DNA of 64,000 nucleotides from an uncultured Acidobacteriota bacterium (GCA_963700145.1 OY969474.1:2720001-2784000); one strand, 5' to 3'; positions 1 to 64,000 are shown, numbered from the stretch's first letter. Made by a program: numbers and translations. The notes: generated from the letters alone by a model not told the origin.

Positions 1-668
1 ACCTTCCGCCGGCTGCCCATGAGGCCGAGGTAGCGCAGGCCGCGCGGCGCCTGGCGCACGACGCCGGCCATGGCGGCGACGTCGGTCTCCCAGCAGCGCG
101 AGACGACGGCGACGTAGAGCTCGCGGCCGGCGACGCCGGAGAGGAACTCGTCGCCGAAGTCGCGCTCGACCGCGGCGAAGCGGGTGCGCTCCGGGAAGAG
201 CTCGGGGCGGCGGAACTCCTCGCGGTCTTCGACGACCAGGAGGTCGAACCCGGCGAGGGCACCGGCGCGGGCCAGCGCCTGCCCCACCGGGCCGCCACCG
301 CAGATGGCCAGGACCGGCGGCGACTCGACGACCTCGAGGAAGACCTCGGCCATGCCGCCGCAGACCATGCCGGTGGCTTCGCCGCGGGTCGCCTCTTCGG
401 TCAGGTAGTAGCGCTTCACTTCGGAGGCGCCGGCGCCGTTCACCAGCTTGGCCGCGGCGTCGGCCTGCACCATCGCCTCGAAGGCGCCGCCGCCGAGGTT
501 GCCGCAGGCGCTGCCGTCGGGACGGACCAGCAGCTTCCATCCCACTTTCCCCGGCGTCGAGCCGTCGGCGCGCACGATCTGGCAGAGCACAACTCGTCCC
601 CACCGCTGCAAGGAGCGTTCCGTCTCGGCGAGGACCTCGGCGGGGAACGGGGCGACCATCCCGCTCAT
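1..668 (-). CDS. xdhC: XdhC/CoxI-family molybdoenzyme maturation factor (3' end runs off the window)
   Basis: Manual translation from the ATG at 668: MSGMVAPFP...GSTPGKVGWKLLV...GNLGGGAFE...GMVCGG...LAICGGGPVGQALA...DREEF...YLGLMGSRRK. These match XdhC motifs. Absent from the ORF track because there is no stop in the window. Confidence 0.85.
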   Translation of the reverse strand, partial: MSGMVAPFPAEVLAETERSLQRWGRVVLCQIVRADGSTPGKVGWKLLVRPDGSACGNLGGGAFEAMVQADAAAKLVNGAGASEVKRYYLTEEATRGEATGMVCGGMAEVFLEVVESPPVLAICGGGPVGQALARAGALAGFDLLVVEDREEFRRPELFPERTRFAAVERDFGDEFLSGVAGRELYVAVVSRCWETDVAAMAGVVRQAPRGLRYLGLMGSRRK

Positions 669-700
669 TGTACGGCTGTGCGGGCTTCAGGGGGTGGAGG

Positions 701-871
701 CGGGCCGCGGCGTGGGGTGCTCCCCCGCGGGAACCGGCGCGGGCCAAGAGGACTGCGGCGGGAGGGCCCGCGCCTGCGCTTCGCTGCGCGCGGGGTCGTT
801 CTCACTTGCCGGGCGGCTTGCCGGCGCTTGCTCAGAGCTTCCCGTGGGGGAGCACCCCACGCCGCGGCCCG
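701..871. repeat. Intergenic stem-loop repeat, copy 1 (33-bp terminal inverted arms around a conserved core)
   Basis: Arms at 701-733 and 839-871 with 1 mismatch. Core gaggactgcggcgggaggg..cgcgcctgcgcttcgctgcgcgcggg..cttgccggcgcttgctcagagctt is shared with copies 2-4. Confidence 0.85.
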
Positions 872-902
872 GTCACCGTTGGTGTAGGGCACGGGGACGA
901 CG

Positions 903-2267
903 TCACTGCTCGTCGGTCAAGCGTAGGAAGCGCTTCAGGGTGAACCAGCGGTTGCGGAGCTTCCAGAAGCGGCTGGCTTCCATCGCGGCGATGCGGGCGT
1001 GCAGGCCGGCGGTCTCCGCCGCCGCCCGCGCTGCCTCCTCGCGGCGCTCTGCTTCGGTCCGCCACAGCTCTCCTTGGAAGAAGGCCGACTCCTGGCGGGC
1101 GGAGAGGAGGAGCGCCTGGGCCAGGGTGCTGACGTGCACGACGGTGGCGCCGCCGTTGCGGTCGACCAGGCGGACCACGAGCGGCGCCGAGCGGGCCGTG
1201 CCCGCGGGCAGTGACCCCTCGAAGAGCCACCCTGCCTGCAACGCACTCGGCTCGCCGAGGAGCGCCGCGACGTCGGGGCGCTCGCGCTCGATCGGCGCCG
1301 TGCCGAGGAGCGCGCCGTCGAGGAGCACCTCGGCGCGCGCCAAGGGCGTCCCTTCAACGCGCACCGCCCACCCGCGCATTGTCAGGCGTCCGCCGCGCTC
1401 CAGCGCGCACTGCTCGGTGTAGGAGCGCGGCTCGGGGTCGTAGGCGATGCGCGCGAGGTCCGGGCCGCCGGCCGTGCCGACGAGGTAGAGGTCCTGGAAG
1501 TCGCAGAGCCCGCGCCGGAGCCGCCGCACCGGCACCTCGCCGACGGCCCGCGCGATCGCCGCCCGCACGAAGGGCTCGGTGACCCAGGTCGAGCCGTACT
1601 CGCTCGGCGCCAGCGACCCGCTCTCGCTGACCGCCTCGAAGCGGATCCCCGCCGCCGGCATCTCGACGCCGGGGGCCAGCACGCTCTCGTCGTGGACGCT
1701 GAAGGCGAGGAGGCCGCCCGGCGCGAGGAGGGCGTGGAGGCGCGCCAGCCAGGCGACGAAGCGCTCCTCGGGCAGGTGGGTGAAGAGCGAGGTGACGAGC
1801 ACCGCGTCGAAGCGGCGGTCGCAGCGCAGCTCCTCGGGCCGCGCCGCCGAGACGAAGCCGTGCACGCCGAAGCGCTCCTCCTGGAAGCGCACCCCCTCGG
1901 CGTAGACGTCGGCCACCCACACCCGCTCCGGCGGCAGCTCGCGCACCAGGAAGCGGGTCACCCGCCCGTAGCCGCTGGCGAAGTCGAGGAGCGACCCCAC
2001 TCGCTCGACGCCGCCGAAGTGCCCGGCCAGGAGCTGGCGGAAGGCGCCGGCGATCGACAGCCCCGAGCCGGCGTAGACGGCGAGCGCCTGGTCGCGGTCC
2101 CCCTCGGCGCAGTCGAGCAGGAAGCCGAGCATCTCGTCGTCCGGGTGGACGGCGAGGTCCACGTCCTCGGGGGAGAGGCCGGAGGCGGCGAGGAGAGCGC
2201 TGACGAGGGGGGTGGAGGTCACGGCTGCGGGTTCGCGGGGCGGATTGTAAGCGTATGGCAGACTCAT
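903..2267 (-). CDS. Class I SAM-dependent methyltransferase with Ig-like middle domain and C-terminal coiled coil (glycan-capping-like)
   Basis: Motif I LLDFASGYGR; FDAVLVTSLFTHL; C-terminus RIAAMEASRFWKLR. Paralog at 9032-10378. Confidence 0.85.
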   Translation of the reverse strand: MSLPYAYNPPREPAAVTSTPLVSALLAASGLSPEDVDLAVHPDDEMLGFLLDCAEGDRDQALAVYAGSGLSIAGAFRQLLAGHFGGVERVGSLLDFASGYGRVTRFLVRELPPERVWVADVYAEGVRFQEERFGVHGFVSAARPEELRCDRRFDAVLVTSLFTHLPEERFVAWLARLHALLAPGGLLAFSVHDESVLAPGVEMPAAGIRFEAVSESGSLAPSEYGSTWVTEPFVRAAIARAVGEVPVRRLRRGLCDFQDLYLVGTAGGPDLARIAYDPEPRSYTEQCALERGGRLTMRGWAVRVEGTPLARAEVLLDGALLGTAPIERERPDVAALLGEPSALQAGWLFEGSLPAGTARSAPLVVRLVDRNGGATVVHVSTLAQALLLSARQESAFFQGELWRTEAERREEAARAAAETAGLHARIAAMEASRFWKLRNRWFTLKRFLRLTDEQ

Positions 2268-2725
2268 CGCGCTCGATGCCCCCTTCTCCTCTACGCGCCG
2301 CGGTGCTCGGGCTGCTGGTGGCCTGCGCGGCGCTCGGGTTCCTGGCTTCGCTCGGGGACGGGCTCGCCGGCTACGACGCGCGCCACGCGCGCGCCGGGCC
2401 GCCGCTCTCCTGGCGCTTCGGCCGGGCGCCGGTCGCCGCGCTCGAGACCTGCCTCGCGGCGGCCCGGCCCCATCTGCCGCCGGTGGGCGTCGTCGCCTTC
2501 GCCGGCCCGGCCGAGCCGCGCGGCGAGGCCTTCCTGCGCTGGCGCTGGGCCAGCTACTTCCTGCCCGAGCGCGACGTCGTGCGCTGGGGCAGCGCGGCGG
2601 CGGCGGGCGCCACGCACGTCGTCGCCTGCCGCCGCGCGCTCGGCGGCGACCCGCGGCTCGCCGAGGTGGCGCGCCTGCCGGCCGGGCGGCTCTACCGAAT
2701 ACGAACGGCGGAGACGGCGCGTTGA
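2255..2725 (+). CDS. Hypothetical membrane-anchored protein
   Basis: N-terminal hydrophobic helix. Its stop overlaps the start of the next gene. Confidence 0.65.
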   Translation: MADSSRSMPPSPLRAAVLGLLVACAALGFLASLGDGLAGYDARHARAGPPLSWRFGRAPVAALETCLAAARPHLPPVGVVAFAGPAEPRGEAFLRWRWASYFLPERDVVRWGSAAAAGATHVVACRRALGGDPRLAEVARLPAGRLYRIRTAETAR

Positions 2726-4005
2726 GCGCCCTGCTCCTCGCGCTCCTCCTGCTCGCCGTGGGGAGCCGCTTCGCCGGCCTCCTCGCCGGGCCGCGCGACG
2801 GCCGCGCGCAGCGGCTGGTCCTGTCGTGGGTCGCCGGCCTCCTGGCGCTCTACCTCCTTCAGATGGCTTGCGACCTCGCCGGACTGCGCTGGAGCCGCTG
2901 GAGCCTGGGGCTCGGCCTCCTCACCGTCGCCCTGGCCGCGCACCGCTTCCTGCCCCGCCCGCGCGAGACGCCGGCCTTCGCCTCCGACCTCGGCTGGGGG
3001 GACGCGGTGGCGCTCGCCGCGCTCGCCGCCTTCACCCTCTTCGCCCCGACGCTCTGGGTGACGACGCCCGACTGGGCCTACCACTGGGGACTCAAGGGGC
3101 ACCGCTTCTTCTTGGCCGGCGGCATCGACTACGAGCTCCTCACTCGTCCCTGGAGCGCCAGCCTCCACCCCGACTACCCGAACCTCCTGCCCGGCCTCTA
3201 CGCGGCGACCGCTGTCCTCGCCGGCCGCTTCGCGGCGGCGCCGCAGATGCTCTGGTCGGTCTTCTTCTGCGCCGCGCTCCTCGCCGCGGCGCGCGAGCTG
3301 CTGCGCGCCGAGGGCGTGGACCGAGCCGCGCGGCAGGCGATGACCGCGCTCCTCGCGCTCCTCGTCTGCGGCTTCGCGCTGCGCCAGCTCGCGGCGGGCG
3401 GCGCCGACTGGCCGCTGGCGCTCGCCTTCGTCCTCGCCCTGCCGGCGCTGCTCGGCGCGCGCGACCCCGGCCTCGACCCCGCGGCCGAATGGCAGCTCGG
3501 CCTCGCCGCGGCGCTCGCCGCCGGCGGCAAGATCGAGGGCGTGGCGCTCGCCGCGATCCTGGTCGCCGTCTACGCCGTCTGCCGCGGCCGCCGGCTGCGC
3601 CCGGCGACGCTGGCGCGCACCGCCCTCCTGCCGCTCGCCGTCGCCCTCCCCTGGCTCGTTCAGGCGCTCCGCCACGACCTCTTCCTCGACTACGACGCCG
3701 GCGGCCCCAGCCTGCGCCACGCCGGCGCGGTCGGCGCGGCGCTCGTCGAGGCACTCGGGCGCCGCGAGTGGAGCGGCCTGGCGGTGGCCGCCCTGCTCCC
3801 CCTGCCGCTGCTCTTCGCCCGGCGCGCGCGCGCCTTCGCGGTCGCCGCGATCCTGCAGCTCGGCTTCTACGGCTACGTATACCTCTCGGCGCTCTCCGAC
3901 CAGCGCTTCTACGTGCTCTCGACCTTCTCGCGCCTCGCGCTCCACGTACTGCCGGCCGCATTGGTCGCCGCGGCGGCGGCCTGGCTGCGGGAGCGGCCGC
4001 GGTGA
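2722..4005 (+). CDS. Polytopic membrane protein, probable GT-C glycosyltransferase
   Basis: Many TM helices, with DWAYHWGLKG, HPDYP and K.EG motifs seen in GT-C-like proteins. Translationally coupled to both neighbours. Confidence 0.7.
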   Translation: MSALLLALLLLAVGSRFAGLLAGPRDGRAQRLVLSWVAGLLALYLLQMACDLAGLRWSRWSLGLGLLTVALAAHRFLPRPRETPAFASDLGWGDAVALAALAAFTLFAPTLWVTTPDWAYHWGLKGHRFFLAGGIDYELLTRPWSASLHPDYPNLLPGLYAATAVLAGRFAAAPQMLWSVFFCAALLAAARELLRAEGVDRAARQAMTALLALLVCGFALRQLAAGGADWPLALAFVLALPALLGARDPGLDPAAEWQLGLAAALAAGGKIEGVALAAILVAVYAVCRGRRLRPATLARTALLPLAVALPWLVQALRHDLFLDYDAGGPSLRHAGAVGAALVEALGRREWSGLAVAALLPLPLLFARRARAFAVAAILQLGFYGYVYLSALSDQRFYVLSTFSRLALHVLPAALVAAAAAWLRERPR

Positions 4006-6401
4006 GCGCCGTGGACTGGCGGCTGGTCGCCGTCCTCGTCCTCCTCCTCGCGCTGCTCCAGGGCGTCTGCCTCCTCCTGGCGCGCGGCTTGGGCATGCGC
4101 CTGCGCCGCCCGGCGGTCGCGCTCGGCCTGGCGCTGCCGCTCGTGCTGCTCGCGCCCTGGCTGGTGCAAGGACGGCTGCTCGTGCCTTGCAACCTGCTGC
4201 GCGTCCTGCCCGACGTCCACCGCACCGTGCCGGAGGCGCTGCCCGCCGCTGCCGCCGACCCCTACGACGTGCTCAGCGACGTCGTCTACCAGCTCCTGCC
4301 CTGGGAGCTGGAGGTGCGCCACGCGCTCGCCGCCCGGCGGCTCCCCTTCTGGTCGGACGCTGTGGACGGCGGCTGCAGTCTCTGGGCGAACCCGCAGGCC
4401 GGCGCGGCGGCGCCGCTGGCGATGCTGGCGCGCGCCGTCCCCATCCAGCACCACCTCTTGGCGGCGCTGGCGCTCAAGCTCCTCCTCGCCTTCGAGGGGA
4501 CGTGGCTGCTTTGCCGGCGAGTGGGGCGGAGCCGCGCGGCGTCGCTCCTCGCCGCCGGCGCCTTCGCGCTCGGCGGCGGCCTCGTCGGTTGGGGGCTCTA
4601 CCCGATCAGCTCGGCGCTGGCCTGGGTCCCCTGGCTCGCGGTGGGGACGATCGGGCTCTGCCGGCGGCCGCGGCCGCGGGCGATCGCGACGACCGCCCTC
4701 GTCACCGTGGCGCTCCTGCTTTCCGGACACCCGGAGACGGCGGCGATCGGCGGTCTCTTCGCCGCGGTCTGCGGCCTCGCCCTGGCGCGCCGGCGCGGTC
4801 TGGCACGCGGCCTCCTGGCGGCCGGCGTCGCGGCGGCGCTCGGCTTCGCGCTGGCGGCGCCGCACCTCCTCCCCTTCCTCCACCTGCTGCCGGAGTCGCA
4901 GCGGGCGCAGGAGACGCTGGCCGAGACGATGCCGGAGTACCGGTTCGAGCCGGCGAACCCGCTCACCTGGTTCCTCTTCCCGCACCACCTCTTCCTCGTC
5001 TCGCCGGTGAATCCGCACGTTTACGGGCGGCCGTTCCGCGATCCCTTCCGCGGCCCCTTCGTCTGGCCGGAGGCGGTGAGCGGCTACGTCGGCGTGCTCC
5101 TCTTCGCCGGCGCGCTGGCGGCGCTCTGGGCCTGGCGCGACCGGCGTGTGCGGCCCTTCCTCGTCTTCGCCTTCGCGGCGGTGCTGATCACCGCGCGCTG
5201 GCTGCCCTTCGCCCACCTCGCCTACGCCCTGCCGCCGCTGCGCGTCACCGCCTGGTCGCGCTTCCTCGGCGTCGGCGCGCTGGCGCTGGTCGTGGCCGGC
5301 GCCTTCGGGCTCGACCGCATGCTCACGCGGCGGAGCGGACGCCTGGGACTCTGGATCGCCGTCGCCGCCGCCGCCGCGCTGAGCCTGGCGGTGCACGCCG
5401 ATGCCTGGGTGGTCGGGCTCTGGCTCCTCGTCGCGGCGGCGGTCCTCGCGGCGCGCTGGAGCCGCCGCCTCGGCGTCGCCCTCGCGGCGCTCGCGGTGCT
5501 CGTCGATCTCGTCCCCTGGTCGCGCTCGCTCCTGCCCTCCTGCCCGCCGGCGCTCTTCTACCCGCGGACGGAGATGACCGAGCTGATGGCGCGCGAGGCG
5601 GGGCCGGCGACGACGGGGCGCGCCGCCGGCGCGCTGCAGCTCCTCTTCCCCTCGCTCCTGCCGGTCTACGACATCGCCGACCCGCGCCCCCACAACCCCT
5701 TGGCGCCCATGTCTCAGCTCCGGGTGCTCGACGCGGCGTTCGGCTTCGCGCCGACACAGCTCCGCTACTTCCCGCGCTTCGATAACGTCGACCACCCGCT
5801 CCTCGACTTCCTCAACGTCCGGGTAGTCATGGGCAGTGTCGGGCTCGATCCCCCGACGACGCTCGAGCGGATCGACGCCGGCCGCTACGGCCTCTACCAG
5901 GTCTACCGCAACCCCGACGCCCTGCCGCGCTGGTTCCTCACCGACCGGGCGCGGGTCGTCGAGCGCGGCGCGCTGCGGGCCTGGATCGAAAGGCTCGCCG
6001 ATCCGCGGGAGGTGGCGCTGCCGCCCGAAGCGGGCGGCTGGCGGCCCACGCCGGGCGCCACCGGCGGCCTGCGCGTCCGCGCGCCGGCGCCCGGCCGGCT
6101 GGTCTTCGCGGTGCCGCCCGAAGGCGAGAAGCTGCTGGCGACCTCGCTGCCCGCGGCGCCCGGCTGGCGGGCACGCTCCGCCGGCGGCGCCGCGCGCCTC
6201 CTCAGGATCGACGGCGCGTTCGTCGGGCTGGCGATCCCGGCCGGCGTCTCACGCGTCGAGCTGGCGTTCGTGCCGGCCGGCTTCGTTCCCGGCCTCGTCG
6301 CCGGCTCCGCCGCGGCGCTCGCCGTCGGCGCGCTCCTCCTCGCGCCGCGCCGGCGGCGCCACCGTCCAGGCGGCGAGCAGCGCCAGCGCGACGGCGCCTA
6401 G
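4002..6401 (+). CDS. YfhO-like GT-C membrane protein
   Basis: Likely start is GTG at 4002 (GTGA overlap), within track ORF 1692-6401. Motifs DVVYQLLPW, LPFW...ANPQ, SGHPE, YRNPDALPR, PGWRA. Confidence 0.8.
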   Translation: MSAVDWRLVAVLVLLLALLQGVCLLLARGLGMRLRRPAVALGLALPLVLLAPWLVQGRLLVPCNLLRVLPDVHRTVPEALPAAAADPYDVLSDVVYQLLPWELEVRHALAARRLPFWSDAVDGGCSLWANPQAGAAAPLAMLARAVPIQHHLLAALALKLLLAFEGTWLLCRRVGRSRAASLLAAGAFALGGGLVGWGLYPISSALAWVPWLAVGTIGLCRRPRPRAIATTALVTVALLLSGHPETAAIGGLFAAVCGLALARRRGLARGLLAAGVAAALGFALAAPHLLPFLHLLPESQRAQETLAETMPEYRFEPANPLTWFLFPHHLFLVSPVNPHVYGRPFRDPFRGPFVWPEAVSGYVGVLLFAGALAALWAWRDRRVRPFLVFAFAAVLITARWLPFAHLAYALPPLRVTAWSRFLGVGALALVVAGAFGLDRMLTRRSGRLGLWIAVAAAAALSLAVHADAWVVGLWLLVAAAVLAARWSRRLGVALAALAVLVDLVPWSRSLLPSCPPALFYPRTEMTELMAREAGPATTGRAAGALQLLFPSLLPVYDIADPRPHNPLAPMSQLRVLDAAFGFAPTQLRYFPRFDNVDHPLLDFLNVRVVMGSVGLDPPTTLERIDAGRYGLYQVYRNPDALPRWFLTDRARVVERGALRAWIERLADPREVALPPEAGGWRPTPGATGGLRVRAPAPGRLVFAVPPEGEKLLATSLPAAPGWRARSAGGAARLLRIDGAFVGLAIPAGVSRVELAFVPAGFVPGLVAGSAAALAVGALLLAPRRRRHRPGGEQRQRDGA

Positions 6402-8774
6402 GGCGCACCCCGCGACGAATGCCGGCGGCCGGTAGAGCAGGTGGACGGCGAAGTCGCCCGCCGGCAGCCAGGCGCCGGCCAGGGGACCGTTGACCTCGAC
6501 GACCGGCCGGCGCCGGCCGCCGGCGAGGAGGCGCCAGTTGCCGTCCGCGAAGACGCTGGAGGCGAGAAGGCGCGGCTCGGCGAGCGCCGCGGCGGCGTCG
6601 ATCCGCGCCGCCTCCAGCCGCGTCAGCCGCAGCGTCGAGAGTGCGGGGGCGCGCGCCGCCCAGTGCCCGCGGCCGTCCGGCAGGCGCTCGACGACGGCCT
6701 GCCGCGCGAAGTGGCGGTTGCGCTCCAGCCAGGAGGGCCAGGAGCCCTGGGAATAGGCTTCGGCGGCCGCCGGCAGGAAGAGGCGCGGCAACGGGCGCGG
6801 CCGCTCGTAGATCCAACCCGCGGGGTCCTCCAGCACCCGCCGCAGCGGCGGCTTGTGCCGCACTCCCGGCCGCGTCAGGGCGTAGCGCACTCCCAGGAGG
6901 TCGTAGAGCGCGTGGCGCGGCCGCCCGAACTCCGGGATCACCCACCCCGGCGAGCGGGTGAGCGGGGCGACGAAGTGCTGGTAGAGCGCCGGGCTGATCG
7001 GGTTGTAGACCCGCACGTCCGCCAGGCCGTAGAGGCTGGGCAGGTTGGGGGGGAAGACCGAGCCGAGCCCCACCATCCGCTGCCCCGTCCCGAGGTGGCG
7101 CTGCAGGAAAGCGACCGGCGGCGGCGCCGCGAAAGCGAGCTGCTTCGGCATAGGCGGGTTCTCCGGCCCGTGCGCGGCGAGGAGCTCGAGCGCGACGATG
7201 AGGGCCAAGAGCGCCGGCGCCCAGCGGTGCGCCGGCTCCCGCCACCGCGCCGCGGCGAGGACGCTCGCCGCCGCGGCGGCGAGCGCCGCGAGCTGCCCCC
7301 AGAGCCAGCGCGTGCGGAGCTCCGCCAGCGCCTCGCCGCCGTGGGGGTGCGCCACGTACGCCCAGCCGATCAGGAGCGCCAGGAGCAGCGCCCAGGCGAG
7401 GACCAGCGGCGCGCGCCGCGCCAGCTCGCCGCGCCGCAGCCGCTCCACCGTGCAGGCCGCGAGGTAGGGCAGCGCGAAGGCCACCAGCAGCAGGAGCCGC
7501 CGGTTGTGATGGGCGGCGGTGGCGCCCACGAACGGCAGCTCGTAGGTCAGCGCCGCGAGCCCCTGCGGTTGGGCGAGGAGGACGAGCGCGACGACCAGCG
7601 CGCCCCAGACTAGGCGCTCTTGCGGGAAGCGGCGCGGCGCGGCCAGGCCGAGCAGCGCCAGCAGCAGCGTCGCGGTGCCGGTGAAGGCGGTCGAGTTGTC
7701 GTTCGAGTTGATCTCCCCCCAGTAGTGTCCGAGGCGGCTGGCGCCGAAGGCGAAGGGGGAGGAGATCGGCAGCAGGCGCTGGCCGGCCAGCGTCCGCCAG
7801 GCGGCTTGCGCTTCGGGGTCGGCGAGCTCGGCGCGCAGCTCGGGCCAGCCGCGCGCGCCGTACGCGAACGCCAGGGCTTGCGCCCGCTCGCTCTTGGGGA
7901 GGTGCTCGAGCATCGGCAGCCAGACCGGCGCCGCGGCGCCGGCGGCGAGCGCCGCGGTGACCGCGGCGGTGGCGAGCAGCGGCAGGCGCGCGCCGCGCGG
8001 CCGGCGGCGCACGCGGGCGAGCAGGAAGGCGGCGGCGAGCGCGCCGGCGTAGAAGATCACCTCCGGGTGGCCGGCGGCGAGGAGCGCGAAAAGGGCGAGC
8101 CAGAGAAACAGGCGGTCGGCGCGGCGGCCGCTCTCGTCGCAGCGCACGATCGCGTAGAGGACCGCCGGCAGGAGCGCGGCGGCGTTGACGATCGGCCAGC
8201 CCAGCCAGATGAGGAGGAAACCGGAGAGGCCGTAGGCCAGGCTGCCGCAGAGGCTCGCCGCCTCCCCCAGCCCTTGCCGCCGCAGCAGCAGGAACATGAA
8301 GGCGAGGGCGACGAAAAGGCGGAGAAAGGCGGTGATCCCGGCCGCCTGCGGCAGCGGGAAGGGCCAAGCGAGGAGGACGAGCGGCTGGAAGACCTGCGAC
8401 TGCGGATCGGCGAGGAGCGGGATGCCGGCGGCGACCAGCGGGTCCCAGAGCGGCCAGCGGCCGGCGGCGACGGCGTGCCGCACCGCGCGCTGGGTCGGCG
8501 CGATCTGCTGCAGCAGGTCGAGCTGGTGGTTGCCGGGCGGGTCGGTGGGGGGCAGGTGCTGGAAGGGCGGGGTGAGCCGGAGGCTGTCGAGCGGGAGGAG
8601 AACGCGGCCGCCGAAGAGGACCGGGCCGAGGAGCGGCAGGAGGACGAGCGCGAAGGCCAGGAGCGCGCGGCGCGGCAGCGGGTCGAACCAGCGGCGGAGG
8701 GCGCCGAGCAGCAGGCCGGCGAGCGCCAGCGCGTAGAGGCCCGGCAGCAGGTCTAGCGGGCGCCAGTCGGGCAT
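6249..8774 (-). CDS. YfhO-like GT-C membrane protein (paralog)
   Basis: WPLWDP...GIPLLADPQ, GHPE, YERPRPLPR; many TM helices. Confidence 0.8.
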   Translation of the reverse strand: MPDWRPLDLLPGLYALALAGLLLGALRRWFDPLPRRALLAFALVLLPLLGPVLFGGRVLLPLDSLRLTPPFQHLPPTDPPGNHQLDLLQQIAPTQRAVRHAVAAGRWPLWDPLVAAGIPLLADPQSQVFQPLVLLAWPFPLPQAAGITAFLRLFVALAFMFLLLRRQGLGEAASLCGSLAYGLSGFLLIWLGWPIVNAAALLPAVLYAIVRCDESGRRADRLFLWLALFALLAAGHPEVIFYAGALAAAFLLARVRRRPRGARLPLLATAAVTAALAAGAAAPVWLPMLEHLPKSERAQALAFAYGARGWPELRAELADPEAQAAWRTLAGQRLLPISSPFAFGASRLGHYWGEINSNDNSTAFTGTATLLLALLGLAAPRRFPQERLVWGALVVALVLLAQPQGLAALTYELPFVGATAAHHNRRLLLLVAFALPYLAACTVERLRRGELARRAPLVLAWALLLALLIGWAYVAHPHGGEALAELRTRWLWGQLAALAAAAASVLAAARWREPAHRWAPALLALIVALELLAAHGPENPPMPKQLAFAAPPPVAFLQRHLGTGQRMVGLGSVFPPNLPSLYGLADVRVYNPISPALYQHFVAPLTRSPGWVIPEFGRPRHALYDLLGVRYALTRPGVRHKPPLRRVLEDPAGWIYERPRPLPRLFLPAAAEAYSQGSWPSWLERNRHFARQAVVERLPDGRGHWAARAPALSTLRLTRLEAARIDAAAALAEPRLLASSVFADGNWRLLAGGRRRPVVEVNGPLAGAWLPAGDFAVHLLYRPPAFVAGCALGAVALALLAAWTVAPPARREEERADGERRGGAGDEAGNEAGRHERQLDA

Positions 8775-8795
8775 GTGGGCGCGATGGTAACGCGA

Positions 8796-8956
8796 GGGCC
8801 GCGGCGGGGGCTCGCGCCGGGAACCGCCGCGAGCCTGGAGGACTGCAGCGGGGAGGCTCGCGGCTGCGCTTCGCTGCGCGCGGGATCGGTGGAGGACTGC
8901 GGTGGGGTTGCTAGCGCTTGCTCAGAGCTTCCCGGCGCGAGCCCCCGCCGCGGCCC
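8796..8956. repeat. Intergenic stem-loop repeat, copy 2
   Basis: Perfect 28-bp arms at 8796-8823 and 8929-8956; same core as copy 1. Confidence 0.85.
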
Positions 8957-8986
8957 GGGACCGTTTGCGCGCAGAAGCGCTCCGCC

Positions 8987-9013
8987 TGTCATCCTGAGCG
9001 AAGCGAAGGATCT
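8987..9013 (+). repeat. REP-like palindrome TGTCATCCTGAGCGAAGCGAAGGATCT
   Basis: Identical copy at 10625-10651; ATCCT/AGGAT stem. Confidence 0.75.
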
Positions 9014-9031
9014 GGGCGGGGGGAGTTGGAG

Positions 9032-10378
9032 CTACGGCTGGTCGGTGAGCCGGAGCAGCCGCTTGAGCGCGAACCAGCGGTCACGCAGCTTCCAGAAGCG
9101 GCTGGCTTGCATCGCCGCCATGCGCGCGCGGAGGACGGCGAGGTCGTTGGCGTGGGAGAGGGACTGTTCGTCGATCTTCGCCTGGAGGTCGGTGCGGGTG
9201 CGGTCGAGCTCGGCGCCGGTGGCGAGGAAGTCGAGGCGCGCGGCGCGCAGGAGGGCTGTCTCGACGGTGCCTTCGGCGAGGACGGCGGTGCGGCCGGCGG
9301 CGTCGATGGCGCGGACGACGAGGGAGGTCGCGGCGAGCGGCGTGCCCGCCGGCAGGTCGAGCCGCAGGCTCCAGCCCACCGGCTCGATCGGCTCGCCGGG
9401 GAAGAGCGGCGCGACCTCCGGGCGGTGCACCGGCTCCCGGGAGACGGCGGCGACCTCGCCGTCGAGGAGGGCCTCGACGCGGGGTATCGGCGCGCCGTCC
9501 ATGCGGTCCACCGCCCACCCCTGGAGCGCCAGCCGGCGCGCCCCGAGCAGGCGGCAGCTCTCGACGAAGCCCTCCGGCCGGCCGCCGAGGTCGAGGGCGG
9601 CGGGGTCGGGAGCGGGGCCGTCCACCACGAGGTAGAGGTCCTGGTAGTTGCAGAGCGCGCGCGGGAAGCGGTGCACGGCGGCGCCCGGCGCGGCGGCGGC
9701 GAGGGCGCGGCGGACGTACGGCTCGCCGGCCCAGGTGCTGCCGTAGTCGGCGGCCGGCAGGGCGCGGTCCTCGCTGGTGGCTTCGAAGAGGAAGCCGTCG
9801 CCGCCGGCGGCGGCGTCCGGGTGCAGGCTGGGGTCGTGGACGCTGAAGGCGAGGAGGCCGCCGGGCGCGACGAGGGCCCAGAGGCGGGCGAGCCAGCGGC
9901 CGAAGGTGGCTTCGGGGAGGTGGGTGAAGAGGGAGGAGACGAGGACGGCGTCGAAGGGGCCGGCGGCGGGGAGGTCTTCGGGGGCGGCGGCGGAGACGAG
10001 GCCGCGGACGCCGAAGCGTTCGGTCTGGAAGGCGACGGCGCGGGGGTCGATGTCGGAGGCGCAGACGCGGGCGGGGGGGAGGTCGTGGGCGATGAAGCGG
10101 GTGACGCGGCCGTAGCCGGCGGCGAAGTCTAGGAGGTTGGTGACGCGGTGGAGATCGCCGAAGCGCCAGGTCAGGGTTTGGCGCAGGGTGTGCCAGAGGA
10201 GCCAGCCGGAGCGGAAGTAGCTGGAGAGGGCGGAGCCTCGGTGCCACTGGCGGAAGAAGAAGAGGCGGAACATTTCGTCTTCTTCGTCGACGGTGAGGTC
10301 GGCGCCGGATTCGACGATCTCGGGGCAGAGGGCTGCGACGTAGGGATCGAGCTGATCCGGCGTGTGGGCGAACGGCAT
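9032..10378 (-). CDS. Class I SAM-dependent methyltransferase, paralog of 903-2267
   Basis: LLDFAAGYGR; FDAVLVSSLFTHL; C-terminus RMAAMQASRFWKLR. Confidence 0.85.
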   Translation of the reverse strand: MPFAHTPDQLDPYVAALCPEIVESGADLTVDEEDEMFRLFFFRQWHRGSALSSYFRSGWLLWHTLRQTLTWRFGDLHRVTNLLDFAAGYGRVTRFIAHDLPPARVCASDIDPRAVAFQTERFGVRGLVSAAAPEDLPAAGPFDAVLVSSLFTHLPEATFGRWLARLWALVAPGGLLAFSVHDPSLHPDAAAGGDGFLFEATSEDRALPAADYGSTWAGEPYVRRALAAAAPGAAVHRFPRALCNYQDLYLVVDGPAPDPAALDLGGRPEGFVESCRLLGARRLALQGWAVDRMDGAPIPRVEALLDGEVAAVSREPVHRPEVAPLFPGEPIEPVGWSLRLDLPAGTPLAATSLVVRAIDAAGRTAVLAEGTVETALLRAARLDFLATGAELDRTRTDLQAKIDEQSLSHANDLAVLRARMAAMQASRFWKLRDRWFALKRLLRLTDQP

Positions 10379-10421
10379 GCGGGCTGGATGGTAACGGAGG
10401 GCGAGGCGACCGGTGGCGGAG

Positions 10422-10586
10422 GGGCCGCGGCGGGGCTCGCGGTGCCGGGAACCGCCGCGAGCCTGGAGGACTGCGGCGGGAGGGCTCGCGGCTGCGCTGC
10501 GCTTCGCGCGGGATCGCTCGAGGACTATCGCGGTCTTGCCGGCGCTCGCTCAGAGCTTCCCGGCACCGCGAGCCCCACCGCGGCCC
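10422..10586. repeat. Intergenic stem-loop repeat, copy 3
   Basis: 30-bp arms at 10422-10451 and 10557-10586 with 1 mismatch; shared core. Confidence 0.85.
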
Positions 10587-10624
10587 GGGACCGTTTGTGT
10601 TCCTCCGCGCAAACCCTTCCCACC

Positions 10625-10651
10625 TGTCATCCTGAGCGAAGCGAAGGATCT
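10625..10651 (+). repeat. REP-like palindrome, second copy
   Basis: Identical to 8987-9013. Confidence 0.75.
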
Positions 10652-10664
10652 GGGCGGGGGAAAG

Positions 10665-13292
10665 CTAAAACGCGCTCGTATCGCTGCGGCTTGCGAGTGT
10701 GCCTTGCGGGTTGTGGTAGGTGCGGACTGTGCCGGTGGCGGTGTCGGTTACTTTGAGCCAGTACTCGACGTTGGTGAGGGCGCCGTAGAAGATCCAGAAG
10801 CGGCCGTTGATGGCGCGGCCGTCGAGGACTTTGACGACGAGCTCGGTGTTGCCGGCGTCGAAGAACCAGAGGTAGCCGGTGCGGTCGGTGCCGCGGACGG
10901 CGCGGGCGTCGCCGGCGGCGGCGCCGTTGCGCCACTTGACCTGGACCTTGAAGCGGCCGTTCTGCAGGCAGAGGGTGGTGGCGCCGGCGGCGCAGGCGGT
11001 GGCGGGCTCGTTGATGACGGACGGGGCCTCGGAGGCGGTGGGGGCGCGGCGCGGCAGCTCGGAGACGGGGAGCACGGCGCCGGCCGGAGCGGCGCCAGCG
11101 GCGGCGAGCGCCGCGGTGTCGCCGAGGGCGCCCTGGCTGCCGGCGGGGTTGTGGTAGACGCGCACCCGGCCGGTCGTGGTGTCGCTGACCCTGACCCAGT
11201 ACTCGACGTCGGTGAGGGCGCCGAGGAAGAGCCAGAGGTGGCCGTTGACGGCGCGGCCGTCGAGGGCCTTGACGATCAGCTCGACGTTGGCGGTGTCGAA
11301 GAACCAGAAGGTGCCGGTCTGGTCGCCGCCGGTGGCGGTCGGCGGCAGGCCGGCGCGGGCGGCGCCGACCGCGCCGCCGGTGCGCCAGGTGACCTCGACG
11401 CGGACGCGCCCGCCGAGAAGACAGAGGGCGGTCGAGCCGGCGCCACAGCCGGCGGCGGGGACCGCGGCAGGAGTGGTCGCCGCCGCGGCGTTGCTCGCCG
11501 CCGAGAGGCCGCCGGCGGCGCGCGCCCGCACGCGGAAGGAGTAGCCGGTGCCCGGCGACAGCCCGCGCACCAGGGCGCCGGTGGCGTTCGCCGGCGCGGT
11601 GCCGACCTCCTGGAACGACCCGCCCGCCGCGCTGCGCTCGATCCGGTAGTCCAGCTCCGCCTGCGCGTTGTCGCGCCAGGCGAGCAGGACCTCCTGCCCC
11701 GAGTGGGCGACCGCAAGGAGCCCGGTCGGCGCCGGCGGCGCCGCCGGCCCGCTCTTGAGGCTCGCGGTGTTGCTGTAGGGCGAGAACCCGCCGGCGCCGG
11801 CGGCACGCACGCGGAAGGCGTAGGCGATGCCCGGCTGCAGGCCGGAGACCGTGGCCGAGGTGGTCCCCGCGGCCAGCTTCAGGAGCTCCTTGAAGGCGCC
11901 GCCGGCGACGCTGCGCTCGACCCGGAAGTCCAGCTCGTTGCCCGAGTTGTCGCGCCAGGCGAGACGCGCGGCGCCGCCCGCCTGCGCCTGCGCGGCGAGC
12001 TGGCTCGGCGCCGCGGGGAGGTTCGCCGGAGGCGGGGGCGGGGGCGGCGCCGGGGCCACGCCCGAGGGATAGATCGAGGCCACCGCCGTCCGGTCGTCCG
12101 CCTCGAGGCGGGCGCCGCGGCCGTCGTCGTGCACGCTGGCGTGCATCAGGGCCGCGCGGCTGCCCGAGTGGCCGATCCCCAGCGTGTGCCCGAGCTCGTG
12201 GGCGAAGACCTCCTCGGCGACGCGCGGGTCGTCGCGGAAGAAGCACTCGGTGCCGTCGTTGGTGACGATGTCGGCCTCGACCGCCTCGTGGTAGGCCTTG
12301 CCGTGGTGGGTGCGGGTGGAGGTGTAGAAGAACGGGCCGCCGACGGCGATGACGCCGCCGCTGCCGCACTGGAAGCCGCCCTCGCCCTCGGCGTGGTGCG
12401 GGTCGTCGAAGAGGATGGCGTTGGTGCCGTCGGAGCGGTCGAGGCCGGTGCTCGCCGAGGTGGTGCCGTGGTAGGCGTAACGGATGGTGCTGCCGAGGTC
12501 GCCGTTCCAGGCGTCAAGGGCGGTGCGGAAGGCGCCGATCGAGCGCTCGACCCCGAGGCCCGCCTGGCCGGCGGTGTGGACGCGCCAGCCGACCGTCTCG
12601 CCGCGGTCGAACTTGAACCAGCGGATCGGGTTGCCCTTGGTCGAGGTCATCAGCGAGAAGCCGGCGGTCGTCGCCCGCAGCGCGTCGGAGGCGCTCTCGT
12701 CGAGGAGGTAGTCGCGCTCGCGGCGGCGGCCGGCGGCGCGGTCGCCGAGCCAGTCGGCGAAGCGCTCGAGGTCGCGCGGCCGGTCGGCGCCGCGCTCGTG
12801 GAAGGTCGGCCGCCCGTCCGGACCGAGGACCACCTCGTGCGCGCCGGAGAGGTCGCGCACCGCCGCGCGCCGGCCGGCGAGCCGCCGCTCGTGGAACGCG
12901 CCGAGCATGAGGTGGAGGATGCGGTAGGCGCCGTCACCCCCCGGCACCAGGAAGAGGAGGGCGCGCTCGCCGCGGGCGAACTCGGGAGCGCCGAAGACGC
13001 GCAGGCCGACGCCGCCCGGGCCGATCCCGCCCGGCACCCGCACCACGATCCGGCTTCCCGGCAGGTGCCCCTTGACGACCCGATCCACCTCGACGAGGTA
13101 GTCGGTGGCCGGGGCGTCGCCGGCCGTCGCCAGCCCCGCCTCGACCACCCGCACCTCGGCCACGGCCCGCGCCTGGTCGGCCAGGGAGGCGTCCGAGACC
13201 ATCACGTAGGTGGTCGCTTCCACGGCCGCCGGGACCGCCAGCGAGGCCAGTAGAATGAAGGGGATCCGGAGCTGTCGCATCGAGCGCCTCAT
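10665..13292 (-). CDS. Secreted matrixin/M10-like zinc metalloprotease with two fibronectin type III domains and two C-terminal repeat domains
   Basis: Signal peptide; HELGHTLGIGH plus Met-turn (ALM); two Fn3 repeats (LAWRDN...Y.FRVRA); two CL..GR.....WFF...N.EL.VK.LDG repeats. Confidence 0.85.
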   Translation of the reverse strand: MRRSMRQLRIPFILLASLAVPAAVEATTYVMVSDASLADQARAVAEVRVVEAGLATAGDAPATDYLVEVDRVVKGHLPGSRIVVRVPGGIGPGGVGLRVFGAPEFARGERALLFLVPGGDGAYRILHLMLGAFHERRLAGRRAAVRDLSGAHEVVLGPDGRPTFHERGADRPRDLERFADWLGDRAAGRRRERDYLLDESASDALRATTAGFSLMTSTKGNPIRWFKFDRGETVGWRVHTAGQAGLGVERSIGAFRTALDAWNGDLGSTIRYAYHGTTSASTGLDRSDGTNAILFDDPHHAEGEGGFQCGSGGVIAVGGPFFYTSTRTHHGKAYHEAVEADIVTNDGTECFFRDDPRVAEEVFAHELGHTLGIGHSGSRAALMHASVHDDGRGARLEADDRTAVASIYPSGVAPAPPPPPPPANLPAAPSQLAAQAQAGGAARLAWRDNSGNELDFRVERSVAGGAFKELLKLAAGTTSATVSGLQPGIAYAFRVRAAGAGGFSPYSNTASLKSGPAAPPAPTGLLAVAHSGQEVLLAWRDNAQAELDYRIERSAAGGSFQEVGTAPANATGALVRGLSPGTGYSFRVRARAAGGLSAASNAAAATTPAAVPAAGCGAGSTALCLLGGRVRVEVTWRTGGAVGAARAGLPPTATGGDQTGTFWFFDTANVELIVKALDGRAVNGHLWLFLGALTDVEYWVRVSDTTTGRVRVYHNPAGSQGALGDTAALAAAGAAPAGAVLPVSELPRRAPTASEAPSVINEPATACAAGATTLCLQNGRFKVQVKWRNGAAAGDARAVRGTDRTGYLWFFDAGNTELVVKVLDGRAINGRFWIFYGALTNVEYWLKVTDTATGTVRTYHNPQGTLASRSDTSAF

Positions 13293-13342
13293 GGCCGCTC
13301 GATGAATGTATTGCGCTAGGGATTGGGGCTACGGAGGCGACT

Positions 13343-13705
13343 TTACTCTGAGCTGACATTTCCCCCGGACTTGGCACCGGCGGGCGTTTTCTCACTGGCT
13401 TTCGCCGTCTCGCTCCCAGTTGTCACGCCTTTTTCAGGCCCGGAGGCGGCTTTCTCGCCGCCCGTGTCGGCCTTGTCGGCTTTCTCGGCCTTCTCGTCCT
13501 TCCCTTCGCCACCCTTCGCTTTGCCGCGCCCGGCGTAGTCGGTCACGTACCAGCCGCTGCCCTTGAAATGCATGGCCGCCGCCGAGATGAGCTTCTTGAC
13601 CTCGCCGCCGCAGTGCGGGCAGGCGGCGAGAGGGGGGTCCTCGAAGCGCTGCAGGCGCTCGGTGCGGCGGCCGCACTCCAGGCACTGGAACTCGTAGATC
13701 GGCAT
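13343..13705 (-). CDS. FmdB-family zinc-ribbon protein
   Basis: MPIYEFQCLECG...CPHCGG...FKGSGWYVTDY. Confidence 0.9.
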   Translation of the reverse strand: MPIYEFQCLECGRRTERLQRFEDPPLAACPHCGGEVKKLISAAAMHFKGSGWYVTDYAGRGKAKGGEGKDEKAEKADKADTGGEKAASGPEKGVTTGSETAKASEKTPAGAKSGGNVSSE

Positions 13706-13717
13706 CCCCGGGCGTCC

Positions 13718-14584
13718 TCAGCTTTCGCTTTCGCCTTCGCCGCCGCCGCCGCCGCCGGCGCCGAAGTCCTCGCCCTCGGTGCGGAAACGGATCTTGATGG
13801 CGCGGGGCGGCTCCTCGTCGACCTCGACGCCGCGCGGCCCCGGCTCCGGCGTGCCGCCGGCGCGGCGGATGAGCTGCAAGACCGAGAAGGCGTAGAGGAG
13901 CTTGCCGTTGTCGGCGGCGCTGTAAGGCCCCTCGCTGCACACCTCGTAGAGGGTCCGCTGGCCGTCGACGAGCGAGAGGAGGTCCACCTCCTCGCGCTCG
14001 AGCGCCGCCTCGATCAGGTCCTCGGTCCGCCAGGAGGGCTCGAAGACGGTGTCGCGCCGCCCCAGCCGCGCCACCAGCGCCTTGGCGTCGGGCGCGCCCT
14101 TGATCCCCTGCATGATGACCTGGCGCATGGGCAGGAGGATGCGCACCTGGTGCTCGGGCTCGAACTCGCCGATGGTGAAGGTCACCCGTCCCTCGGTCCA
14201 GTAGAAGAGGCTCCAGACGATGGCCTCGACCTGCTTGCGGATGGCGTCGTAGACCTCGGACGGCGACAGCATGCCGCCCTCGACCAGAAGCTCGCCGTGG
14301 CGGCGCTTGAGCTGCTCGCGCTGGCGCATGGTGTCGAGGAAGTCGCGGGCGGCGATGCGGCCGCTGCGCAGCAGGAAGTTGCCCAGGCTGTCGTCGCGGT
14401 CGTTCGAGGTGGCGTGGACGACATTGCCTTCGCGGATGTGCACCGTCTTGACTACCCCGTCGCGGCTTGCCTCGATCACCCCCGGCACCTGGAAGCGGTC
14501 CACGGTGTGGAGGATCTCCGGCAGCGCCGTCTCCGCGAGGTCGCCGTGGAACTGGAAGCTGGACTCGGCACCGGGAAGAGGCAC
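13718..14584 (-). CDS. DUF4388 (PATAN-like) domain protein
   Basis: GDLAETALPEIL...G.VVHA.S...LG..L. GTG start at 14584 with GGAGG upstream. Confidence 0.8.
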   Translation of the reverse strand: MPLPGAESSFQFHGDLAETALPEILHTVDRFQVPGVIEASRDGVVKTVHIREGNVVHATSNDRDDSLGNFLLRSGRIAARDFLDTMRQREQLKRRHGELLVEGGMLSPSEVYDAIRKQVEAIVWSLFYWTEGRVTFTIGEFEPEHQVRILLPMRQVIMQGIKGAPDAKALVARLGRRDTVFEPSWRTEDLIEAALEREEVDLLSLVDGQRTLYEVCSEGPYSAADNGKLLYAFSVLQLIRRAGGTPEPGPRGVEVDEEPPRAIKIRFRTEGEDFGAGGGGGGEGESES

Positions 14585-14658
14585 GCGTACCTCCGGTCTA
14601 AAGGCCGGTGGGAAAAGGATTTGAGCCTCGGCTCGAGGCGCGAGTATACCATCCGCGC

Positions 14659-15860
14659 ATGATCTCGCCGGAGGAGGCGTGGGCCCGACTGGAGCCGCAC
14701 TTGACACCGCTGCCGGAGGAGAGCGTGGCGCGCCGCGCGGCCGTCGGCCGGGTGCTGGCGCGGCCGCTCGCGGCGCGCGTCGACGTCCCCGCGCTCGACG
14801 TTTCGGCGATGGACGGCTACGCCCTGGCCGGCGCGGCCGAGGCCGGCGAGCACCTGCCGGTCGTCGGCACGGTGGCGGCCGGCGACCCGCCCGGGCTCGC
14901 CCTTCTCGCCGGCACCGCGGCGCGGGTGATGACCGGGGCGCCGCTGCCGGCCGGGGCCGACCGGGTGGTGCCGGTGGAGCAGACCGACGGCGGGCGCGAC
15001 GTCGTCGCGCTCGGCGCCGCGCCGGCCGCAGGCGAGCACGTGCGGCGGCGCGGCGAGGTGCTGCGCGAGGGCGACGAGCTGCTGCCGGCGGGCGCGCTCC
15101 TCACCCCCGGCGCCCTGGCACTCCTCGCGACGCACGGCTACGGCGAGCTGCCGGTCCACCGCGCGCCGCGGGTGGCGGTGCTGGCGACCGGCGACGAGCT
15201 GGTGCCGCCGGAGGCCGAGCCCGCGCCCGGCCGGCTCCGCGACTCCAACACCGACTTCCTGCTCGCCGCCGGCGCGACGCTCGGGCTCGCCTTGGTACCG
15301 CTGGGGATCGTCGGCGACGACCCCGAGGCGCTCGCCGCCGCGATCGCGCGCGGCCTCGCCGAGTCCGACCTCCTCCTCCTCTGCGGCGGCGTCTCGGTCG
15401 GCGAGTTCGACCTGGTCGAGCCGGCGCTCGCGCGGCTCGGCTGCCGGCCGCTCTTCGACGCCGTCGCGGTGCAGCCGGGGAAGCCCCTGGTGGCCGCCGT
15501 CCACGACGGCGGGCTGGTCGTCGCCCTGCCCGGCAACCCGGCGGCGGTGATGGTCGATTTCTGGCTCTTCGTCCGCCCGGTGCTGCGGCGCCTGCTCGGC
15601 GCCGCCGACGGCTACTGCCACGGCGCCCTGCGCGGCCGGCTCGCCGCGCCGCTCCCCGGGGCGCGCGGGCGCACGCGCTACCTGCCAGCCGAGGTGACGT
15701 TCGCGGGAGGGGAGATCGAGGTGGTCCCGGTACCGGCGAAGGGGTCGCACGACCTCGCCGCCTACGCCCGCGGCACGGCGCTGGTGCGCGTCCCGGCCGG
15801 CGCGCCGCCCGCCGAGGCCGGCGCGCCTTGCGAGGTCCTGCCGCTCGCCGACTGGCGGGC

Positions 15861-15870
<10 letters not shown>
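14659..15870 (+). CDS. moeA: Molybdopterin molybdenumtransferase
   Basis: SAMDGYA, VMTGAPLP.GAD.VV..E, TGDEL, DSN, GGVSVG, QPGKP, LPGNP. Confidence 0.95.
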
Positions 15871-17069
<1,199 letters not shown>

Positions 17070-17070
17070 C

Positions 17071-18447
17071 TCAGCTCCCGCCCGGCCGGCGGGCGCCGGC
17101 GCCGCCGCCGCTGGGACGCGAGCCGCCGGCGCCGCGCGAGCCACCGCCGAGCGGGCCGCTCATCCGCTCGCGCAGGCGCTCGGAGCGCTCGGCCTGCCGC
17201 TGCTGGAGCTGCGCCACCGAGACCAGCACTACCTCCTCGCCGGGCTCGAGGCCGCGGACGACCTCGGTGTACTCCCAGTCGCTCAACCCGAGGACCACGC
17301 GGCGCGGCGCCGGGCCGCCGGCTCCCTCGACGAAGACGACCGCGGGGCGGGTGTCGCCGCCGCCGGCCTGCGGCCCCTCGGTTCCGGCACCGCCGTCTCC
17401 GCCGCGCCGCCACCCCGACCCGCCACCACCGCCCTCGCGCCGCTCGCGGGCGCCGTCGCCGCGCATCGCTTCCAGCGCGGCCTCGTCGATCCCCAGCACC
17501 TCGGCCGCGGCGCGCGCCTCGCGCGGGCTGACCACGGCGGCGTTCGGCACCGCCAGCACGTCGGCGCGGCGGGCGATCTCCACCGTCACCTCGGCGTTCA
17601 TGCCCGGCCGCAGGAGGCCTTCCGGATTGGGCAGCCGCACCAGCACCGGGAACATGGTCACGTTCTGCTCCACCACCGCCTGCGGCTCGATCTTGCTCAC
17701 CGTGCCGCGGAAGACGCGGCCCGCATAAGCCTCGACGGTGACCTCCGCCGGCAGCCCCGGGCGGATACGGCCGATGTCCACCTCGTCGATCTGGGCCCGC
17801 ACCTGCATGTCGGCGAGGTCGGCCATGCGGAAGAGGGTGGTGCCGCCGGAGACGTTCGAGGTGGCCGAGGCGATGATCTGCCCCGGCTCGACGGTGCGCT
17901 CGATGACCGTGCCGGCGATCGGCGCCCGGATCGTCACGTCCTGCCGCTTCTCCTGGGCCAGGCGGTGGATGGTGCGCGCCCGCACCAGCGCCGCCCGCGT
18001 CGCGGCGGTGATCTCGACGGTCTGCTCGTACTCCTGCGCCGGCAGGAGGCCTTCGTCGCGCAGGCGGCGCGAGCGGGTGCGCGCGGCCTCGGCGGTGGCC
18101 AGGGCCACCCGCGCCGACTCGAGGTCCGCCGCCGCCTGGTCGACCGCGCTCTGCACGTCGCGCGGGTCGATCTCGGCGAGGAGCGTCCCCTGCTCGACCC
18201 GGTCGCCGGTTTCGACCGTCACCTGCAGCACCTCGCCCGAGGCGTTCGACTTGACCTCCACGACGCGCACCGGCTCGACCAGGCCGGCCGCCTCCGCCAC
18301 CACGTCGATGGTGCGCCGCTCCACCGCCGCCACCGCCGCCGAGCCCTCCCGTCCGTCCTCTTCGCCGCGGCGGCCGAGCGCGAACGCCGCCAGCGCCAGG
18401 AGGACCAGCCCCGCGGCCCCCACCGACATGCTCTTGCCCCTGCTCAT
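17071..18447 (-). CDS. MacA-like efflux periplasmic adaptor subunit
   Basis: Lipoyl/hairpin pattern VEVKS..SGEV...GD.V..G..LA; IRAPIAGTV; LRPGM. Confidence 0.85.
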   Translation of the reverse strand: MSRGKSMSVGAAGLVLLALAAFALGRRGEEDGREGSAAVAAVERRTIDVVAEAAGLVEPVRVVEVKSNASGEVLQVTVETGDRVEQGTLLAEIDPRDVQSAVDQAAADLESARVALATAEAARTRSRRLRDEGLLPAQEYEQTVEITAATRAALVRARTIHRLAQEKRQDVTIRAPIAGTVIERTVEPGQIIASATSNVSGGTTLFRMADLADMQVRAQIDEVDIGRIRPGLPAEVTVEAYAGRVFRGTVSKIEPQAVVEQNVTMFPVLVRLPNPEGLLRPGMNAEVTVEIARRADVLAVPNAAVVSPREARAAAEVLGIDEAALEAMRGDGARERREGGGGGSGWRRGGDGGAGTEGPQAGGGDTRPAVVFVEGAGGPAPRRVVLGLSDWEYTEVVRGLEPGEEVVLVSVAQLQQRQAERSERLRERMSGPLGGGSRGAGGSRPSGGGAGARRPGGS

Positions 18448-18512
18448 CTCGTCACCTCGCGAAGGCGGCGCCTGCCGCCGCGACACCTATAACCCGGGAT
18501 TAGACTCGCCGC

Positions 18513-19658
18513 ATGCCCGCCCCGACCTCCCGCCGCCTCCTTGCCGCTCTCCCTCTCCTCGCCGCCGCCCTCGCCTGCCGCCTGCCGGGCGTGGAGGAGG
18601 GCGGCGCCGGCGAGGACGGGACGGGAGCGGAGGAGGAGCGCGCGGCCCTGGCGCCGGACGCGGCCGTGCCCTCCCCGGCCGTGCGCGAGCTGGCCGAGGA
18701 GGAGCGGGCGCGGATCGAGCTCTTCCGCGCCGCCTCCCCCTCGGTCGTCTTCATCACCACCACCGCCCGCCGCCGCGACTTCTTCCGCATGAACATCCTG
18801 GAGATCCCGCAGGGGTCGGGCTCCGGCTTCATCTGGGACCGCCGCGGCCACGTCATCACCAACTTCCACGTCCTCCAGGGCGCCACCGCCGCGCGGGTCA
18901 CCCTCTCCGACCACTCCGCCTGGGACGCCGAGCTGGTCGGCGCCACGGGGGAGAAGGACCTCGCCGTGCTGCGCATCGAGGCGCCGGTCGAGCGCATGCG
19001 GCCGCTCGCCGTCGGGCGCTCCGCCGGCCTGCAGGTGGGCCAGACGGTGCTCGCCATCGGCAACCCGTTCGGGCTCGACCAGACGCTGACGACCGGCGTC
19101 ATCAGCGCCCTCGGGCGCGAGATCCAGTCGCTCGGCGGCGTGCCGATCCGCGACGTGGTGCAGACCGACGCGGCGATCAACCCCGGCAACTCGGGCGGGC
19201 CGCTGCTCGACAGCCACGGCCGGCTGATCGGCGTCAACACCGCGATCTACAGCCCCTCCGGCGCCTACGCCGGGATCGGCTTCGCGATCCCGGTGGACAC
19301 GGTGGCCTGGGTGGTGCCGGAGCTGATCGAGCACGGCCGCGTCGTGCGGCCGACCCTCGGGGTGAACCTGCTGCCGGACGCCACGGTCCAGGAGCTGGGG
19401 CTCGAAGGGGCGCTGGTGGGAGACGTGGTGGCGGGGAGCGGCGCCGAGCGCGCCGGTCTGCAGCCGACGCGGCAGGACCGCTTCGGACGGATCGTGCTCG
19501 GGGACCTGATCGTGGCGGTGAACGGCGAGCCGGTGCGCACGATCGGCGACCTCTTCCTGGCGCTCGAGAAGCGCCGCCCGGGCGAGGCCGTCCGCGTCGC
19601 CTTCGACCGCGCCGGCGAGCGGCACGAGGTCACCGCGGTGCTGGGGACGGGTGGCTAG
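18513..19658 (+). CDS. HtrA/DegP-like serine protease with PDZ domain
   Basis: GSGSGF, TNFHV, DLAVL, QTDAAINPGNSGGPL, C-terminal PDZ. Confidence 0.92.
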   Translation: MPAPTSRRLLAALPLLAAALACRLPGVEEGGAGEDGTGAEEERAALAPDAAVPSPAVRELAEEERARIELFRAASPSVVFITTTARRRDFFRMNILEIPQGSGSGFIWDRRGHVITNFHVLQGATAARVTLSDHSAWDAELVGATGEKDLAVLRIEAPVERMRPLAVGRSAGLQVGQTVLAIGNPFGLDQTLTTGVISALGREIQSLGGVPIRDVVQTDAAINPGNSGGPLLDSHGRLIGVNTAIYSPSGAYAGIGFAIPVDTVAWVVPELIEHGRVVRPTLGVNLLPDATVQELGLEGALVGDVVAGSGAERAGLQPTRQDRFGRIVLGDLIVAVNGEPVRTIGDLFLALEKRRPGEAVRVAFDRAGERHEVTAVLGTGG

Positions 19659-19717
19659 GGGATCAGCCCGAGAACGCGAAGGGGGCTGCACCGCGCGCGG
19701 GCGGCTCTGTGCGCGGG

Positions 19718-19817
19718 TGGCGGAAGCGCATGGGAATCGAACCCACCCCCCACACCGCAACCGGCGCGGGACAACGGTTTTGAAGACCGCGGAAGGCACC
19801 AGCCCCCGAGCGCTTCC
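19718..19817 (-). tRNA. selC: tRNA-Sec (UCA)
   Basis: GGAAGCGC/GCGCTTCC 8-bp acceptor stem, anticodon loop CT-TCA-AA, long variable arm, TTCGATT T-loop, GCCA end. Confidence 0.93.
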
Positions 19818-19838
19818 GTTCCGGAAGAAAATAATTGT

Positions 19839-20000
19839 AGAGCATCAGGGGGGCTCGCCGCGGGCACCGGCGCGAGCTCTGTAGATGGTCAAGGGGTGGG
19901 CTCGCGCCTGCGCTGCGCTGCGCGCGGGGTCGGTCTCGTTTGCGGAGGTGCTTGCCGGCGCTTGCGCAGAGCTGCCCGCCGCGAGCCCCCCTGATGCTCT
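19839..20000. repeat. Intergenic stem-loop repeat, copy 4 (divergent arms)
   Basis: 28-bp arms at 19839-19866 and 19973-20000 with 1 mismatch; shared core. Confidence 0.75.
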
Positions 20001-20025
20001 GGTTACTTCATTTTTACTAGCTGCA

Positions 20026-21753
20026 CTAGCACGGGGGCTCGGGGGGTTCCTCCGGCTCGGGGGGCTCAGGAGTTTCGTGCCGCTCGTAGCGGCGATCGCG
20101 CTCGTGATCGCGGCGCTCTTCTTCGAGCTCTTCCCGCAGGTCTTCCATCGCCTCGCGGACGCCTTCCAGGGCGCCGTGCTTGATGGCTTCGATGGCTTCG
20201 CTGTGGGCTTCGACGGCGTCGGCGATGGCTTGGAGCTCGCGTTCGGTGGGGCGGGTGGCTTCGGCGAGGCGGCGGGCGGCTTCTTCGAGCTCGCGCTTCT
20301 CGCGCGGCGTCAGGCGTACGGTCTCGGCGATGCGCTTGGCGTCGCGGACGATGTGGCGGAGGTCGCCTTCGAGGAACTCGGCGTGACGCTCCAGGATCCT
20401 CTCGACCTCGCGGGTGATCGCCACGATCTCGTGCTCGGAGATGCGCTCGACTTCGCGCTCGAGGTGACGGACCTGCGGCTCGATGCGGATGGCGATGTCG
20501 GCCGTGCGGCGGGCGATCTCCTCGGCCATGCGCTCGATCTCTTCGATCCGCTCGCGCTCCAGCCCCGGGTGCACGGTGACGTGGCGGATGCGCTGGCGGC
20601 GGACCTCGCCGATCTCGGCTTCCTCCGCCGGCTCCGCGGGCTCGGGGGCTTCCGCCGGCTCGGGCGGCTCGACGGCGGCGGCGGTTCCCGCGGACACGCC
20701 GGGCGCCGCCAGGACGACGACGAGCAGCGCCGCCGCCAGCGCCGCGGTCACCCAGGGCGCGCGTAGCCGCGGCTCGGCGGCGTGCTCGTCGAGCAGGCGG
20801 CGGATGCGCAGCGCGAGCTGCGACGGCCGGCCGGCCATGCCCGGGGCCGGCAGCGCCGCCCCGCGCCCGGCGCCGACCGACCAGTGCGCGACCTCGGTCA
20901 GGCACTGCGCCAGCGACAGCGCGCTGCCGACGCGGCCGACCGACCACTCGTCGCACTGCAGCTCCGAGATCTCGCGCAGCCGGCGGAGCGCCAGGCGGTT
21001 GAGCGGCTGGAGGAATGCGACCGCCGCCACGAGCTGCCCGGCGAGGAGCCACGCCGGATCGCGCCGCGCCAGGTGGCCAAGCTCGTGCGCGAGGAGGCCA
21101 GCGAGCGGCTCCTCCTCCAGCTCGGCGTAGGCGCGCGGCGGCAGGGCGATCTCCGGCCGGCGCACGCCCATCGCCACCGGCACCGGCAGGCGCGGCGCGC
21201 AGGTCAGGCGCACCGGCTGCGCCAGCGGCGCCAGCCCGGCCAGCCGGGCGAGGAGGCGGAAGGCGACGCCGCCGGTGACCTCGGCGCGGCCGCGCAGGCA
21301 GCGGCGCAGGAGCAGGTACGAAAGACCGAGCCGTCCGAGCAGCACCAGCGCGCCGGCGGCCCAGAGGGCGAGGAGCGCGGCGGGCCAGTAGGCGCGGCGC
21401 GCCGGCGCAGGAAGACCAGGAACGGAAGGCTCAGCGGCCGCGGCCGCCCCGGGAACCGGCGCCGCGACCGTCGCGGGCGCCGGGACGCCGGCCTCGAACC
21501 GCTCGGACACGACCGGCGACGCCTGCACCCGACTCTCCTCACCCGTTCTCGTTTCCAGCTCCCAGCTCCCGGCCAGCGGCCGCCAGCCGGTGCCGACCTG
21601 GAGCGTGGCGGTGAGCAGCGCGCCGAAGAGCGCGGCGCGCCAGACCGTCTCCTCCAGCGCCAGCGAGCGGCGCGCGAGGCGGGGCGCGGCCAGCGCGGCG
21701 AGCGCCAGCAGCAGCGTGCTGTGCAGCAGGTAGGTGAGGAGCCAGGCGGTCAT
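20026..21753 (-). CDS. M56-family (BlaR1-like) metallopeptidase with helical C-terminal domain
   Basis: TM helices; HELGHLARRD; E..CD. Coupled to blaI. Confidence 0.9.
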   Translation of the reverse strand: MTAWLLTYLLHSTLLLALAALAAPRLARRSLALEETVWRAALFGALLTATLQVGTGWRPLAGSWELETRTGEESRVQASPVVSERFEAGVPAPATVAAPVPGAAAAAEPSVPGLPAPARRAYWPAALLALWAAGALVLLGRLGLSYLLLRRCLRGRAEVTGGVAFRLLARLAGLAPLAQPVRLTCAPRLPVPVAMGVRRPEIALPPRAYAELEEEPLAGLLAHELGHLARRDPAWLLAGQLVAAVAFLQPLNRLALRRLREISELQCDEWSVGRVGSALSLAQCLTEVAHWSVGAGRGAALPAPGMAGRPSQLALRIRRLLDEHAAEPRLRAPWVTAALAAALLVVVLAAPGVSAGTAAAVEPPEPAEAPEPAEPAEEAEIGEVRRQRIRHVTVHPGLERERIEEIERMAEEIARRTADIAIRIEPQVRHLEREVERISEHEIVAITREVERILERHAEFLEGDLRHIVRDAKRIAETVRLTPREKRELEEAARRLAEATRPTERELQAIADAVEAHSEAIEAIKHGALEGVREAMEDLREELEEERRDHERDRRYERHETPEPPEPEEPPEPPC

Positions 21754-22136
21754 CGCTTCTCCTTTTTGGCGTGGGCGGCGATCAGCGTGCGCAGGCGCGC
21801 CAGCTCCGCGCGGTCCACGTCGTGCTCGGACAGCAGGTGGCTGACGAGGGCGGTCACGTCGCCGCGGAAGAGCTGCGCGGTCAGCTCGGCGACCGCCGAG
21901 CGCGTGACCTGGTCCTCGGAGACGAGCGGCCGGTAGACGAACCGGCGCCCTTCGGTGCGGTGCTCGACGACGCCCTTGCGCTCCAGCTTCTGGAGCATGG
22001 TGGCGATGGTGGTCGGCGCGAGGCCGCGCGCCGCGGCGAGCGCCTCGTGGACGTCGGCGACGGTCGCCTCGCCGTCGCGCCAGAGGACGCGCAGGATGGC
22101 GAGCTGCAGGTCGCCGAGGCGGTGGGATCGGCTCAT
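21750..22136 (-). CDS. blaI: BlaI/MecI/CopY-family repressor
   Basis: LGDLQLAILRVLW...ATV.DV...TTIATML.KLE.KG.V...Y.P. Confidence 0.9.
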   Translation of the reverse strand: MSRSHRLGDLQLAILRVLWRDGEATVADVHEALAAARGLAPTTIATMLQKLERKGVVEHRTEGRRFVYRPLVSEDQVTRSAVAELTAQLFRGDVTALVSHLLSEHDVDRAELARLRTLIAAHAKKEKR

Positions 22137-22151
22137 GACGACCGGGATAGT

Positions 22152-22165
22152 ACTACCGCGGTAGT
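22152..22165. promoter_or_regulatory. Probable BlaI operator, perfect palindrome ACTACCGCGGTAGT
   Basis: 14-bp palindrome 15 bp upstream of the blaI start codon. Confidence 0.65.
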
Positions 22166-22233
22166 TTTGAAGGCAAGAGAACGGCGCGCACGCCAGGAAC
22201 TACGTGAAAGGCGGCGCAGGGTTTCGGCCGAGA

Positions 22234-22304
22234 AAACGCCCGGCACGTAGGCCGGGCGCTACAACGCCGGTCTCCGTAGCGCCCGGCCCACGTGCCGGGC
22301 GTTT
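22234..22304. repeat. Inverted pair of GTAG-type REP sequences (REPIN-like)
   Basis: cgcccggcacgtaggccgggcgctac and gtagcgcccggcccacgtgccgggcg are near-perfect reverse complements. Confidence 0.65.
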
Positions 22305-23559
22305 ACGTGAGCAGCGCCAACCGCTTCCCGGTCCAGCCGGGGAAGAGGGCGCCGTCGTCGCCGATCCCCAGGTGCTTGCCGGCCACTTCGCAGAAGACGG
22401 CGCGGAAATCGGTCGTCACCGGCAGGTCGCGCCCTTCGTGGAGCGCGTCGGGCGAGAGCCCCGGCAGGTTGCCGTGCACCCTGCCGCCGGCGACCTGCGA
22501 GCCGAGGACGAACATGCAGGAGCCGTGGCCGTGGTCGGTGCCGCCGGAGCCGTTCTCGCGCACCGTGCGCCCGAACTCGGTCATCGTCATCAGCACGACG
22601 TCGTCCTGGTAGGCGCCGAGGTCGGTCCAGAAGGCGGCGATCGACTGCGCCAGGTCGGCGGCACGGCGGGCGAAGGTGCCGCGCGTCGCGCCCTGCGCCA
22701 CGTGGGTGTCCCAGCCGCCCGACTCGGCGAACGCCACCTCTAGCCCGACCTTCGCCTTGACCAGGAAGGCGATCTGGCGCAGCGCCTGCCCGAGCGGGCT
22801 CTGCGGGTAGTCGGCGCCGGCGGCGGGGCGGTAGGCGGCAAGCTCGGAGGCCGCGAGGATCTCGACCGCCTCGAAGGTCTCCCCCGCCGTCTCCTGGAGC
22901 AGCTCCGGCGCGGTCCGGCGGTAGAGCGCTTCGAACCCGGCGCCGGCCGCCGCCGCGGCGCGCTCGGCGCCGGGGAGGCGGACCTCGAAGCGAGACAGGT
23001 CGGTCACCGCGATCGCCGGCGCGGCGCCGTAGAGAGCGCGCGGCAGCGCCGGGGTGAGCGAGACGGCGCGCAGCGGCGAGGCCTCGTGGCCGAGGAGGCC
23101 GACGGCGCGGTTGAGCCAGCCGGACGGCGTCCCCTTCCGCCCCGGCGTGCCGGTCTCCATGTAGTCCTGGGCGTCGAAGTGCGAGCGCGTCGGGTCGGGC
23201 GAGCCGACGGCATGGACGACCGCCAGCCGCCGGTCGCGCCAGAGCGGCAGCAGCCCCGCGAGCGCCGGGTGGAGCGCCCAGCCGGTGCCGAGGTCGAGCG
23301 CCTGCTCGTCGCCGGCGGCGCGCGCCGCCGACACCGCGAGGCGCGGGCGGAGGCGGCCGAGCACGGGCTCGGCGACCGGCGCGACGGCGGCGAGGCCGTC
23401 CATGGCGCCGCGCTGGAAGATGGTGACCAGCACCTTCCGCCGCCCGAGCGGCGCCGGCAAGGCCGCCGCGCGCACGGCGCGCACCAGGAAGCGCGGCCCG
23501 GCCCCGAGGCCGAAGAGAGCGATGCCGCCCGCTTTCAGGAAGACTCTGCGCGTCCACAT
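22303..23559 (-). CDS. DUF1501-family Tat-exported protein
   Basis: TRRVFLK; FQRGAMDGL; RSHFDAQ; GGWDTH; TEFGRT..NGS.GTDHG. Confidence 0.9.
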   Translation of the reverse strand: MWTRRVFLKAGGIALFGLGAGPRFLVRAVRAAALPAPLGRRKVLVTIFQRGAMDGLAAVAPVAEPVLGRLRPRLAVSAARAAGDEQALDLGTGWALHPALAGLLPLWRDRRLAVVHAVGSPDPTRSHFDAQDYMETGTPGRKGTPSGWLNRAVGLLGHEASPLRAVSLTPALPRALYGAAPAIAVTDLSRFEVRLPGAERAAAAAGAGFEALYRRTAPELLQETAGETFEAVEILAASELAAYRPAAGADYPQSPLGQALRQIAFLVKAKVGLEVAFAESGGWDTHVAQGATRGTFARRAADLAQSIAAFWTDLGAYQDDVVLMTMTEFGRTVRENGSGGTDHGHGSCMFVLGSQVAGGRVHGNLPGLSPDALHEGRDLPVTTDFRAVFCEVAGKHLGIGDDGALFPGWTGKRLALLT

Positions 23560-23570
23560 GGCCGGCTCTC

Positions 23571-25478
23571 CTACCGCCGCTGGAACTCGGGCGAGCCCAG
23601 GATCACGCCGACGGCCTCCACCCGTGGCGCCAGCTCGGGGTCGTCCACCATCGGCTCCAACGTCGCGATCACGCCGTCGAGCGCGCGGCCGGGCAGGAGA
23701 AGCGGCGCGTAGAGGGCGACGGCCTCTTCGCGCGTGGCCGGCTCGCGGCCGCCGCTGAGGGCCCCGAGGTCGAAGCGCACGCCGCGCACGCCGCCCGAGG
23801 CGAGCTGGAGGCCGAAGTTCATGCGGTTCAGCAACGCCCCGGTGTTGACCCAGGCGTCGGCGCGGTCGGGGAAGCCGGTCGGCGCCGAGTAGGCGTAGAG
23901 CCGCTGCCCCATCTGCGCCGTCCACTGCAGCAGCCCACGCGGGTCGGCGACCTCGGCGCCCAGCGCGCGCACCGCCGAGACCGCCAGCTCGAACGGGCTC
24001 TTGATCTTGGCGCCGCGCGTCCCCTCGGCCCAGAACTCCGGCGACTCGGCGATCGCCCGCACCACCCGGCGGAGGTCTCCGTTCGTCTGGGTATAGACCG
24101 CGGCGAGGCGCTCGACGAGCGCCGCCGGCGGCTCGTCGCCGACGAAGCGGACGGCGAGCTTGCGCGCCAGGTGCCTGGCGGTCGCCGGGTGCCTGGCGAG
24201 GAGGTCGAGCACCTGCCGCCCCTCCTCGACGCCGCGCCCGGCCGGAAAGCGCTGGCCGAGCACCGTTTTGGCGCCGGCGTCGTGCAGGTCGGCGCGGAAG
24301 AGGAAGGCGCCGTTGCTCTCATAGCCCATCGCCGCCAGGCGCTCGGCGCGGGCCGGCGCCGCCTGCGCGGCGCGGCGGCCACCGCCCAGCGGCATCAGCG
24401 TCCAGCCGGTGAAGGCGCGCGCCACCTCGACGACGTCCTGCTGCGTGTAGCCGCCGTCCACGCCGAGGGTGTGGAGCTCGAGCAGCTCGCGCGCGTAGTT
24501 CTCGTTCAGGCCGCGCGGCCGCTGCCGCCGCCGCTCGGGGGGCGCGGCCGCCGCTAAGGTGGGCTCCGCCGCCGTGCCGCCCGCGCCCCGCATTTCGGGC
24601 AGCTCCGGAATAGCGCCGCCGGCGCCGCCGCGCACCTCCGGCGGCCGCCGCCGTCCGCCGCGCCGCCGCTCCGTCATATCCGGCGCCAGGGTCGCCGTCC
24701 CCTCGGCGGCGCTCGACTGCGCGTTGTCGAGGTAGACGAGCATCGCCGGGTGCTGCGCGGTGGCGCCGAGCATCGTGCGGAACTTGCCGAGGACGTGCGG
24801 GCGGATCGCGTCGCGCTCGTAGGCCAGGAGGTAGGTGCGCGTCCGGTTGTCGGTCAGCGAGACGTTGAAGTGGTTGAACCAGAAGTCGACCAGCACCTCG
24901 GCGAGCTGGTTCTCGGCGTAGACGGCGCGGTAGAGCTTCTGCGCCATGAGCTGGCCGAGCAGCTCGCGCTCGGGGCGGTAGCCCTGCTCGCGCGCCCAGC
25001 GCATCACCGCCCGGCGGGTCTCGGCGCGCGCGGGGTCGCGCACCGCCTCGCCGGTCTCTTGCATCACCTCACCCGTGTCCTGCATCTCCGCGCCGGCGCC
25101 GCGCCCCTCGACGACCCCGGCCCGCCGCGCCTCGGCGAGCAGCCGCGGTGGCCGCGGGAACTGCCGCGCCATCTCGGCGGCGCTCATCTCCAGCGCGTCG
25201 AGTTGCGCGAGACGCCGGTCGAGGTCGCGGTCGGGGAGGTCGGCGGCGAGCTGCCGCTCCAGCCAGCGGTCGAGCCCCATCGCCACCACCTTCTCGACCT
25301 CGCCGGGCCGGGCGCCGAAGGCGAAGCGGTCGAGAAGGTGCGCGGCGGCCTCGCGCTCGCTCCAGCCGGCCTCGCGCCAGGGCATGTGGAGGGCCGAGGG
25401 CGCCGGCGCGGCGGCGGCGGTCAGGAAGACCGCGGCGAGGGCGGCGGCGAAAGTGGCGGTCAGGAGTCGTGCGCGCAT
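23571..25478 (-). CDS. DUF1800-family protein
   Basis: FWFNHFNV; ML.YLDN; NENYARELLELHTLG; KSPFE; SPEFQRR. Confidence 0.9.
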   Translation of the reverse strand: MRARLLTATFAAALAAVFLTAAAAPAPSALHMPWREAGWSEREAAAHLLDRFAFGARPGEVEKVVAMGLDRWLERQLAADLPDRDLDRRLAQLDALEMSAAEMARQFPRPPRLLAEARRAGVVEGRGAGAEMQDTGEVMQETGEAVRDPARAETRRAVMRWAREQGYRPERELLGQLMAQKLYRAVYAENQLAEVLVDFWFNHFNVSLTDNRTRTYLLAYERDAIRPHVLGKFRTMLGATAQHPAMLVYLDNAQSSAAEGTATLAPDMTERRRGGRRRPPEVRGGAGGAIPELPEMRGAGGTAAEPTLAAAAPPERRRQRPRGLNENYARELLELHTLGVDGGYTQQDVVEVARAFTGWTLMPLGGGRRAAQAAPARAERLAAMGYESNGAFLFRADLHDAGAKTVLGQRFPAGRGVEEGRQVLDLLARHPATARHLARKLAVRFVGDEPPAALVERLAAVYTQTNGDLRRVVRAIAESPEFWAEGTRGAKIKSPFELAVSAVRALGAEVADPRGLLQWTAQMGQRLYAYSAPTGFPDRADAWVNTGALLNRMNFGLQLASGGVRGVRFDLGALSGGREPATREEAVALYAPLLLPGRALDGVIATLEPMVDDPELAPRVEAVGVILGSPEFQRR

Positions 25479-25552
25479 CGGGTCGTCTCCTCGCGGGAGG
25501 AACAGGCCAGCCGGGAAAACCCTGCGGCTATGATGCCGCGGATTCCCCGCCG

Positions 25553-25984
25553 ATGGACGACCGCCGGCTCGCCGCGCTGCTCAACCTCTACCCGCCCTAC
25601 CTGGGCGCCGGGGTGCGGGTGCGGCGTCTCCCGGACGGCTTCGAGTCGCGGATGAAGCTCCGCTGGTGGAACCGGAACTACTTCGGCACCCACTTCGGCG
25701 GCTCGCTCTACACGATGTGCGACCCGTTCTTCACCCTCATCCTGGCGCAGCGGCTGGGGCGCGGCTACCTCGTCTGGGACAAGGCCGCGACGATCCGCTT
25801 CCGGCGGCCGGGGCGCGGCACCGTGACGGCGCGCTTCGAGATCCCGGCGGCCGAGGTCGAGGCGATCCGCCGCCAGGCCGAGCCGGGAGCGCCGGTCGAG
25901 CCGGTCTTCACCGCCGAGGTGCGCGACGCGGCCGGCGAGGTCGTGGCGGAGGTCGAGAAGCTGTTGTGGGTGCGGAAGAAGTAG
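25553..25984 (+). CDS. Hot-dog fold thioesterase-like protein (DUF4442/YiiD-like)
   Basis: NLYPPYLGAG; NRNYFGTHFGGSLY...DPF; VWDK.A.I.F..PG. Confidence 0.85.
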   Translation: MDDRRLAALLNLYPPYLGAGVRVRRLPDGFESRMKLRWWNRNYFGTHFGGSLYTMCDPFFTLILAQRLGRGYLVWDKAATIRFRRPGRGTVTARFEIPAAEVEAIRRQAEPGAPVEPVFTAEVRDAAGEVVAEVEKLLWVRKK

Positions 25985-26011
25985 CGCCCTAAGCCGGCTC
26001 AGGAGACCGGC

Positions 26012-27619
26012 TCAGCCCTTGCTCTGCGAGATCTGCCGCCGCAGCAGCTCGTTCTCGAACGCCATCCCGACCTGCGCCGTCGCCAGCTCCAGGATGTCGA
26101 TGTCCTCGACCGGGTCGTCGCGCTCGCCGTTGTCGGCGTAGATCAGCGAGATCACCCGCTGCGCGCCGAGCACCGGGAAGACGACCACCTGGCCGTTCTT
26201 GGGGCGCCCGACCAGCGAGCGGAAGGGCTCCGGCAGCCGCGCCTCCTCGAACGACACCGACTGCACCTCGCCGGTCTCGTACCCCACGGAGAGCACGCTC
26301 TCGCCGTCGAGCGGCAGCTTCAGGCCGCGCGTCAGCTCGGCGAGCGAGCGGCCGTCGCGGTCGGTGCCGAAGGCGCCGAGCGCCGCCATCTGCTCGCGGC
26401 TGACGAGGAAGAGCACCGCCCGCTCGACCGACTCCGAGATGATGTGCATGAGGTTGAGCGCGACGGTGGCCGAGATGAGCCCCGAGCGCAGGTCGCCGAA
26501 GACCCGGCGCAGGCGCGCCACGCCGGAGCGCGGGTCGTCGGCGCCGCCGGCCGCCTCGCGCCGGCTCTCCACCAGGTTCTCGACGCAGGCCACGACCGCC
26601 TCGGTCTCCGGCGGGATCGCCGCCAGCGCGCCGGCGGCGTAGACCTTGGCGAGCGGCATCCCCGGCTCGACCACGGCCACGACCGACGCCCCCGGCCGGG
26701 CGCGGCGCAGCGACACCACCTGCGACAGCGTCACGCCGTTCTCGCGGAGGTCGAGCAGCACGATCGGCGGCGTGTCGCCGAGCGGCACCTTCCCCGCCTC
26801 GGCGAGCGCCACCGCCCGCGCGCCGGCGACGTCGCGCAGCTCGCCGAGCGCGCCGGTCACCCGCGCCGCGAAGTCGCGGTCGGGCGAGACGACCTGGAGG
26901 TGGAAGGCCTCGACGGCCGGCCGCGTCCCCGCCGCCGCGAAGAGCTGCTCGAGCTCGTCCCCCTCCTCCTCGACGACCGCGGCGAGCGCCGCCCGCACCC
27001 GCGCCGCCGCCGCGGCCGGGCTCGTCGCCGGGGGCGGCACCGCCGGGCGCTCGCTGCCGGGCCAGCGCCGCTCGCCGCCGGCCTCGCCCGCGCCGCCCTC
27101 GCCGCCGAGCCGGTTGCGCTCGTCGAAGATGCGCGCCGCCTCGAGCAGCACCATCTGGGTGTTGATGTCGGCGTCGGGGATCACGTCGCCCGGGTAGAGC
27201 GCCACGTCGTCCACCGGCCGCAGGTCGCCGACCGCGAACTCGAAGGTGCCGCGGTCCCAGGCGATGATCTCGGAGACCGCCTGCTCGATCTGCCGCACCA
27301 CCGCGTTGCGCAGCGCCTGCGGCTCGATCGCTCCGCCGGCGACCAGCGTCTGCCCCAGCGTGCGCCGCTCGAGGGCCTGCTCCTGCGCCGTCACCGCCAC
27401 CGCCAGCGCCGCCGGCTCGACGAGCCCCGCCTCGACGAGCAGCTCGCCGAGCTGCGGCGTGCGCGGCGCCTGCGCCGAGACGAGCTTGCCGAGATGGAAG
27501 CCGATGAGGGCGCGCTCGCGGCTGCGGCGCAGCACCAGCGTCCCGGTGCGCCGCCCGAGGTGGATGAACTGCATGACGTCGGCGACCGAGACGTCCTGCA
27601 GGCTGCCGGAGATGCTCAT
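26012..27619 (-). CDS. DUF4388 + receiver-like + GAF domain signalling protein
   Basis: N-terminal ISGSLQDVSVADVMQ; C-terminal GAF (LIYADN). Confidence 0.8.
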   Translation of the reverse strand: MSISGSLQDVSVADVMQFIHLGRRTGTLVLRRSRERALIGFHLGKLVSAQAPRTPQLGELLVEAGLVEPAALAVAVTAQEQALERRTLGQTLVAGGAIEPQALRNAVVRQIEQAVSEIIAWDRGTFEFAVGDLRPVDDVALYPGDVIPDADINTQMVLLEAARIFDERNRLGGEGGAGEAGGERRWPGSERPAVPPPATSPAAAAARVRAALAAVVEEEGDELEQLFAAAGTRPAVEAFHLQVVSPDRDFAARVTGALGELRDVAGARAVALAEAGKVPLGDTPPIVLLDLRENGVTLSQVVSLRRARPGASVVAVVEPGMPLAKVYAAGALAAIPPETEAVVACVENLVESRREAAGGADDPRSGVARLRRVFGDLRSGLISATVALNLMHIISESVERAVLFLVSREQMAALGAFGTDRDGRSLAELTRGLKLPLDGESVLSVGYETGEVQSVSFEEARLPEPFRSLVGRPKNGQVVVFPVLGAQRVISLIYADNGERDDPVEDIDILELATAQVGMAFENELLRRQISQSKG

Positions 27620-27676
27620 GGCCTATTAGAAGGAGGTGCGCGCCCGCTGCGGCCGCGAGACAGGATGACCGGCCAC

Positions 27677-28441
27677 TTACTCGCCTCGCGCCAGCTTGAC
27701 CAGGCTCTCCAGGGTCCGCAGCTTGCGGTCCTGGGCGGCGAAGAGGCGGGCGGCGAACAAGGCCGAGGCGGCGTGCACCGAGAGCAGGTCGAGGAGGTCG
27801 CGGTCCTCGGCCCGCAGCTGCGGCTTCTGGTCGAGGAGCTTGAGCACGACGAGCGCCCCCACCACCGCGCCCTGCACACGCAGCGGCACGGCGGCCTGGG
27901 CGTCCGATCCGGGCGCCGGGCCGAGGCGCAGCACGCCGTCGCGCAGCGTCGCGTCCACCATCGGGTCGCCGCCGGCATAGCCGCCGCCGGCCCAGAGGCC
28001 GCTCCGCTCGCCCTCCATCCCCCCCTCCAGCGCCACCTCGCACCCCTCCTCGGCGTCGCGGCGCAGCAGCAGGACGAACCGCTCGGCGCCGAGCAGGTTG
28101 ATGGCGATCTCGGCGATGGCGGCCTGCACCTCGTCCGGCTCGAGGCTGGCGTGGAGCTGGTAGGCGGCGACGTAGAGGTTCATCAGCCGCCCGACCTGGT
28201 GCTCGGACTCGACCAGCCGGCTGGCCAGCTCGCGCACGTCCGACTCGGCGCCGGCGAGCCGGTGCTCGAGGTCGCTCTCGGCGCCGGCCGCGTCGTCCGC
28301 GCCGGTGGCGCCGGAGGCCGCGCTCGCCTGCTGCAGGTTCCCTTCGAGGATGCGCAGCAGCTCGCCGGCCCGCTCGAGCGTGGCGCGGAGCTGCTCGACC
28401 AGCTCGGAGCCGGCCGCCGCCGCCGGGAACCCCTCGCTCAC
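27677..28441 (-). CDS. Coiled-coil + GAF domain protein
   Basis: LYVAAYQLHASL; AAVPLRV.G.VVGAL; DRDLLDLL..HAASA. Confidence 0.8.
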   Translation of the reverse strand: MSEGFPAAAAGSELVEQLRATLERAGELLRILEGNLQQASAASGATGADDAAGAESDLEHRLAGAESDVRELASRLVESEHQVGRLMNLYVAAYQLHASLEPDEVQAAIAEIAINLLGAERFVLLLRRDAEEGCEVALEGGMEGERSGLWAGGGYAGGDPMVDATLRDGVLRLGPAPGSDAQAAVPLRVQGAVVGALVVLKLLDQKPQLRAEDRDLLDLLSVHAASALFAARLFAAQDRKLRTLESLVKLARGE

Positions 28442-28815
28442 TCCGCCGCCTCCGCCGGCTGCTCCAGGCGGGCGATGACGTCGAGGATCTCGTCGGACCG
28501 GAACGGCTTCTTGATGTAGGCGGCGGCCCCGGCCTCGAGCCCGCGGGCGGTGTCCTCCTCGCGGCCTTCGGTGCTGATGATGACGACCGGCGTGCCGTTC
28601 CCCTCGGCGCGCAGCGCGGCGAGGAACTCCAACCCATTCATGTTCGGCATGTTGATGTCGAGGAGGATCAGCTCGACGTCCGGGTGCTCGCCCAGCCGCT
28701 CCAGCGCCTGCCGCCCGTCCAGGGCGTAGACCAGCGGGTACTGCCGCAGCATCACCTCATACATCTTGTGCATCAGCTTGGAGTCGTCGACGACGAGGAC
28801 CTTCCTGGGCTGCAC
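28438..28815 (-). CDS. Single-domain response regulator (CheY-like)
   Basis: VLVVDDS; LLDINMPNMNG; ST; KPF. Confidence 0.9.
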   Translation of the reverse strand: MQPRKVLVVDDSKLMHKMYEVMLRQYPLVYALDGRQALERLGEHPDVELILLDINMPNMNGLEFLAALRAEGNGTPVVIISTEGREEDTARGLEAGAAAYIKKPFRSDEILDVIARLEQPAEAAE

Positions 28816-28993
28816 GGCATCTCCCGAGGGACGGGGCAGTCTAGGCCCAACGCGGGGGAGGCGGCAAGGCACATCCCTGGACTGGCCGGCAGGAGGCTTC
28901 GCCGGGCAGGTAGGGGTAAGCTCTCATTCTCGTGGACGACCGCTCCGGCTCTGCCGCGAGGTGCCCGAGATCCCGGCGACTAGGAGCCTCAGA

Positions 28994-29245
28994 ATGGCAA
29001 CGCTCACTCTCGATCTCCCGGAGGAAGTCTTCTCGGCCTTGCGCCGATCGCCCGAAGAGTTCGGCCGGGAGCTGCGCCTTGCGGCGGCGATCCACTGGTA
29101 CCAACGCGGCCAGATCTCCCAGGAGAAGGCGGCGCAGATCGCTGGGCTTGACCGCACCGACTTCCTGCTCGCTCTGGCGCGCGAAGGCGTAGACGCCTTC
29201 GTGGTGGACTTCGAGGACCTGGAGCGCGAGCTCGGGCGTGGCTGA
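28994..29245 (+). CDS. UPF0175-family antitoxin-like protein
   Basis: AAIHWYQRGQISQEKAAQIAGL.R.DF; RBS AGGAG; overlaps the PIN gene. Confidence 0.85.
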   Translation: MATLTLDLPEEVFSALRRSPEEFGRELRLAAAIHWYQRGQISQEKAAQIAGLDRTDFLLALAREGVDAFVVDFEDLERELGRG

Positions 29246-29723
29246 CCGCGCCGCCGTCAATGCCTCACCGCTGATCTTCCTCGCCCGAGCCGGACTTCTC
29301 GATCTCCTCCAACTGGCCGCTCCAGAGGTCGTCGTCCCCGCGCCCGTCGCCGATGAGATCAGCCGGCGCGGGCACACCGACCCGGCGGCGCAAGCCATGA
29401 TCTCTCTGAATTGGTTGACCGTGGTCGACGGTCCCGAGATCCCTTCCGTGATCCAGTCGTGGGACCTAGGTCCTGGCGAATCCGCCGTACTCTCCTGGTG
29501 CCATGCGCGGCCGGGAGTCGAGGCCATCGTCGACGATCTCGCCGCTCGCCGCTGCGCGGAGGCGCTCGGCTTGCCCGTTCGGGGCACTCTCGGCCTGGTG
29601 CTTCTAGGAAAGCGACACGGCCGGCTCGCCGCGGCACGCCCGGTGCTCGACTCGCTTCGAGCCTCCGGGATGCACCTTTCCGATCGTGTTATGGACCGCG
29701 CGTTGCGCTTGGTCGGCGAATAG
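29238..29723 (+). CDS. DUF3368 PIN-domain toxin-like protein
   Basis: NASPLI; LGPGE; DDLAARR.A..LG....GTLG. Confidence 0.85.
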   Translation: MADRAAVNASPLIFLARAGLLDLLQLAAPEVVVPAPVADEISRRGHTDPAAQAMISLNWLTVVDGPEIPSVIQSWDLGPGESAVLSWCHARPGVEAIVDDLAARRCAEALGLPVRGTLGLVLLGKRHGRLAAARPVLDSLRASGMHLSDRVMDRALRLVGE

Positions 29724-29769
29724 GGCTCGGTTGAGAGACGCCTACTGCCGTTAGGTCATTGAGGGGGAT

Positions 29770-29819
29770 CTGGTGGAGCCGATCGGGATCGAACCGACGA
29801 CCTCTTGAATGCCATTCAA
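29770..29819 (-). repeat. att site: duplicated 3' 49 nt of tRNA-Ala (50-bp direct repeat)
   Basis: Identical to 60696-60745. Confidence 0.95.
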
Positions 29820-29923
29820 AGAATGCGGGCTTGACGTAGCCTGCATGACTCTGACAAACTCCCTGTTCTACAATGACTTACGCGACATCAGGCCGGCTGG
29901 AGTTTGTCCCGACTTATGGCCGT

Positions 29924-29949
29924 GTGATTGCTATGTGATTGCTGGCGGC
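29924..29949 (+). promoter_or_regulatory. Probable integrase arm-type site GTGATTGCTATGTGATTGCTGGCGGC
   Basis: Identical 26-mer at 60628-60653; contains tandem GTGATTGCT. Confidence 0.75.
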
Positions 29950-29984
29950 GCCGATTGACTGCCCACTCAAAGGAGCCGGAAGAG

Positions 29985-31217
29985 ATGCGCCAACGGATCA
30001 CCAAGCGGGCGGTCGATGCCCTGAGACCCACCGATCGGGACGCCTATCTCTGGGACAGTGAGGTCGCCGGCTTCGGCTGCAAGGTGACCCCTGAAGGACG
30101 GAAAGTTTACGTCCTTCAGTACCGACCGCCAGAGCAAGCGGCGAAGCGGAAAACCGCGCCTAGGCGCCTGACGCTCGGCACGCACGGCCAGTTGACGGCA
30201 GAGCGGGCCCGGGAGCTCGCCACCAAGCTTCTCCTTGAGATCCGGTCGGGCCGAGATCCCGCGGCTGCACGTCGCCGCGGAGCGTCGCCAGAAGTTGCCG
30301 AGCTCGCCGAGCGCTTCTTGACCGAGCATCTCCCCGGCAAGAAGCGCCCGCCACGCGCCTCCACCATCGCCAACTACGAGCTTCTCTTCCGCTGTCACGT
30401 GCTACCGGCACTCGGCAAGAAGCGGGTCGACGCGGTGACCACTGCCGATCTCGAGCGGCTTCACACCGCGATGCGCGCCACCCCGTACGTCGCAAACCGC
30501 ACGCTCTCGCTTCTGCAGCAGGCCTTCGACCAGGCCGAGCGATGGGGCTGGCGCCCGCAGCACTCGAACCCCGCGCTCCACATCGAGCGCTACCGCGAGG
30601 AGCGCCGCGGGGCACGCAAGGAGGTCATGCTCACCTCGGCGCAAATGGCGAGCCTTCTTGCGGCCATCGACGCCGAAGAGGAAACCGAGGGGGCGAACGC
30701 GGCCGCCTGCGCGGCACTCCGCGTCACATTCTGGACCGGGTGGCGGATCGGCGAAGTCCTCGCCCTTCAGTGGTCGAACCTCGACCTAACTTGCGGTAGG
30801 GCGCGGCTCCTTCTGACGAAAACCGCGGCGGAAGAATACCGGCAGCTGCCGGCGGAGGCCATTGCGGTCCTCGAAGGCATCCCGCGCGTCGCCGTCTGCT
30901 CCTACGTCTTCCCCGGCCAGGACCTCACAGGGCATCTCACCACAGTCCGCAAGGCGTGGGCGCGCATCCGCCGGCGCGCGGGCCTCGACAACCTCGACCA
31001 GCTCGGCGGCTTCCGGGTCCACGATCTGCGGCACAACGTCGTGAGCTGGGACGTCTCCCGCGGCGTTGCTCTGGAGATCGCAGGCAAGAACGTTGGCCAC
31101 CGCTCACGCCGCTCGACCGAGGTCTATGCGCACTTTGCACCGGATGCCTTGAAGCGCGCGGCCGATGAGCGCGCCGCGGCAATGCGGGCTGCTATGGAAG
31201 GAGAGGCAACCCCCTGA
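29985..31217 (+). CDS. int: Tyrosine integrase with N-terminal arm-binding domain
   Basis: WD..V.GFG.KV...G.K.Y; catalytic R (GWRIGE), HDLRH, GH, Y (TEVYAH). Confidence 0.95.
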   Translation: MRQRITKRAVDALRPTDRDAYLWDSEVAGFGCKVTPEGRKVYVLQYRPPEQAAKRKTAPRRLTLGTHGQLTAERARELATKLLLEIRSGRDPAAARRRGASPEVAELAERFLTEHLPGKKRPPRASTIANYELLFRCHVLPALGKKRVDAVTTADLERLHTAMRATPYVANRTLSLLQQAFDQAERWGWRPQHSNPALHIERYREERRGARKEVMLTSAQMASLLAAIDAEEETEGANAAACAALRVTFWTGWRIGEVLALQWSNLDLTCGRARLLLTKTAAEEYRQLPAEAIAVLEGIPRVAVCSYVFPGQDLTGHLTTVRKAWARIRRRAGLDNLDQLGGFRVHDLRHNVVSWDVSRGVALEIAGKNVGHRSRRSTEVYAHFAPDALKRAADERAAAMRAAMEGEATP

Positions 31218-31277
31218 CCGAGTTGAGCGCAGGTGTGCAGAGTTTAATCCTCATCCGGCCACGGGCTGACTGAGGAG

Positions 31278-31637
31278 ATGTCTTGGGAGGAAGGGGGATC
31301 TGTGCCGAGAAAGCCATCGGTGGATTCGATGAGCATGCAGCGGAAGTCGACGCGCCGAGTGCGCGCCTTCCGACACCGCCATGAAGAGAATTTCCAGAGA
31401 GTAGAGGTTCGCTTATCGGTCGCCGAGGTAAGCAAGTTACACGCGACCGCTAAGCGCTGGCGGTGTCCTCGACAGGAAGTTCTGCGACTGGCGATCACCA
31501 CGCTAGAGCCGGTGTTTGCGAAGAACCTTTCGAAGGACGTCTCCATGCAGATCCTCGCGCGACTCCGGGACCACCTTCTCGATCCGACAAGACCGTTAGT
31601 TTCCGGAAACGCTCCCGGAAACCGTCAGCAGAGGTAA
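31278..31637 (+). CDS. Small putative ribbon-helix-helix DNA-binding protein
   Basis: RVEVRLS..E..KL...A.......EVLRLAI pattern. Confidence 0.5.
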   Translation: MSWEEGGSVPRKPSVDSMSMQRKSTRRVRAFRHRHEENFQRVEVRLSVAEVSKLHATAKRWRCPRQEVLRLAITTLEPVFAKNLSKDVSMQILARLRDHLLDPTRPLVSGNAPGNRQQR

Positions 31638-31722
31638 ACGGCATAGAGTCAATAGGTTATTCCTGTAGTCACCGCACTGTTACCCCAGACAGACCAGGAT
31701 ATCGGCGATAGGAGAACCACTT

Positions 31723-31827
31723 ATGGCCAAACAACAACTCTCCCGTGCCGATCTGGTAGAAGCACTCTTGGTGGTAGTCGGGGCATTAGCATCAGTGGTT
31801 GCCCTAGCCCTTATGTTGGCGGGCTAA
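31723..31827 (+). CDS. 34-aa single-TM small protein MAKQQLSRADLVEALLVVVGALASVVALALMLAG
   Basis: AGGAG RBS upstream; below the length cutoff of the ORF track. Confidence 0.45.
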   Translation: MAKQQLSRADLVEALLVVVGALASVVALALMLAG

Positions 31828-31871
31828 CCGCGCCATGTTGGGAACAGCTATTCCCGATTCCAGGAAGCGCT

Positions 31872-33330
31872 GGGGTTGTCCCTCCCGCTGTTGAAAGAGC
31901 AATGAGGTGAAGGCGGCTCCTCGGCCCACCTGATCGAGAATCGGGTTGGTCGAATAACCGGCCCCGCCAGGGGGCCAAGGAGCCGTGATGAAGACGAGAG
32001 CAGAAAGGCGGGTGGTGTGGCAAGGGGGCCGTGCGGCGCGCATCAGCCACGGGCTACAAGCGCTGCTGCGGCCGATGGTCGAGGGCATCGAGGCCAGCCG
32101 CCAGGGGCTGCTGGAGCTGTTTCACGCCGCGGGCGTCGAGGCCCTGGGGCGGCAGCTCGCGGACGAGGTCGAGGCCGTCGTCGGTCCGAAGCGTCGGCGC
32201 AATCCGACCCGCGAGGCGTACCGCTGGGGCTCGACGGCGAGCGAGTTCGTGCTGGGTGGCCGCCAGGTGGCGCTGCCGCGACCGCGCGTCCGGCGACGCG
32301 ACGGTGGCGAGATGAGCTTGCCTTCGGTGCGCGCCTTTCAGGACGAAGATCCCTTCACGGAGCGGGTGATCGAGCAGGCGCTGGTCGGCGTCTCGCAGCG
32401 CCGCTACGGTCGGAGCTTGGAGCCGCTCGCAGAGTCGGTGCCGGAGCGCGCGACGAGCAAGAGTGCGGTCCAGCGCCGGCTGGTGGCGGGGACGCGTCGT
32501 CTGCTGGGCGCGTGGCTGCGCCGAGACCTGTCGGACTTCCAGCCCCTGATCCTGATGATCGACGGGCTGGAGGTGGCCGGCCACACCCTGGTGGTGGCAC
32601 TCGGCATCGCGCGCGACGGGACCAAGCGGGTGCTCGGCCTGCGTGAAGGCGCGACGGAGAACGCGGCGCTCTGTACCGGCCTGCTCCAGGAGCTGTTGGA
32701 GCGAGGCCTCGCGATGCCGCCGCGCTTCTTGGCGGTGCTCGACGGCGGCAAGGGGCTGCGCAAGGCCGTGCGCGCCGTCTTCGGGGACGCAACCCACGTC
32801 CAGCGCTGCCAGCTCCACAAGCGCCGCAACGTCCGCGACCACCTGCCCAAGCAGCTCCAAGCCCGGGTCGACCGCCTGATGGTCGAGGCCTACCAGAGCG
32901 CTCGCTTCGACCTCGCCAAGCGTCGCCTCGAGCAGCTTGCCCGCTGGCTCGAGCACGCAGGCCACGCGGGCGCCGCGGGCAGCCTGCGCGAGGGCCTCGA
33001 CGAGACCCTCACCGCCTTGCGGCTGAAGCTGCCCGACGCTCTGCGCCGGTTGCTCGCCTCGACCAACGCGATCGAGAACACGATCGGCTCGATCCGTACG
33101 ACGACGCGCAACGTCAAGCGCTGGCGCGGCGGCGACATGGTGCTGCGCTGGGTCGCCCTGGCGCTGTGTGACGCGGAGGCTGGCTTCCGGCGTGTCAAGG
33201 GACATCGGCACCTCGGGGCTCTCGAGCTCGCGCTCGCGGCGATCGAGGAACCGACGAACACCAAGGCCGTGGCATGATCAACCGAGCCGCTTTCCCTCTT
33301 TCGGCTTTCAACAGGGAACGGGGCATCCCC
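31872..33330 (+). mobile_element. IS256-family insertion sequence
   Basis: 26-bp imperfect TIRs (20/26 identical); 9-bp TSD GGAAGCGCT at 31863-31871 and 33331-33339. Confidence 0.92.
31985..33277 (+). CDS. IS256-family DDE transposase
   Basis: MIDG; LDGGKGL; QRCQLHKRRN; STNAIE. Confidence 0.93.
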   Translation: MMKTRAERRVVWQGGRAARISHGLQALLRPMVEGIEASRQGLLELFHAAGVEALGRQLADEVEAVVGPKRRRNPTREAYRWGSTASEFVLGGRQVALPRPRVRRRDGGEMSLPSVRAFQDEDPFTERVIEQALVGVSQRRYGRSLEPLAESVPERATSKSAVQRRLVAGTRRLLGAWLRRDLSDFQPLILMIDGLEVAGHTLVVALGIARDGTKRVLGLREGATENAALCTGLLQELLERGLAMPPRFLAVLDGGKGLRKAVRAVFGDATHVQRCQLHKRRNVRDHLPKQLQARVDRLMVEAYQSARFDLAKRRLEQLARWLEHAGHAGAAGSLREGLDETLTALRLKLPDALRRLLASTNAIENTIGSIRTTTRNVKRWRGGDMVLRWVALALCDAEAGFRRVKGHRHLGALELALAAIEEPTNTKAVA

Positions 33331-33415
33331 GGAAGCGCTTGGCTGGGCTTTTCTGGACATACGGGAGTTTCCCCCGCTATGACCCCGCCTCGGCGCTTCT
33401 TTATGAAGGGTGCGG

Positions 33416-34783
33416 CTAGTGCTCCGTCAGCGGCCGCTCGCCCGGCCGGTGCCAGTGCCGCAGCACGTACTCGCGGATCGCCTTGAAGGCGCCCTCCTGG
33501 TAGCGGCGCTTCCTCACCGCCTCGGTTGTCAGGTACCAGACCACCTGCAGCTCGGGATGGACCTGCCAGACTTCCAGGAGCTGGTACACCCGCTGCCCGA
33601 GCGCGATGGCTTCGATGAACCGTTCTTGTGCCACGAGGACTTCCATGAGATCAACCGAGATCAGGACGTGCTCGGAGCGCATGTTGTGCTTGAGGAACTC
33701 TCCGGCCGTGCGACGGAACGTACTCACCGCACCACGCACGTCTCCAAGCTCGCGGGCGATCCGGCCTTCCAGCCAGTGCAATCGAAGCTGCGTCCAGGCA
33801 TCCCCGAATTGCCGGTAGAGCGGACGGGTGAAGTTGAGGATAGCCACGGCATCATTGACCCGACCGGCTTCAACGAGAAACCAGGCAAGGTTGTGCAGGC
33901 CGCACAGTTCAAGTCGCGCGTCCGGAATCCCAGCGATGAGTACGAGCGCCTCTCGAATCCAGGTGATTCCTCGCTCCGGGTCGACGTACCCTAGGTAGAG
34001 ACCCTGCTGGAGGTGGAGGCGCGCGGAGGCTCCCTCGTCTTCAATCTCAAGGAGCAGCTCTTGGGCGCGCGTGAGCAGCTCGGCCGCCTCCTCGAAGTAC
34101 CCGAGGTCTGCCCGCAGCGATGCCCGAAAGGAGATCAGGTTGGCCTCTTCGATGGGGTCGCCGGAGCCTTCGTCCAGCGCCTCCTGTGCCGTAGCGAAGG
34201 CTTCGGCCGCACCCTCGAAGTCCGCCGCGAGCCGCTTGGCGTTCCCCAGGATGCCGAGGGCCTGGCACCTGAGGTCAGCGAGAAACGCGGCCGTGTACTC
34301 CTCCGGCTGCAAGTTAACGTGGACGGAGAGCGCAAGGGTAGCAAGCGCGACGGCCTCTTCCGGATCGCTCGACCATGCTTCGCGTGCTTCCTCGATCACC
34401 CGGTCAAAGAAGCCCCAAATGTGGAAGCGGCTATCGGCCTTTGCGATCGCAAGGCGCTCCTCGGGCTTCTGAGCGGCGACTTCGCTCCAGAGTCCGCGCG
34501 CCCTGACGTGCTGCTCGGCGATCTTCTCCTTCAGGGGATGTGGGTCGAAGGCACGGGCATACACGAGCTGGAAGGCTTGCTCGAAGTTCATCGGCGGCTT
34601 CGGGACCACGAACTGCCCGTTCCTGAAGGCGAGGCCGAAGCGTGCCGCAACCTCCTCTGCCACCGCCTGGCACTCGGGACAGCGCGAGAGCAGGTGGTTG
34701 ATGATGGGAGTGCTCTCCGCCGGGGTGAGCTCGAAAAAGAGGAACCGCTCCAGGATCTTCCGGGACAGGTGCTCGTCGGCCAT
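33416..34783 (-). CDS. TPR-like helical-repeat protein with N-terminal zinc-binding anti-sigma-like motif
   Basis: HLLSRCPEC; repeated helical motifs (LGNAKRL, HNLAWFL, WLEGRIA). Confidence 0.75.
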   Translation of the reverse strand: MADEHLSRKILERFLFFELTPAESTPIINHLLSRCPECQAVAEEVAARFGLAFRNGQFVVPKPPMNFEQAFQLVYARAFDPHPLKEKIAEQHVRARGLWSEVAAQKPEERLAIAKADSRFHIWGFFDRVIEEAREAWSSDPEEAVALATLALSVHVNLQPEEYTAAFLADLRCQALGILGNAKRLAADFEGAAEAFATAQEALDEGSGDPIEEANLISFRASLRADLGYFEEAAELLTRAQELLLEIEDEGASARLHLQQGLYLGYVDPERGITWIREALVLIAGIPDARLELCGLHNLAWFLVEAGRVNDAVAILNFTRPLYRQFGDAWTQLRLHWLEGRIARELGDVRGAVSTFRRTAGEFLKHNMRSEHVLISVDLMEVLVAQERFIEAIALGQRVYQLLEVWQVHPELQVVWYLTTEAVRKRRYQEGAFKAIREYVLRHWHRPGERPLTEH

Positions 34784-34915
34784 CGGCCCCTCCGGTGCGA
34801 GACTTCCCTAAAAGGCTAGGTAGCCGTAAGGCCCAAAAAAGTGACACGGGAGGCAAGGACCGCCGGCGAGCATCGCCCGCCGGCGGGATTTGCAGCAGCA
34901 CTACCTCGGAGTGGC

Positions 34916-35182
34916 CTACCCGTTCGGGTCCATCCCGCCCCGACTTGGCGGCGGAGGGGGCGGTGCGTCGGCAGCTACCGACGCCTTCGGCCCGCGGGGC
35001 GCTGCGGGGGCCAAGAGATCCTCGAGGAGCTCGAACACCCGGGTCCAGAGCCTGGAGAGGACGGCCCCCGCCGGTCTGCCGGCGAAGGCGTCCGATCTGC
35101 CTGCGGCGACGGCGGGTGCTGCCGCCGCAAGCATGACCGTGAGGGCCAGAAGCCCGACTACCGCTCGTCTGCGTCGCATCAC
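34916..35182 (-). CDS. Small secreted peptide precursor ending ...RGGMDPNG
   Basis: Sec-type signal peptide (RRRR, hydrophobic stretch, AVAA), Pro-rich linker, DPNG terminus; GAAAGGAA upstream. Confidence 0.65.
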   Translation of the reverse strand: MMRRRRAVVGLLALTVMLAAAAPAVAAGRSDAFAGRPAGAVLSRLWTRVFELLEDLLAPAAPRGPKASVAADAPPPPPPSRGGMDPNG

Positions 35183-35347
35183 TTTCCTTTCGAGCCGGAG
35201 GAGAAGACGCGCCGACCAGGGCGGCCGGCGGCCGTGTTTCCTCCGCGCCTAAAAGGCAAGTGCTAATGGGCTATGGGCGGTTGACTGGCGCGGGGGACGA
35301 CGGGAGCCCATTTCGAGAAAAAGTTGCGCAGATATAGTCAGCGGTAC

Positions 35348-35908
35348 ATGCCACGCCGTACCGTCTGGCCGGCGCCGCCCGAGGTGGGGATCGCGCGGGA
35401 GCAAGCGGCCGCTTTCGAGGAGCTGCTGCCCCGAGTGCGCCCGCGCCTCAAAGCGATCCTTGGCCGCTATCGCATTCCGGCGGAAGACGCGGATGACCTA
35501 GTCCAGGAGGCGCTCTTGTGCACCCTTCGGCGCTGGCAGGAGATCAAGGCCCCCGAGGGTTGGCTTCTTGGTGTGTTCGATCGAATGTGTCGCAGCTACT
35601 GGAGCAAGAGGAGGCGCAGTCGGGTCGAATGCGTCGAGAATCTCGAACTCGAACGCCTCGCCGGCGCAGTGCCCGCGCCGCAGATCGCCCGAGAGTCGGC
35701 GGTCGATGCTGCGCGGCTCCTTGCGAGTCTGCCGCCGCGAGCCGCGGCGGTCTTGTGGCTGCGATATGGCGAGGGCATGGTAAGTGGAGAGGTGGCCGCC
35801 GCACTCGGCTACCGATCGGGGAGTGTGCGGACGGTTTCCTCGCGTGCGATCGGCCGGCTCTTGTGCATGAGAAGTTCCAGCGCCGCACCTGAAGCGCCGC
35901 CTACGTGA
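35348..35908 (+). CDS. ECF sigma-70 factor
   Basis: DADDLVQEA (region 2); LPPR...VL.LRY.EG....EVA..LG...G.V....SRA (region 4). Confidence 0.85.
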   Translation: MPRRTVWPAPPEVGIAREQAAAFEELLPRVRPRLKAILGRYRIPAEDADDLVQEALLCTLRRWQEIKAPEGWLLGVFDRMCRSYWSKRRRSRVECVENLELERLAGAVPAPQIARESAVDAARLLASLPPRAAAVLWLRYGEGMVSGEVAAALGYRSGSVRTVSSRAIGRLLCMRSSSAAPEAPPT

Positions 35909-35921
35909 CCGGCAGGAGTGA

Positions 35922-36131
35922 GTGGTAAGGTCTGAGGAAGTGGAAGACGGTACAGACGTAGTTGAGGAACGGCAGGAAGCGGAGCATTGCACGGGCTGCG
36001 GGCAGCCGACCGTTACGGCGATTTGGGATGGAGAGAGGAAGCTGCCGCTGTGCCCGGAGTGTCACCCGCTGCTTCTGGAGCGGCCTGAGGTTCACGACCT
36101 CCTACTCGCGCCTGTTGCTGTCCAAGTTTGA
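35922..36131 (+). CDS. Small zinc-finger protein (CxxC-CxxC)
   Basis: CTGC...CPECH. Confidence 0.45.
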   Translation: MVRSEEVEDGTDVVEERQEAEHCTGCGQPTVTAIWDGERKLPLCPECHPLLLERPEVHDLLLAPVAVQV

Positions 36132-36143
36132 GGCTGTTGGCCG

Positions 36144-36320
36144 GTGACACTTCGGCTCTACTCAGCGACTGTCATCCATCGTGACGTGGACGGCCGGGTC
36201 CACGAGCAGAGGTTCCCCATCCGCGCTGCGGACAATGAAAAAGCCTCCGCGCTGGCATTCGACTATGTTCTAGAGGTGCTGAAGCTCAAGGAATTTGAGC
36301 TGCGAGTCGTCGGTTCCTGA
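36144..36320 (+). CDS. 58-aa hypothetical protein (MTLRLYSATV...EFELRVVGS)
   Basis: Manual translation; follows the zinc-finger ORF and fills the gap. Confidence 0.4.
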   Translation: MTLRLYSATVIHRDVDGRVHEQRFPIRAADNEKASALAFDYVLEVLKLKEFELRVVGS

Positions 36321-36369
36321 CGCGACGGCTACTTGTTCTCCTCACCGCCAGCCGAGATGGCTAGTGCGA

Positions 36370-37365
36370 TTACCGCACCTTTGTACGACGCGCGATGAGA
36401 ACACTTTTGAGGGGGTCGCCCGACGGGTGCGGGTGGTTCTCCATCACCATTTTGGTTTCTGGCTTCGGGTTGTAGAGATCTCCCGCTCGTGCCAGACTTC
36501 TGAGGTGGGCTTCGTCTCTGGCGATGGCGTAAGTTTCGGTCTCCACGATGGTGGCGAGGTTGACGTATCGGACTTGGTCGCGGGTAAGCTCGATGGTGCG
36601 CATGTCGTCGCCGAGCTCATTGAAGAGTATGCAGGTCTGGGGCGAGAGCGGAAAGGTTCTTACGATCTCCGGGCGAGAGACTCCCCAGGCCCACTCCCTT
36701 TTCGCCGTCGGTATCTCGGGAGGGAACAGAAGCCCAAAGGGGTTATCGCACGTTACAAACGAGGTGTTTCTATCGGCTTTGGCTATAAGCCAACTGGCGC
36801 AGAAGAACCGCTCTCCAAAGTTGTCACCCTGCTTGAGCATCAGTCCCAACCGCGTGTTGTCGCCTACCTCAAGCGCAAACTCCCCGCTGTCTAGGTATTC
36901 GATGAACTCTTCGGGCGGCCCGTCAAAGTTCTTTGCCGCCTCGGGGTCTTCAAGATTCTTGCGCAGTATGACCTCCGCGAAGCCAGTGGTAATTTCGTTT
37001 AGGCTACGTTCAAACGCCGGGGTACGCGCCATGAGCAAGCCGAGGAAGCGGGCGAGGCGAAAGCGATCTTCACGACTGAAGTCAGCTCCGGACTCAAGGG
37101 CATCGAATGCGGGCTTTGCCGCAGCTTCAATCGCGGCGAGCAGACGCTCAACATCGGCGCGCCGCTCACCTGACTCATCGGTAAAGGAATAGTAGTGCCC
37201 TATGACAGCGGTATTTCGCGGTGTCGTTCCGCGAAGCTGTCCTTTGGAACGGTCGAAGACCCACAACCTTCCAGAGCCTGTGAACCGGTCCAAGTAGAAC
37301 TCGGGCAGGTAGTGGTGCCGCTTCGGTGTGGACATACCGCGAATTCCATCAACTTTCTTCTCCAT
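36370..37365 (-). CDS. DUF4238-family protein
   Basis: KRHHYLPEFYL..F; F.TCDNP; FPLSP..C. Confidence 0.8.
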   Translation of the reverse strand: MEKKVDGIRGMSTPKRHHYLPEFYLDRFTGSGRLWVFDRSKGQLRGTTPRNTAVIGHYYSFTDESGERRADVERLLAAIEAAAKPAFDALESGADFSREDRFRLARFLGLLMARTPAFERSLNEITTGFAEVILRKNLEDPEAAKNFDGPPEEFIEYLDSGEFALEVGDNTRLGLMLKQGDNFGERFFCASWLIAKADRNTSFVTCDNPFGLLFPPEIPTAKREWAWGVSRPEIVRTFPLSPQTCILFNELGDDMRTIELTRDQVRYVNLATIVETETYAIARDEAHLRSLARAGDLYNPKPETKMVMENHPHPSGDPLKSVLIARRTKVR

Positions 37366-37536
37366 ACCAGACTATCAGACAATGAAGACGATATGAGTTG
37401 GGGGGTAGCAGGGAGCGTGGAGGTCGGCTCTTCAGACGCTCCCGGCAGAAGCGGCAGGTCCAGGTTTGGAGTGGTGCTGGCTCAGCACCTATAATCTGGG
37501 GGCGAGGTTGACGGAACTAGGATCGGGAGATGGCCG

Positions 37537-39153
37537 GTGGTGGAGAGAGACTTAGGACCACTTGGAGAAGCAACACTAGCGGCGTGGGCAGCCGCCCGTG
37601 GGATTACCGCCCAAAGAGTGACAGTAGATCGTTATGGGTGGGATTGCCTGCTTGAGTTTCCCCCGGCATCGCTTAGTGGGCCCTTTACGCTGCCACGCGA
37701 CCGAGAGCCTGCGAGCCTTCGGTGTCTGGTACAAGTGAAAGCCACCGGCGTGGGAAGACTGAGATATCAGGTGAAGCTCACGAAGCTGCATCAATTGATT
37801 ACTCACATCTTTCCAGCTTTTTTCCTTGTGCTCGTTTTTGGCGACGATGAGCGAGCGCAATCTGCATACTTGATACATGTTGGTGAATCGCTAATTGAGA
37901 AGGGGCTTCGGCGGATTCGGAAGCTGGATTCACAGGGAAAGTATGACGCGCAGCGTACTTTCAGTGTTGGCTGCAGGAGCGAGGCCAAATTGGAGGCTGC
38001 GACCGGTGAAGCTCTGGAACGGGCTATTCGACGACACGTTGGCCCTAGCCTTGAGGAGTATGTGAAGTGGAAGCTCAATCTCAGGGAGAGCATTGGGTAT
38101 CAACCGGCTCAGAGCGAGTTGACTATGACCGAGTTAACTATGACCGTGAACCTAGATGAATTGCATGGAATGAGTCTGCCTGAATACTTGCAGGACCTTT
38201 CACTTGGGTTAAAGCCGGCTCTGAATATACGGCGTGCGCAATTAAAGGATATCCGCTTCGATATACCACGCGTGGTGCACGAGCTTCCAGCTGGTGAGTT
38301 TGCCGTCATCCAAGAGGATCCCGAGCCAGTGGAGCTAGTCCTAACGGTTGGTACAAAGGTTGTACGCGCGGCAATGGAGATGATTCTCCCGAAGGGCCTG
38401 GGAAAGGTAATCAAGCCGGAATCTCTCAAGGTGCGCTTCCGAAGCCGCTATTTTGATTTTGTGGTAGGCCAATCGCAGCTCAACGTACACTTTAGTCTTG
38501 ATCCTTCCGGGCCACCACAGGAGCTTGCGCCACTTCACGAGTGGGCGCGGGTGATTCTCCTTTTTGCTGAGGCGATTGAAACGGGAGATGCAGTCGATAT
38601 CGTCATTCATTCGCATGGGCAGATTTGGATCCAGAATGCACTTGCTATGCATGATGAGCTCTTGCCGCCAGAGGCCCAGAAGGTAGCGGAGGTCGTTCGG
38701 AATGCATGGCTGGTGGCTGAACGATTGGGGATACAGGATATCGTGCGTGCGCCAATTGCTGAGCTGCTGGACCAGGGAGAACGTTTTTCATTCTTCAATC
38801 AGCTTCTTGCTGCCACAACTCCGAGAATCAAGGTCGGTGATACCTTCGAGCCGGAGCCAAGCGAAGGTAGTCGTGTTTTCGTACCCTTTGGAATGGAGGT
38901 GCTCCTGGGTGACTACAAGGGCACCGTCGTTGTGACGGTGTGGGGCGAGGCGAGACGTACAGGACGTTATCGCGAAGGCTTGCCGGAATACGAGGTAGTG
39001 ACTGACGAGAAGCGAGTGGAGAAGGTGTTTGCAACACGGAGCGACGAGGTAGCACCGATGAGTCTTGCCGCGGCGGTGAACGCTGTTGTAGATTCTTACT
39101 CCGAGGGCCAGTGTTGGTTATTGCGACAGTACGTCATGCCGGAGACCGAGTGA
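37537..39153 (+). CDS. Protein with N-terminal PD-(D/E)xK nuclease-like (DUF4365-like) domain
   Basis: G..GE; DRYGWD; VQVKAT; low GC. Confidence 0.7.
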   Translation: MVERDLGPLGEATLAAWAAARGITAQRVTVDRYGWDCLLEFPPASLSGPFTLPRDREPASLRCLVQVKATGVGRLRYQVKLTKLHQLITHIFPAFFLVLVFGDDERAQSAYLIHVGESLIEKGLRRIRKLDSQGKYDAQRTFSVGCRSEAKLEAATGEALERAIRRHVGPSLEEYVKWKLNLRESIGYQPAQSELTMTELTMTVNLDELHGMSLPEYLQDLSLGLKPALNIRRAQLKDIRFDIPRVVHELPAGEFAVIQEDPEPVELVLTVGTKVVRAAMEMILPKGLGKVIKPESLKVRFRSRYFDFVVGQSQLNVHFSLDPSGPPQELAPLHEWARVILLFAEAIETGDAVDIVIHSHGQIWIQNALAMHDELLPPEAQKVAEVVRNAWLVAERLGIQDIVRAPIAELLDQGERFSFFNQLLAATTPRIKVGDTFEPEPSEGSRVFVPFGMEVLLGDYKGTVVVTVWGEARRTGRYREGLPEYEVVTDEKRVEKVFATRSDEVAPMSLAAAVNAVVDSYSEGQCWLLRQYVMPETE

Positions 39154-39232
39154 GCCACTCCCTGTGTGACCCTTGTAGATCCCTCGCCTGCCTAAAAACA
39201 AAAGGACCCCGGGTGGGGTCCATGAGAAGGTG

Positions 39233-39817
39233 CTAGCTCTCCGCGACTGCCGAGGCGGGCGGAAGCGTTAGATCCAGTTGATCGGAGGCGGGAGGAAGCC
39301 CTGCTCTGTGCAGCCGCGCCGTCTCCATCCGAGCCCGCTCTCGCCAGAGTTCCCGCTCCAGTTCCTCCTTGGTCAGCTTCGCCACCGCGGCCAGCGCGTC
39401 GATTGCGGCCGCGAGGTAGTCGCCGACGACGCACTCAATCGCGCCGAGGATCTCCGCGGCCAGGTCGGGCGCCAGCTTCTCCTCGAGCAGCCCGTCGTGA
39501 AGCTTCGGCGCCGGCAGCCCTTCGTGGACCTCGTTGAGGGCGGCAACGATCGCCGCGAGCTTCTCCGCGAGCGCACCGAGAACCTGCTGTGCTTCGGGAA
39601 CGGAGTAGCGCGTTCTCGGAGCACGGCCGGTCAGGGTCAGCGAGAGGGTGCCGAGAAGAACGTCGACCGTCATCTTCGCCCCGTTTGCAAACCCCGCTCG
39701 TTCGAGCCAGCGGCCCCGCAGACGAATCATGGGAACGCTGTCCGGCTTCTCGGAGTGAGACCATCCGGGCTCCCGATGGTCGCTGTAGAGGCCAACCGTC
39801 AAAGTCTTTCGCTTCAT
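39233..39817 (-). CDS. symE: SymE-family toxin with C-terminal helical extension
   Basis: R.LTVG...P.IRLRGRWLE.AGF..G....V.V. Confidence 0.8.
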   Translation of the reverse strand: MKRKTLTVGLYSDHREPGWSHSEKPDSVPMIRLRGRWLERAGFANGAKMTVDVLLGTLSLTLTGRAPRTRYSVPEAQQVLGALAEKLAAIVAALNEVHEGLPAPKLHDGLLEEKLAPDLAAEILGAIECVVGDYLAAAIDALAAVAKLTKEELERELWRERARMETARLHRAGLPPASDQLDLTLPPASAVAES

Positions 39818-39931
39818 GCGTGTTTCTCCATGGAAGCCCGGGCCACCGGGCGAATGCCGGCGGCACTTGCCGCGGCGGCCCGGTGTTCCTTCTCTCCTGT
39901 CTGCGGGCGCTGCATCGTCGCGTCCTATCCC

Positions 39932-40115
39932 GGTCTCCGCACCTCCGCTCTAGTAATCCTCGGCAGAGTCATTCCGCCGGGAAAAGTGAAAGCTCTCGCA
40001 CCCGCAAGGTGCGAAGGCGATTGCTCAACTTGGGGGAAGGCGTTAAGGTGCTATCTGAAGATCAGCGTAGGCGAGGAGATCAAGCAGTCATAGCCGTACA
40101 AATCTGCCGAGAAGG
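39932..40115. repeat. Island repeat L, copy A (symE upstream region)
   Basis: Homologous to 44766-44955; shares taatcctcggcagagtcattccgccggg and aaggtgctatctgRagatcagcgtag. Confidence 0.85.
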
Positions 40116-40291
40116 CAGGTTGGGCGGGCGGGCAGACTGCAACGGCCAATGGCCGAGTGGTCCTGAAGAAGCTGTGCGGGTCTTCTTCCGCATAGCTCGA
40201 TAGACACTTACCTATGCGCCATCTTCATTGACACCGACCAAACCAGGTTTCAGGATGCGCGTAGCCGTCTCTTGCCAGATGGGCTGAACTT

Positions 40292-42313
40292 GTGGAGGAC
40301 CTTATGCGCTCACACAGGACGATCTTCCTATTCACGTCTCTCGCGCTGACCTTGTCATCTTTAGCACATGCCGTCGAACCCGCCTCTGGCCATGCGGAAA
40401 TACGGATCAATCACAAAGATGCCATCGTTTATAAGCACCCCACCTATGTCTTCCGATCCTGGACCACTGATTACAAGGAGCTGCCGGCTCGCGTCCTGGC
40501 GACTCCACATCCGTTCACTGTTCGACCGGGAGAAAAGGTCACTATCTATATAGAAGATCGTAACCCGTTCCTCTATTCATACGTATGGACTAGCGCTGAG
40601 GGAATCGCCACTCAGAATGCGACGGCAGCGGCAGTCTTCACGAAGGGGCTGCTCACGCTTATACAGAACCTTGAGCCGGCTTCCGGTTCCAGCGACCTAA
40701 CCCCATACGATCCTTACGGTATTCGGACAGCACGGGGTGCGCAGTTCGTGCTGGCGTCGCTGCACCAAGACTTCGAATTAGACGATGACTTTCCGATCGA
40801 AAGCCCGGGCTCGAGCAAGGAGATTCTCGAGAGAGCTGCTGGAAGGATCAATGCGCTTCAAATAGGTGGAGACCGGACATTCGGCGAGCAGGTCATGGAT
40901 TTTCGCGTTGACGACATCATGGAGCGCGCTATCGAGGCCGTCCGGAGCAAGAATGTCCCCACTCCTGAGAATCCGAGGATCAGAGAAATCCTAAAAGAAG
41001 CGGGTATTCCGAATACCCGAAGCTTTCTCCAAGACTTCAAGGCGCTCGCAGCTAAATTGTATCTCTTCGGTGAACAGACAGAGAAGCTCATCAGTGAAGT
41101 CGAGAGTGGCAACGGTCGCGCCGCTAAGGAAGTGGTGAACGGATGGCAGCTGGAGCGCAATATACCTGACCTCGGCAAGCGCTACGACCTCATGCGAAGC
41201 GCAATGGATGCTCTCGTATCAGAAGTGAATGCAGAGAAGAACACAGAAGAGCTCTCCGAGGAGATCGCTACCAAGATCCGGAGAGCCGACTTCATCAAGC
41301 GTAAGTTGGCAAGACTTCCCGGGATTCTAAATGAGGCCGAGGCACAGCAGCTGCCGGCGCTATGTAGTGAGTGGTCCAAGTTGACCGGCGGGAGTCGCGC
41401 CGCATGCCTGGCTGACCCAACGAAGCTTGTAGGTAAGACGACAATTCAATCGGAGGAGCTTGAACACGAGGACACGGGAGATGTGGAACTGATCGATCTT
41501 CCGGAGCGGCTTGTCCTTACTGGAAGGCGATTCGAGAAGGGAGAAATCAGGGCTCTTGCCGATGAACTTGACCGAGCCCGGGCGGCCAATCGGGTAAGCA
41601 ATAGGATAAGTGCCGATCCCTTTTATATCAGCGCCCAATTTCTGCTGACGCAGGAGGATGAGACGCGCACCACGTTGTCAGAAATGGAGCAATTCGCCAC
41701 GACGATGGCTCTGGTCGACACAGCGATGCCCCTTGCCGAGATCACCTACGACGGCACGTTGATCAAAGGCGGCAAATTGACGATCACACGGGTTAAGGGC
41801 CTCCCGATCGGGTTGCAGAAGCTCTTCCGAAGAGGTGAACAGGTGGAGGCTGTCTACGATCTCGCGTTCAAGCCGTACAGCGCTGTTCAACTCGAAGCGG
41901 GCGTCGCAACGGTATATAGCTTCGTCAAGCAGCACGATTTTGAGCTCACGCCAGAGGGGAGCAACTTCAGGATCATCGATACTGAGAACGAGTACTCCGG
42001 AGTGGAGCTAGGAGCTATGTTGACCATAGTGCCCGCTCGATGGGCCGACTCCGATTTTTATGGACTGTTCCAAGTAGGAGTGAAGCCAAGCGAGAACCTC
42101 GGGTTCTTCGCTGGGGGCGGTATCAAGTTCTCGAATTGGTTCTCATTCGGCATAGGAGCCGCCTTCGAGCAGGTGGAAAGGCTCAAAGCAGGCGTCGACC
42201 CGGACGGAGACGGCTTGATCCCGAGTAGGGACGCGCTCAAGACAGAGAAGCATTTCGAGCCCGGATTCTATATACATCTAACGGCTAGTAAGGAAATCGG
42301 TAAGAAGAACTGA
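40292..42313 (+). CDS. Large secreted hypothetical protein with possible C-terminal beta-barrel-like region
   Basis: Signal peptide; helical middle; alternating aromatic/Gly strands at the C-terminus. Confidence 0.7.
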   Translation: MEDLMRSHRTIFLFTSLALTLSSLAHAVEPASGHAEIRINHKDAIVYKHPTYVFRSWTTDYKELPARVLATPHPFTVRPGEKVTIYIEDRNPFLYSYVWTSAEGIATQNATAAAVFTKGLLTLIQNLEPASGSSDLTPYDPYGIRTARGAQFVLASLHQDFELDDDFPIESPGSSKEILERAAGRINALQIGGDRTFGEQVMDFRVDDIMERAIEAVRSKNVPTPENPRIREILKEAGIPNTRSFLQDFKALAAKLYLFGEQTEKLISEVESGNGRAAKEVVNGWQLERNIPDLGKRYDLMRSAMDALVSEVNAEKNTEELSEEIATKIRRADFIKRKLARLPGILNEAEAQQLPALCSEWSKLTGGSRAACLADPTKLVGKTTIQSEELEHEDTGDVELIDLPERLVLTGRRFEKGEIRALADELDRARAANRVSNRISADPFYISAQFLLTQEDETRTTLSEMEQFATTMALVDTAMPLAEITYDGTLIKGGKLTITRVKGLPIGLQKLFRRGEQVEAVYDLAFKPYSAVQLEAGVATVYSFVKQHDFELTPEGSNFRIIDTENEYSGVELGAMLTIVPARWADSDFYGLFQVGVKPSENLGFFAGGGIKFSNWFSFGIGAAFEQVERLKAGVDPDGDGLIPSRDALKTEKHFEPGFYIHLTASKEIGKKN

Positions 42314-42345
42314 GCGTGACCGGCAACGCTGTATTGAGGACGAAT

Positions 42346-42545
42346 CACACCCCGCTATCAAGCGGGGTGTGTGAGAATTCTGCAACTGGTCATCATAGAG
42401 ATCCTGGATGTAGAGTGAACTCAGGATTCTTCTCGAACCAGTCGAGGATCTCTCGCATAACGTGTCTCAACTCAGATTCTCTCGTGACCTGCGTCTCCGG
42501 CAGGTTTGTACCGCTTCGACCTCCGGCCCGTTGAAGGTCACTACA
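42346..42545 (-). repeat. Island repeat R, copy A: hairpin + relic of serine recombinase 3' end + att-like site
   Basis: Homologous to 47265-47485. Minus-strand translation RSGTNLP...LRHVMREILDWFEKNP*. Confidence 0.8.
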
Positions 42546-42556
42546 TAGGGGAGGCC

Positions 42557-44401
42557 ATGTACGCACGAACGATCGTCGTCTTCTTCACAGTCCTGCTGAC
42601 CGCGTGTGCCACCACGACGCGGGGCCGGTCCGTCGTCCTGCGCGGGCAGGTGCTCGATCCGGCGAACGCGCCGGTCGCCGGCGCGATGGTCACGGCCGGA
42701 TCGCGTGCGGCGCGCACGGATGCTCTCGGCGAGTTCCGCCTGGTCGTGCCGCGCGCGGAGCGCATCGCCGCGACCATCATTGCGCCGCGGTTCATCGAGA
42801 CCACGCGGGTGTTCACGTCCGAGAACCTCGCCCGCGGCAAAAACGTCATCGTGATCTGGCCGCGTGCGGCCGCGGTTCCGCTCGACGCCAGCCTCGGCGG
42901 AACGCTGACGTTCCCTGGCGGCACCATCGCCATCCCTCCGGCCGCGCTGGTCGATGCGAACGGTCAGCCGGCGACCGGCAACGTGCGCGTCTCGTTATCG
43001 GCCATCGACGTCTCCGATCCGCGCCAGCTTCGCAGCGCACCCGGTGACTTCACCGCCCGCATGCGCGACGGCTCCACGCAGCGGCTGGAGACATTCGGGA
43101 TATTCGAGGTCTTCGCCGAGGACGCGGCCGGGCGGCGGCTGGACCTCGCCCGGGGCCGCGAGGCGCAGGTCCGGCTGCGCATCCCGCCGCCGCTGCAGCG
43201 CAACGCGCCGGACGTGGTCGGATCCTTCCGTTTCGATCCGGCCGACGGGCGGTGGGTGGAGGAAGGTCGGATGATCCTCGCGCCCGCTGGAGACGCGTTC
43301 GACTTCCCCATCCCGACCTTCGCCGTGAAGTGGAACGCCGATCAGGTCATGGCAACCACGTGCATCAAACTGCAGGTCCTCGACTCCGGCTGCGGCCAGG
43401 CAGCGGCGACGGTGAACGCGCACGTCGAGGCGGGCGGAGTCAATTACACCGGCTACTCCCATGACTACACCGATGGAAGCGGAGAGGCCTGTCTCTCGGT
43501 CAAGAAGAGCGCCGTCGCCGGCGTGACCGTCAACGGCGGCAACGCGCTCAACATCGCCACGCCCGCCACCATCGCCAGCGCGCCGGGCGACTGCAACAAC
43601 CCCGCGCTCTGCCCGCTGGTGGCGACGACGCACCTCGGCGGCGCCGGCTTCGTCGAGCCGCTGAATGCCGACGATCCGTCCCGCTGGACTAAAGCCGACT
43701 GGCAGAACGCCGATCAGCTCTTCGGCACCGCCTGGAAGCCGACCACCAACCACGTCTCTTTCGCGAACGGTGAGCTGACCCTCACCCTCACGGACTACGG
43801 CAACACTCCCGCGGACGTCTGCGCCACGGATCCCGTCGCGAACTGCCACGGCGAGAACTACACGTCCGGCGAGTACCGTACCAACTGCTTCTACGGCTAC
43901 GGCACCTACAAGGCCAAGATCCGCGCCGCGCGCGGGGACGGACTGGTGACGACTTTCTTCACCTACACCGACATCTTCGACGGCACGGCCGGGCCGAACA
44001 ACACCAACTGGCACGACGAGATCGACATCGAGATCCTCGGCAAAACCCCGGCCTCGAGCGGTTGCGCGGGGACGATCGTGCAGTTTAACTACTTCATCAA
44101 AGGCACTCAGGACCCGGAGCCGAAGTGCCTCCTCTTCGACGCGTCGCTGATGGAGCACGAGTACGAGTTCAGGTGGACGCAGACAGAGATCAAATGGTAC
44201 GTCGACGGTGTCCACCAGCACACCGAGTTTCGCCCGTCGCCTACGGCCGATTGGCCGAGCCAGCCCGGGCGGGTCATGGCCAGCGTCTGGGCGGGCGACA
44301 ATACTAACGGGGGTGCTGTCGCTTGGCTGGGCACGTTCAACTATAACGCCGCCGGGATCATCCGCGACGCCGTCTTCTCCGAGATCAGCTACACGCCGTG
44401 A
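42557..44401 (+). CDS. Lipoprotein with carboxypeptidase-regulatory-like domain and C-terminal GH16 domain
   Basis: Lipobox LTAC; GQVLD.....VAGA.V; GH16 motif DEIDIE; RBS GGGGAGG. Confidence 0.8.
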   Translation: MYARTIVVFFTVLLTACATTTRGRSVVLRGQVLDPANAPVAGAMVTAGSRAARTDALGEFRLVVPRAERIAATIIAPRFIETTRVFTSENLARGKNVIVIWPRAAAVPLDASLGGTLTFPGGTIAIPPAALVDANGQPATGNVRVSLSAIDVSDPRQLRSAPGDFTARMRDGSTQRLETFGIFEVFAEDAAGRRLDLARGREAQVRLRIPPPLQRNAPDVVGSFRFDPADGRWVEEGRMILAPAGDAFDFPIPTFAVKWNADQVMATTCIKLQVLDSGCGQAAATVNAHVEAGGVNYTGYSHDYTDGSGEACLSVKKSAVAGVTVNGGNALNIATPATIASAPGDCNNPALCPLVATTHLGGAGFVEPLNADDPSRWTKADWQNADQLFGTAWKPTTNHVSFANGELTLTLTDYGNTPADVCATDPVANCHGENYTSGEYRTNCFYGYGTYKAKIRAARGDGLVTTFFTYTDIFDGTAGPNNTNWHDEIDIEILGKTPASSGCAGTIVQFNYFIKGTQDPEPKCLLFDASLMEHEYEFRWTQTEIKWYVDGVHQHTEFRPSPTADWPSQPGRVMASVWAGDNTNGGAVAWLGTFNYNAAGIIRDAVFSEISYTP

Positions 44402-44596
44402 CGCCCGCCCTGCGGCTACGCTTCATAGACGAACTCCCAGGGAAGCAAGTGGCGGCAATTCTCGGAGTGCATGCACCCAAGCGCCCGCAAGATCGTGCAG
44501 CGCGCGCGAGCCCGACTCGGAGCAGCTCGTCGAGAGATTGAGGATGGTGCAAAGCAAAGGCCGACTCCGGCAGCTTTGTACCGCTTCGACACCTGA
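44401..44596 (+). pseudogene. Frameshifted remnant of an ECF sigma factor region 4
   Basis: ALRLRFIDELPGKQVAAILGV followed, in the +1 frame, by SARKIVQRARARL. Confidence 0.55.
44565..44590. repeat. att-like site CTCCGGCAG(C/G)TTTGTACCGCTTCGAC
   Basis: 25/26 identical to 42495-42520; related to 47435-47457. Confidence 0.75.
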
Positions 44597-44765
44597 TGGG
44601 GCCACGTGCAGGCACCGATGAGAGACGGTGGAGTAAACCGCTGGTGTGCTGGCTAGCAGGTTAGTGGTAGACTAAAGGTAAGCAGCGCCATTGTGCGATC
44701 ACGTCGACGATGGTGTTCCAGTCAAATCCGCGTGGGCGGGCACTACGCCTTTGCGTTCCGCCCCA

Positions 44766-44955
44766 GGTCTTCCCACCTCCGCTCTGGTAATCCTCGGCAG
44801 AGTCATTCCGCCGGGGAACTCACGAAGCTCCCGCACCCGCGAGGATGCGAGGGTGACTGCTCAAGTCGGGGGGAGTGAGACAGTGAAGGTGCTATCTGGA
44901 GATCAGCGTAGCGCGATCATCTCGCCTGCATAGGCGCAGGAACCTGCCGGAGAGG
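44766..44955. repeat. Island repeat L, copy B (no symE downstream)
   Basis: Homologous to 39932-40115. Confidence 0.85.
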
Positions 44956-45054
44956 GACGACCTTCTAGGCCCCATGCAGCTGTGCACATTCTTTGATTTG
45001 ACCGCACGCGCTTAGAGAGTTACCGTAGAGCAGCAACTCCGAAAGGGAGGGACT

Positions 45055-45382
45055 ATGACTGCTCCGCTATTGCGCACGGCACGTATCTGTTCGCTTGTTC
45101 TTCCACTGATGTATCCGTTGGCAGGCGCGCCGCTCCAGGCAGACGCCTATGCCTTGCAGGTCGATAGTGGCGGCACTCTCCTCACCAACCTCGAGTACTA
45201 CGCTCGCGAAGAAGCGGACTCGAATGATGTTAGCGTTCACGCGAAGCGCAACCTTAACGGGCAGTCCTACGTGGGGGTCGGGCAAGATCGGCAATAGCAT
45301 GTCCCTGACCGCGCTCTCAAGTGGTGTGCAGCTGAACGGCCTGCCGATTTGGACCGAAGATCACCTGCCACTCGCCCTATAG
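45055..45382 (+). pseudogene. Frameshifted or truncated secreted protein (possible LamG-like N-terminus)
   Basis: RBS and signal peptide; LEYY..EE...ND, then GKIGN in a shifted frame. Confidence 0.4.
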
Positions 45383-45392
45383 GAGAAGAGCA

Positions 45393-45572
45393 ATGGCTGA
45401 TCAACGAGACGAGAAGAACGATGCGGATGTTAGAAACCTTGACGCAAGTAGTTCTGACGAAGAGACGCGCGAATGCCGAATGCCGTGTCCGGAAGAAGGT
45501 TGCTACCAAAGGTGTGGTAAGAACTGGGGTCATCCGCGTCCGCACACTTGCCCTACGCACGGGGATTTCTAG
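45393..45572 (+). CDS. 59-aa acidic-leader, Cys/His-rich small protein
   Basis: AGGAG RBS; MADQRDEKNDADVRNLDASSSDEETRECRMPCPEEGCYQRCGKNWGHPRPHTCPTHGDF. Confidence 0.55.
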   Translation: MADQRDEKNDADVRNLDASSSDEETRECRMPCPEEGCYQRCGKNWGHPRPHTCPTHGDF

Positions 45573-46083
45573 CGATGACGAAACCTTGAATAAGAGTAAC
45601 GTTAGAGCTGCGGCGCGATAGGTTTCGTGTAGACCTCGTAGAAAAAGGCGCGCAGCCTTGCTCGACGCGTACATCTGCTCCGGCCGGGTGTGGGGGGTTC
45701 TCGCGGCGACCGACTTTTTTTCCTCTGCCCTCGTCGCCGCGGCCTCTTCAACAGTCGCCGTTTTAGGAGGCCAGTATGCCTGAGAATCAACAGAGTGAGG
45801 CGCATCGTGTGACTACGGCTGCAATTCATACACAAGGTTCGGAGGCTGAAGTGACATTTTTGAAGCTTGCGGCGCTAAGCATCCCCTCTGTACGAAGGCC
45901 TTGGAGAATGTGAAATGCGAAAAGGACATAAAATTGGGGCCAAGATCACGTATGTAAGTGCAATGCGACCTGGTGATATCCGATGCGCCCGGTGCATTCA
46001 GCGCAAGGTCTATTGAACTTGGCGATGTCGAAGCGGTTGACCCGGCTTGAGGTGAGTTGCTGCGGCAGCGGTACCATCGGCTG

Positions 46084-47133
46084 ATGAAATTCCACCAAGA
46101 CACGATCCGCGACCCAGAAATCGTGGACCTCGAGGGCGCCACCGTGCTGCTACCGGAGGGCTGGAAGCGGGAGGGCGGGTTCGTGTGGATGCCGCAGTTT
46201 TCGATCCAAGCCAACCTGCTCATCAGGGTCTCCGACCCGAACACGGGCGCGGCGATGCAGACGCTGCTCGCCCAACACTTCGTCTGGTCCTGGCAGCCAT
46301 CGGTCACCTCCATGCCGCCCGGCTCGAACTGGCTCGGCTCGGTGATGCTCCCCCCGCCGCGCGAGCCGGCCGAGTGCGTGCACATGGTGTTCATGCCCGG
46401 CCCCCTGCAACACTTGCGTGGCGCGCGGCTCGTGCGGGTCGAGGACCTGCAGCCATATGCCGCGGAGCTGGCGCTCGGCGCCCCCCAGATGAACCTGCAC
46501 GCGACGCGATTGCGTTACGCCTTCGACTGGAACGGGCAGGGATGGGAAGAGGACGTCTATCTCATCGTCGTGCTCTCCCCGCCGGAGGAGGGGTGGTTGG
46601 CGATCTGGCGGTGCGCGGCCTGGTCGGCGCGTGCGCCGATGGATGAGTTGGACGGGATGACTCCCCTGCTCGCGGCGATCGCGCTGTCGGTGCGCACCAC
46701 CTTCGATTGGGCGGCGCTGCTCGCTTACACGCAGCTCGAGTTCCAACTGAATATCAAGAGGCAACAGACCCGCCCGATCATCCGACAACAGCGGGGAGCG
46801 ATCTGGGCGCAGGAGCAGACGCCGTACACGATGTGGGTCCAGCGCCAGGAAGAGATCCGCAAAAAGCACCGCCCGGCGTGGGAGGCGCGGCAACCGGGCC
46901 TCGACCGTGAGCGCATCGTCCTGAGCCGACTCATCGGCGGACTCGAGACGTACATCAACCCGTTCGATTCGGGCCGTGTGCAATTGCCATCGAGCGATTC
47001 CGGTTACTGGATCAGCAAGGAAGGTCAGGTCGTCACCGCAAGCGATGCCGCCTTCGACCCAAGCGCGGGCAGCACGCCAGGGTGGAAGAAAATGATGTTA
47101 GATGTCGGAGCTGCAACGCACTCGCAGCATTAG
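46084..47133 (+). CDS. Hypothetical protein
   Basis: Long ORF with coding-like composition (LLPEGWKREGG; YINPF....VQLP). Confidence 0.65.
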   Translation: MKFHQDTIRDPEIVDLEGATVLLPEGWKREGGFVWMPQFSIQANLLIRVSDPNTGAAMQTLLAQHFVWSWQPSVTSMPPGSNWLGSVMLPPPREPAECVHMVFMPGPLQHLRGARLVRVEDLQPYAAELALGAPQMNLHATRLRYAFDWNGQGWEEDVYLIVVLSPPEEGWLAIWRCAAWSARAPMDELDGMTPLLAAIALSVRTTFDWAALLAYTQLEFQLNIKRQQTRPIIRQQRGAIWAQEQTPYTMWVQRQEEIRKKHRPAWEARQPGLDRERIVLSRLIGGLETYINPFDSGRVQLPSSDSGYWISKEGQVVTASDAAFDPSAGSTPGWKKMMLDVGAATHSQH

Positions 47134-47264
47134 TATGACTAGCCCTGCAGCACGCTTCTCAAGGTGCTTTATTCCTTGGAGTCTGGTGGCAGCTCGCATC
47201 TCCTGTTAGGTTCAGACAGAAGCGAAGGTTACATTCGGGGCTGTTGAGTGGGACCGAGTACAAG

Positions 47265-47290
47265 CACACCCCGCCGTCTGGCGGGGTGTG
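47265..47290. terminator. Hairpin CACACCCCGCC-GTCT-GGCGGGGTGTG downstream of the recombinase
   Basis: The same stem occurs at 42346-42371. Confidence 0.5.
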
Positions 47291-47297
47291 AATCGAT

Positions 47298-48935
47298 CTA
47301 CTGCTGGCGATCTCGGATACTCCGAAGTACACTGGTAGGTACTGTGGGATTCTTCCGAAGCCAGTCATGGATCTCTTGGAGAACGTGTCTCAATCCAGAA
47401 ACAGGATGAGTATTTAGCATCGTACTTGTCGCCGCCGGCAGGTTTATGCCGGTTCGAGAACTGTCCCGACTACGTCCACCTAGTTGCGTTTGGTCGTGCT
47501 TAGACAGTAGGCCAAACGGGAATAGTAGCTCAACCACAACGTTCTTTCGATCCGCGCGCCGGTTCGAGGTGAGCATTTCCAGCAGCTCACGTTTTTCATC
47601 GTCCGTTCCCAGTTCGTGGCTCAGTGAGGCCGTGGAGGCAAGTTCGAGGATTTCGCGCAGGCGAGTTGCCTCTTCCTCAGCATCCACCTCCCTGGCAAGC
47701 TTCTCTTCCAGCTCTCGCTGATCGAGGAGGAGTCGCTTCTTGCGTCCCTCAAAGGCCTCCTTGTCGAGAGTTCCTTCAAGGTAAGCGTCCACTAAGCGGT
47801 CTTGGCGAGTCTGGAGAGCAGCGAGCTGGAGCTTCCACGTCTCCTTCGTCCGCTCCGTACTTTCCTCATGGTGACCGAGGAATGCATCTGCTTCCACCTC
47901 CAAGGCAGCGCGTTCGGTATCGGACAGCCGCAACATGGAATACGCGCTCGTAACCGCGGCCTCGAGCAGCTCCTCCCTCACGCCGGTCATCGGGCAGATC
48001 TTCGTGTGGCAGCGGTAGTAGACATGGCCCTTCTGCAGCTCGCCGATCAGCGCGTAGCCGCACTCGCCGCACCGGAACATTCGGCGGTAGCGGAGGAGAT
48101 TGCGCCCGGTAGTTTTCTGAGACTTCCCGGAGAGAAGTGCCTGCACACGCTTGAAGAGCTGCGTGCTGATGAGCGCTTGATGCACTCCCTTGTAGACCGC
48201 ACCCCCCTTGTGGACGATGAGCCCCATGTAAAAGGGATTGTTGAGCATCGCAGAGAGCCCGTTGCGCGTCACCGGGCCGCCTTGGCGGTTGCGCAATCCC
48301 ATTCGGGCGAGCTCCTCGCACAAGGTGTCGAGGCTGTGGGCGCCGGTGGCGTACAGCTCGAAGGCTCTCCGTACTGTCGAACCTGTTACGGGGCAAATGG
48401 TCTTGACCTTCCCGCGAGGCCCGTTGTTGACGTAGCCGAGGGGTGCTCCCCAGGGGAGCAGTCCCTGGCTCAGCCTCCCGGCAATGCCTTTCTTCACTTC
48501 CTCGCGGAGGTTGCGGATGTAGTCGGTGGCGAAGACTGCCTGCACGTCAGCCAAGAGCCGCTTGCCGCGGGTGCTCAGGTCTAGGTTGTCGCTGGCGAAC
48601 CGGACGCCGAAGCCTTCATCGGCAAGGTCGTTGATGTCCGCCCAGTCGTGATAGTTGCGGCTGGAGCGATCTACCTTGTGCACGATGAAACCTTCGGCCT
48701 CTCCTCTTCGCAGGCGCTTGGCCATGGAAGAGAAGACGGGCCGGCCGCGGACTGCCGCGGTCTCGATCTCGCGAAACCACTCGACGATGGTGAGCCCCTC
48801 ACGTTCTGCGTAGCGAGAAACGACGCTGCGCTGCTCGGCGAAGGAGGCACCCTCCCGTGAGTCTTTCTGGTCCGGGTCCTTTTCGTCATCCTGTTTTGGA
48901 TCCGAGACACGGATGTATGCGAAGAATCGCTTCAT
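47298..48935 (-). CDS. Large serine recombinase (resolvase + recombinase + zinc-ribbon domains)
   Basis: YIRVS catalytic motif; KVDRSSRN; P.GY; NPFYMG; C..CG and YYRC. Confidence 0.95.
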   Translation of the reverse strand: MKRFFAYIRVSDPKQDDEKDPDQKDSREGASFAEQRSVVSRYAEREGLTIVEWFREIETAAVRGRPVFSSMAKRLRRGEAEGFIVHKVDRSSRNYHDWADINDLADEGFGVRFASDNLDLSTRGKRLLADVQAVFATDYIRNLREEVKKGIAGRLSQGLLPWGAPLGYVNNGPRGKVKTICPVTGSTVRRAFELYATGAHSLDTLCEELARMGLRNRQGGPVTRNGLSAMLNNPFYMGLIVHKGGAVYKGVHQALISTQLFKRVQALLSGKSQKTTGRNLLRYRRMFRCGECGYALIGELQKGHVYYRCHTKICPMTGVREELLEAAVTSAYSMLRLSDTERAALEVEADAFLGHHEESTERTKETWKLQLAALQTRQDRLVDAYLEGTLDKEAFEGRKKRLLLDQRELEEKLAREVDAEEEATRLREILELASTASLSHELGTDDEKRELLEMLTSNRRADRKNVVVELLFPFGLLSKHDQTQLGGRSRDSSRTGINLPAATSTMLNTHPVSGLRHVLQEIHDWLRKNPTVPTSVLRSIRDRQQ

Positions 48936-49147
48936 ACGTTCGTGTCGCGGATTTGGCTTGTAAATGATCGACCGTCATCCATGCTACGGGTGCCGTACTC
49001 TCGTGTCAAAGCCGCAAAGCGTTCTCGCTCCTCAGGATCAAAGGCAATGCGGCCGTGCAGACGCACGACGAAGTCTAAGTAGCGCCGCAAGGCGGCGCGT
49101 GCCTCTTCCTGCTCGTCGGGCGTGAGGCCAGGAAAGAGGTCGGTCAT
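48932..49147 (-). CDS. Small protein translationally coupled to the recombinase
   Basis: ATGA overlap with the recombinase start; DLFPGLT.DE.EEA...L.RYL. Confidence 0.6.
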   Translation of the reverse strand: MTDLFPGLTPDEQEEARAALRRYLDFVVRLHGRIAFDPEERERFAALTREYGTRSMDDGRSFTSQIRDTNV

Positions 49148-49283
49148 TGTGAGTGGCGATGCGTGCATCGCCACAGGGTAGGTTCGCCTTTGATACCGCA
49201 CAAGACTTCGTTTTCTGCCGGATGCCGGGTTCGGCAGGATGCGGCGTCTTCCGCTCGATCACGGCATCGGTACCCTGTGCTCC

Positions 49284-49898
49284 ATGACGCCACAGTTTCA
49301 ACAAGCAGTGAACTTCCATCGTAATCTTCCTGAGGACTTGTGGTTTGCGCTGGAGGGCTGCGGGATACCGTCCGCGCTCATCCACGCCCGTCTCATCGGG
49401 TGGGACGGAGAGGCAATCACCATCCCGGTCTTCTCGCGCGATCGAAAGGTCGTCGCCTTCGAGTACGCGAGCTTCGATGAGCAGGGCCGGCTCGCCTTGC
49501 TGCCTCAGGAGGGAGATCGCCTCTACCTCTACGGCGAGCCCGTCCTTAACCTCAATCCGCAGGAAGTTGTCCTGACAGAGGGAGTGGTCGAGAGCCTGCT
49601 CCTCTCCGGCCAGGGCTTCAATGCGATCTCGGCGACTGGAGACGGTTTGTCATTCCGGCCCGAGTGGGCGCCGGCACTCCGCAAAGTCCGGGAGTGCTTC
49701 ATCTGCTTCAAGCGCCACGCCGAGAGTATCGGCTCGGCGCTCATTGTCCGCGATCTCGTTCCAGAGGCGCGGATCGTGACGCTCCCGCCCGAGGTCGGTC
49801 ACGGCGGCGGGCTCTACGAGTTCTTCCTCGAACTGCAAGGGACGAAGGCGGACTTCCGGGCGCTCCTCAAACGGGCGGCCGATTCAACCGATGCCTGA
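49284..49898 (+). CDS. Toprim-domain primase-like protein
   Basis: ITIPV; LYG; VVLTEG..E.L...GF.AIS.TG. Confidence 0.7.
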   Translation: MTPQFQQAVNFHRNLPEDLWFALEGCGIPSALIHARLIGWDGEAITIPVFSRDRKVVAFEYASFDEQGRLALLPQEGDRLYLYGEPVLNLNPQEVVLTEGVVESLLLSGQGFNAISATGDGLSFRPEWAPALRKVRECFICFKRHAESIGSALIVRDLVPEARIVTLPPEVGHGGGLYEFFLELQGTKADFRALLKRAADSTDA

Positions 49899-51249
49899 CA
49901 ACGCCCCCAAGAGAACCCGGATACGGCCGGCTGTCTCCGCCATCTTGTCCTCCGGCGAGCTCCTCGAGACGGTGTATGACCCCGCCACGCCGGCGACAGG
50001 GTTTGTGGTCTTTGACGGCGCAGCGTGGCGAGTGGAGAAGCGAGTTGAGTTGCCCTCGGGAGTGAGCCTTGTCCCGTACTCGCCGGAGAACAACCTGCTG
50101 ACCCATCGGGTCGTGCTTCTCCCTTCTGCGCCGGAGGACTACGGCTCCGAGGAAGAGCTTCTCCTTGAAGTGCGCAAGTTCATCCACCGCTACGTCGACC
50201 TGGGCGAGCTGTTTGAGGAAGTCGCCGCCGCATACGTTCTCTTCACCTGGATCTACGACGCCTTCAACGAGGTGCCGTACCTGCGCGTGCGCGGCGACTA
50301 CGGCTCCGGCAAGTCCCGCTTTCTCCTCACCGTCGGCTCTCTCTGCTACAAGCCGATCTTCGCTTCGGGCGCCTCGACGGTCTCTCCCATCTTTCGCATC
50401 CTTGATGCGGTCCAAGGCACTCTCGTCATCGACGAAGGCGACTTCCGCGCCTCAGACGAGAAGGCCGACATCGTCAAGATTCTCAATAACGGCAACGCCC
50501 GCGGGTTCCCGGTGCTGCGAAGCGAACAGACACCGTCCAAGGAGTTCAACCCCCGGGCCTTTCACGTCTTCGGCCCCAAACTCATAGCGACTCGCAGCCT
50601 CTTCGACGATCGGGCGCTTGAGAGCCGCTGCCTCTCCGAGGACATGGGGATGCGGCCGCTGCGGAAGGACATCCCGATCAACCTGCCGGAGAGCTTTGAG
50701 GAAGAGGCCCGAACACTCCGCAACAAGCTCCTTCTGTACCGCCTCCAAACCCGCGGAAAGAGCCGAGACCTCACCGCGGCCCTGCCCGCAGGTCTTGAGC
50801 CGCGCCTGAGCCAGATCCTCGTACCACTGCTCTCGACCGTCTCAAGTGAAGAGACGCGAGAACGGCTCCTCTCGCTTGCCCGCCGATCAGGCCAGGCGCT
50901 TTCAGCCGAGCGCGCCATGGCGATCGAGGCCGAGGTGCTCGCGGTCCTGCACGAGCTCCGCGCGGAGGGTCTGCCGCTGTCGGTTTCCGAGATCACCAAG
51001 CGCTTTGCCGATCGCCACGCTGCCGAGTATGAGTACGTCGTGACGCCCCGCTGGATCGGCTCGGTCCTAAGGCGAAAGCTCATGCTCACCCCGCAGAAGC
51101 GCGGCGGCACCTTCGTCATCCCGGCTTCCGAGCACCCCAAACTCGCACGGCTCTTCGAGAAGTACAGCGTGCCTTCGGAGCAGGACATTGGGGACGTTGG
51201 GGATGTCCCACAGGATGACGGCGGCGAGAGCCTAAGCACGGAAACATAA
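49891..51249 (+). CDS. P-loop ATPase, putative replication helicase/initiator
   Basis: PYL...GDYGSGKS (Walker A), LVIDEGD (Walker B), ALESRC. Confidence 0.75.
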   Translation: MPDNAPKRTRIRPAVSAILSSGELLETVYDPATPATGFVVFDGAAWRVEKRVELPSGVSLVPYSPENNLLTHRVVLLPSAPEDYGSEEELLLEVRKFIHRYVDLGELFEEVAAAYVLFTWIYDAFNEVPYLRVRGDYGSGKSRFLLTVGSLCYKPIFASGASTVSPIFRILDAVQGTLVIDEGDFRASDEKADIVKILNNGNARGFPVLRSEQTPSKEFNPRAFHVFGPKLIATRSLFDDRALESRCLSEDMGMRPLRKDIPINLPESFEEEARTLRNKLLLYRLQTRGKSRDLTAALPAGLEPRLSQILVPLLSTVSSEETRERLLSLARRSGQALSAERAMAIEAEVLAVLHELRAEGLPLSVSEITKRFADRHAAEYEYVVTPRWIGSVLRRKLMLTPQKRGGTFVIPASEHPKLARLFEKYSVPSEQDIGDVGDVPQDDGGESLSTET

Positions 51250-51300
51250 GGCTTCCCGGCCCGCCTGCCCCGTAGAACGTCCCCAACGTCCCCAACGTCC
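51183..51300. repeat. Two inverted arrays of 9-bp iterons (GGACGTTGG / AACGTCCCC); putative origin
   Basis: 51183-51206 and 51276-51300 face each other across the ATPase stop codon. Confidence 0.65.
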
Positions 51301-51380
51301 TATCTCCTCCTCCCAAAACCTGCCGACTCCGGCAGCTTTTTACGCCTTGCATTTGACTTCATGTCAAGTAAGTTGTCACG

Positions 51381-51761
51381 GTGGATATGACATTCACACC
51401 ATTACAAAACTATCTCCGTACCCACCGTAGGCGAAATCACCTGTCGCAGGACGAGGTTGCCTTCCTCATGGGGGTCGCGACCGGCAGTCGGGTCACGCGG
51501 CATGAAGGAAGCGACCGGATTCCCACGCTCCAGGTCGCGCTTGGCTACGAGTTGCTCTTTGGCGTGCCCATGCGGGAGCTCTTCACCGGCGAAGTGCACA
51601 AGGTCGAATCCATTATCAGAGAACGCTTACCCGAGCTGATCCGGCGTACCAAGGAAGAGAGCCCGGAAAATGTGCAGAAGCTCTCCTTTCTCCACGGTCT
51701 CGCTGGGCGGCTTGCAAGCCAAAATGAAAAGCATTCACGCAGTGAGGACGTTAGCGCTTGA
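51381..51761 (+). CDS. XRE-family HTH regulator
   Basis: NYLRTHRRR..LSQDEVAFL.G....V.RHE...R.P. Confidence 0.85.
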   Translation: MDMTFTPLQNYLRTHRRRNHLSQDEVAFLMGVATGSRVTRHEGSDRIPTLQVALGYELLFGVPMRELFTGEVHKVESIIRERLPELIRRTKEESPENVQKLSFLHGLAGRLASQNEKHSRSEDVSA

Positions 51762-52218
51762 CTCCACGACTCCCGGCTTTGCGTTTGCGGCGCTTGAAGG
51801 AAGCGGGCACCTGGTTGACTGGGGGCTGGTGCACATGGCGGTGCAAGACGCCGGGGCATACCGAAGCCGGATCGAGAAGCTCCTGGACCGGGTGAACCCA
51901 CAGGTCCTCGTCGTCGAAGACATGAGTGACTCCCGACGCAGCGGCCGAGCACCCAGGCGCGCGGACATTGCAGAGAAGTGCGCAAGAACCCGCGGCATTG
52001 CGGTAAAGAGAGTCAGTCGCGCCGACGTCAAGCAGATGTTTGCCGCGTCAGGAACGACCAAATGGGAGATCGCAGCTGCGGTCTCACGCTTCTTTCCTGA
52101 GCTTTCGCCGAGCCTCCCGAAGAAGCGGCGAATCTGGGAGACCGAGGACCGGCGCATGGCAATCTTCAGCGCAGCATCGTTTGCCCTCACGTTCCTGCGA
52201 ACACGAGAAGTGGAGTAG
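51724..52218 (+). CDS. RNase H/RuvC-like fold protein
   Basis: TLALDS...GFAFA; LVVED; TK.EIA. Confidence 0.55.
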   Translation: MKSIHAVRTLALDSTTPGFAFAALEGSGHLVDWGLVHMAVQDAGAYRSRIEKLLDRVNPQVLVVEDMSDSRRSGRAPRRADIAEKCARTRGIAVKRVSRADVKQMFAASGTTKWEIAAAVSRFFPELSPSLPKKRRIWETEDRRMAIFSAASFALTFLRTREVE

Positions 52219-52359
52219 AGGTAGGTAGCGTACGGTGGATTTGACTAGGTGTCCTTACGGAGAGGGCACACACGCTTTCCCGCGAAGAACGGGGGAGCTT
52301 TGGCGTGCGTCAGAAAAGGACGCCTTGGAAGGAGAGGGGCAGTCCATCACGATGGGCGG

Positions 52360-53559
52360 ATGCACTCCGAGGACCGCATCACGTACTTCGCCCGCACCAA
52401 CCACCGCAACACGCGGAGGCTCTTTGGCATTCGCAGGCGCGATCGGCTCATGCACCTCTACACCATCGGCCGAACCGGCACGGGAAAGTCCACGCTTCTG
52501 AAGACCCTCATCCTCCAGGATCTTGAGGCCGGCGAGGGCCTGGCGCTCTTTGATCCGCACGGGGACCTGGTGGAGGAGGTGGTGGAGCTCGTGCCCACCG
52601 CTCGGCGGAAGGACCTTCTCTACCTCAACGTCCCGGACAGCCGCTGCCGCTTCTCGTTCAATCCCTTCGCCGGCGTTCCTGCCGGCAAGCGAGCGCTCGC
52701 GGCCGCCGGCATGGTCGAGGTCTTTAAGAAGCTCTGGCCGGACGACTGGGGACCGCGGCTCGAACACCTGCTCCGAAACACCGTCTTCACGCTCCTCGAG
52801 ACGCCGGGAGCCAGCCTTGCCGATATCCCGCGTCTCCTTGCCGACCGGGAGTACCGCCGAGAGGTGGTCGCCGGCGTCACCAACCAAGAGGTCCGCGCCT
52901 TCTGGCGCGACGAGTACGAGCGCTACAGTCCTGGCATGCGGGGAGTGGTGGTGGCGCCCCTGCAGAACAAGGTCGGAGCGTTCCTGACCGACCCGCGGCT
53001 GCGGGAAATCCTCGGGGCCGAGGAGTCGAGCTTCGATCTACGCGAGATCATGGATGAGGGCAAGATACTGCTGGTCAATCTCGCCCGCGGGCGGATCGGC
53101 GAGGGGCCGGCGGCGCTCCTGGGATCGCTCCTCGTCTCCTGCCTGAGCCTTGCGGCCTTCGGCAGAGAAGAGCAGCCGCAGGAAGAGCGCCGCGACTTCT
53201 ACCTTTACCTCGACGAGTTCCACACCTTCGCCACTCTGACCCTGGCGACCATGCTCTCCGAGCTGCGGAAGTACCGGGTGGGACTTGTGCTAGCCCACCA
53301 GTACCTCTCCCAGCTTGAGACGGAGGTCCGGGATGCGGTCTTCGGGAACGTGGGGACGTTCGTCAGCTTCCGGGTGGGAGCGCTCGACGCGCCGACGATC
53401 GCCCGGGAGCTCGCGCCGACGTTTGAGTCTGAGGACCTGATCTCCCTGCCTAACTACCGCATCTACCTGCGGCTAATGATCCGAGGAGAGCCGAGCAAGC
53501 CATTCAGCGCCACGACCACCCACGAGAAGCTGTTGACGCCGGCGGCGGCGCCCGGTTAG
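52360..53559 (+). CDS. VirD4/TraD (HerA-like) coupling ATPase
   Basis: GRTGTGKST; DPHGD; LYLDEF; ELRKY; AHQ. Confidence 0.85.
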   Translation: MHSEDRITYFARTNHRNTRRLFGIRRRDRLMHLYTIGRTGTGKSTLLKTLILQDLEAGEGLALFDPHGDLVEEVVELVPTARRKDLLYLNVPDSRCRFSFNPFAGVPAGKRALAAAGMVEVFKKLWPDDWGPRLEHLLRNTVFTLLETPGASLADIPRLLADREYRREVVAGVTNQEVRAFWRDEYERYSPGMRGVVVAPLQNKVGAFLTDPRLREILGAEESSFDLREIMDEGKILLVNLARGRIGEGPAALLGSLLVSCLSLAAFGREEQPQEERRDFYLYLDEFHTFATLTLATMLSELRKYRVGLVLAHQYLSQLETEVRDAVFGNVGTFVSFRVGALDAPTIARELAPTFESEDLISLPNYRIYLRLMIRGEPSKPFSATTTHEKLLTPAAAPG

Positions 53560-53853
53560 GCTTTCGCCAACTTAGGTAAGGTTGAGCTGGGCATAGAGGG
53601 AGGGGTCTTCCGGTTGAGAGTAGCTATGCAGCTCAAAGAAGGGAACCAGCCATCTGTGCCGCGCCGCGTCGGCACCGGCTCCAGAGGGCCGTACCTGCGA
53701 TGGTCAGTCGGTTCCCGTACACCTTGCTCCCGGGTCCCAGTTTCCCCCTCTCAGTCCACCCGCCGCCACCACCTGACACAAGTACTCAGCGCGTAACCTG
53801 ATGACTCGATACACCAATAATTCCACCTTGACGTCGCAAGAGCGAGGTATATC

Positions 53854-54729
53854 ATGGAGACAATGGCAACAAACCCAGTCGAGCTCCATCCTGTACCGGC
53901 GAAATATGCAGTCATGCGCCAGAAATGCGAACAACATCTTCAACAAGCCAAGGAGTCGCCGCTCTATGATCGTCTAGTCCTCCCCTTGGCAAAAAGGTGG
54001 GGCTACTCCTCCTCATATGTGGAGGATGCGTTCAAGAAATACAATCTTGAGATCAATGACTATGGCAATGATATTTACTCCGGCCTACCTTCTCGGTTCG
54101 CGCTGCTCCTGAACTACCTCCTCGACGAAGGTTGGTTCGCGGAGCGTCTTGCCTACTACGAGAGGGTCGCCGCGCCATTCTCGACCATCATTGATGTCGG
54201 GTTCGGCATCCCCTTGCTGCACCTACAATGGCTGAAAACGTTCGCCGTTCCGGTTGATTTGAAGCATCTCCTGCTCCTTGACAAGTTTCCTATCGCTCAT
54301 GATTTCGCGCAGGGCTTCATTGATGTTGCCGAGGCCACATCTCCAACGCTCCGCGATGTGGTAACATGCGACTACTCCTCAGTCGACCTTGATAAGGCAG
54401 AGAGGCATCTCCATCTCGCACCTCACACGAATGGCCACTCTTTGGTTGTAGCTCTTGACTGTATCGAGCATGCCCGAGACCCCCACGCTGCCCTCTCAGG
54501 TCTTGCGGCCACCTATGCTGGGTGTGAATTCTTAATCGCCCTTCCTCTCGGTCCGATAATTCCTCAGCACACCGTTGAGTTCCTCTCTGAAGACGAGATC
54601 ACCGCCTTCGTCTCCAAGGCGTCCCTCACGGTAGAAAGCTCGTATCTTGTACGGACCTCATGGGCGCGCGATGTGATCGGCAATGAGGATTTCGAGGGAT
54701 CGGTGTTTGTCCGAGCGAAGGCGACTTAG
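53854..54729 (+). CDS. SAM-dependent methyltransferase-like protein
   Basis: IIDVGFG; LLLDK; LDCIEH..DP; low GC. Confidence 0.6.
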   Translation: METMATNPVELHPVPAKYAVMRQKCEQHLQQAKESPLYDRLVLPLAKRWGYSSSYVEDAFKKYNLEINDYGNDIYSGLPSRFALLLNYLLDEGWFAERLAYYERVAAPFSTIIDVGFGIPLLHLQWLKTFAVPVDLKHLLLLDKFPIAHDFAQGFIDVAEATSPTLRDVVTCDYSSVDLDKAERHLHLAPHTNGHSLVVALDCIEHARDPHAALSGLAATYAGCEFLIALPLGPIIPQHTVEFLSEDEITAFVSKASLTVESSYLVRTSWARDVIGNEDFEGSVFVRAKAT

Positions 54730-54750
54730 AACGATATCACGGAGCTCACC

Positions 54751-55446
54751 ATGACGACCAACCACTCTCGGTACCTGGATACTCTTACAGCACTCTTTGC
54801 GGCCTTCGCTATCATCTCTGGGGTTGTTGCCGGCAAGATTTTCATTATCGGCGGCGTGTCGCTGCCCGGTTCAGCCGTGATTTTTCCGATGACTTACATC
54901 TTCGGCGACATCCTGACCGAAGTCTATGGGTTTCAAAGGTCGAGACGGGTTATTTGGATCGGGCTGCTCTGCTCCATGCTTGCTAGCATCATTTTCGGAA
55001 TCGTTGCCTTGCTTCCTCCGGCGCCCGGCTTCGATGCAAATGCTGCGTTCGTAAGGGTACTTGGCCAGGTGCCGAGAATTGCCGTCGCCGGGTGGATAGC
55101 TTTCTTCCTCGGTGAGATGTCAAACTCGGTCATACTATCACTCATGAAAAAGGCTACGCGCGGCAGATTCCTATGGATGCGAACGATCGGTTCGACCATG
55201 GTTGGTGAATTGATTGACACTGGACTGTTTTTTACCCTCGCCTTTTGGGGCGTGCTGCCGACCAGTCTAATACTGAACACAATTTGGGGACTCTATCTCT
55301 GGAAAGTTGTGGTGGAGGTAGTCCTTACCCCGGCGACCTATTGGGTGATTAGACACTTGAAGATGGTAGATCAAAGCGATGTTTACGATTATGGCGAGAG
55401 GTACAACCCTTTTCGATTTGGGACAACACGGCGGCCATCCGAGTAA
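54751..55446 (+). CDS. yhhQ: Queuosine precursor transporter (YhhQ/VUT family)
   Basis: FP.TYIFGDILTEVYG...SRRVIW.G; LWMRTIGST.VG..IDT..F..LAF; K...E...TP.TY. Confidence 0.88.
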   Translation: MTTNHSRYLDTLTALFAAFAIISGVVAGKIFIIGGVSLPGSAVIFPMTYIFGDILTEVYGFQRSRRVIWIGLLCSMLASIIFGIVALLPPAPGFDANAAFVRVLGQVPRIAVAGWIAFFLGEMSNSVILSLMKKATRGRFLWMRTIGSTMVGELIDTGLFFTLAFWGVLPTSLILNTIWGLYLWKVVVEVVLTPATYWVIRHLKMVDQSDVYDYGERYNPFRFGTTRRPSE

Positions 55447-55507
55447 GTCCCCCTTCGCTGAGCGCTTCTCGGCGATTTTGAGAATGATTTAGGGAGGTTC
55501 GTTCCCC

Positions 55508-56407
55508 ATGAGTGGACGCACGAGTGGAAATTGGAGGCTACAGCCGCTACGGCTAGCCGAGCTTGTCTATTACAGCCTCTTCATACACGCCATTGCGATT
55601 CATTTCTTTGGTGACGGCCTACGAGTCGTTGGTAGCGGCATCCAGTTTGATAAACTGACTGCTGCGCCCGATCAAATCATAGCGCGATCCTTGTGGGCTC
55701 TCTGCTTTCTATGCATACTCGGATTTGCTGCCTTTCAATTCGTTCGCGTGTATGCTCGAATCGGAGTTGACGATGAGACCATAGCGGAGGCCTATCCGGC
55801 ACTCAAGAATGACGACTTCAATGACGGCGCTTATTATCGGAGGTTCGGTCGCCTTATCGACTGGCTGTTGCGCTGCTTGGCGTTGGTGGTTCTACTGGAC
55901 ATTGAGCACCGCTCCGTTGCGCGCCTGACGACGCCACAGCCGGATACTTTCCAGGAGTTTTGGAAGCTATGGGTATTGGACATTGGTAGCCTATATTTCG
56001 TCCTGGGTATGTATAGCCTCCTGATTGCACTACCTCGGTGGCGCAAATCCCAGAACAAGGCAGCGAGTTCGCAGGCGGGTGGCTGGTTTATTACAGATCT
56101 TCTAATGATTGCCACCTGGGCGCTTTTCGGGATTGGATTGTGGTTCGCGGCGCATGCAGTGCTCGTTCCACTCGTATGCGGTGTAGGATGCATGGTCCTT
56201 ATGTTTTTTGTCTGGAGGACGGAACGAGGTAGACCTCTCCTAGAGCCGTCACTGAGGTATCTGCAGCAATATTCGATCGGGAAGAGCATGTTGTCCGTGA
56301 GTTTGATCATCGTGGTTTTTGAGACTCTGGAGTACGCCGGTGGTGCTGGGCATGTCTTTGGAAGGGGTGTGGACCTCGTAAGAGCGGTGGGTAGCACTCT
56401 CTTCTAG
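55508..56407 (+). CDS. Hypothetical polytopic membrane protein
   Basis: About 7 hydrophobic helices; low GC. Confidence 0.65.
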   Translation: MSGRTSGNWRLQPLRLAELVYYSLFIHAIAIHFFGDGLRVVGSGIQFDKLTAAPDQIIARSLWALCFLCILGFAAFQFVRVYARIGVDDETIAEAYPALKNDDFNDGAYYRRFGRLIDWLLRCLALVVLLDIEHRSVARLTTPQPDTFQEFWKLWVLDIGSLYFVLGMYSLLIALPRWRKSQNKAASSQAGGWFITDLLMIATWALFGIGLWFAAHAVLVPLVCGVGCMVLMFFVWRTERGRPLLEPSLRYLQQYSIGKSMLSVSLIIVVFETLEYAGGAGHVFGRGVDLVRAVGSTLF

Positions 56408-56501
56408 TTGGTGTTCGCGAATGCGCTGCCATGGCGGGCGGGCCTGTCGTTTGATTCATTGCGGTCACAGGTAGTGGAGTTTAGACTGGGGGAGAGTAAA
56501 A

Positions 56502-57194
56502 GTGGCAAATGCCGCTGATAGAGTAGTCATCTCGCACTGGCACACCCTCTTCGAGGAGTTCTCGACCTCGACACAGGAGTTCTACCGAGCCGTGGAAGCG
56601 GCGGTCCAGCAGCGTAACCTTCCTGAAGTGACGCTCTCGCGAGTACTCTTTAGAGAAGGCGGGATCGCCACGGCAGAACGCGAGTACCTCCGGGTGCAGC
56701 GCAAGCGCATCGCCTTCGACATCTGCTCGGCACCGTACGGACGCGGTCACTTTTTTTCCTGGTGGCTCGCTCGGATTCCGCCACAGTATGGCCTGTTTGC
56801 CGCAATGGGCGTCTTCTTCGTGGCGATGGGCCTCACTTGGATACTGCACCTCATTCTTTCCCCGCTGCTGCCGAGCGATAGTTTCGCTGCTATCGCGGTG
56901 AGAGTGATATTCCCACTCGTCCTGTACCTCCTGGTCCTCCTGGTCATGGGGTATTTCGTCGAGCAAGGAACGCTTGGGGACGAGGAGTGGGTGATGTCGC
57001 TGCCAATCGTGGGCCGGCTCTACGTCCTTGTCTTCAATCCCTTGACCTACTACCGCCAGGACACGGCGATGATGTTTCGCGATTCGATCCGGTCAGCGGT
57101 GAACGAGGTCATCGACGGACTTCTTTCTGGCCAGGGCTTGCGCGCTTTGACGGAGGACCAGAAGCTCCCGGGCATCCGTGACCTTGCCGGTTAA
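56502..57194 (+). CDS. Hypothetical membrane protein immediately upstream of the large ATPase
   Basis: Two TM helices; REYLRV; TYYRQDT. Confidence 0.7.
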   Translation: MANAADRVVISHWHTLFEEFSTSTQEFYRAVEAAVQQRNLPEVTLSRVLFREGGIATAEREYLRVQRKRIAFDICSAPYGRGHFFSWWLARIPPQYGLFAAMGVFFVAMGLTWILHLILSPLLPSDSFAAIAVRVIFPLVLYLLVLLVMGYFVEQGTLGDEEWVMSLPIVGRLYVLVFNPLTYYRQDTAMMFRDSIRSAVNEVIDGLLSGQGLRALTEDQKLPGIRDLAG

Positions 57195-57199
57195 CCGGC

Positions 57200-60100
57200 A
57201 TGCTCATTGACTCGCGGACGGTCGAGCTCACCCGACGCTTCTACGAATGGGAGCTGCGGGGACGCGGCTGGGCGACCTACCCGTACCCGGTGGCGCTCGA
57301 GCCGCCGTTCCAGCCGTTCTTCTCCCACCACATCTCGACCGTCGTCGTCGACGACGGCAGGCGACACTCGCGGCTCTCCTCCCTCATCGAGAGACTTCAG
57401 GGCGTTCAGGAGGCGCCAAGAGATTTGCCTGCGGCGCTCCCGGAACCGCAGACCGCGGCCGACCTCCGGTTCGACGAGACCGCTCTCGCCGAGTTCGTGG
57501 TCGCCTTGCCTGAAGGCACCCGCGTCGCACGAGGTGCGCTTCTCGGCTTTCTGCGAGCGCTCGCAAGCGTAGGGCGGCGGATCGCGTTCGAGCTGCTCGG
57601 AGGGGACAAACGCGTCGAGGTCCGCCTCGCCATGGCGCGGGACGACGCCCCGCACGTGCTCGGCCAGCTCAGGGCCGCCTTTCCTGCGGCCGTCGTGGTC
57701 GGCGCCGGCGAGTCGCTGCGGGAGAAGTGGAACAAGGACGAAGGCGCCTTTGTCGCGATCGAATTTGGCCTCGCCTGCGAGTTCATGGTGCCGCTCTCGG
57801 GTCGCACCTCCGACGAACCTCTCCTGCCCCTCATTGCGGCCCTCGCCGATGTAGAGGCCGGTGAGCTTGGCCTCGTTCAGGTGCTCTTCGAAGAGACGCG
57901 CGAGCCCTGGGCGGCGAGCATCCTGCGCTCCGTGGTGACGCACACGGGTCAACCATTCTTCGCCGACGCGCCGGAAGTCACAGCCCTTGCCAAGGAGAAG
58001 ATCGCATCGCCGCTCTTCGCCGTCGCCCTTAGAATCGCGGGCGCAGCTCCACGCGGCGACCGGGCCTGGGACATTGTCCGTCGACTCGCCGGCGGCCTGG
58101 CGCAGTTCGGCAGTCCGCGGACGAACGAGTTCATGCCCTTGCCTCCCTCCAACCCGGAAGTCCTTGCCGAAAATCTCCTCAACCGGACGACCCACCGACC
58201 TGGAATGCTCCTCTCGGCCGAGGAGCTCCTGTCGCTGATTCAGCTCCCCGGCGCCGGCGTCCAAGTGCCGGAGCTCTGGCGAGGAGGGCAGAGATCGAAG
58301 CGGGCGCCGGCGGAAGTCAGCGGTCCCGGCTGCCTCTTGGGCCGCAATGAGCACGCCGGGGAGAGCGTGGAAGTGCGGCTTCCGGTCGACGCGAAGACCA
58401 AGCATGTCCACGTGGTGGGCGGCTCCGGCACCGGCAAGTCGACGCTTCTCGTCCGCATGATCCTTGAGGACATCGAGGCCGGGCATGGGATCGGGGTCCT
58501 TGACCCTCATGGCGACCTCGTCGACGAGGTGGCCGCGCGGGTACCCGACTCGCGCCTCGACGACGTCGTCCTCTTCGATCCCAGCAACGAGGAGACGGCG
58601 GTCGGCTGGAACATCCTTCGCGCGCAGTCGGAGAGCGAGAAGGACCTTCTCTCCTCCGACCTCGTGGGCGTCTTCCGCCGCCTCTCGACGTCCTGGGGAG
58701 ACCAGATGACGGCGGTCCTCGGCAACGCCATCTTGGTCTTCCTTGAGAGTGAGCGCGGGGGAACGCTCCCCGACCTCCGCCGCTTCTTGATCGACGAGAG
58801 CTTCCGGAGGGAGATGCTCGGCACGGTCACCGATCCCTACATCCGGTCCTTCTGGCAGACGGAGTTCCCGCTTCTCGTGGGCAAGCGGCCGCAGGCGCCC
58901 ATCCTCACGCGGCTCGACAGCTTCCTGCGCTCGAAGCTCGTGCGCCGCGTGGTGACGGCAGCGGAGCCCACGCTCGACTTCCGGAAGCTCACGGACAGCG
59001 GGATGATCTTCCTCGGCAAGCTCGCCGCCGGCGCGATCGGCGAGGAGAACGCGGCACTTCTGGGATCGCTCCTGGTCTCGAAGTTCCACCAGGTGACGCT
59101 CGGGCGCGAGGCGCAGGCGATCGAGGCGCGGCGGCCGTTCTTCCTCTACATCGACGAGTTCCACCACGTCGCGACCCCCTCGATGGCGTCGCTCTTCTCC
59201 GGCGCGAGGAAGTACCGGCTGGGTCTGACGGTCGCCCATCAGGACCTCTACCAGCTCCACCACTCGATCCCTGAAGTGGAGCGCGCGCTCCTCGGAAACG
59301 CCTACACGCGCATCTGCTTCCGGGTCGGTGAGGACGATGCCCGAGCGCTCGAACGCGGCTTCAGCTTCTTCACGGCCGAAGACCTCATGAGGCTGGGCCT
59401 CGGCGAGGCGATCTGCCGCGTGGGCGGTCGCGACCGGGACTTCAACCTCTCGGTCGAGCGCTTGCCGGCTCTCGACCCTGCCGAGGCGCTCGGGCGGCGA
59501 CAGGCCCTGCGCGACCACTCGGCCCGGCGCTTCGCGCGACGACCCGTCGAAGCCCCGACGATGGGAGACGCGCCAGCGCCTGAGGCGGTGACGGCTCCCC
59601 GGAGTCTCGACGCGCCCGAGGTCGCTCCCGCCCCAACGCCGATTCGGGGAGAGGCGGTTGCGGAGCAAGTGAGCCGAGTGGAGCGCGAGCCGCCCATAGA
59701 TAAGCTCACACTCGATTACCTGACCCTCGTCGCGTCCTCCCCGTTCCTCACCGTGCGGGAGCGCAACCGCGCGCTTGGCCTAAGCGCCTGGCGAGGGCAG
59801 CGCTTGAAGAGCGCGATCCTGCGGGACGCTCTCGCGCAAGAGGTGGTGGTGAACCCCGGCGGCCGCGGCGAACGCTTCAAGCTCCTCGACCTCACCGCGG
59901 AGGGCCGCACCCTCCTTGCGCGCTACGGAGTGTCTCTCTCCGGGGGTCACGGCCGCGGCGGGCTTGCGCATCAGTGGTGGGCGCAGAAGATCGCCGCATG
60001 GCTTGCCGAGCGCGGGATGGATGCCAGGATCGAGGACCCCTCCTCCGGCGCGCGGGTGGACCTCACCTTCCCGCTTGAGGGCGGGAGCGTTGCCGTCGAG

Positions 60101-60631
60101 ATCGAGATGAGCGAGACCCATGCCGCAGAGAACGTGAGGAAGGACCTCGCCGCCGGCTACGAGCGGATCGTCTGCCTCGTGGATGAGGCTGTGAACCTCG
60201 CGGGGCTCAGGACGAAGCTTGGCCCGCTTCCGCCCAGCGTCCTTCTCGGAGAGCTTCGGGCCTTCGAAGCGCTCCTCACCCCCCTCCTCCCCACCCATCC
60301 ACCCCTACGAGGGCCGAACCAAAACAAAGAACCAAGACGCCGGCGTCGTTACGCAGCCGGAGGAGCCGCGCCCCTTCCGCTTCACGCGACCACTCCTCAC
60401 AGCGGCGCCCCCGCCCTTTCCGATCCGGGCGCGCTCTCGACGCTTGCGGCGGCGGAGTACCTGGGACTCAGCCCCGCGACCCTGGAGACGCTGCGCTGCC
60501 GCGGCGGCGGTCCACCCTTCGTGAAGCTCGGCCGGCGCGTCGTCTACCGCCGGGAAGATCTGGAGGCGTGGCTCGCGGAGGGACGCCGCTCCTCGACAAG
60601 CGAAGACCCTAGCCGAAACCCGCGAAGGTGA
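57200..60631 (+). CDS. VirD4/HerA-like ATPase fused to a wHTH/PD-(D/E)xK-like region and a C-terminal excisionase-like HTH
   Basis: GGSGTGKST; DPHGD; LYIDEF; H..W...RVDL...VAVEIE; AAEYLGLS..TL...R..GGGP.FVKLGRRV.Y...DL.AW. Confidence 0.85.
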   Translation: MLIDSRTVELTRRFYEWELRGRGWATYPYPVALEPPFQPFFSHHISTVVVDDGRRHSRLSSLIERLQGVQEAPRDLPAALPEPQTAADLRFDETALAEFVVALPEGTRVARGALLGFLRALASVGRRIAFELLGGDKRVEVRLAMARDDAPHVLGQLRAAFPAAVVVGAGESLREKWNKDEGAFVAIEFGLACEFMVPLSGRTSDEPLLPLIAALADVEAGELGLVQVLFEETREPWAASILRSVVTHTGQPFFADAPEVTALAKEKIASPLFAVALRIAGAAPRGDRAWDIVRRLAGGLAQFGSPRTNEFMPLPPSNPEVLAENLLNRTTHRPGMLLSAEELLSLIQLPGAGVQVPELWRGGQRSKRAPAEVSGPGCLLGRNEHAGESVEVRLPVDAKTKHVHVVGGSGTGKSTLLVRMILEDIEAGHGIGVLDPHGDLVDEVAARVPDSRLDDVVLFDPSNEETAVGWNILRAQSESEKDLLSSDLVGVFRRLSTSWGDQMTAVLGNAILVFLESERGGTLPDLRRFLIDESFRREMLGTVTDPYIRSFWQTEFPLLVGKRPQAPILTRLDSFLRSKLVRRVVTAAEPTLDFRKLTDSGMIFLGKLAAGAIGEENAALLGSLLVSKFHQVTLGREAQAIEARRPFFLYIDEFHHVATPSMASLFSGARKYRLGLTVAHQDLYQLHHSIPEVERALLGNAYTRICFRVGEDDARALERGFSFFTAEDLMRLGLGEAICRVGGRDRDFNLSVERLPALDPAEALGRRQALRDHSARRFARRPVEAPTMGDAPAPEAVTAPRSLDAPEVAPAPTPIRGEAVAEQVSRVEREPPIDKLTLDYLTLVASSPFLTVRERNRALGLSAWRGQRLKSAILRDALAQEVVVNPGGRGERFKLLDLTAEGRTLLARYGVSLSGGHGRGGLAHQWWAQKIAAWLAERGMDARIEDPSSGARVDLTFPLEGGSVAVEIEMSETHAAENVRKDLAAGYERIVCLVDEAVNLAGLRTKLGPLPPSVLLGELRAFEALLTPLLPTHPPLRGPNQNKEPRRRRRYAAGGAAPLPLHATTPHSGAPALSDPGALSTLAAAEYLGLSPATLETLRCRGGGPPFVKLGRRVVYRREDLEAWLAEGRRSSTSEDPSRNPRR

Positions 60632-60692
60632 TTGCTATGTGATTGCTGGCGGCAGGAAGTGCTATTGGGCGGATGATGCTAAGTACTTGATT
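60628..60692. promoter_or_regulatory. Arm-type repeat (60628-60653) plus IHF consensus site (60680-60692)
   Basis: 26-mer identical to 29924-29949; minus-strand AATCAAGTACTTA fits WATCAANNNNTTR. Confidence 0.65.
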
Positions 60693-60696
60693 ATAC

Positions 60697-60772
<76 letters not shown>

Positions 60773-60843
60773 ACGCGGAGAGGGGGCAGTGTAGTCGGCC
60801 GGGCTTGCACTGTCAAACACTTGGCTCGTAGATTGAGCGCCGC

Positions 60844-61338
60844 ATGGAGCGCGAGCTGCCGCCTTATACCGTCCCTGCCGGCACGGACATCGGGCACGTC
60901 CATCTCAAGGTGGCGGACATCGATCGGTCGCTCGAGTTCTACTGCGGGGTGCTGGGGTTCGAGCTGGTGATGCGCTACGGGCCGCAGGCGGCGTTCGTGG
61001 CGGCTGGGGGGTATCACCACCACATCGCCTTGAACACCTGGGAGAGCCGCGGCGGGTCGCCGCCGCCGCCGGGGCGGACGGGGCTGTACCACGTGGCGAT
61101 CCGCTACCCGACGCGGCCGGACCTGGCGGCGGCGGTGCGGCGGGTGCTGGCGGCCGGGGTCCGGCTCCAGGGGGCGGCGGACCACGGGGTCAGCGAGTCG
61201 GTCTACCTGGCCGACCCGGACCAGAACGGTCTCGAGCTCTACTGGGACCGGCCGCGCGAGGAGTGGCCGCGCCGGCCGGACGGCCTGCCCGCCATCTCCA
61301 CCGATCCGCTCGACCTCGAAGAGCTGCTGAGGAGCTGA
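60844..61338 (+). CDS. VOC-family protein (CatE-like)
   Basis: IGHVHLKV; GGYHHHIALNTW; GLYHVAI; DHGVSES.YL.DPD.NG.ELY.D. Confidence 0.9.
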   Translation: MERELPPYTVPAGTDIGHVHLKVADIDRSLEFYCGVLGFELVMRYGPQAAFVAAGGYHHHIALNTWESRGGSPPPPGRTGLYHVAIRYPTRPDLAAAVRRVLAAGVRLQGAADHGVSESVYLADPDQNGLELYWDRPREEWPRRPDGLPAISTDPLDLEELLRS

Positions 61339-61347
61339 GCGCGCGCC

Positions 61348-62202
61348 TCACTCGTCGCGCAGCGCCACCTTCACCCGCGCCCGCCCGAAGTACAGCTCGT
61401 CGCCGTGGCGGATGCAGACGCCGCGGCGGTCGTTGGCGCTGACTTCGATCGGGCGGCCGTCGCGGAAGATGCGCGTGCCGTAGGCGCTCCCCTCGTCGCG
61501 CAGCCAGTAGCACGCCTCGGCGGCGTCCCAGGTGATGCGGGCGTGCTCGCGCGAGACGGTCTGGTTGACCTCCCCCTCTTCGAGGAAGACGACGTCGTTG
61601 CGCCGCCGCACGCGGCCGTCGGCGTCGAGCACCTCGGCGAGGCGCCCGATCTGGACGCGCTCGGCGTTGGCCAGGTAGACCGGCTGCGACGCCGCGCCCT
61701 GCTGGACGGTGAGCACGAGGACCGGTCGCGCCGCTGGCGGCTCCGGCGCGCTCGGCGCCTCCGCGCCCACCGCCGCCCCCGCCCCCGCCGCCGCCCCCGC
61801 TCCCGCCGCCGCCGGCGCGGTCTTCTCCTCCCCGCGCTCGAAGGCTACGCGGTAGCGCGGCTCCCCCTCCGCCGCGCCCTCCCGCTCGCGCACCGCCACC
61901 TCGACCGTGAAGTCGTCCGGCACCCGCGCCCCCGCGGCCAACAGGCGCGCCCGCGCCTCGGCCGGCAGGTCCCAGGCCTCGCGCGCCAGCGCCTCCAGCA
62001 CCGCGCGCTCCTCCTCGTTCGCGGCGAAGAGGTCCACCCGCACGCGGCGGTAGGGGAAGAGGTTGCGGCCGCCGCCGGCGGGCACGACGCGGGCGGCGAT
62101 CTGGTCGAGGACCGCGCGGCGGACCTCCATCGGCTCGCTGCCGGCGATCCAGGGCTTGAGCCAGTGGCGGAGCTGCGCGATCAGGCTTTCGGGGTCGCCC
62201 AT
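61348..62202 (-). CDS. FHA domain protein (FhaA-like)
   Basis: IGR; VSREHA; D.GS..GT; GDEL.FG. Confidence 0.85.
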   Translation of the reverse strand: MGDPESLIAQLRHWLKPWIAGSEPMEVRRAVLDQIAARVVPAGGGRNLFPYRRVRVDLFAANEEERAVLEALAREAWDLPAEARARLLAAGARVPDDFTVEVAVREREGAAEGEPRYRVAFERGEEKTAPAAAGAGAAAGAGAAVGAEAPSAPEPPAARPVLVLTVQQGAASQPVYLANAERVQIGRLAEVLDADGRVRRRNDVVFLEEGEVNQTVSREHARITWDAAEACYWLRDEGSAYGTRIFRDGRPIEVSANDRRGVCIRHGDELYFGRARVKVALRDE

Positions 62203-62212
62203 GGCCGCGATC

Positions 62213-64000
62213 CTATGGCGGGACCGCCGGCCGCGGCGCGGAGGTCGGCGCCGCCGCCTCGGCCGCAGTCCGCTTGAACAGACCCAGCTTCGCGGCGGCG
62301 CGCACGATCTCGCCGGCGGCCGGCGCGGCGAGCCGCCCGCCGTAGCCGCCGTGCTCGACGATGACCGCCACCGCCAGCGTGCGCACCGCCGGGCTGGCGA
62401 CACCGAACGGCGCGAAGCCGATGAACCAGGAGTGCGACTTCTTGCCCTGGACCTCGGCAGTGCCGGTCTTGCCCGCCATCGGCGGCTGGATGCCGCCGAG
62501 ATAGCTGGCGGCGGTGCCGGAGGTGACCACCGCGCGCATGGCGCGGGCCAGCAGCGCCGCCGACTCCGGCGGCAGGACCGCGACCGGATCGCCGCGCGGC
62601 GACACCGACTCGTCCGCCGTCCAGCGCGGCTCGGGCGCCGTGCCGCCGTTGGCCACCGCCGCCGCCACCCGCGCCATCTGCAGCGGCGTCGCCACGACCT
62701 GCCCCTGGCCGTACGCGGCCTGCGGCAGGGCGTCGGCGAGCTGCTCGGGCGTGTTGGGGCTGGCGACCGAGATCCCCAGCAGGCGCGCCGTCTCGAGCAG
62801 CGGCTCCGGCCCCACCTCGTAGGTGCCGAGCTGCGCGAAGTAGGCGTTGCACGACTGGCGAATCCCCTTCTCCAGGTTCACCCGGCCGTGCGGGCTGGTG
62901 ACGATGGGATCGTCGCGGATCGCCCGCCCCCAGCCGCGCACGCGGTTGCCCACCCGCCCGCCGCCCAGCGGCAGGCACTCGAAGACCACTCCCGCCACGG
63001 CGGGGTCCTTGCGCAGGCCGGCCATCGCGGTGACGATCTTGAAGGTCGAGCCCGGCGGGTAGATGCCGTAGCGGGCGCGGTCGAGAACGCCGCTCATCGG
63101 GTCGTCCGACGGCTCGACCGGCAGCCGCCGCGGCCAGGGGTAGGAGACCGCGGCCAGCAGCTCGCCGCTGCGGGCGTCGAGCACCACCGCCGCGGCGCCG
63201 TGCCCGGCCTGGGCGGCCTGGCGGGCGAGGATGTCGCCGGCCGCCGTTTGCAGGCGCGCGTCGATCGACAGCCGCAGCGTGCGGTCGCGGCGCAGCAGGC
63301 TCTGCACGTCCTCGGCCTGCGGCTTGTGCCGGTGGCGGAGGAGCGGCACCAGCTCGCGGTAGTCGCGGCGCACGACCGGCGTCGTCGAGCCGTCCGGCTG
63401 CTCGACCTCGACGACGGCGGCGAAGTCGTCCCACCCCTGGAGGCGCGCCGCGGCGTCGCGCTCGGCGAAGGTGGTGTTGCTCGCCGCCCAGTTGACGCGG
63501 TTCCGCAGGTCGCCCAGAAGATGGAAGGTGCGCCCGGCGAGCGGGTACTCGCGGTCGGCGGCGGTCGTGCCCGAAGCGAGGGGGCGGCCCTCGCGGTCGA
63601 CGATGGCGCCGCGCGGCAGCGTCTCGGCGACGCTCATCAGGCGCGGGTTGTAGACGAAGCGGCGGTTGCCGTCGGCCTGGAGGACGAGGGCGCCGCGCGT
63701 CAGGGTCTGGTCGCTGCGCACCAACTGCACCTGCGCGGCGCGCGCGGCGATGGCGACGGCCGGCAGGGCCAGCGCCACGGCCACCCAGCGCAGCGGCCGG
63801 CGGAAGGGCTCGGTGACACCCACTTCGCCGCGTTTGGCCGACACCGCGAGCAGGATCCCCGCCAGCAGGAAGTTGGCGAGCATGGCGCTCCGGCCGGCCG
63901 AGAGGAACGGCGTGACGACGCCGGTGAGCGGCACCACGCCGAGGACGCCGCCGGCGATGAGCACCACCTGGACGGCGAGGAGCAGCGTCGCCCCGAGCGC
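62213..64000 (-). CDS. SEDS (RodA/FtsW)-class B PBP transpeptidase fusion (5' end off window)
   Basis: SEDS motif PLTGV.TPFLS.G.S in the same frame as STFK, SCN and KTGT. Confidence 0.85.
   Translation of the reverse strand, partial: ALGATLLLAVQVVLIAGGVLGVVPLTGVVTPFLSAGRSAMLANFLLAGILLAVSAKRGEVGVTEPFRRPLRWVAVALALPAVAIAARAAQVQLVRSDQTLTRGALVLQADGNRRFVYNPRLMSVAETLPRGAIVDREGRPLASGTTAADREYPLAGRTFHLLGDLRNRVNWAASNTTFAERDAAARLQGWDDFAAVVEVEQPDGSTTPVVRRDYRELVPLLRHRHKPQAEDVQSLLRRDRTLRLSIDARLQTAAGDILARQAAQAGHGAAAVVLDARSGELLAAVSYPWPRRLPVEPSDDPMSGVLDRARYGIYPPGSTFKIVTAMAGLRKDPAVAGVVFECLPLGGGRVGNRVRGWGRAIRDDPIVTSPHGRVNLEKGIRQSCNAYFAQLGTYEVGPEPLLETARLLGISVASPNTPEQLADALPQAAYGQGQVVATPLQMARVAAAVANGGTAPEPRWTADESVSPRGDPVAVLPPESAALLARAMRAVVTSGTAASYLGGIQPPMAGKTGTAEVQGKKSHSWFIGFAPFGVASPAVRTLAVAVIVEHGGYGGRLAAPAAGEIVRAAAKLGLFKRTAAEAAAPTSAPRPAVPP

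What the first reader, a model, noticed from the sequence alone, without database searches (positions are those of the whole stretch)
39932..48935. Serine-recombinase cassette array: a site inside the recombinase's own 3' end recurs downstream and delimits cargo units
Seen: CCGGCAGGTTTRYRCCGSTTCGA-type sites occur in direct orientation at 47435-47457 (inside the recombinase ORF), 44565-44590 and 42495-42520; the latter two are 25/26 identical. The 47.4 kb and 42.5 kb sites also share the spacing TTCGA-N7-CCCG-N8-CACY. Two units have the same scaffold, L repeat / cargo / hairpin / recombinase tail / site, but unrelated cargo (39932-42545 and 44766-47485). A third unit carries a host-like GH16 gene whose RBS starts right after the site. 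Inference: repeated recombination at an intragenic att site stacks cargo behind the recombinase, giving an integron-like gene-capture array run by a large serine recombinase. A simpler alternative is tandem integration of sister elements followed by deletions.
Basis: partly seen in the sequence, partly recalled or inferred. Interest (0 to 1): 0.82.

Follow-up and report, generated by a model that had tools for sequence, protein, structure and literature searches.

The report
Recombinase gene that stacks cargo cassettes
A large serine recombinase gene in a soil bacterium carries a recombination site inside its own last 60 codons, and units made of a spare gene end plus unrelated cargo genes have piled up behind it, a pattern that recurs in related genomes and looks like a gene-capture system not yet described.

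Summary
A 545-aa large serine recombinase (LSR) gene (47298-48935, minus strand) holds a ~55-bp block at 47428-47481. Two more copies lie downstream in direct orientation: 44560-44616, and 42491-42542 followed by a spare 3' tail and hairpin.

Comparison with other genomes favours site-specific stacking.
- One same-genus genome (G414) has four displaced tail+hairpin units plus a tandem copy of the block, all with different cargo.
- Another (G420) has one unit, and its intact recombinase ends in the tail type that is displaced in the window.
- A metagenome contig (L014) has a 538-bp unit.
- About a dozen homologues at 40-47% identity, from other phyla, also carry displaced tails.
- In 11 of 16 displaced copies, homology starts at the codon equivalent to residues 484-486.

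Synonymous sites are unusually conserved across the block. Cargo includes DISARM, a caspase-helicase, a PifA-like NTPase and GH16.

Likely mechanism: recombination at a fixed point in the gene's 3' end inserts tail+hairpin+cargo units, so the gene stays whole and older tails move downstream. This is inferred; catalysis, circles and the exact crossover are untested. The window's first unit probably arose from a whole-element insertion followed by deletion. I found no description in print.

The parts
47298..48935 (-). Large serine recombinase gene, 545 aa (P0001), intact
   Evidence: Pfam finds Resolvase, Recombinase and Zn_ribbon_recom domains. The catalytic Ser11 column is invariant in 25 homologues. 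Residues 209-471 match the A118 integrase C-terminal domain in the PDB.
47428..47481 (-). Site 1: the ~55-bp conserved block inside the recombinase gene (codons ~486-503). The inner part is 47458-47481 and the core is 47436-47457.
   Evidence: nhmmer profile hit at 47422-47480. Codon identity at identical residues is 0.83-0.90 here against 0.61 gene-wide. Displaced copies elsewhere start at the equivalent of its upstream edge.
47298..47427 (-). Tail A: the last ~43 codons of the intact gene. They carry a conserved helix motif.
   Evidence: Alignment A2. 79-80% DNA identity to two displaced tails in G414.
47262..47290 (.). Hairpin A: 11-bp G+C-rich stem, no T tract
   Evidence: the repeat finder D10 and I1. 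Fold energy -27.7 kcal/mol, z = -5.6. The same stem sequence follows every tail in related loci.
45055..47133 (+). Cargo A: ORFs of 80, 90 and 358 aa with no family match, convergent with the recombinase gene
   Evidence: ORF list. No Pfam or PADLOC hit. No counterpart in the other arrays.
44736..44949 (.). L_A: second copy of the L region, ending in a weak inverted copy of the site core at 44928-44949
   Evidence: 81% identity to L_B. 87% to G414 and 81% to G420 L regions. The inverted core matches at only 13-14 of 22, which is not above chance on its own.
44560..44616 (-). Site 2: a solitary, partly decayed site block. The core 44568-44589 has 1 mismatch to the commonest form; the inner part is diverged.
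   Evidence: A public-run contig bridges it.
42557..44401 (+). GH16 glycoside hydrolase gene (614 aa from the ATG), cargo of the middle unit
   Evidence: Pfam Glyco_hydro_16 and CarboxypepD_reg. GC 0.68. Not found in the 3 same-genus genomes searched; the best family hits are 43-45% identical over the C-terminal part only.
42491..42542 (-). Site 3: complete site block of the 'B' type, displaced
   Evidence: The same B-type block forms part of the intact recombinase gene of G420 and of the last displaced unit of G414. Its left edge maps to residue-equivalent 485.
42393..42490 (-). Tail B: orphan 3' coding fragment of a recombinase gene
   Evidence: The translation aligns with the recombinase C-terminus. 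78% DNA identity to the intact tail of the G420 recombinase.
42343..42371 (.). Hairpin B
   Evidence: Fold energy -23 kcal/mol, z = -5.75.
40292..42313 (+). Cargo B: 673-aa ORF with no family match
   Evidence: G414 has 5.4 kb and G420 has 10 kb of unrelated genes at this position.
39929..40109 (.). L_B: conserved region closing the array. Its array-side end (40088-40109) is an inverted copy of the site core.
   Evidence: 18 of 22 match to the reverse complement of the cores of sites 2 and 3, the only match of 16 or more in the 64-kb window. A homologous inverted motif lies 192-197 nt after the site in L009 (16/22), L013 (17/22) and L014 (14/22).
39233..39817 (-). SymE-like gene (194 aa), the conserved neighbour that ends the variable region
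   Evidence: Pfam SymE_toxin and a below-cutoff NCBIfam SymE hit. 88% and 78% protein identity in G414 and G420. A homologue follows the recombinase in L012 and L016.
48932..53559 (.). Conserved backbone upstream of the recombinase: genes of 89, 219, 452, 126 (HTH) and 182 aa, and a 436-aa coupling-protein-like ATPase
   Evidence: Synteny in L009, L012, L013, L015, G414 and G420. Pfam TrwB_AAD_bind and HTH_31.

Best explanation
The 3' end of this large serine recombinase gene contains a docking site for site-specific recombination.

The proposed mechanism:
- Crossover occurs at a fixed point, about codon 486. This is just past the last part of the protein that matches solved serine-integrase DNA-binding domains.
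- Each insertion brings a unit made of the distal part of the site block, a replacement ~45-60-codon tail, a G+C-rich hairpin and cargo.
- The recombinase gene is therefore re-completed at every event, and the docking site is regenerated next to the gene body.
- The previous site and tail are pushed downstream as an orphan.
- Repetition builds a direct-repeat array that ends at a conserved region (L, then a SymE-like gene). The first bases of L are an inverted copy of the site core.

The cassettes carry no recombinase of their own, so the adjacent recombinase is the likely catalyst.

What is shown: the anatomy, its recurrence in independent genomes with different cargo, the common junction codon, and the nucleotide-level constraint on the block.

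What is inferred: that this enzyme does the recombination, that units travel as circles, the exact crossover dinucleotide, and the role of the inverted motif.

In the window, unit A (47481 to 44617) probably entered as part of a whole sister element that recombined at the same site and was then trimmed back to site 2.
For: 1. The window holds three direct copies of the block, two of them followed by a tail and hairpin.
2. G414 (same genus, related island at 84-89% DNA identity in the flanks) has four displaced tail+hairpin units 2.0-5.6 kb apart, plus a 54-nt tandem copy of the whole block. Nothing between them resembles the window's cargo.
3. The intact recombinase of G420 ends in the B-type site and tail. 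That same type is displaced in the window and in G414.
4. L014 has body, site, short tail, hairpin, a small antisense ORF, and then a second site and tail. The second set is 85% identical to the single site and tail of L013 over 326 nt.
5. Of 96 homologous loci with at least 400 nt downstream, 17 gave a downstream direct match to their own gene end. I count 12 as tail copies: L014, L041, L106, L049, L002 (two copies), L001 (two copies), L038, L037, L087, L055, L057 and L006. L055 and L057 give identical figures and may be one element. These come from MAGs labelled Alphaproteobacteria, Blastocatellia, Rhizomicrobium and others.
6. The left edge of homology maps to P0001-equivalent residues 484-486 in 11 of 16 displaced copies, and to 482-489 in 13 of 16.
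7. Codon identity among identical residues is 0.83-0.90 across residues 479-508 against 0.61 gene-wide, in 7 close genes.
8. The core motif is almost confined to these arrays. Hits (forward + reverse): 3 in G000, 4 in G414, 2 in G420 (one on a different contig at 3 mismatches), 2 in tandem in G458, and 6 single hits in six other genomes. Only 10 of 92 family genomes have any hit. The control gave 2 hits across all 92 genomes.
9. None of the cassette proteins scanned is a recombinase. One is an IS256-type transposase fragment, in L001.
10. The PDB match to the A118 integrase C-terminal domain ends at residue 471, so the swapped part lies outside the canonical fold.
Against: - No circular or deleted form was seen. 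The only runs available were low-depth contigs.
- An ungapped dyad-symmetry test around the junctions was not better than shuffles in most cases. In the two most significant cases, 1 and 10 of 200 shuffles reached the observed score. The junctions therefore do not obviously look like textbook serine-integrase sites.
- The inverted core motif that I saw by eye just upstream of two internal junctions is not significant in a blind test.
- Canonical serine integrases recombine two unlike sites and do not act on the products. The self-regenerating scheme needs both partners to share one half-site, which is unproven.
- Site 2 has no recognisable tail or hairpin.
- Unit A ends with L plus about 120 nt of extra sequence, not with a clean junction.
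- Cargo in the last unit differs among the three genomes although both of its flanks are conserved. Some turnover therefore happens between the hairpin and L by a route this model does not explain.
- 31 loci with more than 3 kb downstream show no displaced tail.
Confidence: 0.6

Rival explanations
1. Whole sister elements, each with its own recombinase, integrated in tandem. Later deletions removed their backbones and recombinase bodies. What remains only looks like cassettes.
For: Unit A carries a complete second copy of L plus about 120 nt beyond it before site 2, as if cut out of a full element. The recombinase body differs strongly between G420 (about 47% identity) and the window, although the upstream backbone is 82% identical and tail B is shared. 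Whole recombinase modules have therefore been exchanged.
Against: No backbone or recombinase-body remnant precedes any of the 16 displaced copies. Their left edges coincide to within a few codons in elements from different phyla. The units in G414 (2-3 kb) and L014 (0.5 kb) are far smaller than an element. Random deletions would not stop at one codon repeatedly. If the deletions were site-directed, this rival merges with the main explanation.
Confidence: 0.2
2. Homologous recombination, not site-specific recombination. Incoming DNA shares the highly conserved ~55-bp block, crosses over there and displaces the old 3' end. This would resemble the orphan C-terminal modules behind Rhs and CdiA toxin genes.
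For: The block is the most conserved DNA of the gene, so it offers homology. The architecture matches those arrays: main gene, then orphan copies of a conserved stretch plus a variable end plus extra genes. The comparison with Rhs and CdiA rests on recalled knowledge.
Against: Retained homology begins at the same codon rather than at variable depths. This holds in distant homologues whose block has a different sequence. About 55 bp at 75-95% identity is a poor substrate for RecA-type exchange. Insertion also needs a second junction on the far side, where no homology exists.
Confidence: 0.1
3. The site is used by a different enzyme, or it is a conserved regulatory or RNA element whose duplication is incidental.
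For: The island also encodes a tyrosine integrase (29928-31217) and an IS256-type transposase. A weaker site-like 22-mer lies in an intergenic region of the backbone at 51330-51351.
Against: The tyrosine integrase and the IS are not shared with the G414 island (homology starts at 33416), yet G414 has the largest array. The site travels with this recombinase family across phyla. Rfam finds no RNA family here.
Confidence: 0.07

Closest known systems
Integrons (IntI with attI and attC cassette arrays)
   Same: A recombinase gene sits next to a docking site. Promoter-poor cassettes of unrelated function stack in direct order, the newest presumably next to the recombinase. Array length and content differ between close relatives. 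Defence genes are among the cargo.
   Different: The enzyme is a serine recombinase, not a tyrosine recombinase. The docking site is inside the recombinase coding sequence. Every unit carries a spare gene end and a hairpin. Units are 0.5-10 kb and can hold several genes. Most cargo is convergent with the recombinase gene, not driven from a common promoter. No attC-like folded site was demonstrated.
Staphylococcal cassette chromosome arrays (CcrA/B/C serine recombinases at the 3' end of rlmH)
   Same: Large serine recombinases insert cassettes into the 3' end of a gene without destroying it. Tandem composites flanked by direct repeats build up. Cassettes without recombinase genes are moved in trans, and defence genes ride along. 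My sources are the search listing and abstract of PMC11470126 and recalled knowledge.
   Different: The target gene here is the recombinase's own gene, not a housekeeping gene. The duplicated stretch is about 55 bp plus a 45-60-codon tail. P0001 scores far below the Ccr family cut-offs (56 bits against 900).
SSV1-type 'suicidal' integrases of archaeal viruses and plasmids
   Same: The attachment site lies within the integrase gene (passages of PMC8371274 read).
   Different: Those are tyrosine recombinases, and the review describes them as exclusive to archaea. Integration splits and inactivates their gene. Here the gene stays whole, because the crossover lies after the folded domains and each partner supplies a new end.
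Orphan C-terminal modules behind Rhs and CdiA toxin genes
   Same: Displaced copies of a conserved stretch plus a variable gene end plus accessory genes accumulate downstream of the full-length gene (recalled knowledge).
   Different: Those arrays are ascribed to homologous recombination, and their orphans retain variable lengths of conserved sequence. Here the boundary is fixed, and the variable end is a short conserved helix, not a toxin domain.
Serine-recombinase transposons Tn4451 (TnpX) and Tn5397 (TndX)
   Same: A large serine recombinase encoded at the edge of a mobile element excises circles and inserts at sites resembling the element joint (recalled knowledge).
   Different: Those enzymes move the element that encodes them, their sites are outside the gene, and no cassette stacking is described.

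Membership tests
Large serine recombinases (serine integrase type) | N-terminal resolvase catalytic domain with the nucleophilic serine | tested here: met
   Pfam Resolvase, residues 5-158, E = 1.8e-20. Ser11 and Arg9 are invariant in 25 homologues.
Large serine recombinases (serine integrase type) | Recombinase domain plus zinc-ribbon domain with an embedded coiled coil | tested here: met
   Pfam Recombinase and Zn_ribbon_recom. Residues 209-471 align to the A118 integrase C-terminal domain. Long helices are predicted at 339-434, in a low-confidence model.
Large serine recombinases (serine integrase type) | Recombines short (40-50 bp) attachment sites with weak dyad symmetry around a central dinucleotide | tested here: inconclusive
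   The conserved block is about 55 bp and the junction position is fixed. The dyad-symmetry test was not significant in most junctions. Activity was not assayed.
Integron | Tyrosine recombinase of the IntI type | tested here: not met
   The enzyme is a serine recombinase.
Integron | attC sites (imperfect inverted repeats) at the 3' end of each cassette | tested here: inconclusive
   An inverted copy of the site core closes the array: 18/22 in the window and 16-17/22 in L009 and L013. It is not significant at internal junctions.
Integron | Cassettes expressed from a common promoter beside the integrase gene | tested here: not met
   Cargo in the window is on the strand opposite to the recombinase gene and reads towards it. 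The promoter scan found nothing above the shuffled expectation.
SCC elements with Ccr recombinases | Recombinase belongs to the CcrA, CcrB or CcrC families | tested here: not met
   NCBIfam scores of 38-56 bits against cut-offs of 700-900.
SCC elements with Ccr recombinases | Insertion in the 3' end of rlmH | tested here: not met
   The site lies in the recombinase gene itself.
SSV-type suicidal integrases | Attachment site inside the integrase gene | tested here: met
   The site block occupies codons ~486-503 of the gene.
SSV-type suicidal integrases | Tyrosine recombinase whose gene is split on integration | tested here: not met
   This is a serine recombinase. The gene is intact beside its array in the window, G414, G420 and L014.
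Rhs/CdiA-type orphan arrays (homologous-recombination displacement) | Orphans retain variable lengths of the conserved upstream sequence | tested here: not met
   11 of 16 left edges fall within three codons.

The most novel reading that the evidence does not exclude
A widespread family of large serine recombinases, found in Acidobacteriota, Alphaproteobacteria and other phyla, runs a gene-capture platform of its own kind. The docking site sits in the enzyme's own 3' coding end. Every captured cassette brings a fresh gene end, so the site regenerates and can be used again. Cassettes leave as circles by the same reaction without a directionality factor. The platform serves as an exchange market for anti-phage defence and other accessory genes inside conjugative islands.
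Probability: 0.4. Interest if true: 0.9.

Novelty: new variant of a known kind. Interest (0 to 1): 0.8.

Why it matters
If the mechanism holds, this would be a serine-recombinase counterpart of the integron. It would be a second, independently evolved way to stack and swap gene cassettes, and it carries defence systems (DISARM, caspase-helicase, PifA-like) in poorly studied soil phyla.

It would also show a serine integrase whose reaction regenerates its own substrate. That bears on how directionality is controlled in these enzymes, and it could be useful for iterative DNA assembly.

The recurrent junction makes the claim directly testable with a plasmid assay.

Tried and rejected
Approaches that led nowhere or gave negative results:
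- **Rfam.** A scan of 36-52 kb at E <= 1 gave only a chance miRNA match, so the L repeat is no known RNA family.
- **Own-genome paralogues.** The genome holds only one distant paralogue of the recombinase (28% identity) and no further copies of the repeats.
- **Class-wide search.** A search of 401 genomes of the class found no close homologue (best 48% identity). Close relatives came only from metagenome contigs and two same-genus genomes.
- **Public runs.** The three runs were Logan contigs. X1 covers the stretch at low depth, and X2 and X3 gave only short unlike pieces. No joints were found, so nothing can be said about excision.
- **Dyad symmetry at junctions.** Not significant in most junctions. 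An earlier run of the same test timed out.
- **Inverted core motif upstream of internal junctions.** Not significant. I had read it by eye in L014 and in G414 unit 2.
- **AlphaFold2 model.** Mean pLDDT 59, and below 50 for residues 429-523, so it says little about the tail.
- **Shared cargo between arrays.** None found, except a 40%-identical caspase-helicase downstream of the recombinase in L015 and in G414.
- **Ends of the G414 island.** No tRNA gene lies in the 60 kb fetched. A tblastx run timed out, and BLASTN showed homology to window 56.5-59.4 kb only.
- **Literature.** Four full-text searches returned no paper describing a serine recombinase with an attachment site in its own gene, or cassette arrays behind one. 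I saw listings and abstracts only, apart from passages of PMC8371274. Supplements were not consulted.

Rejected readings:
- Chance repeats.
- An assembly artefact. The arrays also appear in independent assemblies of G414, G420 and L014, and a run contig spans site 2.
- GH16 as a conserved host gene.

Full report
**1. The observation**

The ORF at 47298-48935 (minus strand) encodes a 545-aa protein with Resolvase, Recombinase and zinc-ribbon domains, so it is a large serine recombinase.

- a site at 42492-42520 and 44562-44590 (27 of 29 identical), and more loosely at 47430-47468;
- a copy of the recombinase tail at 42424-42476 (83% to 47347-47399);
- matching hairpins at 42343-42371 and 47262-47290;
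- a 155-column 'L' repeat at 39929-40074 and 44763-44916 (81%).

Translated on the minus strand, 42393-42520 is an orphan recombinase C-terminus. None of these sequences occurs elsewhere in the 5.46-Mb genome. The 22-nt core with up to 3 mismatches hits the genome three times, all in this array, against none for a reversed control.

**2. Context**

The array lies inside a low-GC island.
- In the same-genus genome G414 the flanks are adjacent. Window 24000-28859 and 60696-64000 match one contig about 1.7 kb apart.
- Window 29762-29819 repeats the end of the tRNA-Ala gene at 60697-60772.
- The island carries a tyrosine integrase (29928-31217), an IS256-type transposase, two coupling-protein-like ATPases and a SymE-like gene.
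- The genes upstream of the recombinase (48.9-53.6 kb) are syntenic in L009, L012, L013, L015, G414 and G420. Synteny stops at the site.
- In L012 and L016 a SymE-like gene follows the recombinase directly. In L009, L013 and L014 the L region follows the hairpin directly.

The ancestral layout is therefore: gene body, site, tail, hairpin, L, SymE-like gene. Everything else in the window's 40.1-47.3 kb stretch is inserted material.

**3. Related arrays**

*G414.* Contig C52 carries a related island, at 84-89% identity in the shared flanks. Between L and the recombinase body it holds four displaced tail+hairpin copies, spaced 2.0, 2.7, 3.0 and 5.6 kb. It also has a 54-nt tandem duplication of the whole site block inside the gene. 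This explains the duplicated peptide motif seen in protein P0027. G458 has a similar tandem pair.

*G420.* This genome has a single unit. Its intact recombinase is only about 47% identical to P0001, yet it ends in the same 'B-type' site and tail that lie displaced at 42.4-42.5 kb in the window and at the far end of the G414 array.

*L014.* This 2.2-kb contig holds, in order: gene body, site, short tail, hairpin, a small antisense ORF, and then a second site, tail and hairpin. The second set is 85% identical to the single copy in L013.

Cargo between the repeats shows no DNA similarity among the window, G414 and G420.

**4. The wider family**

I took the last 260 nt of each homologous recombinase gene (plus the 60 nt beyond the stop codon) and searched the sequence further downstream.
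- 96 loci had at least 400 nt downstream. 17 gave a direct-orientation match.
- I set aside two 16-17-nt matches (L012, L024). I also set aside three matches that cover only the stop-codon and hairpin region (L033, L035, L084).
- That leaves 12 loci: L014, L041, L106, L049, L002 (two copies), L001 (two copies), L038, L037, L087, L055, L057 and L006. L055 and L057 give identical figures and may be one element.
- 31 loci with more than 3 kb downstream had none.
- The positive loci include MAGs labelled Alphaproteobacteria, Blastocatellia and Rhizomicrobium, whose recombinases are 40-47% identical to P0001.

**5. A fixed junction**

I mapped the first aligned base of each displaced copy onto the recombinase alignment.
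- 11 of 16 copies start at the equivalent of residues 484-486.
- Two more start at 482 and 489.
- Two start at 493 and 498, where the proximal part of the block is diverged or partly deleted (window site 2 and G414 unit 3).
- One starts at 517 (L006).

It holds in elements whose block has a different sequence.

The block is under nucleotide-level constraint. Among 7 close genes, codon identity at identical residues is 0.83-0.90 for residues 479-508 against 0.61 overall.

The junction falls about 15 residues after the last residue (471) that aligns to the A118 integrase C-terminal domain in the PDB. The swapped tail is therefore an appendage to the canonical fold. The AlphaFold2 model is too poor there to add anything.

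**6. Cargo**

| Locus | Cargo |
|---|---|
| Window | 673-aa protein with no match; GH16 hydrolase (absent from the 3 same-genus genomes searched); ORFs of 80, 90 and 358 aa |
| G420 | DISARM set: DrmA, DrmB, DrmE C-terminal domain, methyltransferase |
| G414 | HamB-like caspase-helicase; DUF11 protein; Schlafen/AlbA_2 protein; secreted collagen/CBM protein |
| L038, L055 | KAP NTPases (L038 scans as PifA-like) |
| L041 | Protein kinase |

None of the cassette proteins scanned is a recombinase. One is an IS256-type transposase fragment (L001).

**7. Mechanism**

The simplest account is site-specific recombination at a fixed point in the recombinase's 3' end. It inserts units made of distal site, tail, hairpin and cargo. 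The gene is re-completed at each event, the docking site is regenerated, and older tails move downstream.

Because both partners would share the tail-side half of the site, the products would be of the same two types as the substrates. That would allow repeated insertion, and excision by the same reaction.

These steps are inferred:
- that this enzyme is the catalyst;
- that units move as circles;
- the exact crossover.

The array ends at L, whose first 22 nt (40088-40109) are an inverted copy of the site core. The match is 18 of 22 and is unique in the window. The same motif lies 192-197 nt after the site in L009, L013 and L014. Its role is unexplained.

**8. What does not fit**

- Unit A ends with a full L copy plus about 120 nt before site 2. 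This is best explained by a whole sister element inserting at the same site and later being trimmed.
- Site 2 has no recognisable tail or hairpin.
- Cargo in the terminal unit differs among the three genomes although both of its flanks are conserved.
- Tests for dyad symmetry at junctions, and for an inverted motif at internal junctions, were not significant.
- Run data gave no joints.

**9. Comparison with known systems and novelty**

The logic resembles integrons and SCC composite arrays. The placement of the site inside the recombinase gene resembles the archaeal SSV-type integrases, which a review calls exclusive to archaea and which are inactivated by integration. No defining set of features of any of these is met (see Membership tests).

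Four full-text searches found no description of such a system. I rate it a new variant of a known kind, with a 0.4 chance that it is a self-regenerating serine-recombinase gene-capture platform of wide distribution.

**10. Verdict**

- Interest: 0.8.

Noticed in passing
window 29762-29819 and 60697-60772; G414 contig C59 (L115, L124, L130): The whole 31-kb island sits at a tRNA-Ala gene. It is flanked by a 58-nt repeat of the tRNA end, with a tyrosine integrase at 29928-31217. The same-genus genome G414 has the site empty.
   Followed up: partly
window 51182-51351: The intergenic region between the 452-aa gene and the HTH gene holds a 33-nt inverted repeat (51182-51214 and 51269-51301). It also holds a direct 22-mer at 51330-51351 that matches the site core at 16-17 of 22. 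Weak profile hits fall at the same place in L009 and L013. It may be a transfer origin or a secondary site.
   Followed up: no
L007 and L011, 9707-13014: In this relative, the recombinase gene and its small upstream gene are inverted with respect to the 452-aa backbone gene. That gene lies downstream of the recombinase on the same strand, not upstream and divergent as in the window.
   Followed up: no
L127 (G414:C52) about 34309-34384; G458:C18:363595-363673: Tandem duplications of the whole site block (54 and 57 nt) lie inside intact recombinase genes and give a doubled peptide motif. P0019 shows the same doubling at the protein level. These may be empty insertion scars.
   Followed up: partly
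window 39233-39817: A 194-aa protein with an N-terminal SymE-toxin-like domain lies next to the conserved L region. It is conserved at 78-88% in G414 and G420, and a homologue follows the recombinase in L012 and L016. The L region may hold its promoter or an antisense RNA.
   Followed up: no
window 47262-47290, 42343-42371 and every tail in related loci: The hairpin after each tail keeps nearly the same 11-bp G+C-rich stem sequence across elements and has no T tract. That is more conservation than a plain terminator would need.
   Followed up: partly
window 19718-19817: A tRNA-Sec gene, outside the island.
   Followed up: no
L015 13608-16631 and L128 4400-7414: Caspase-domain DEAD-box helicases at 40% identity lie downstream of two different recombinases of this family, in opposite orientations relative to the recombinase gene.
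   Followed up: no
window 52249-53559 and 57200-60631: The island has two coupling-protein-like ATPases. The second is 1143 aa and has a C-terminal HTH_17 domain.
   Followed up: no
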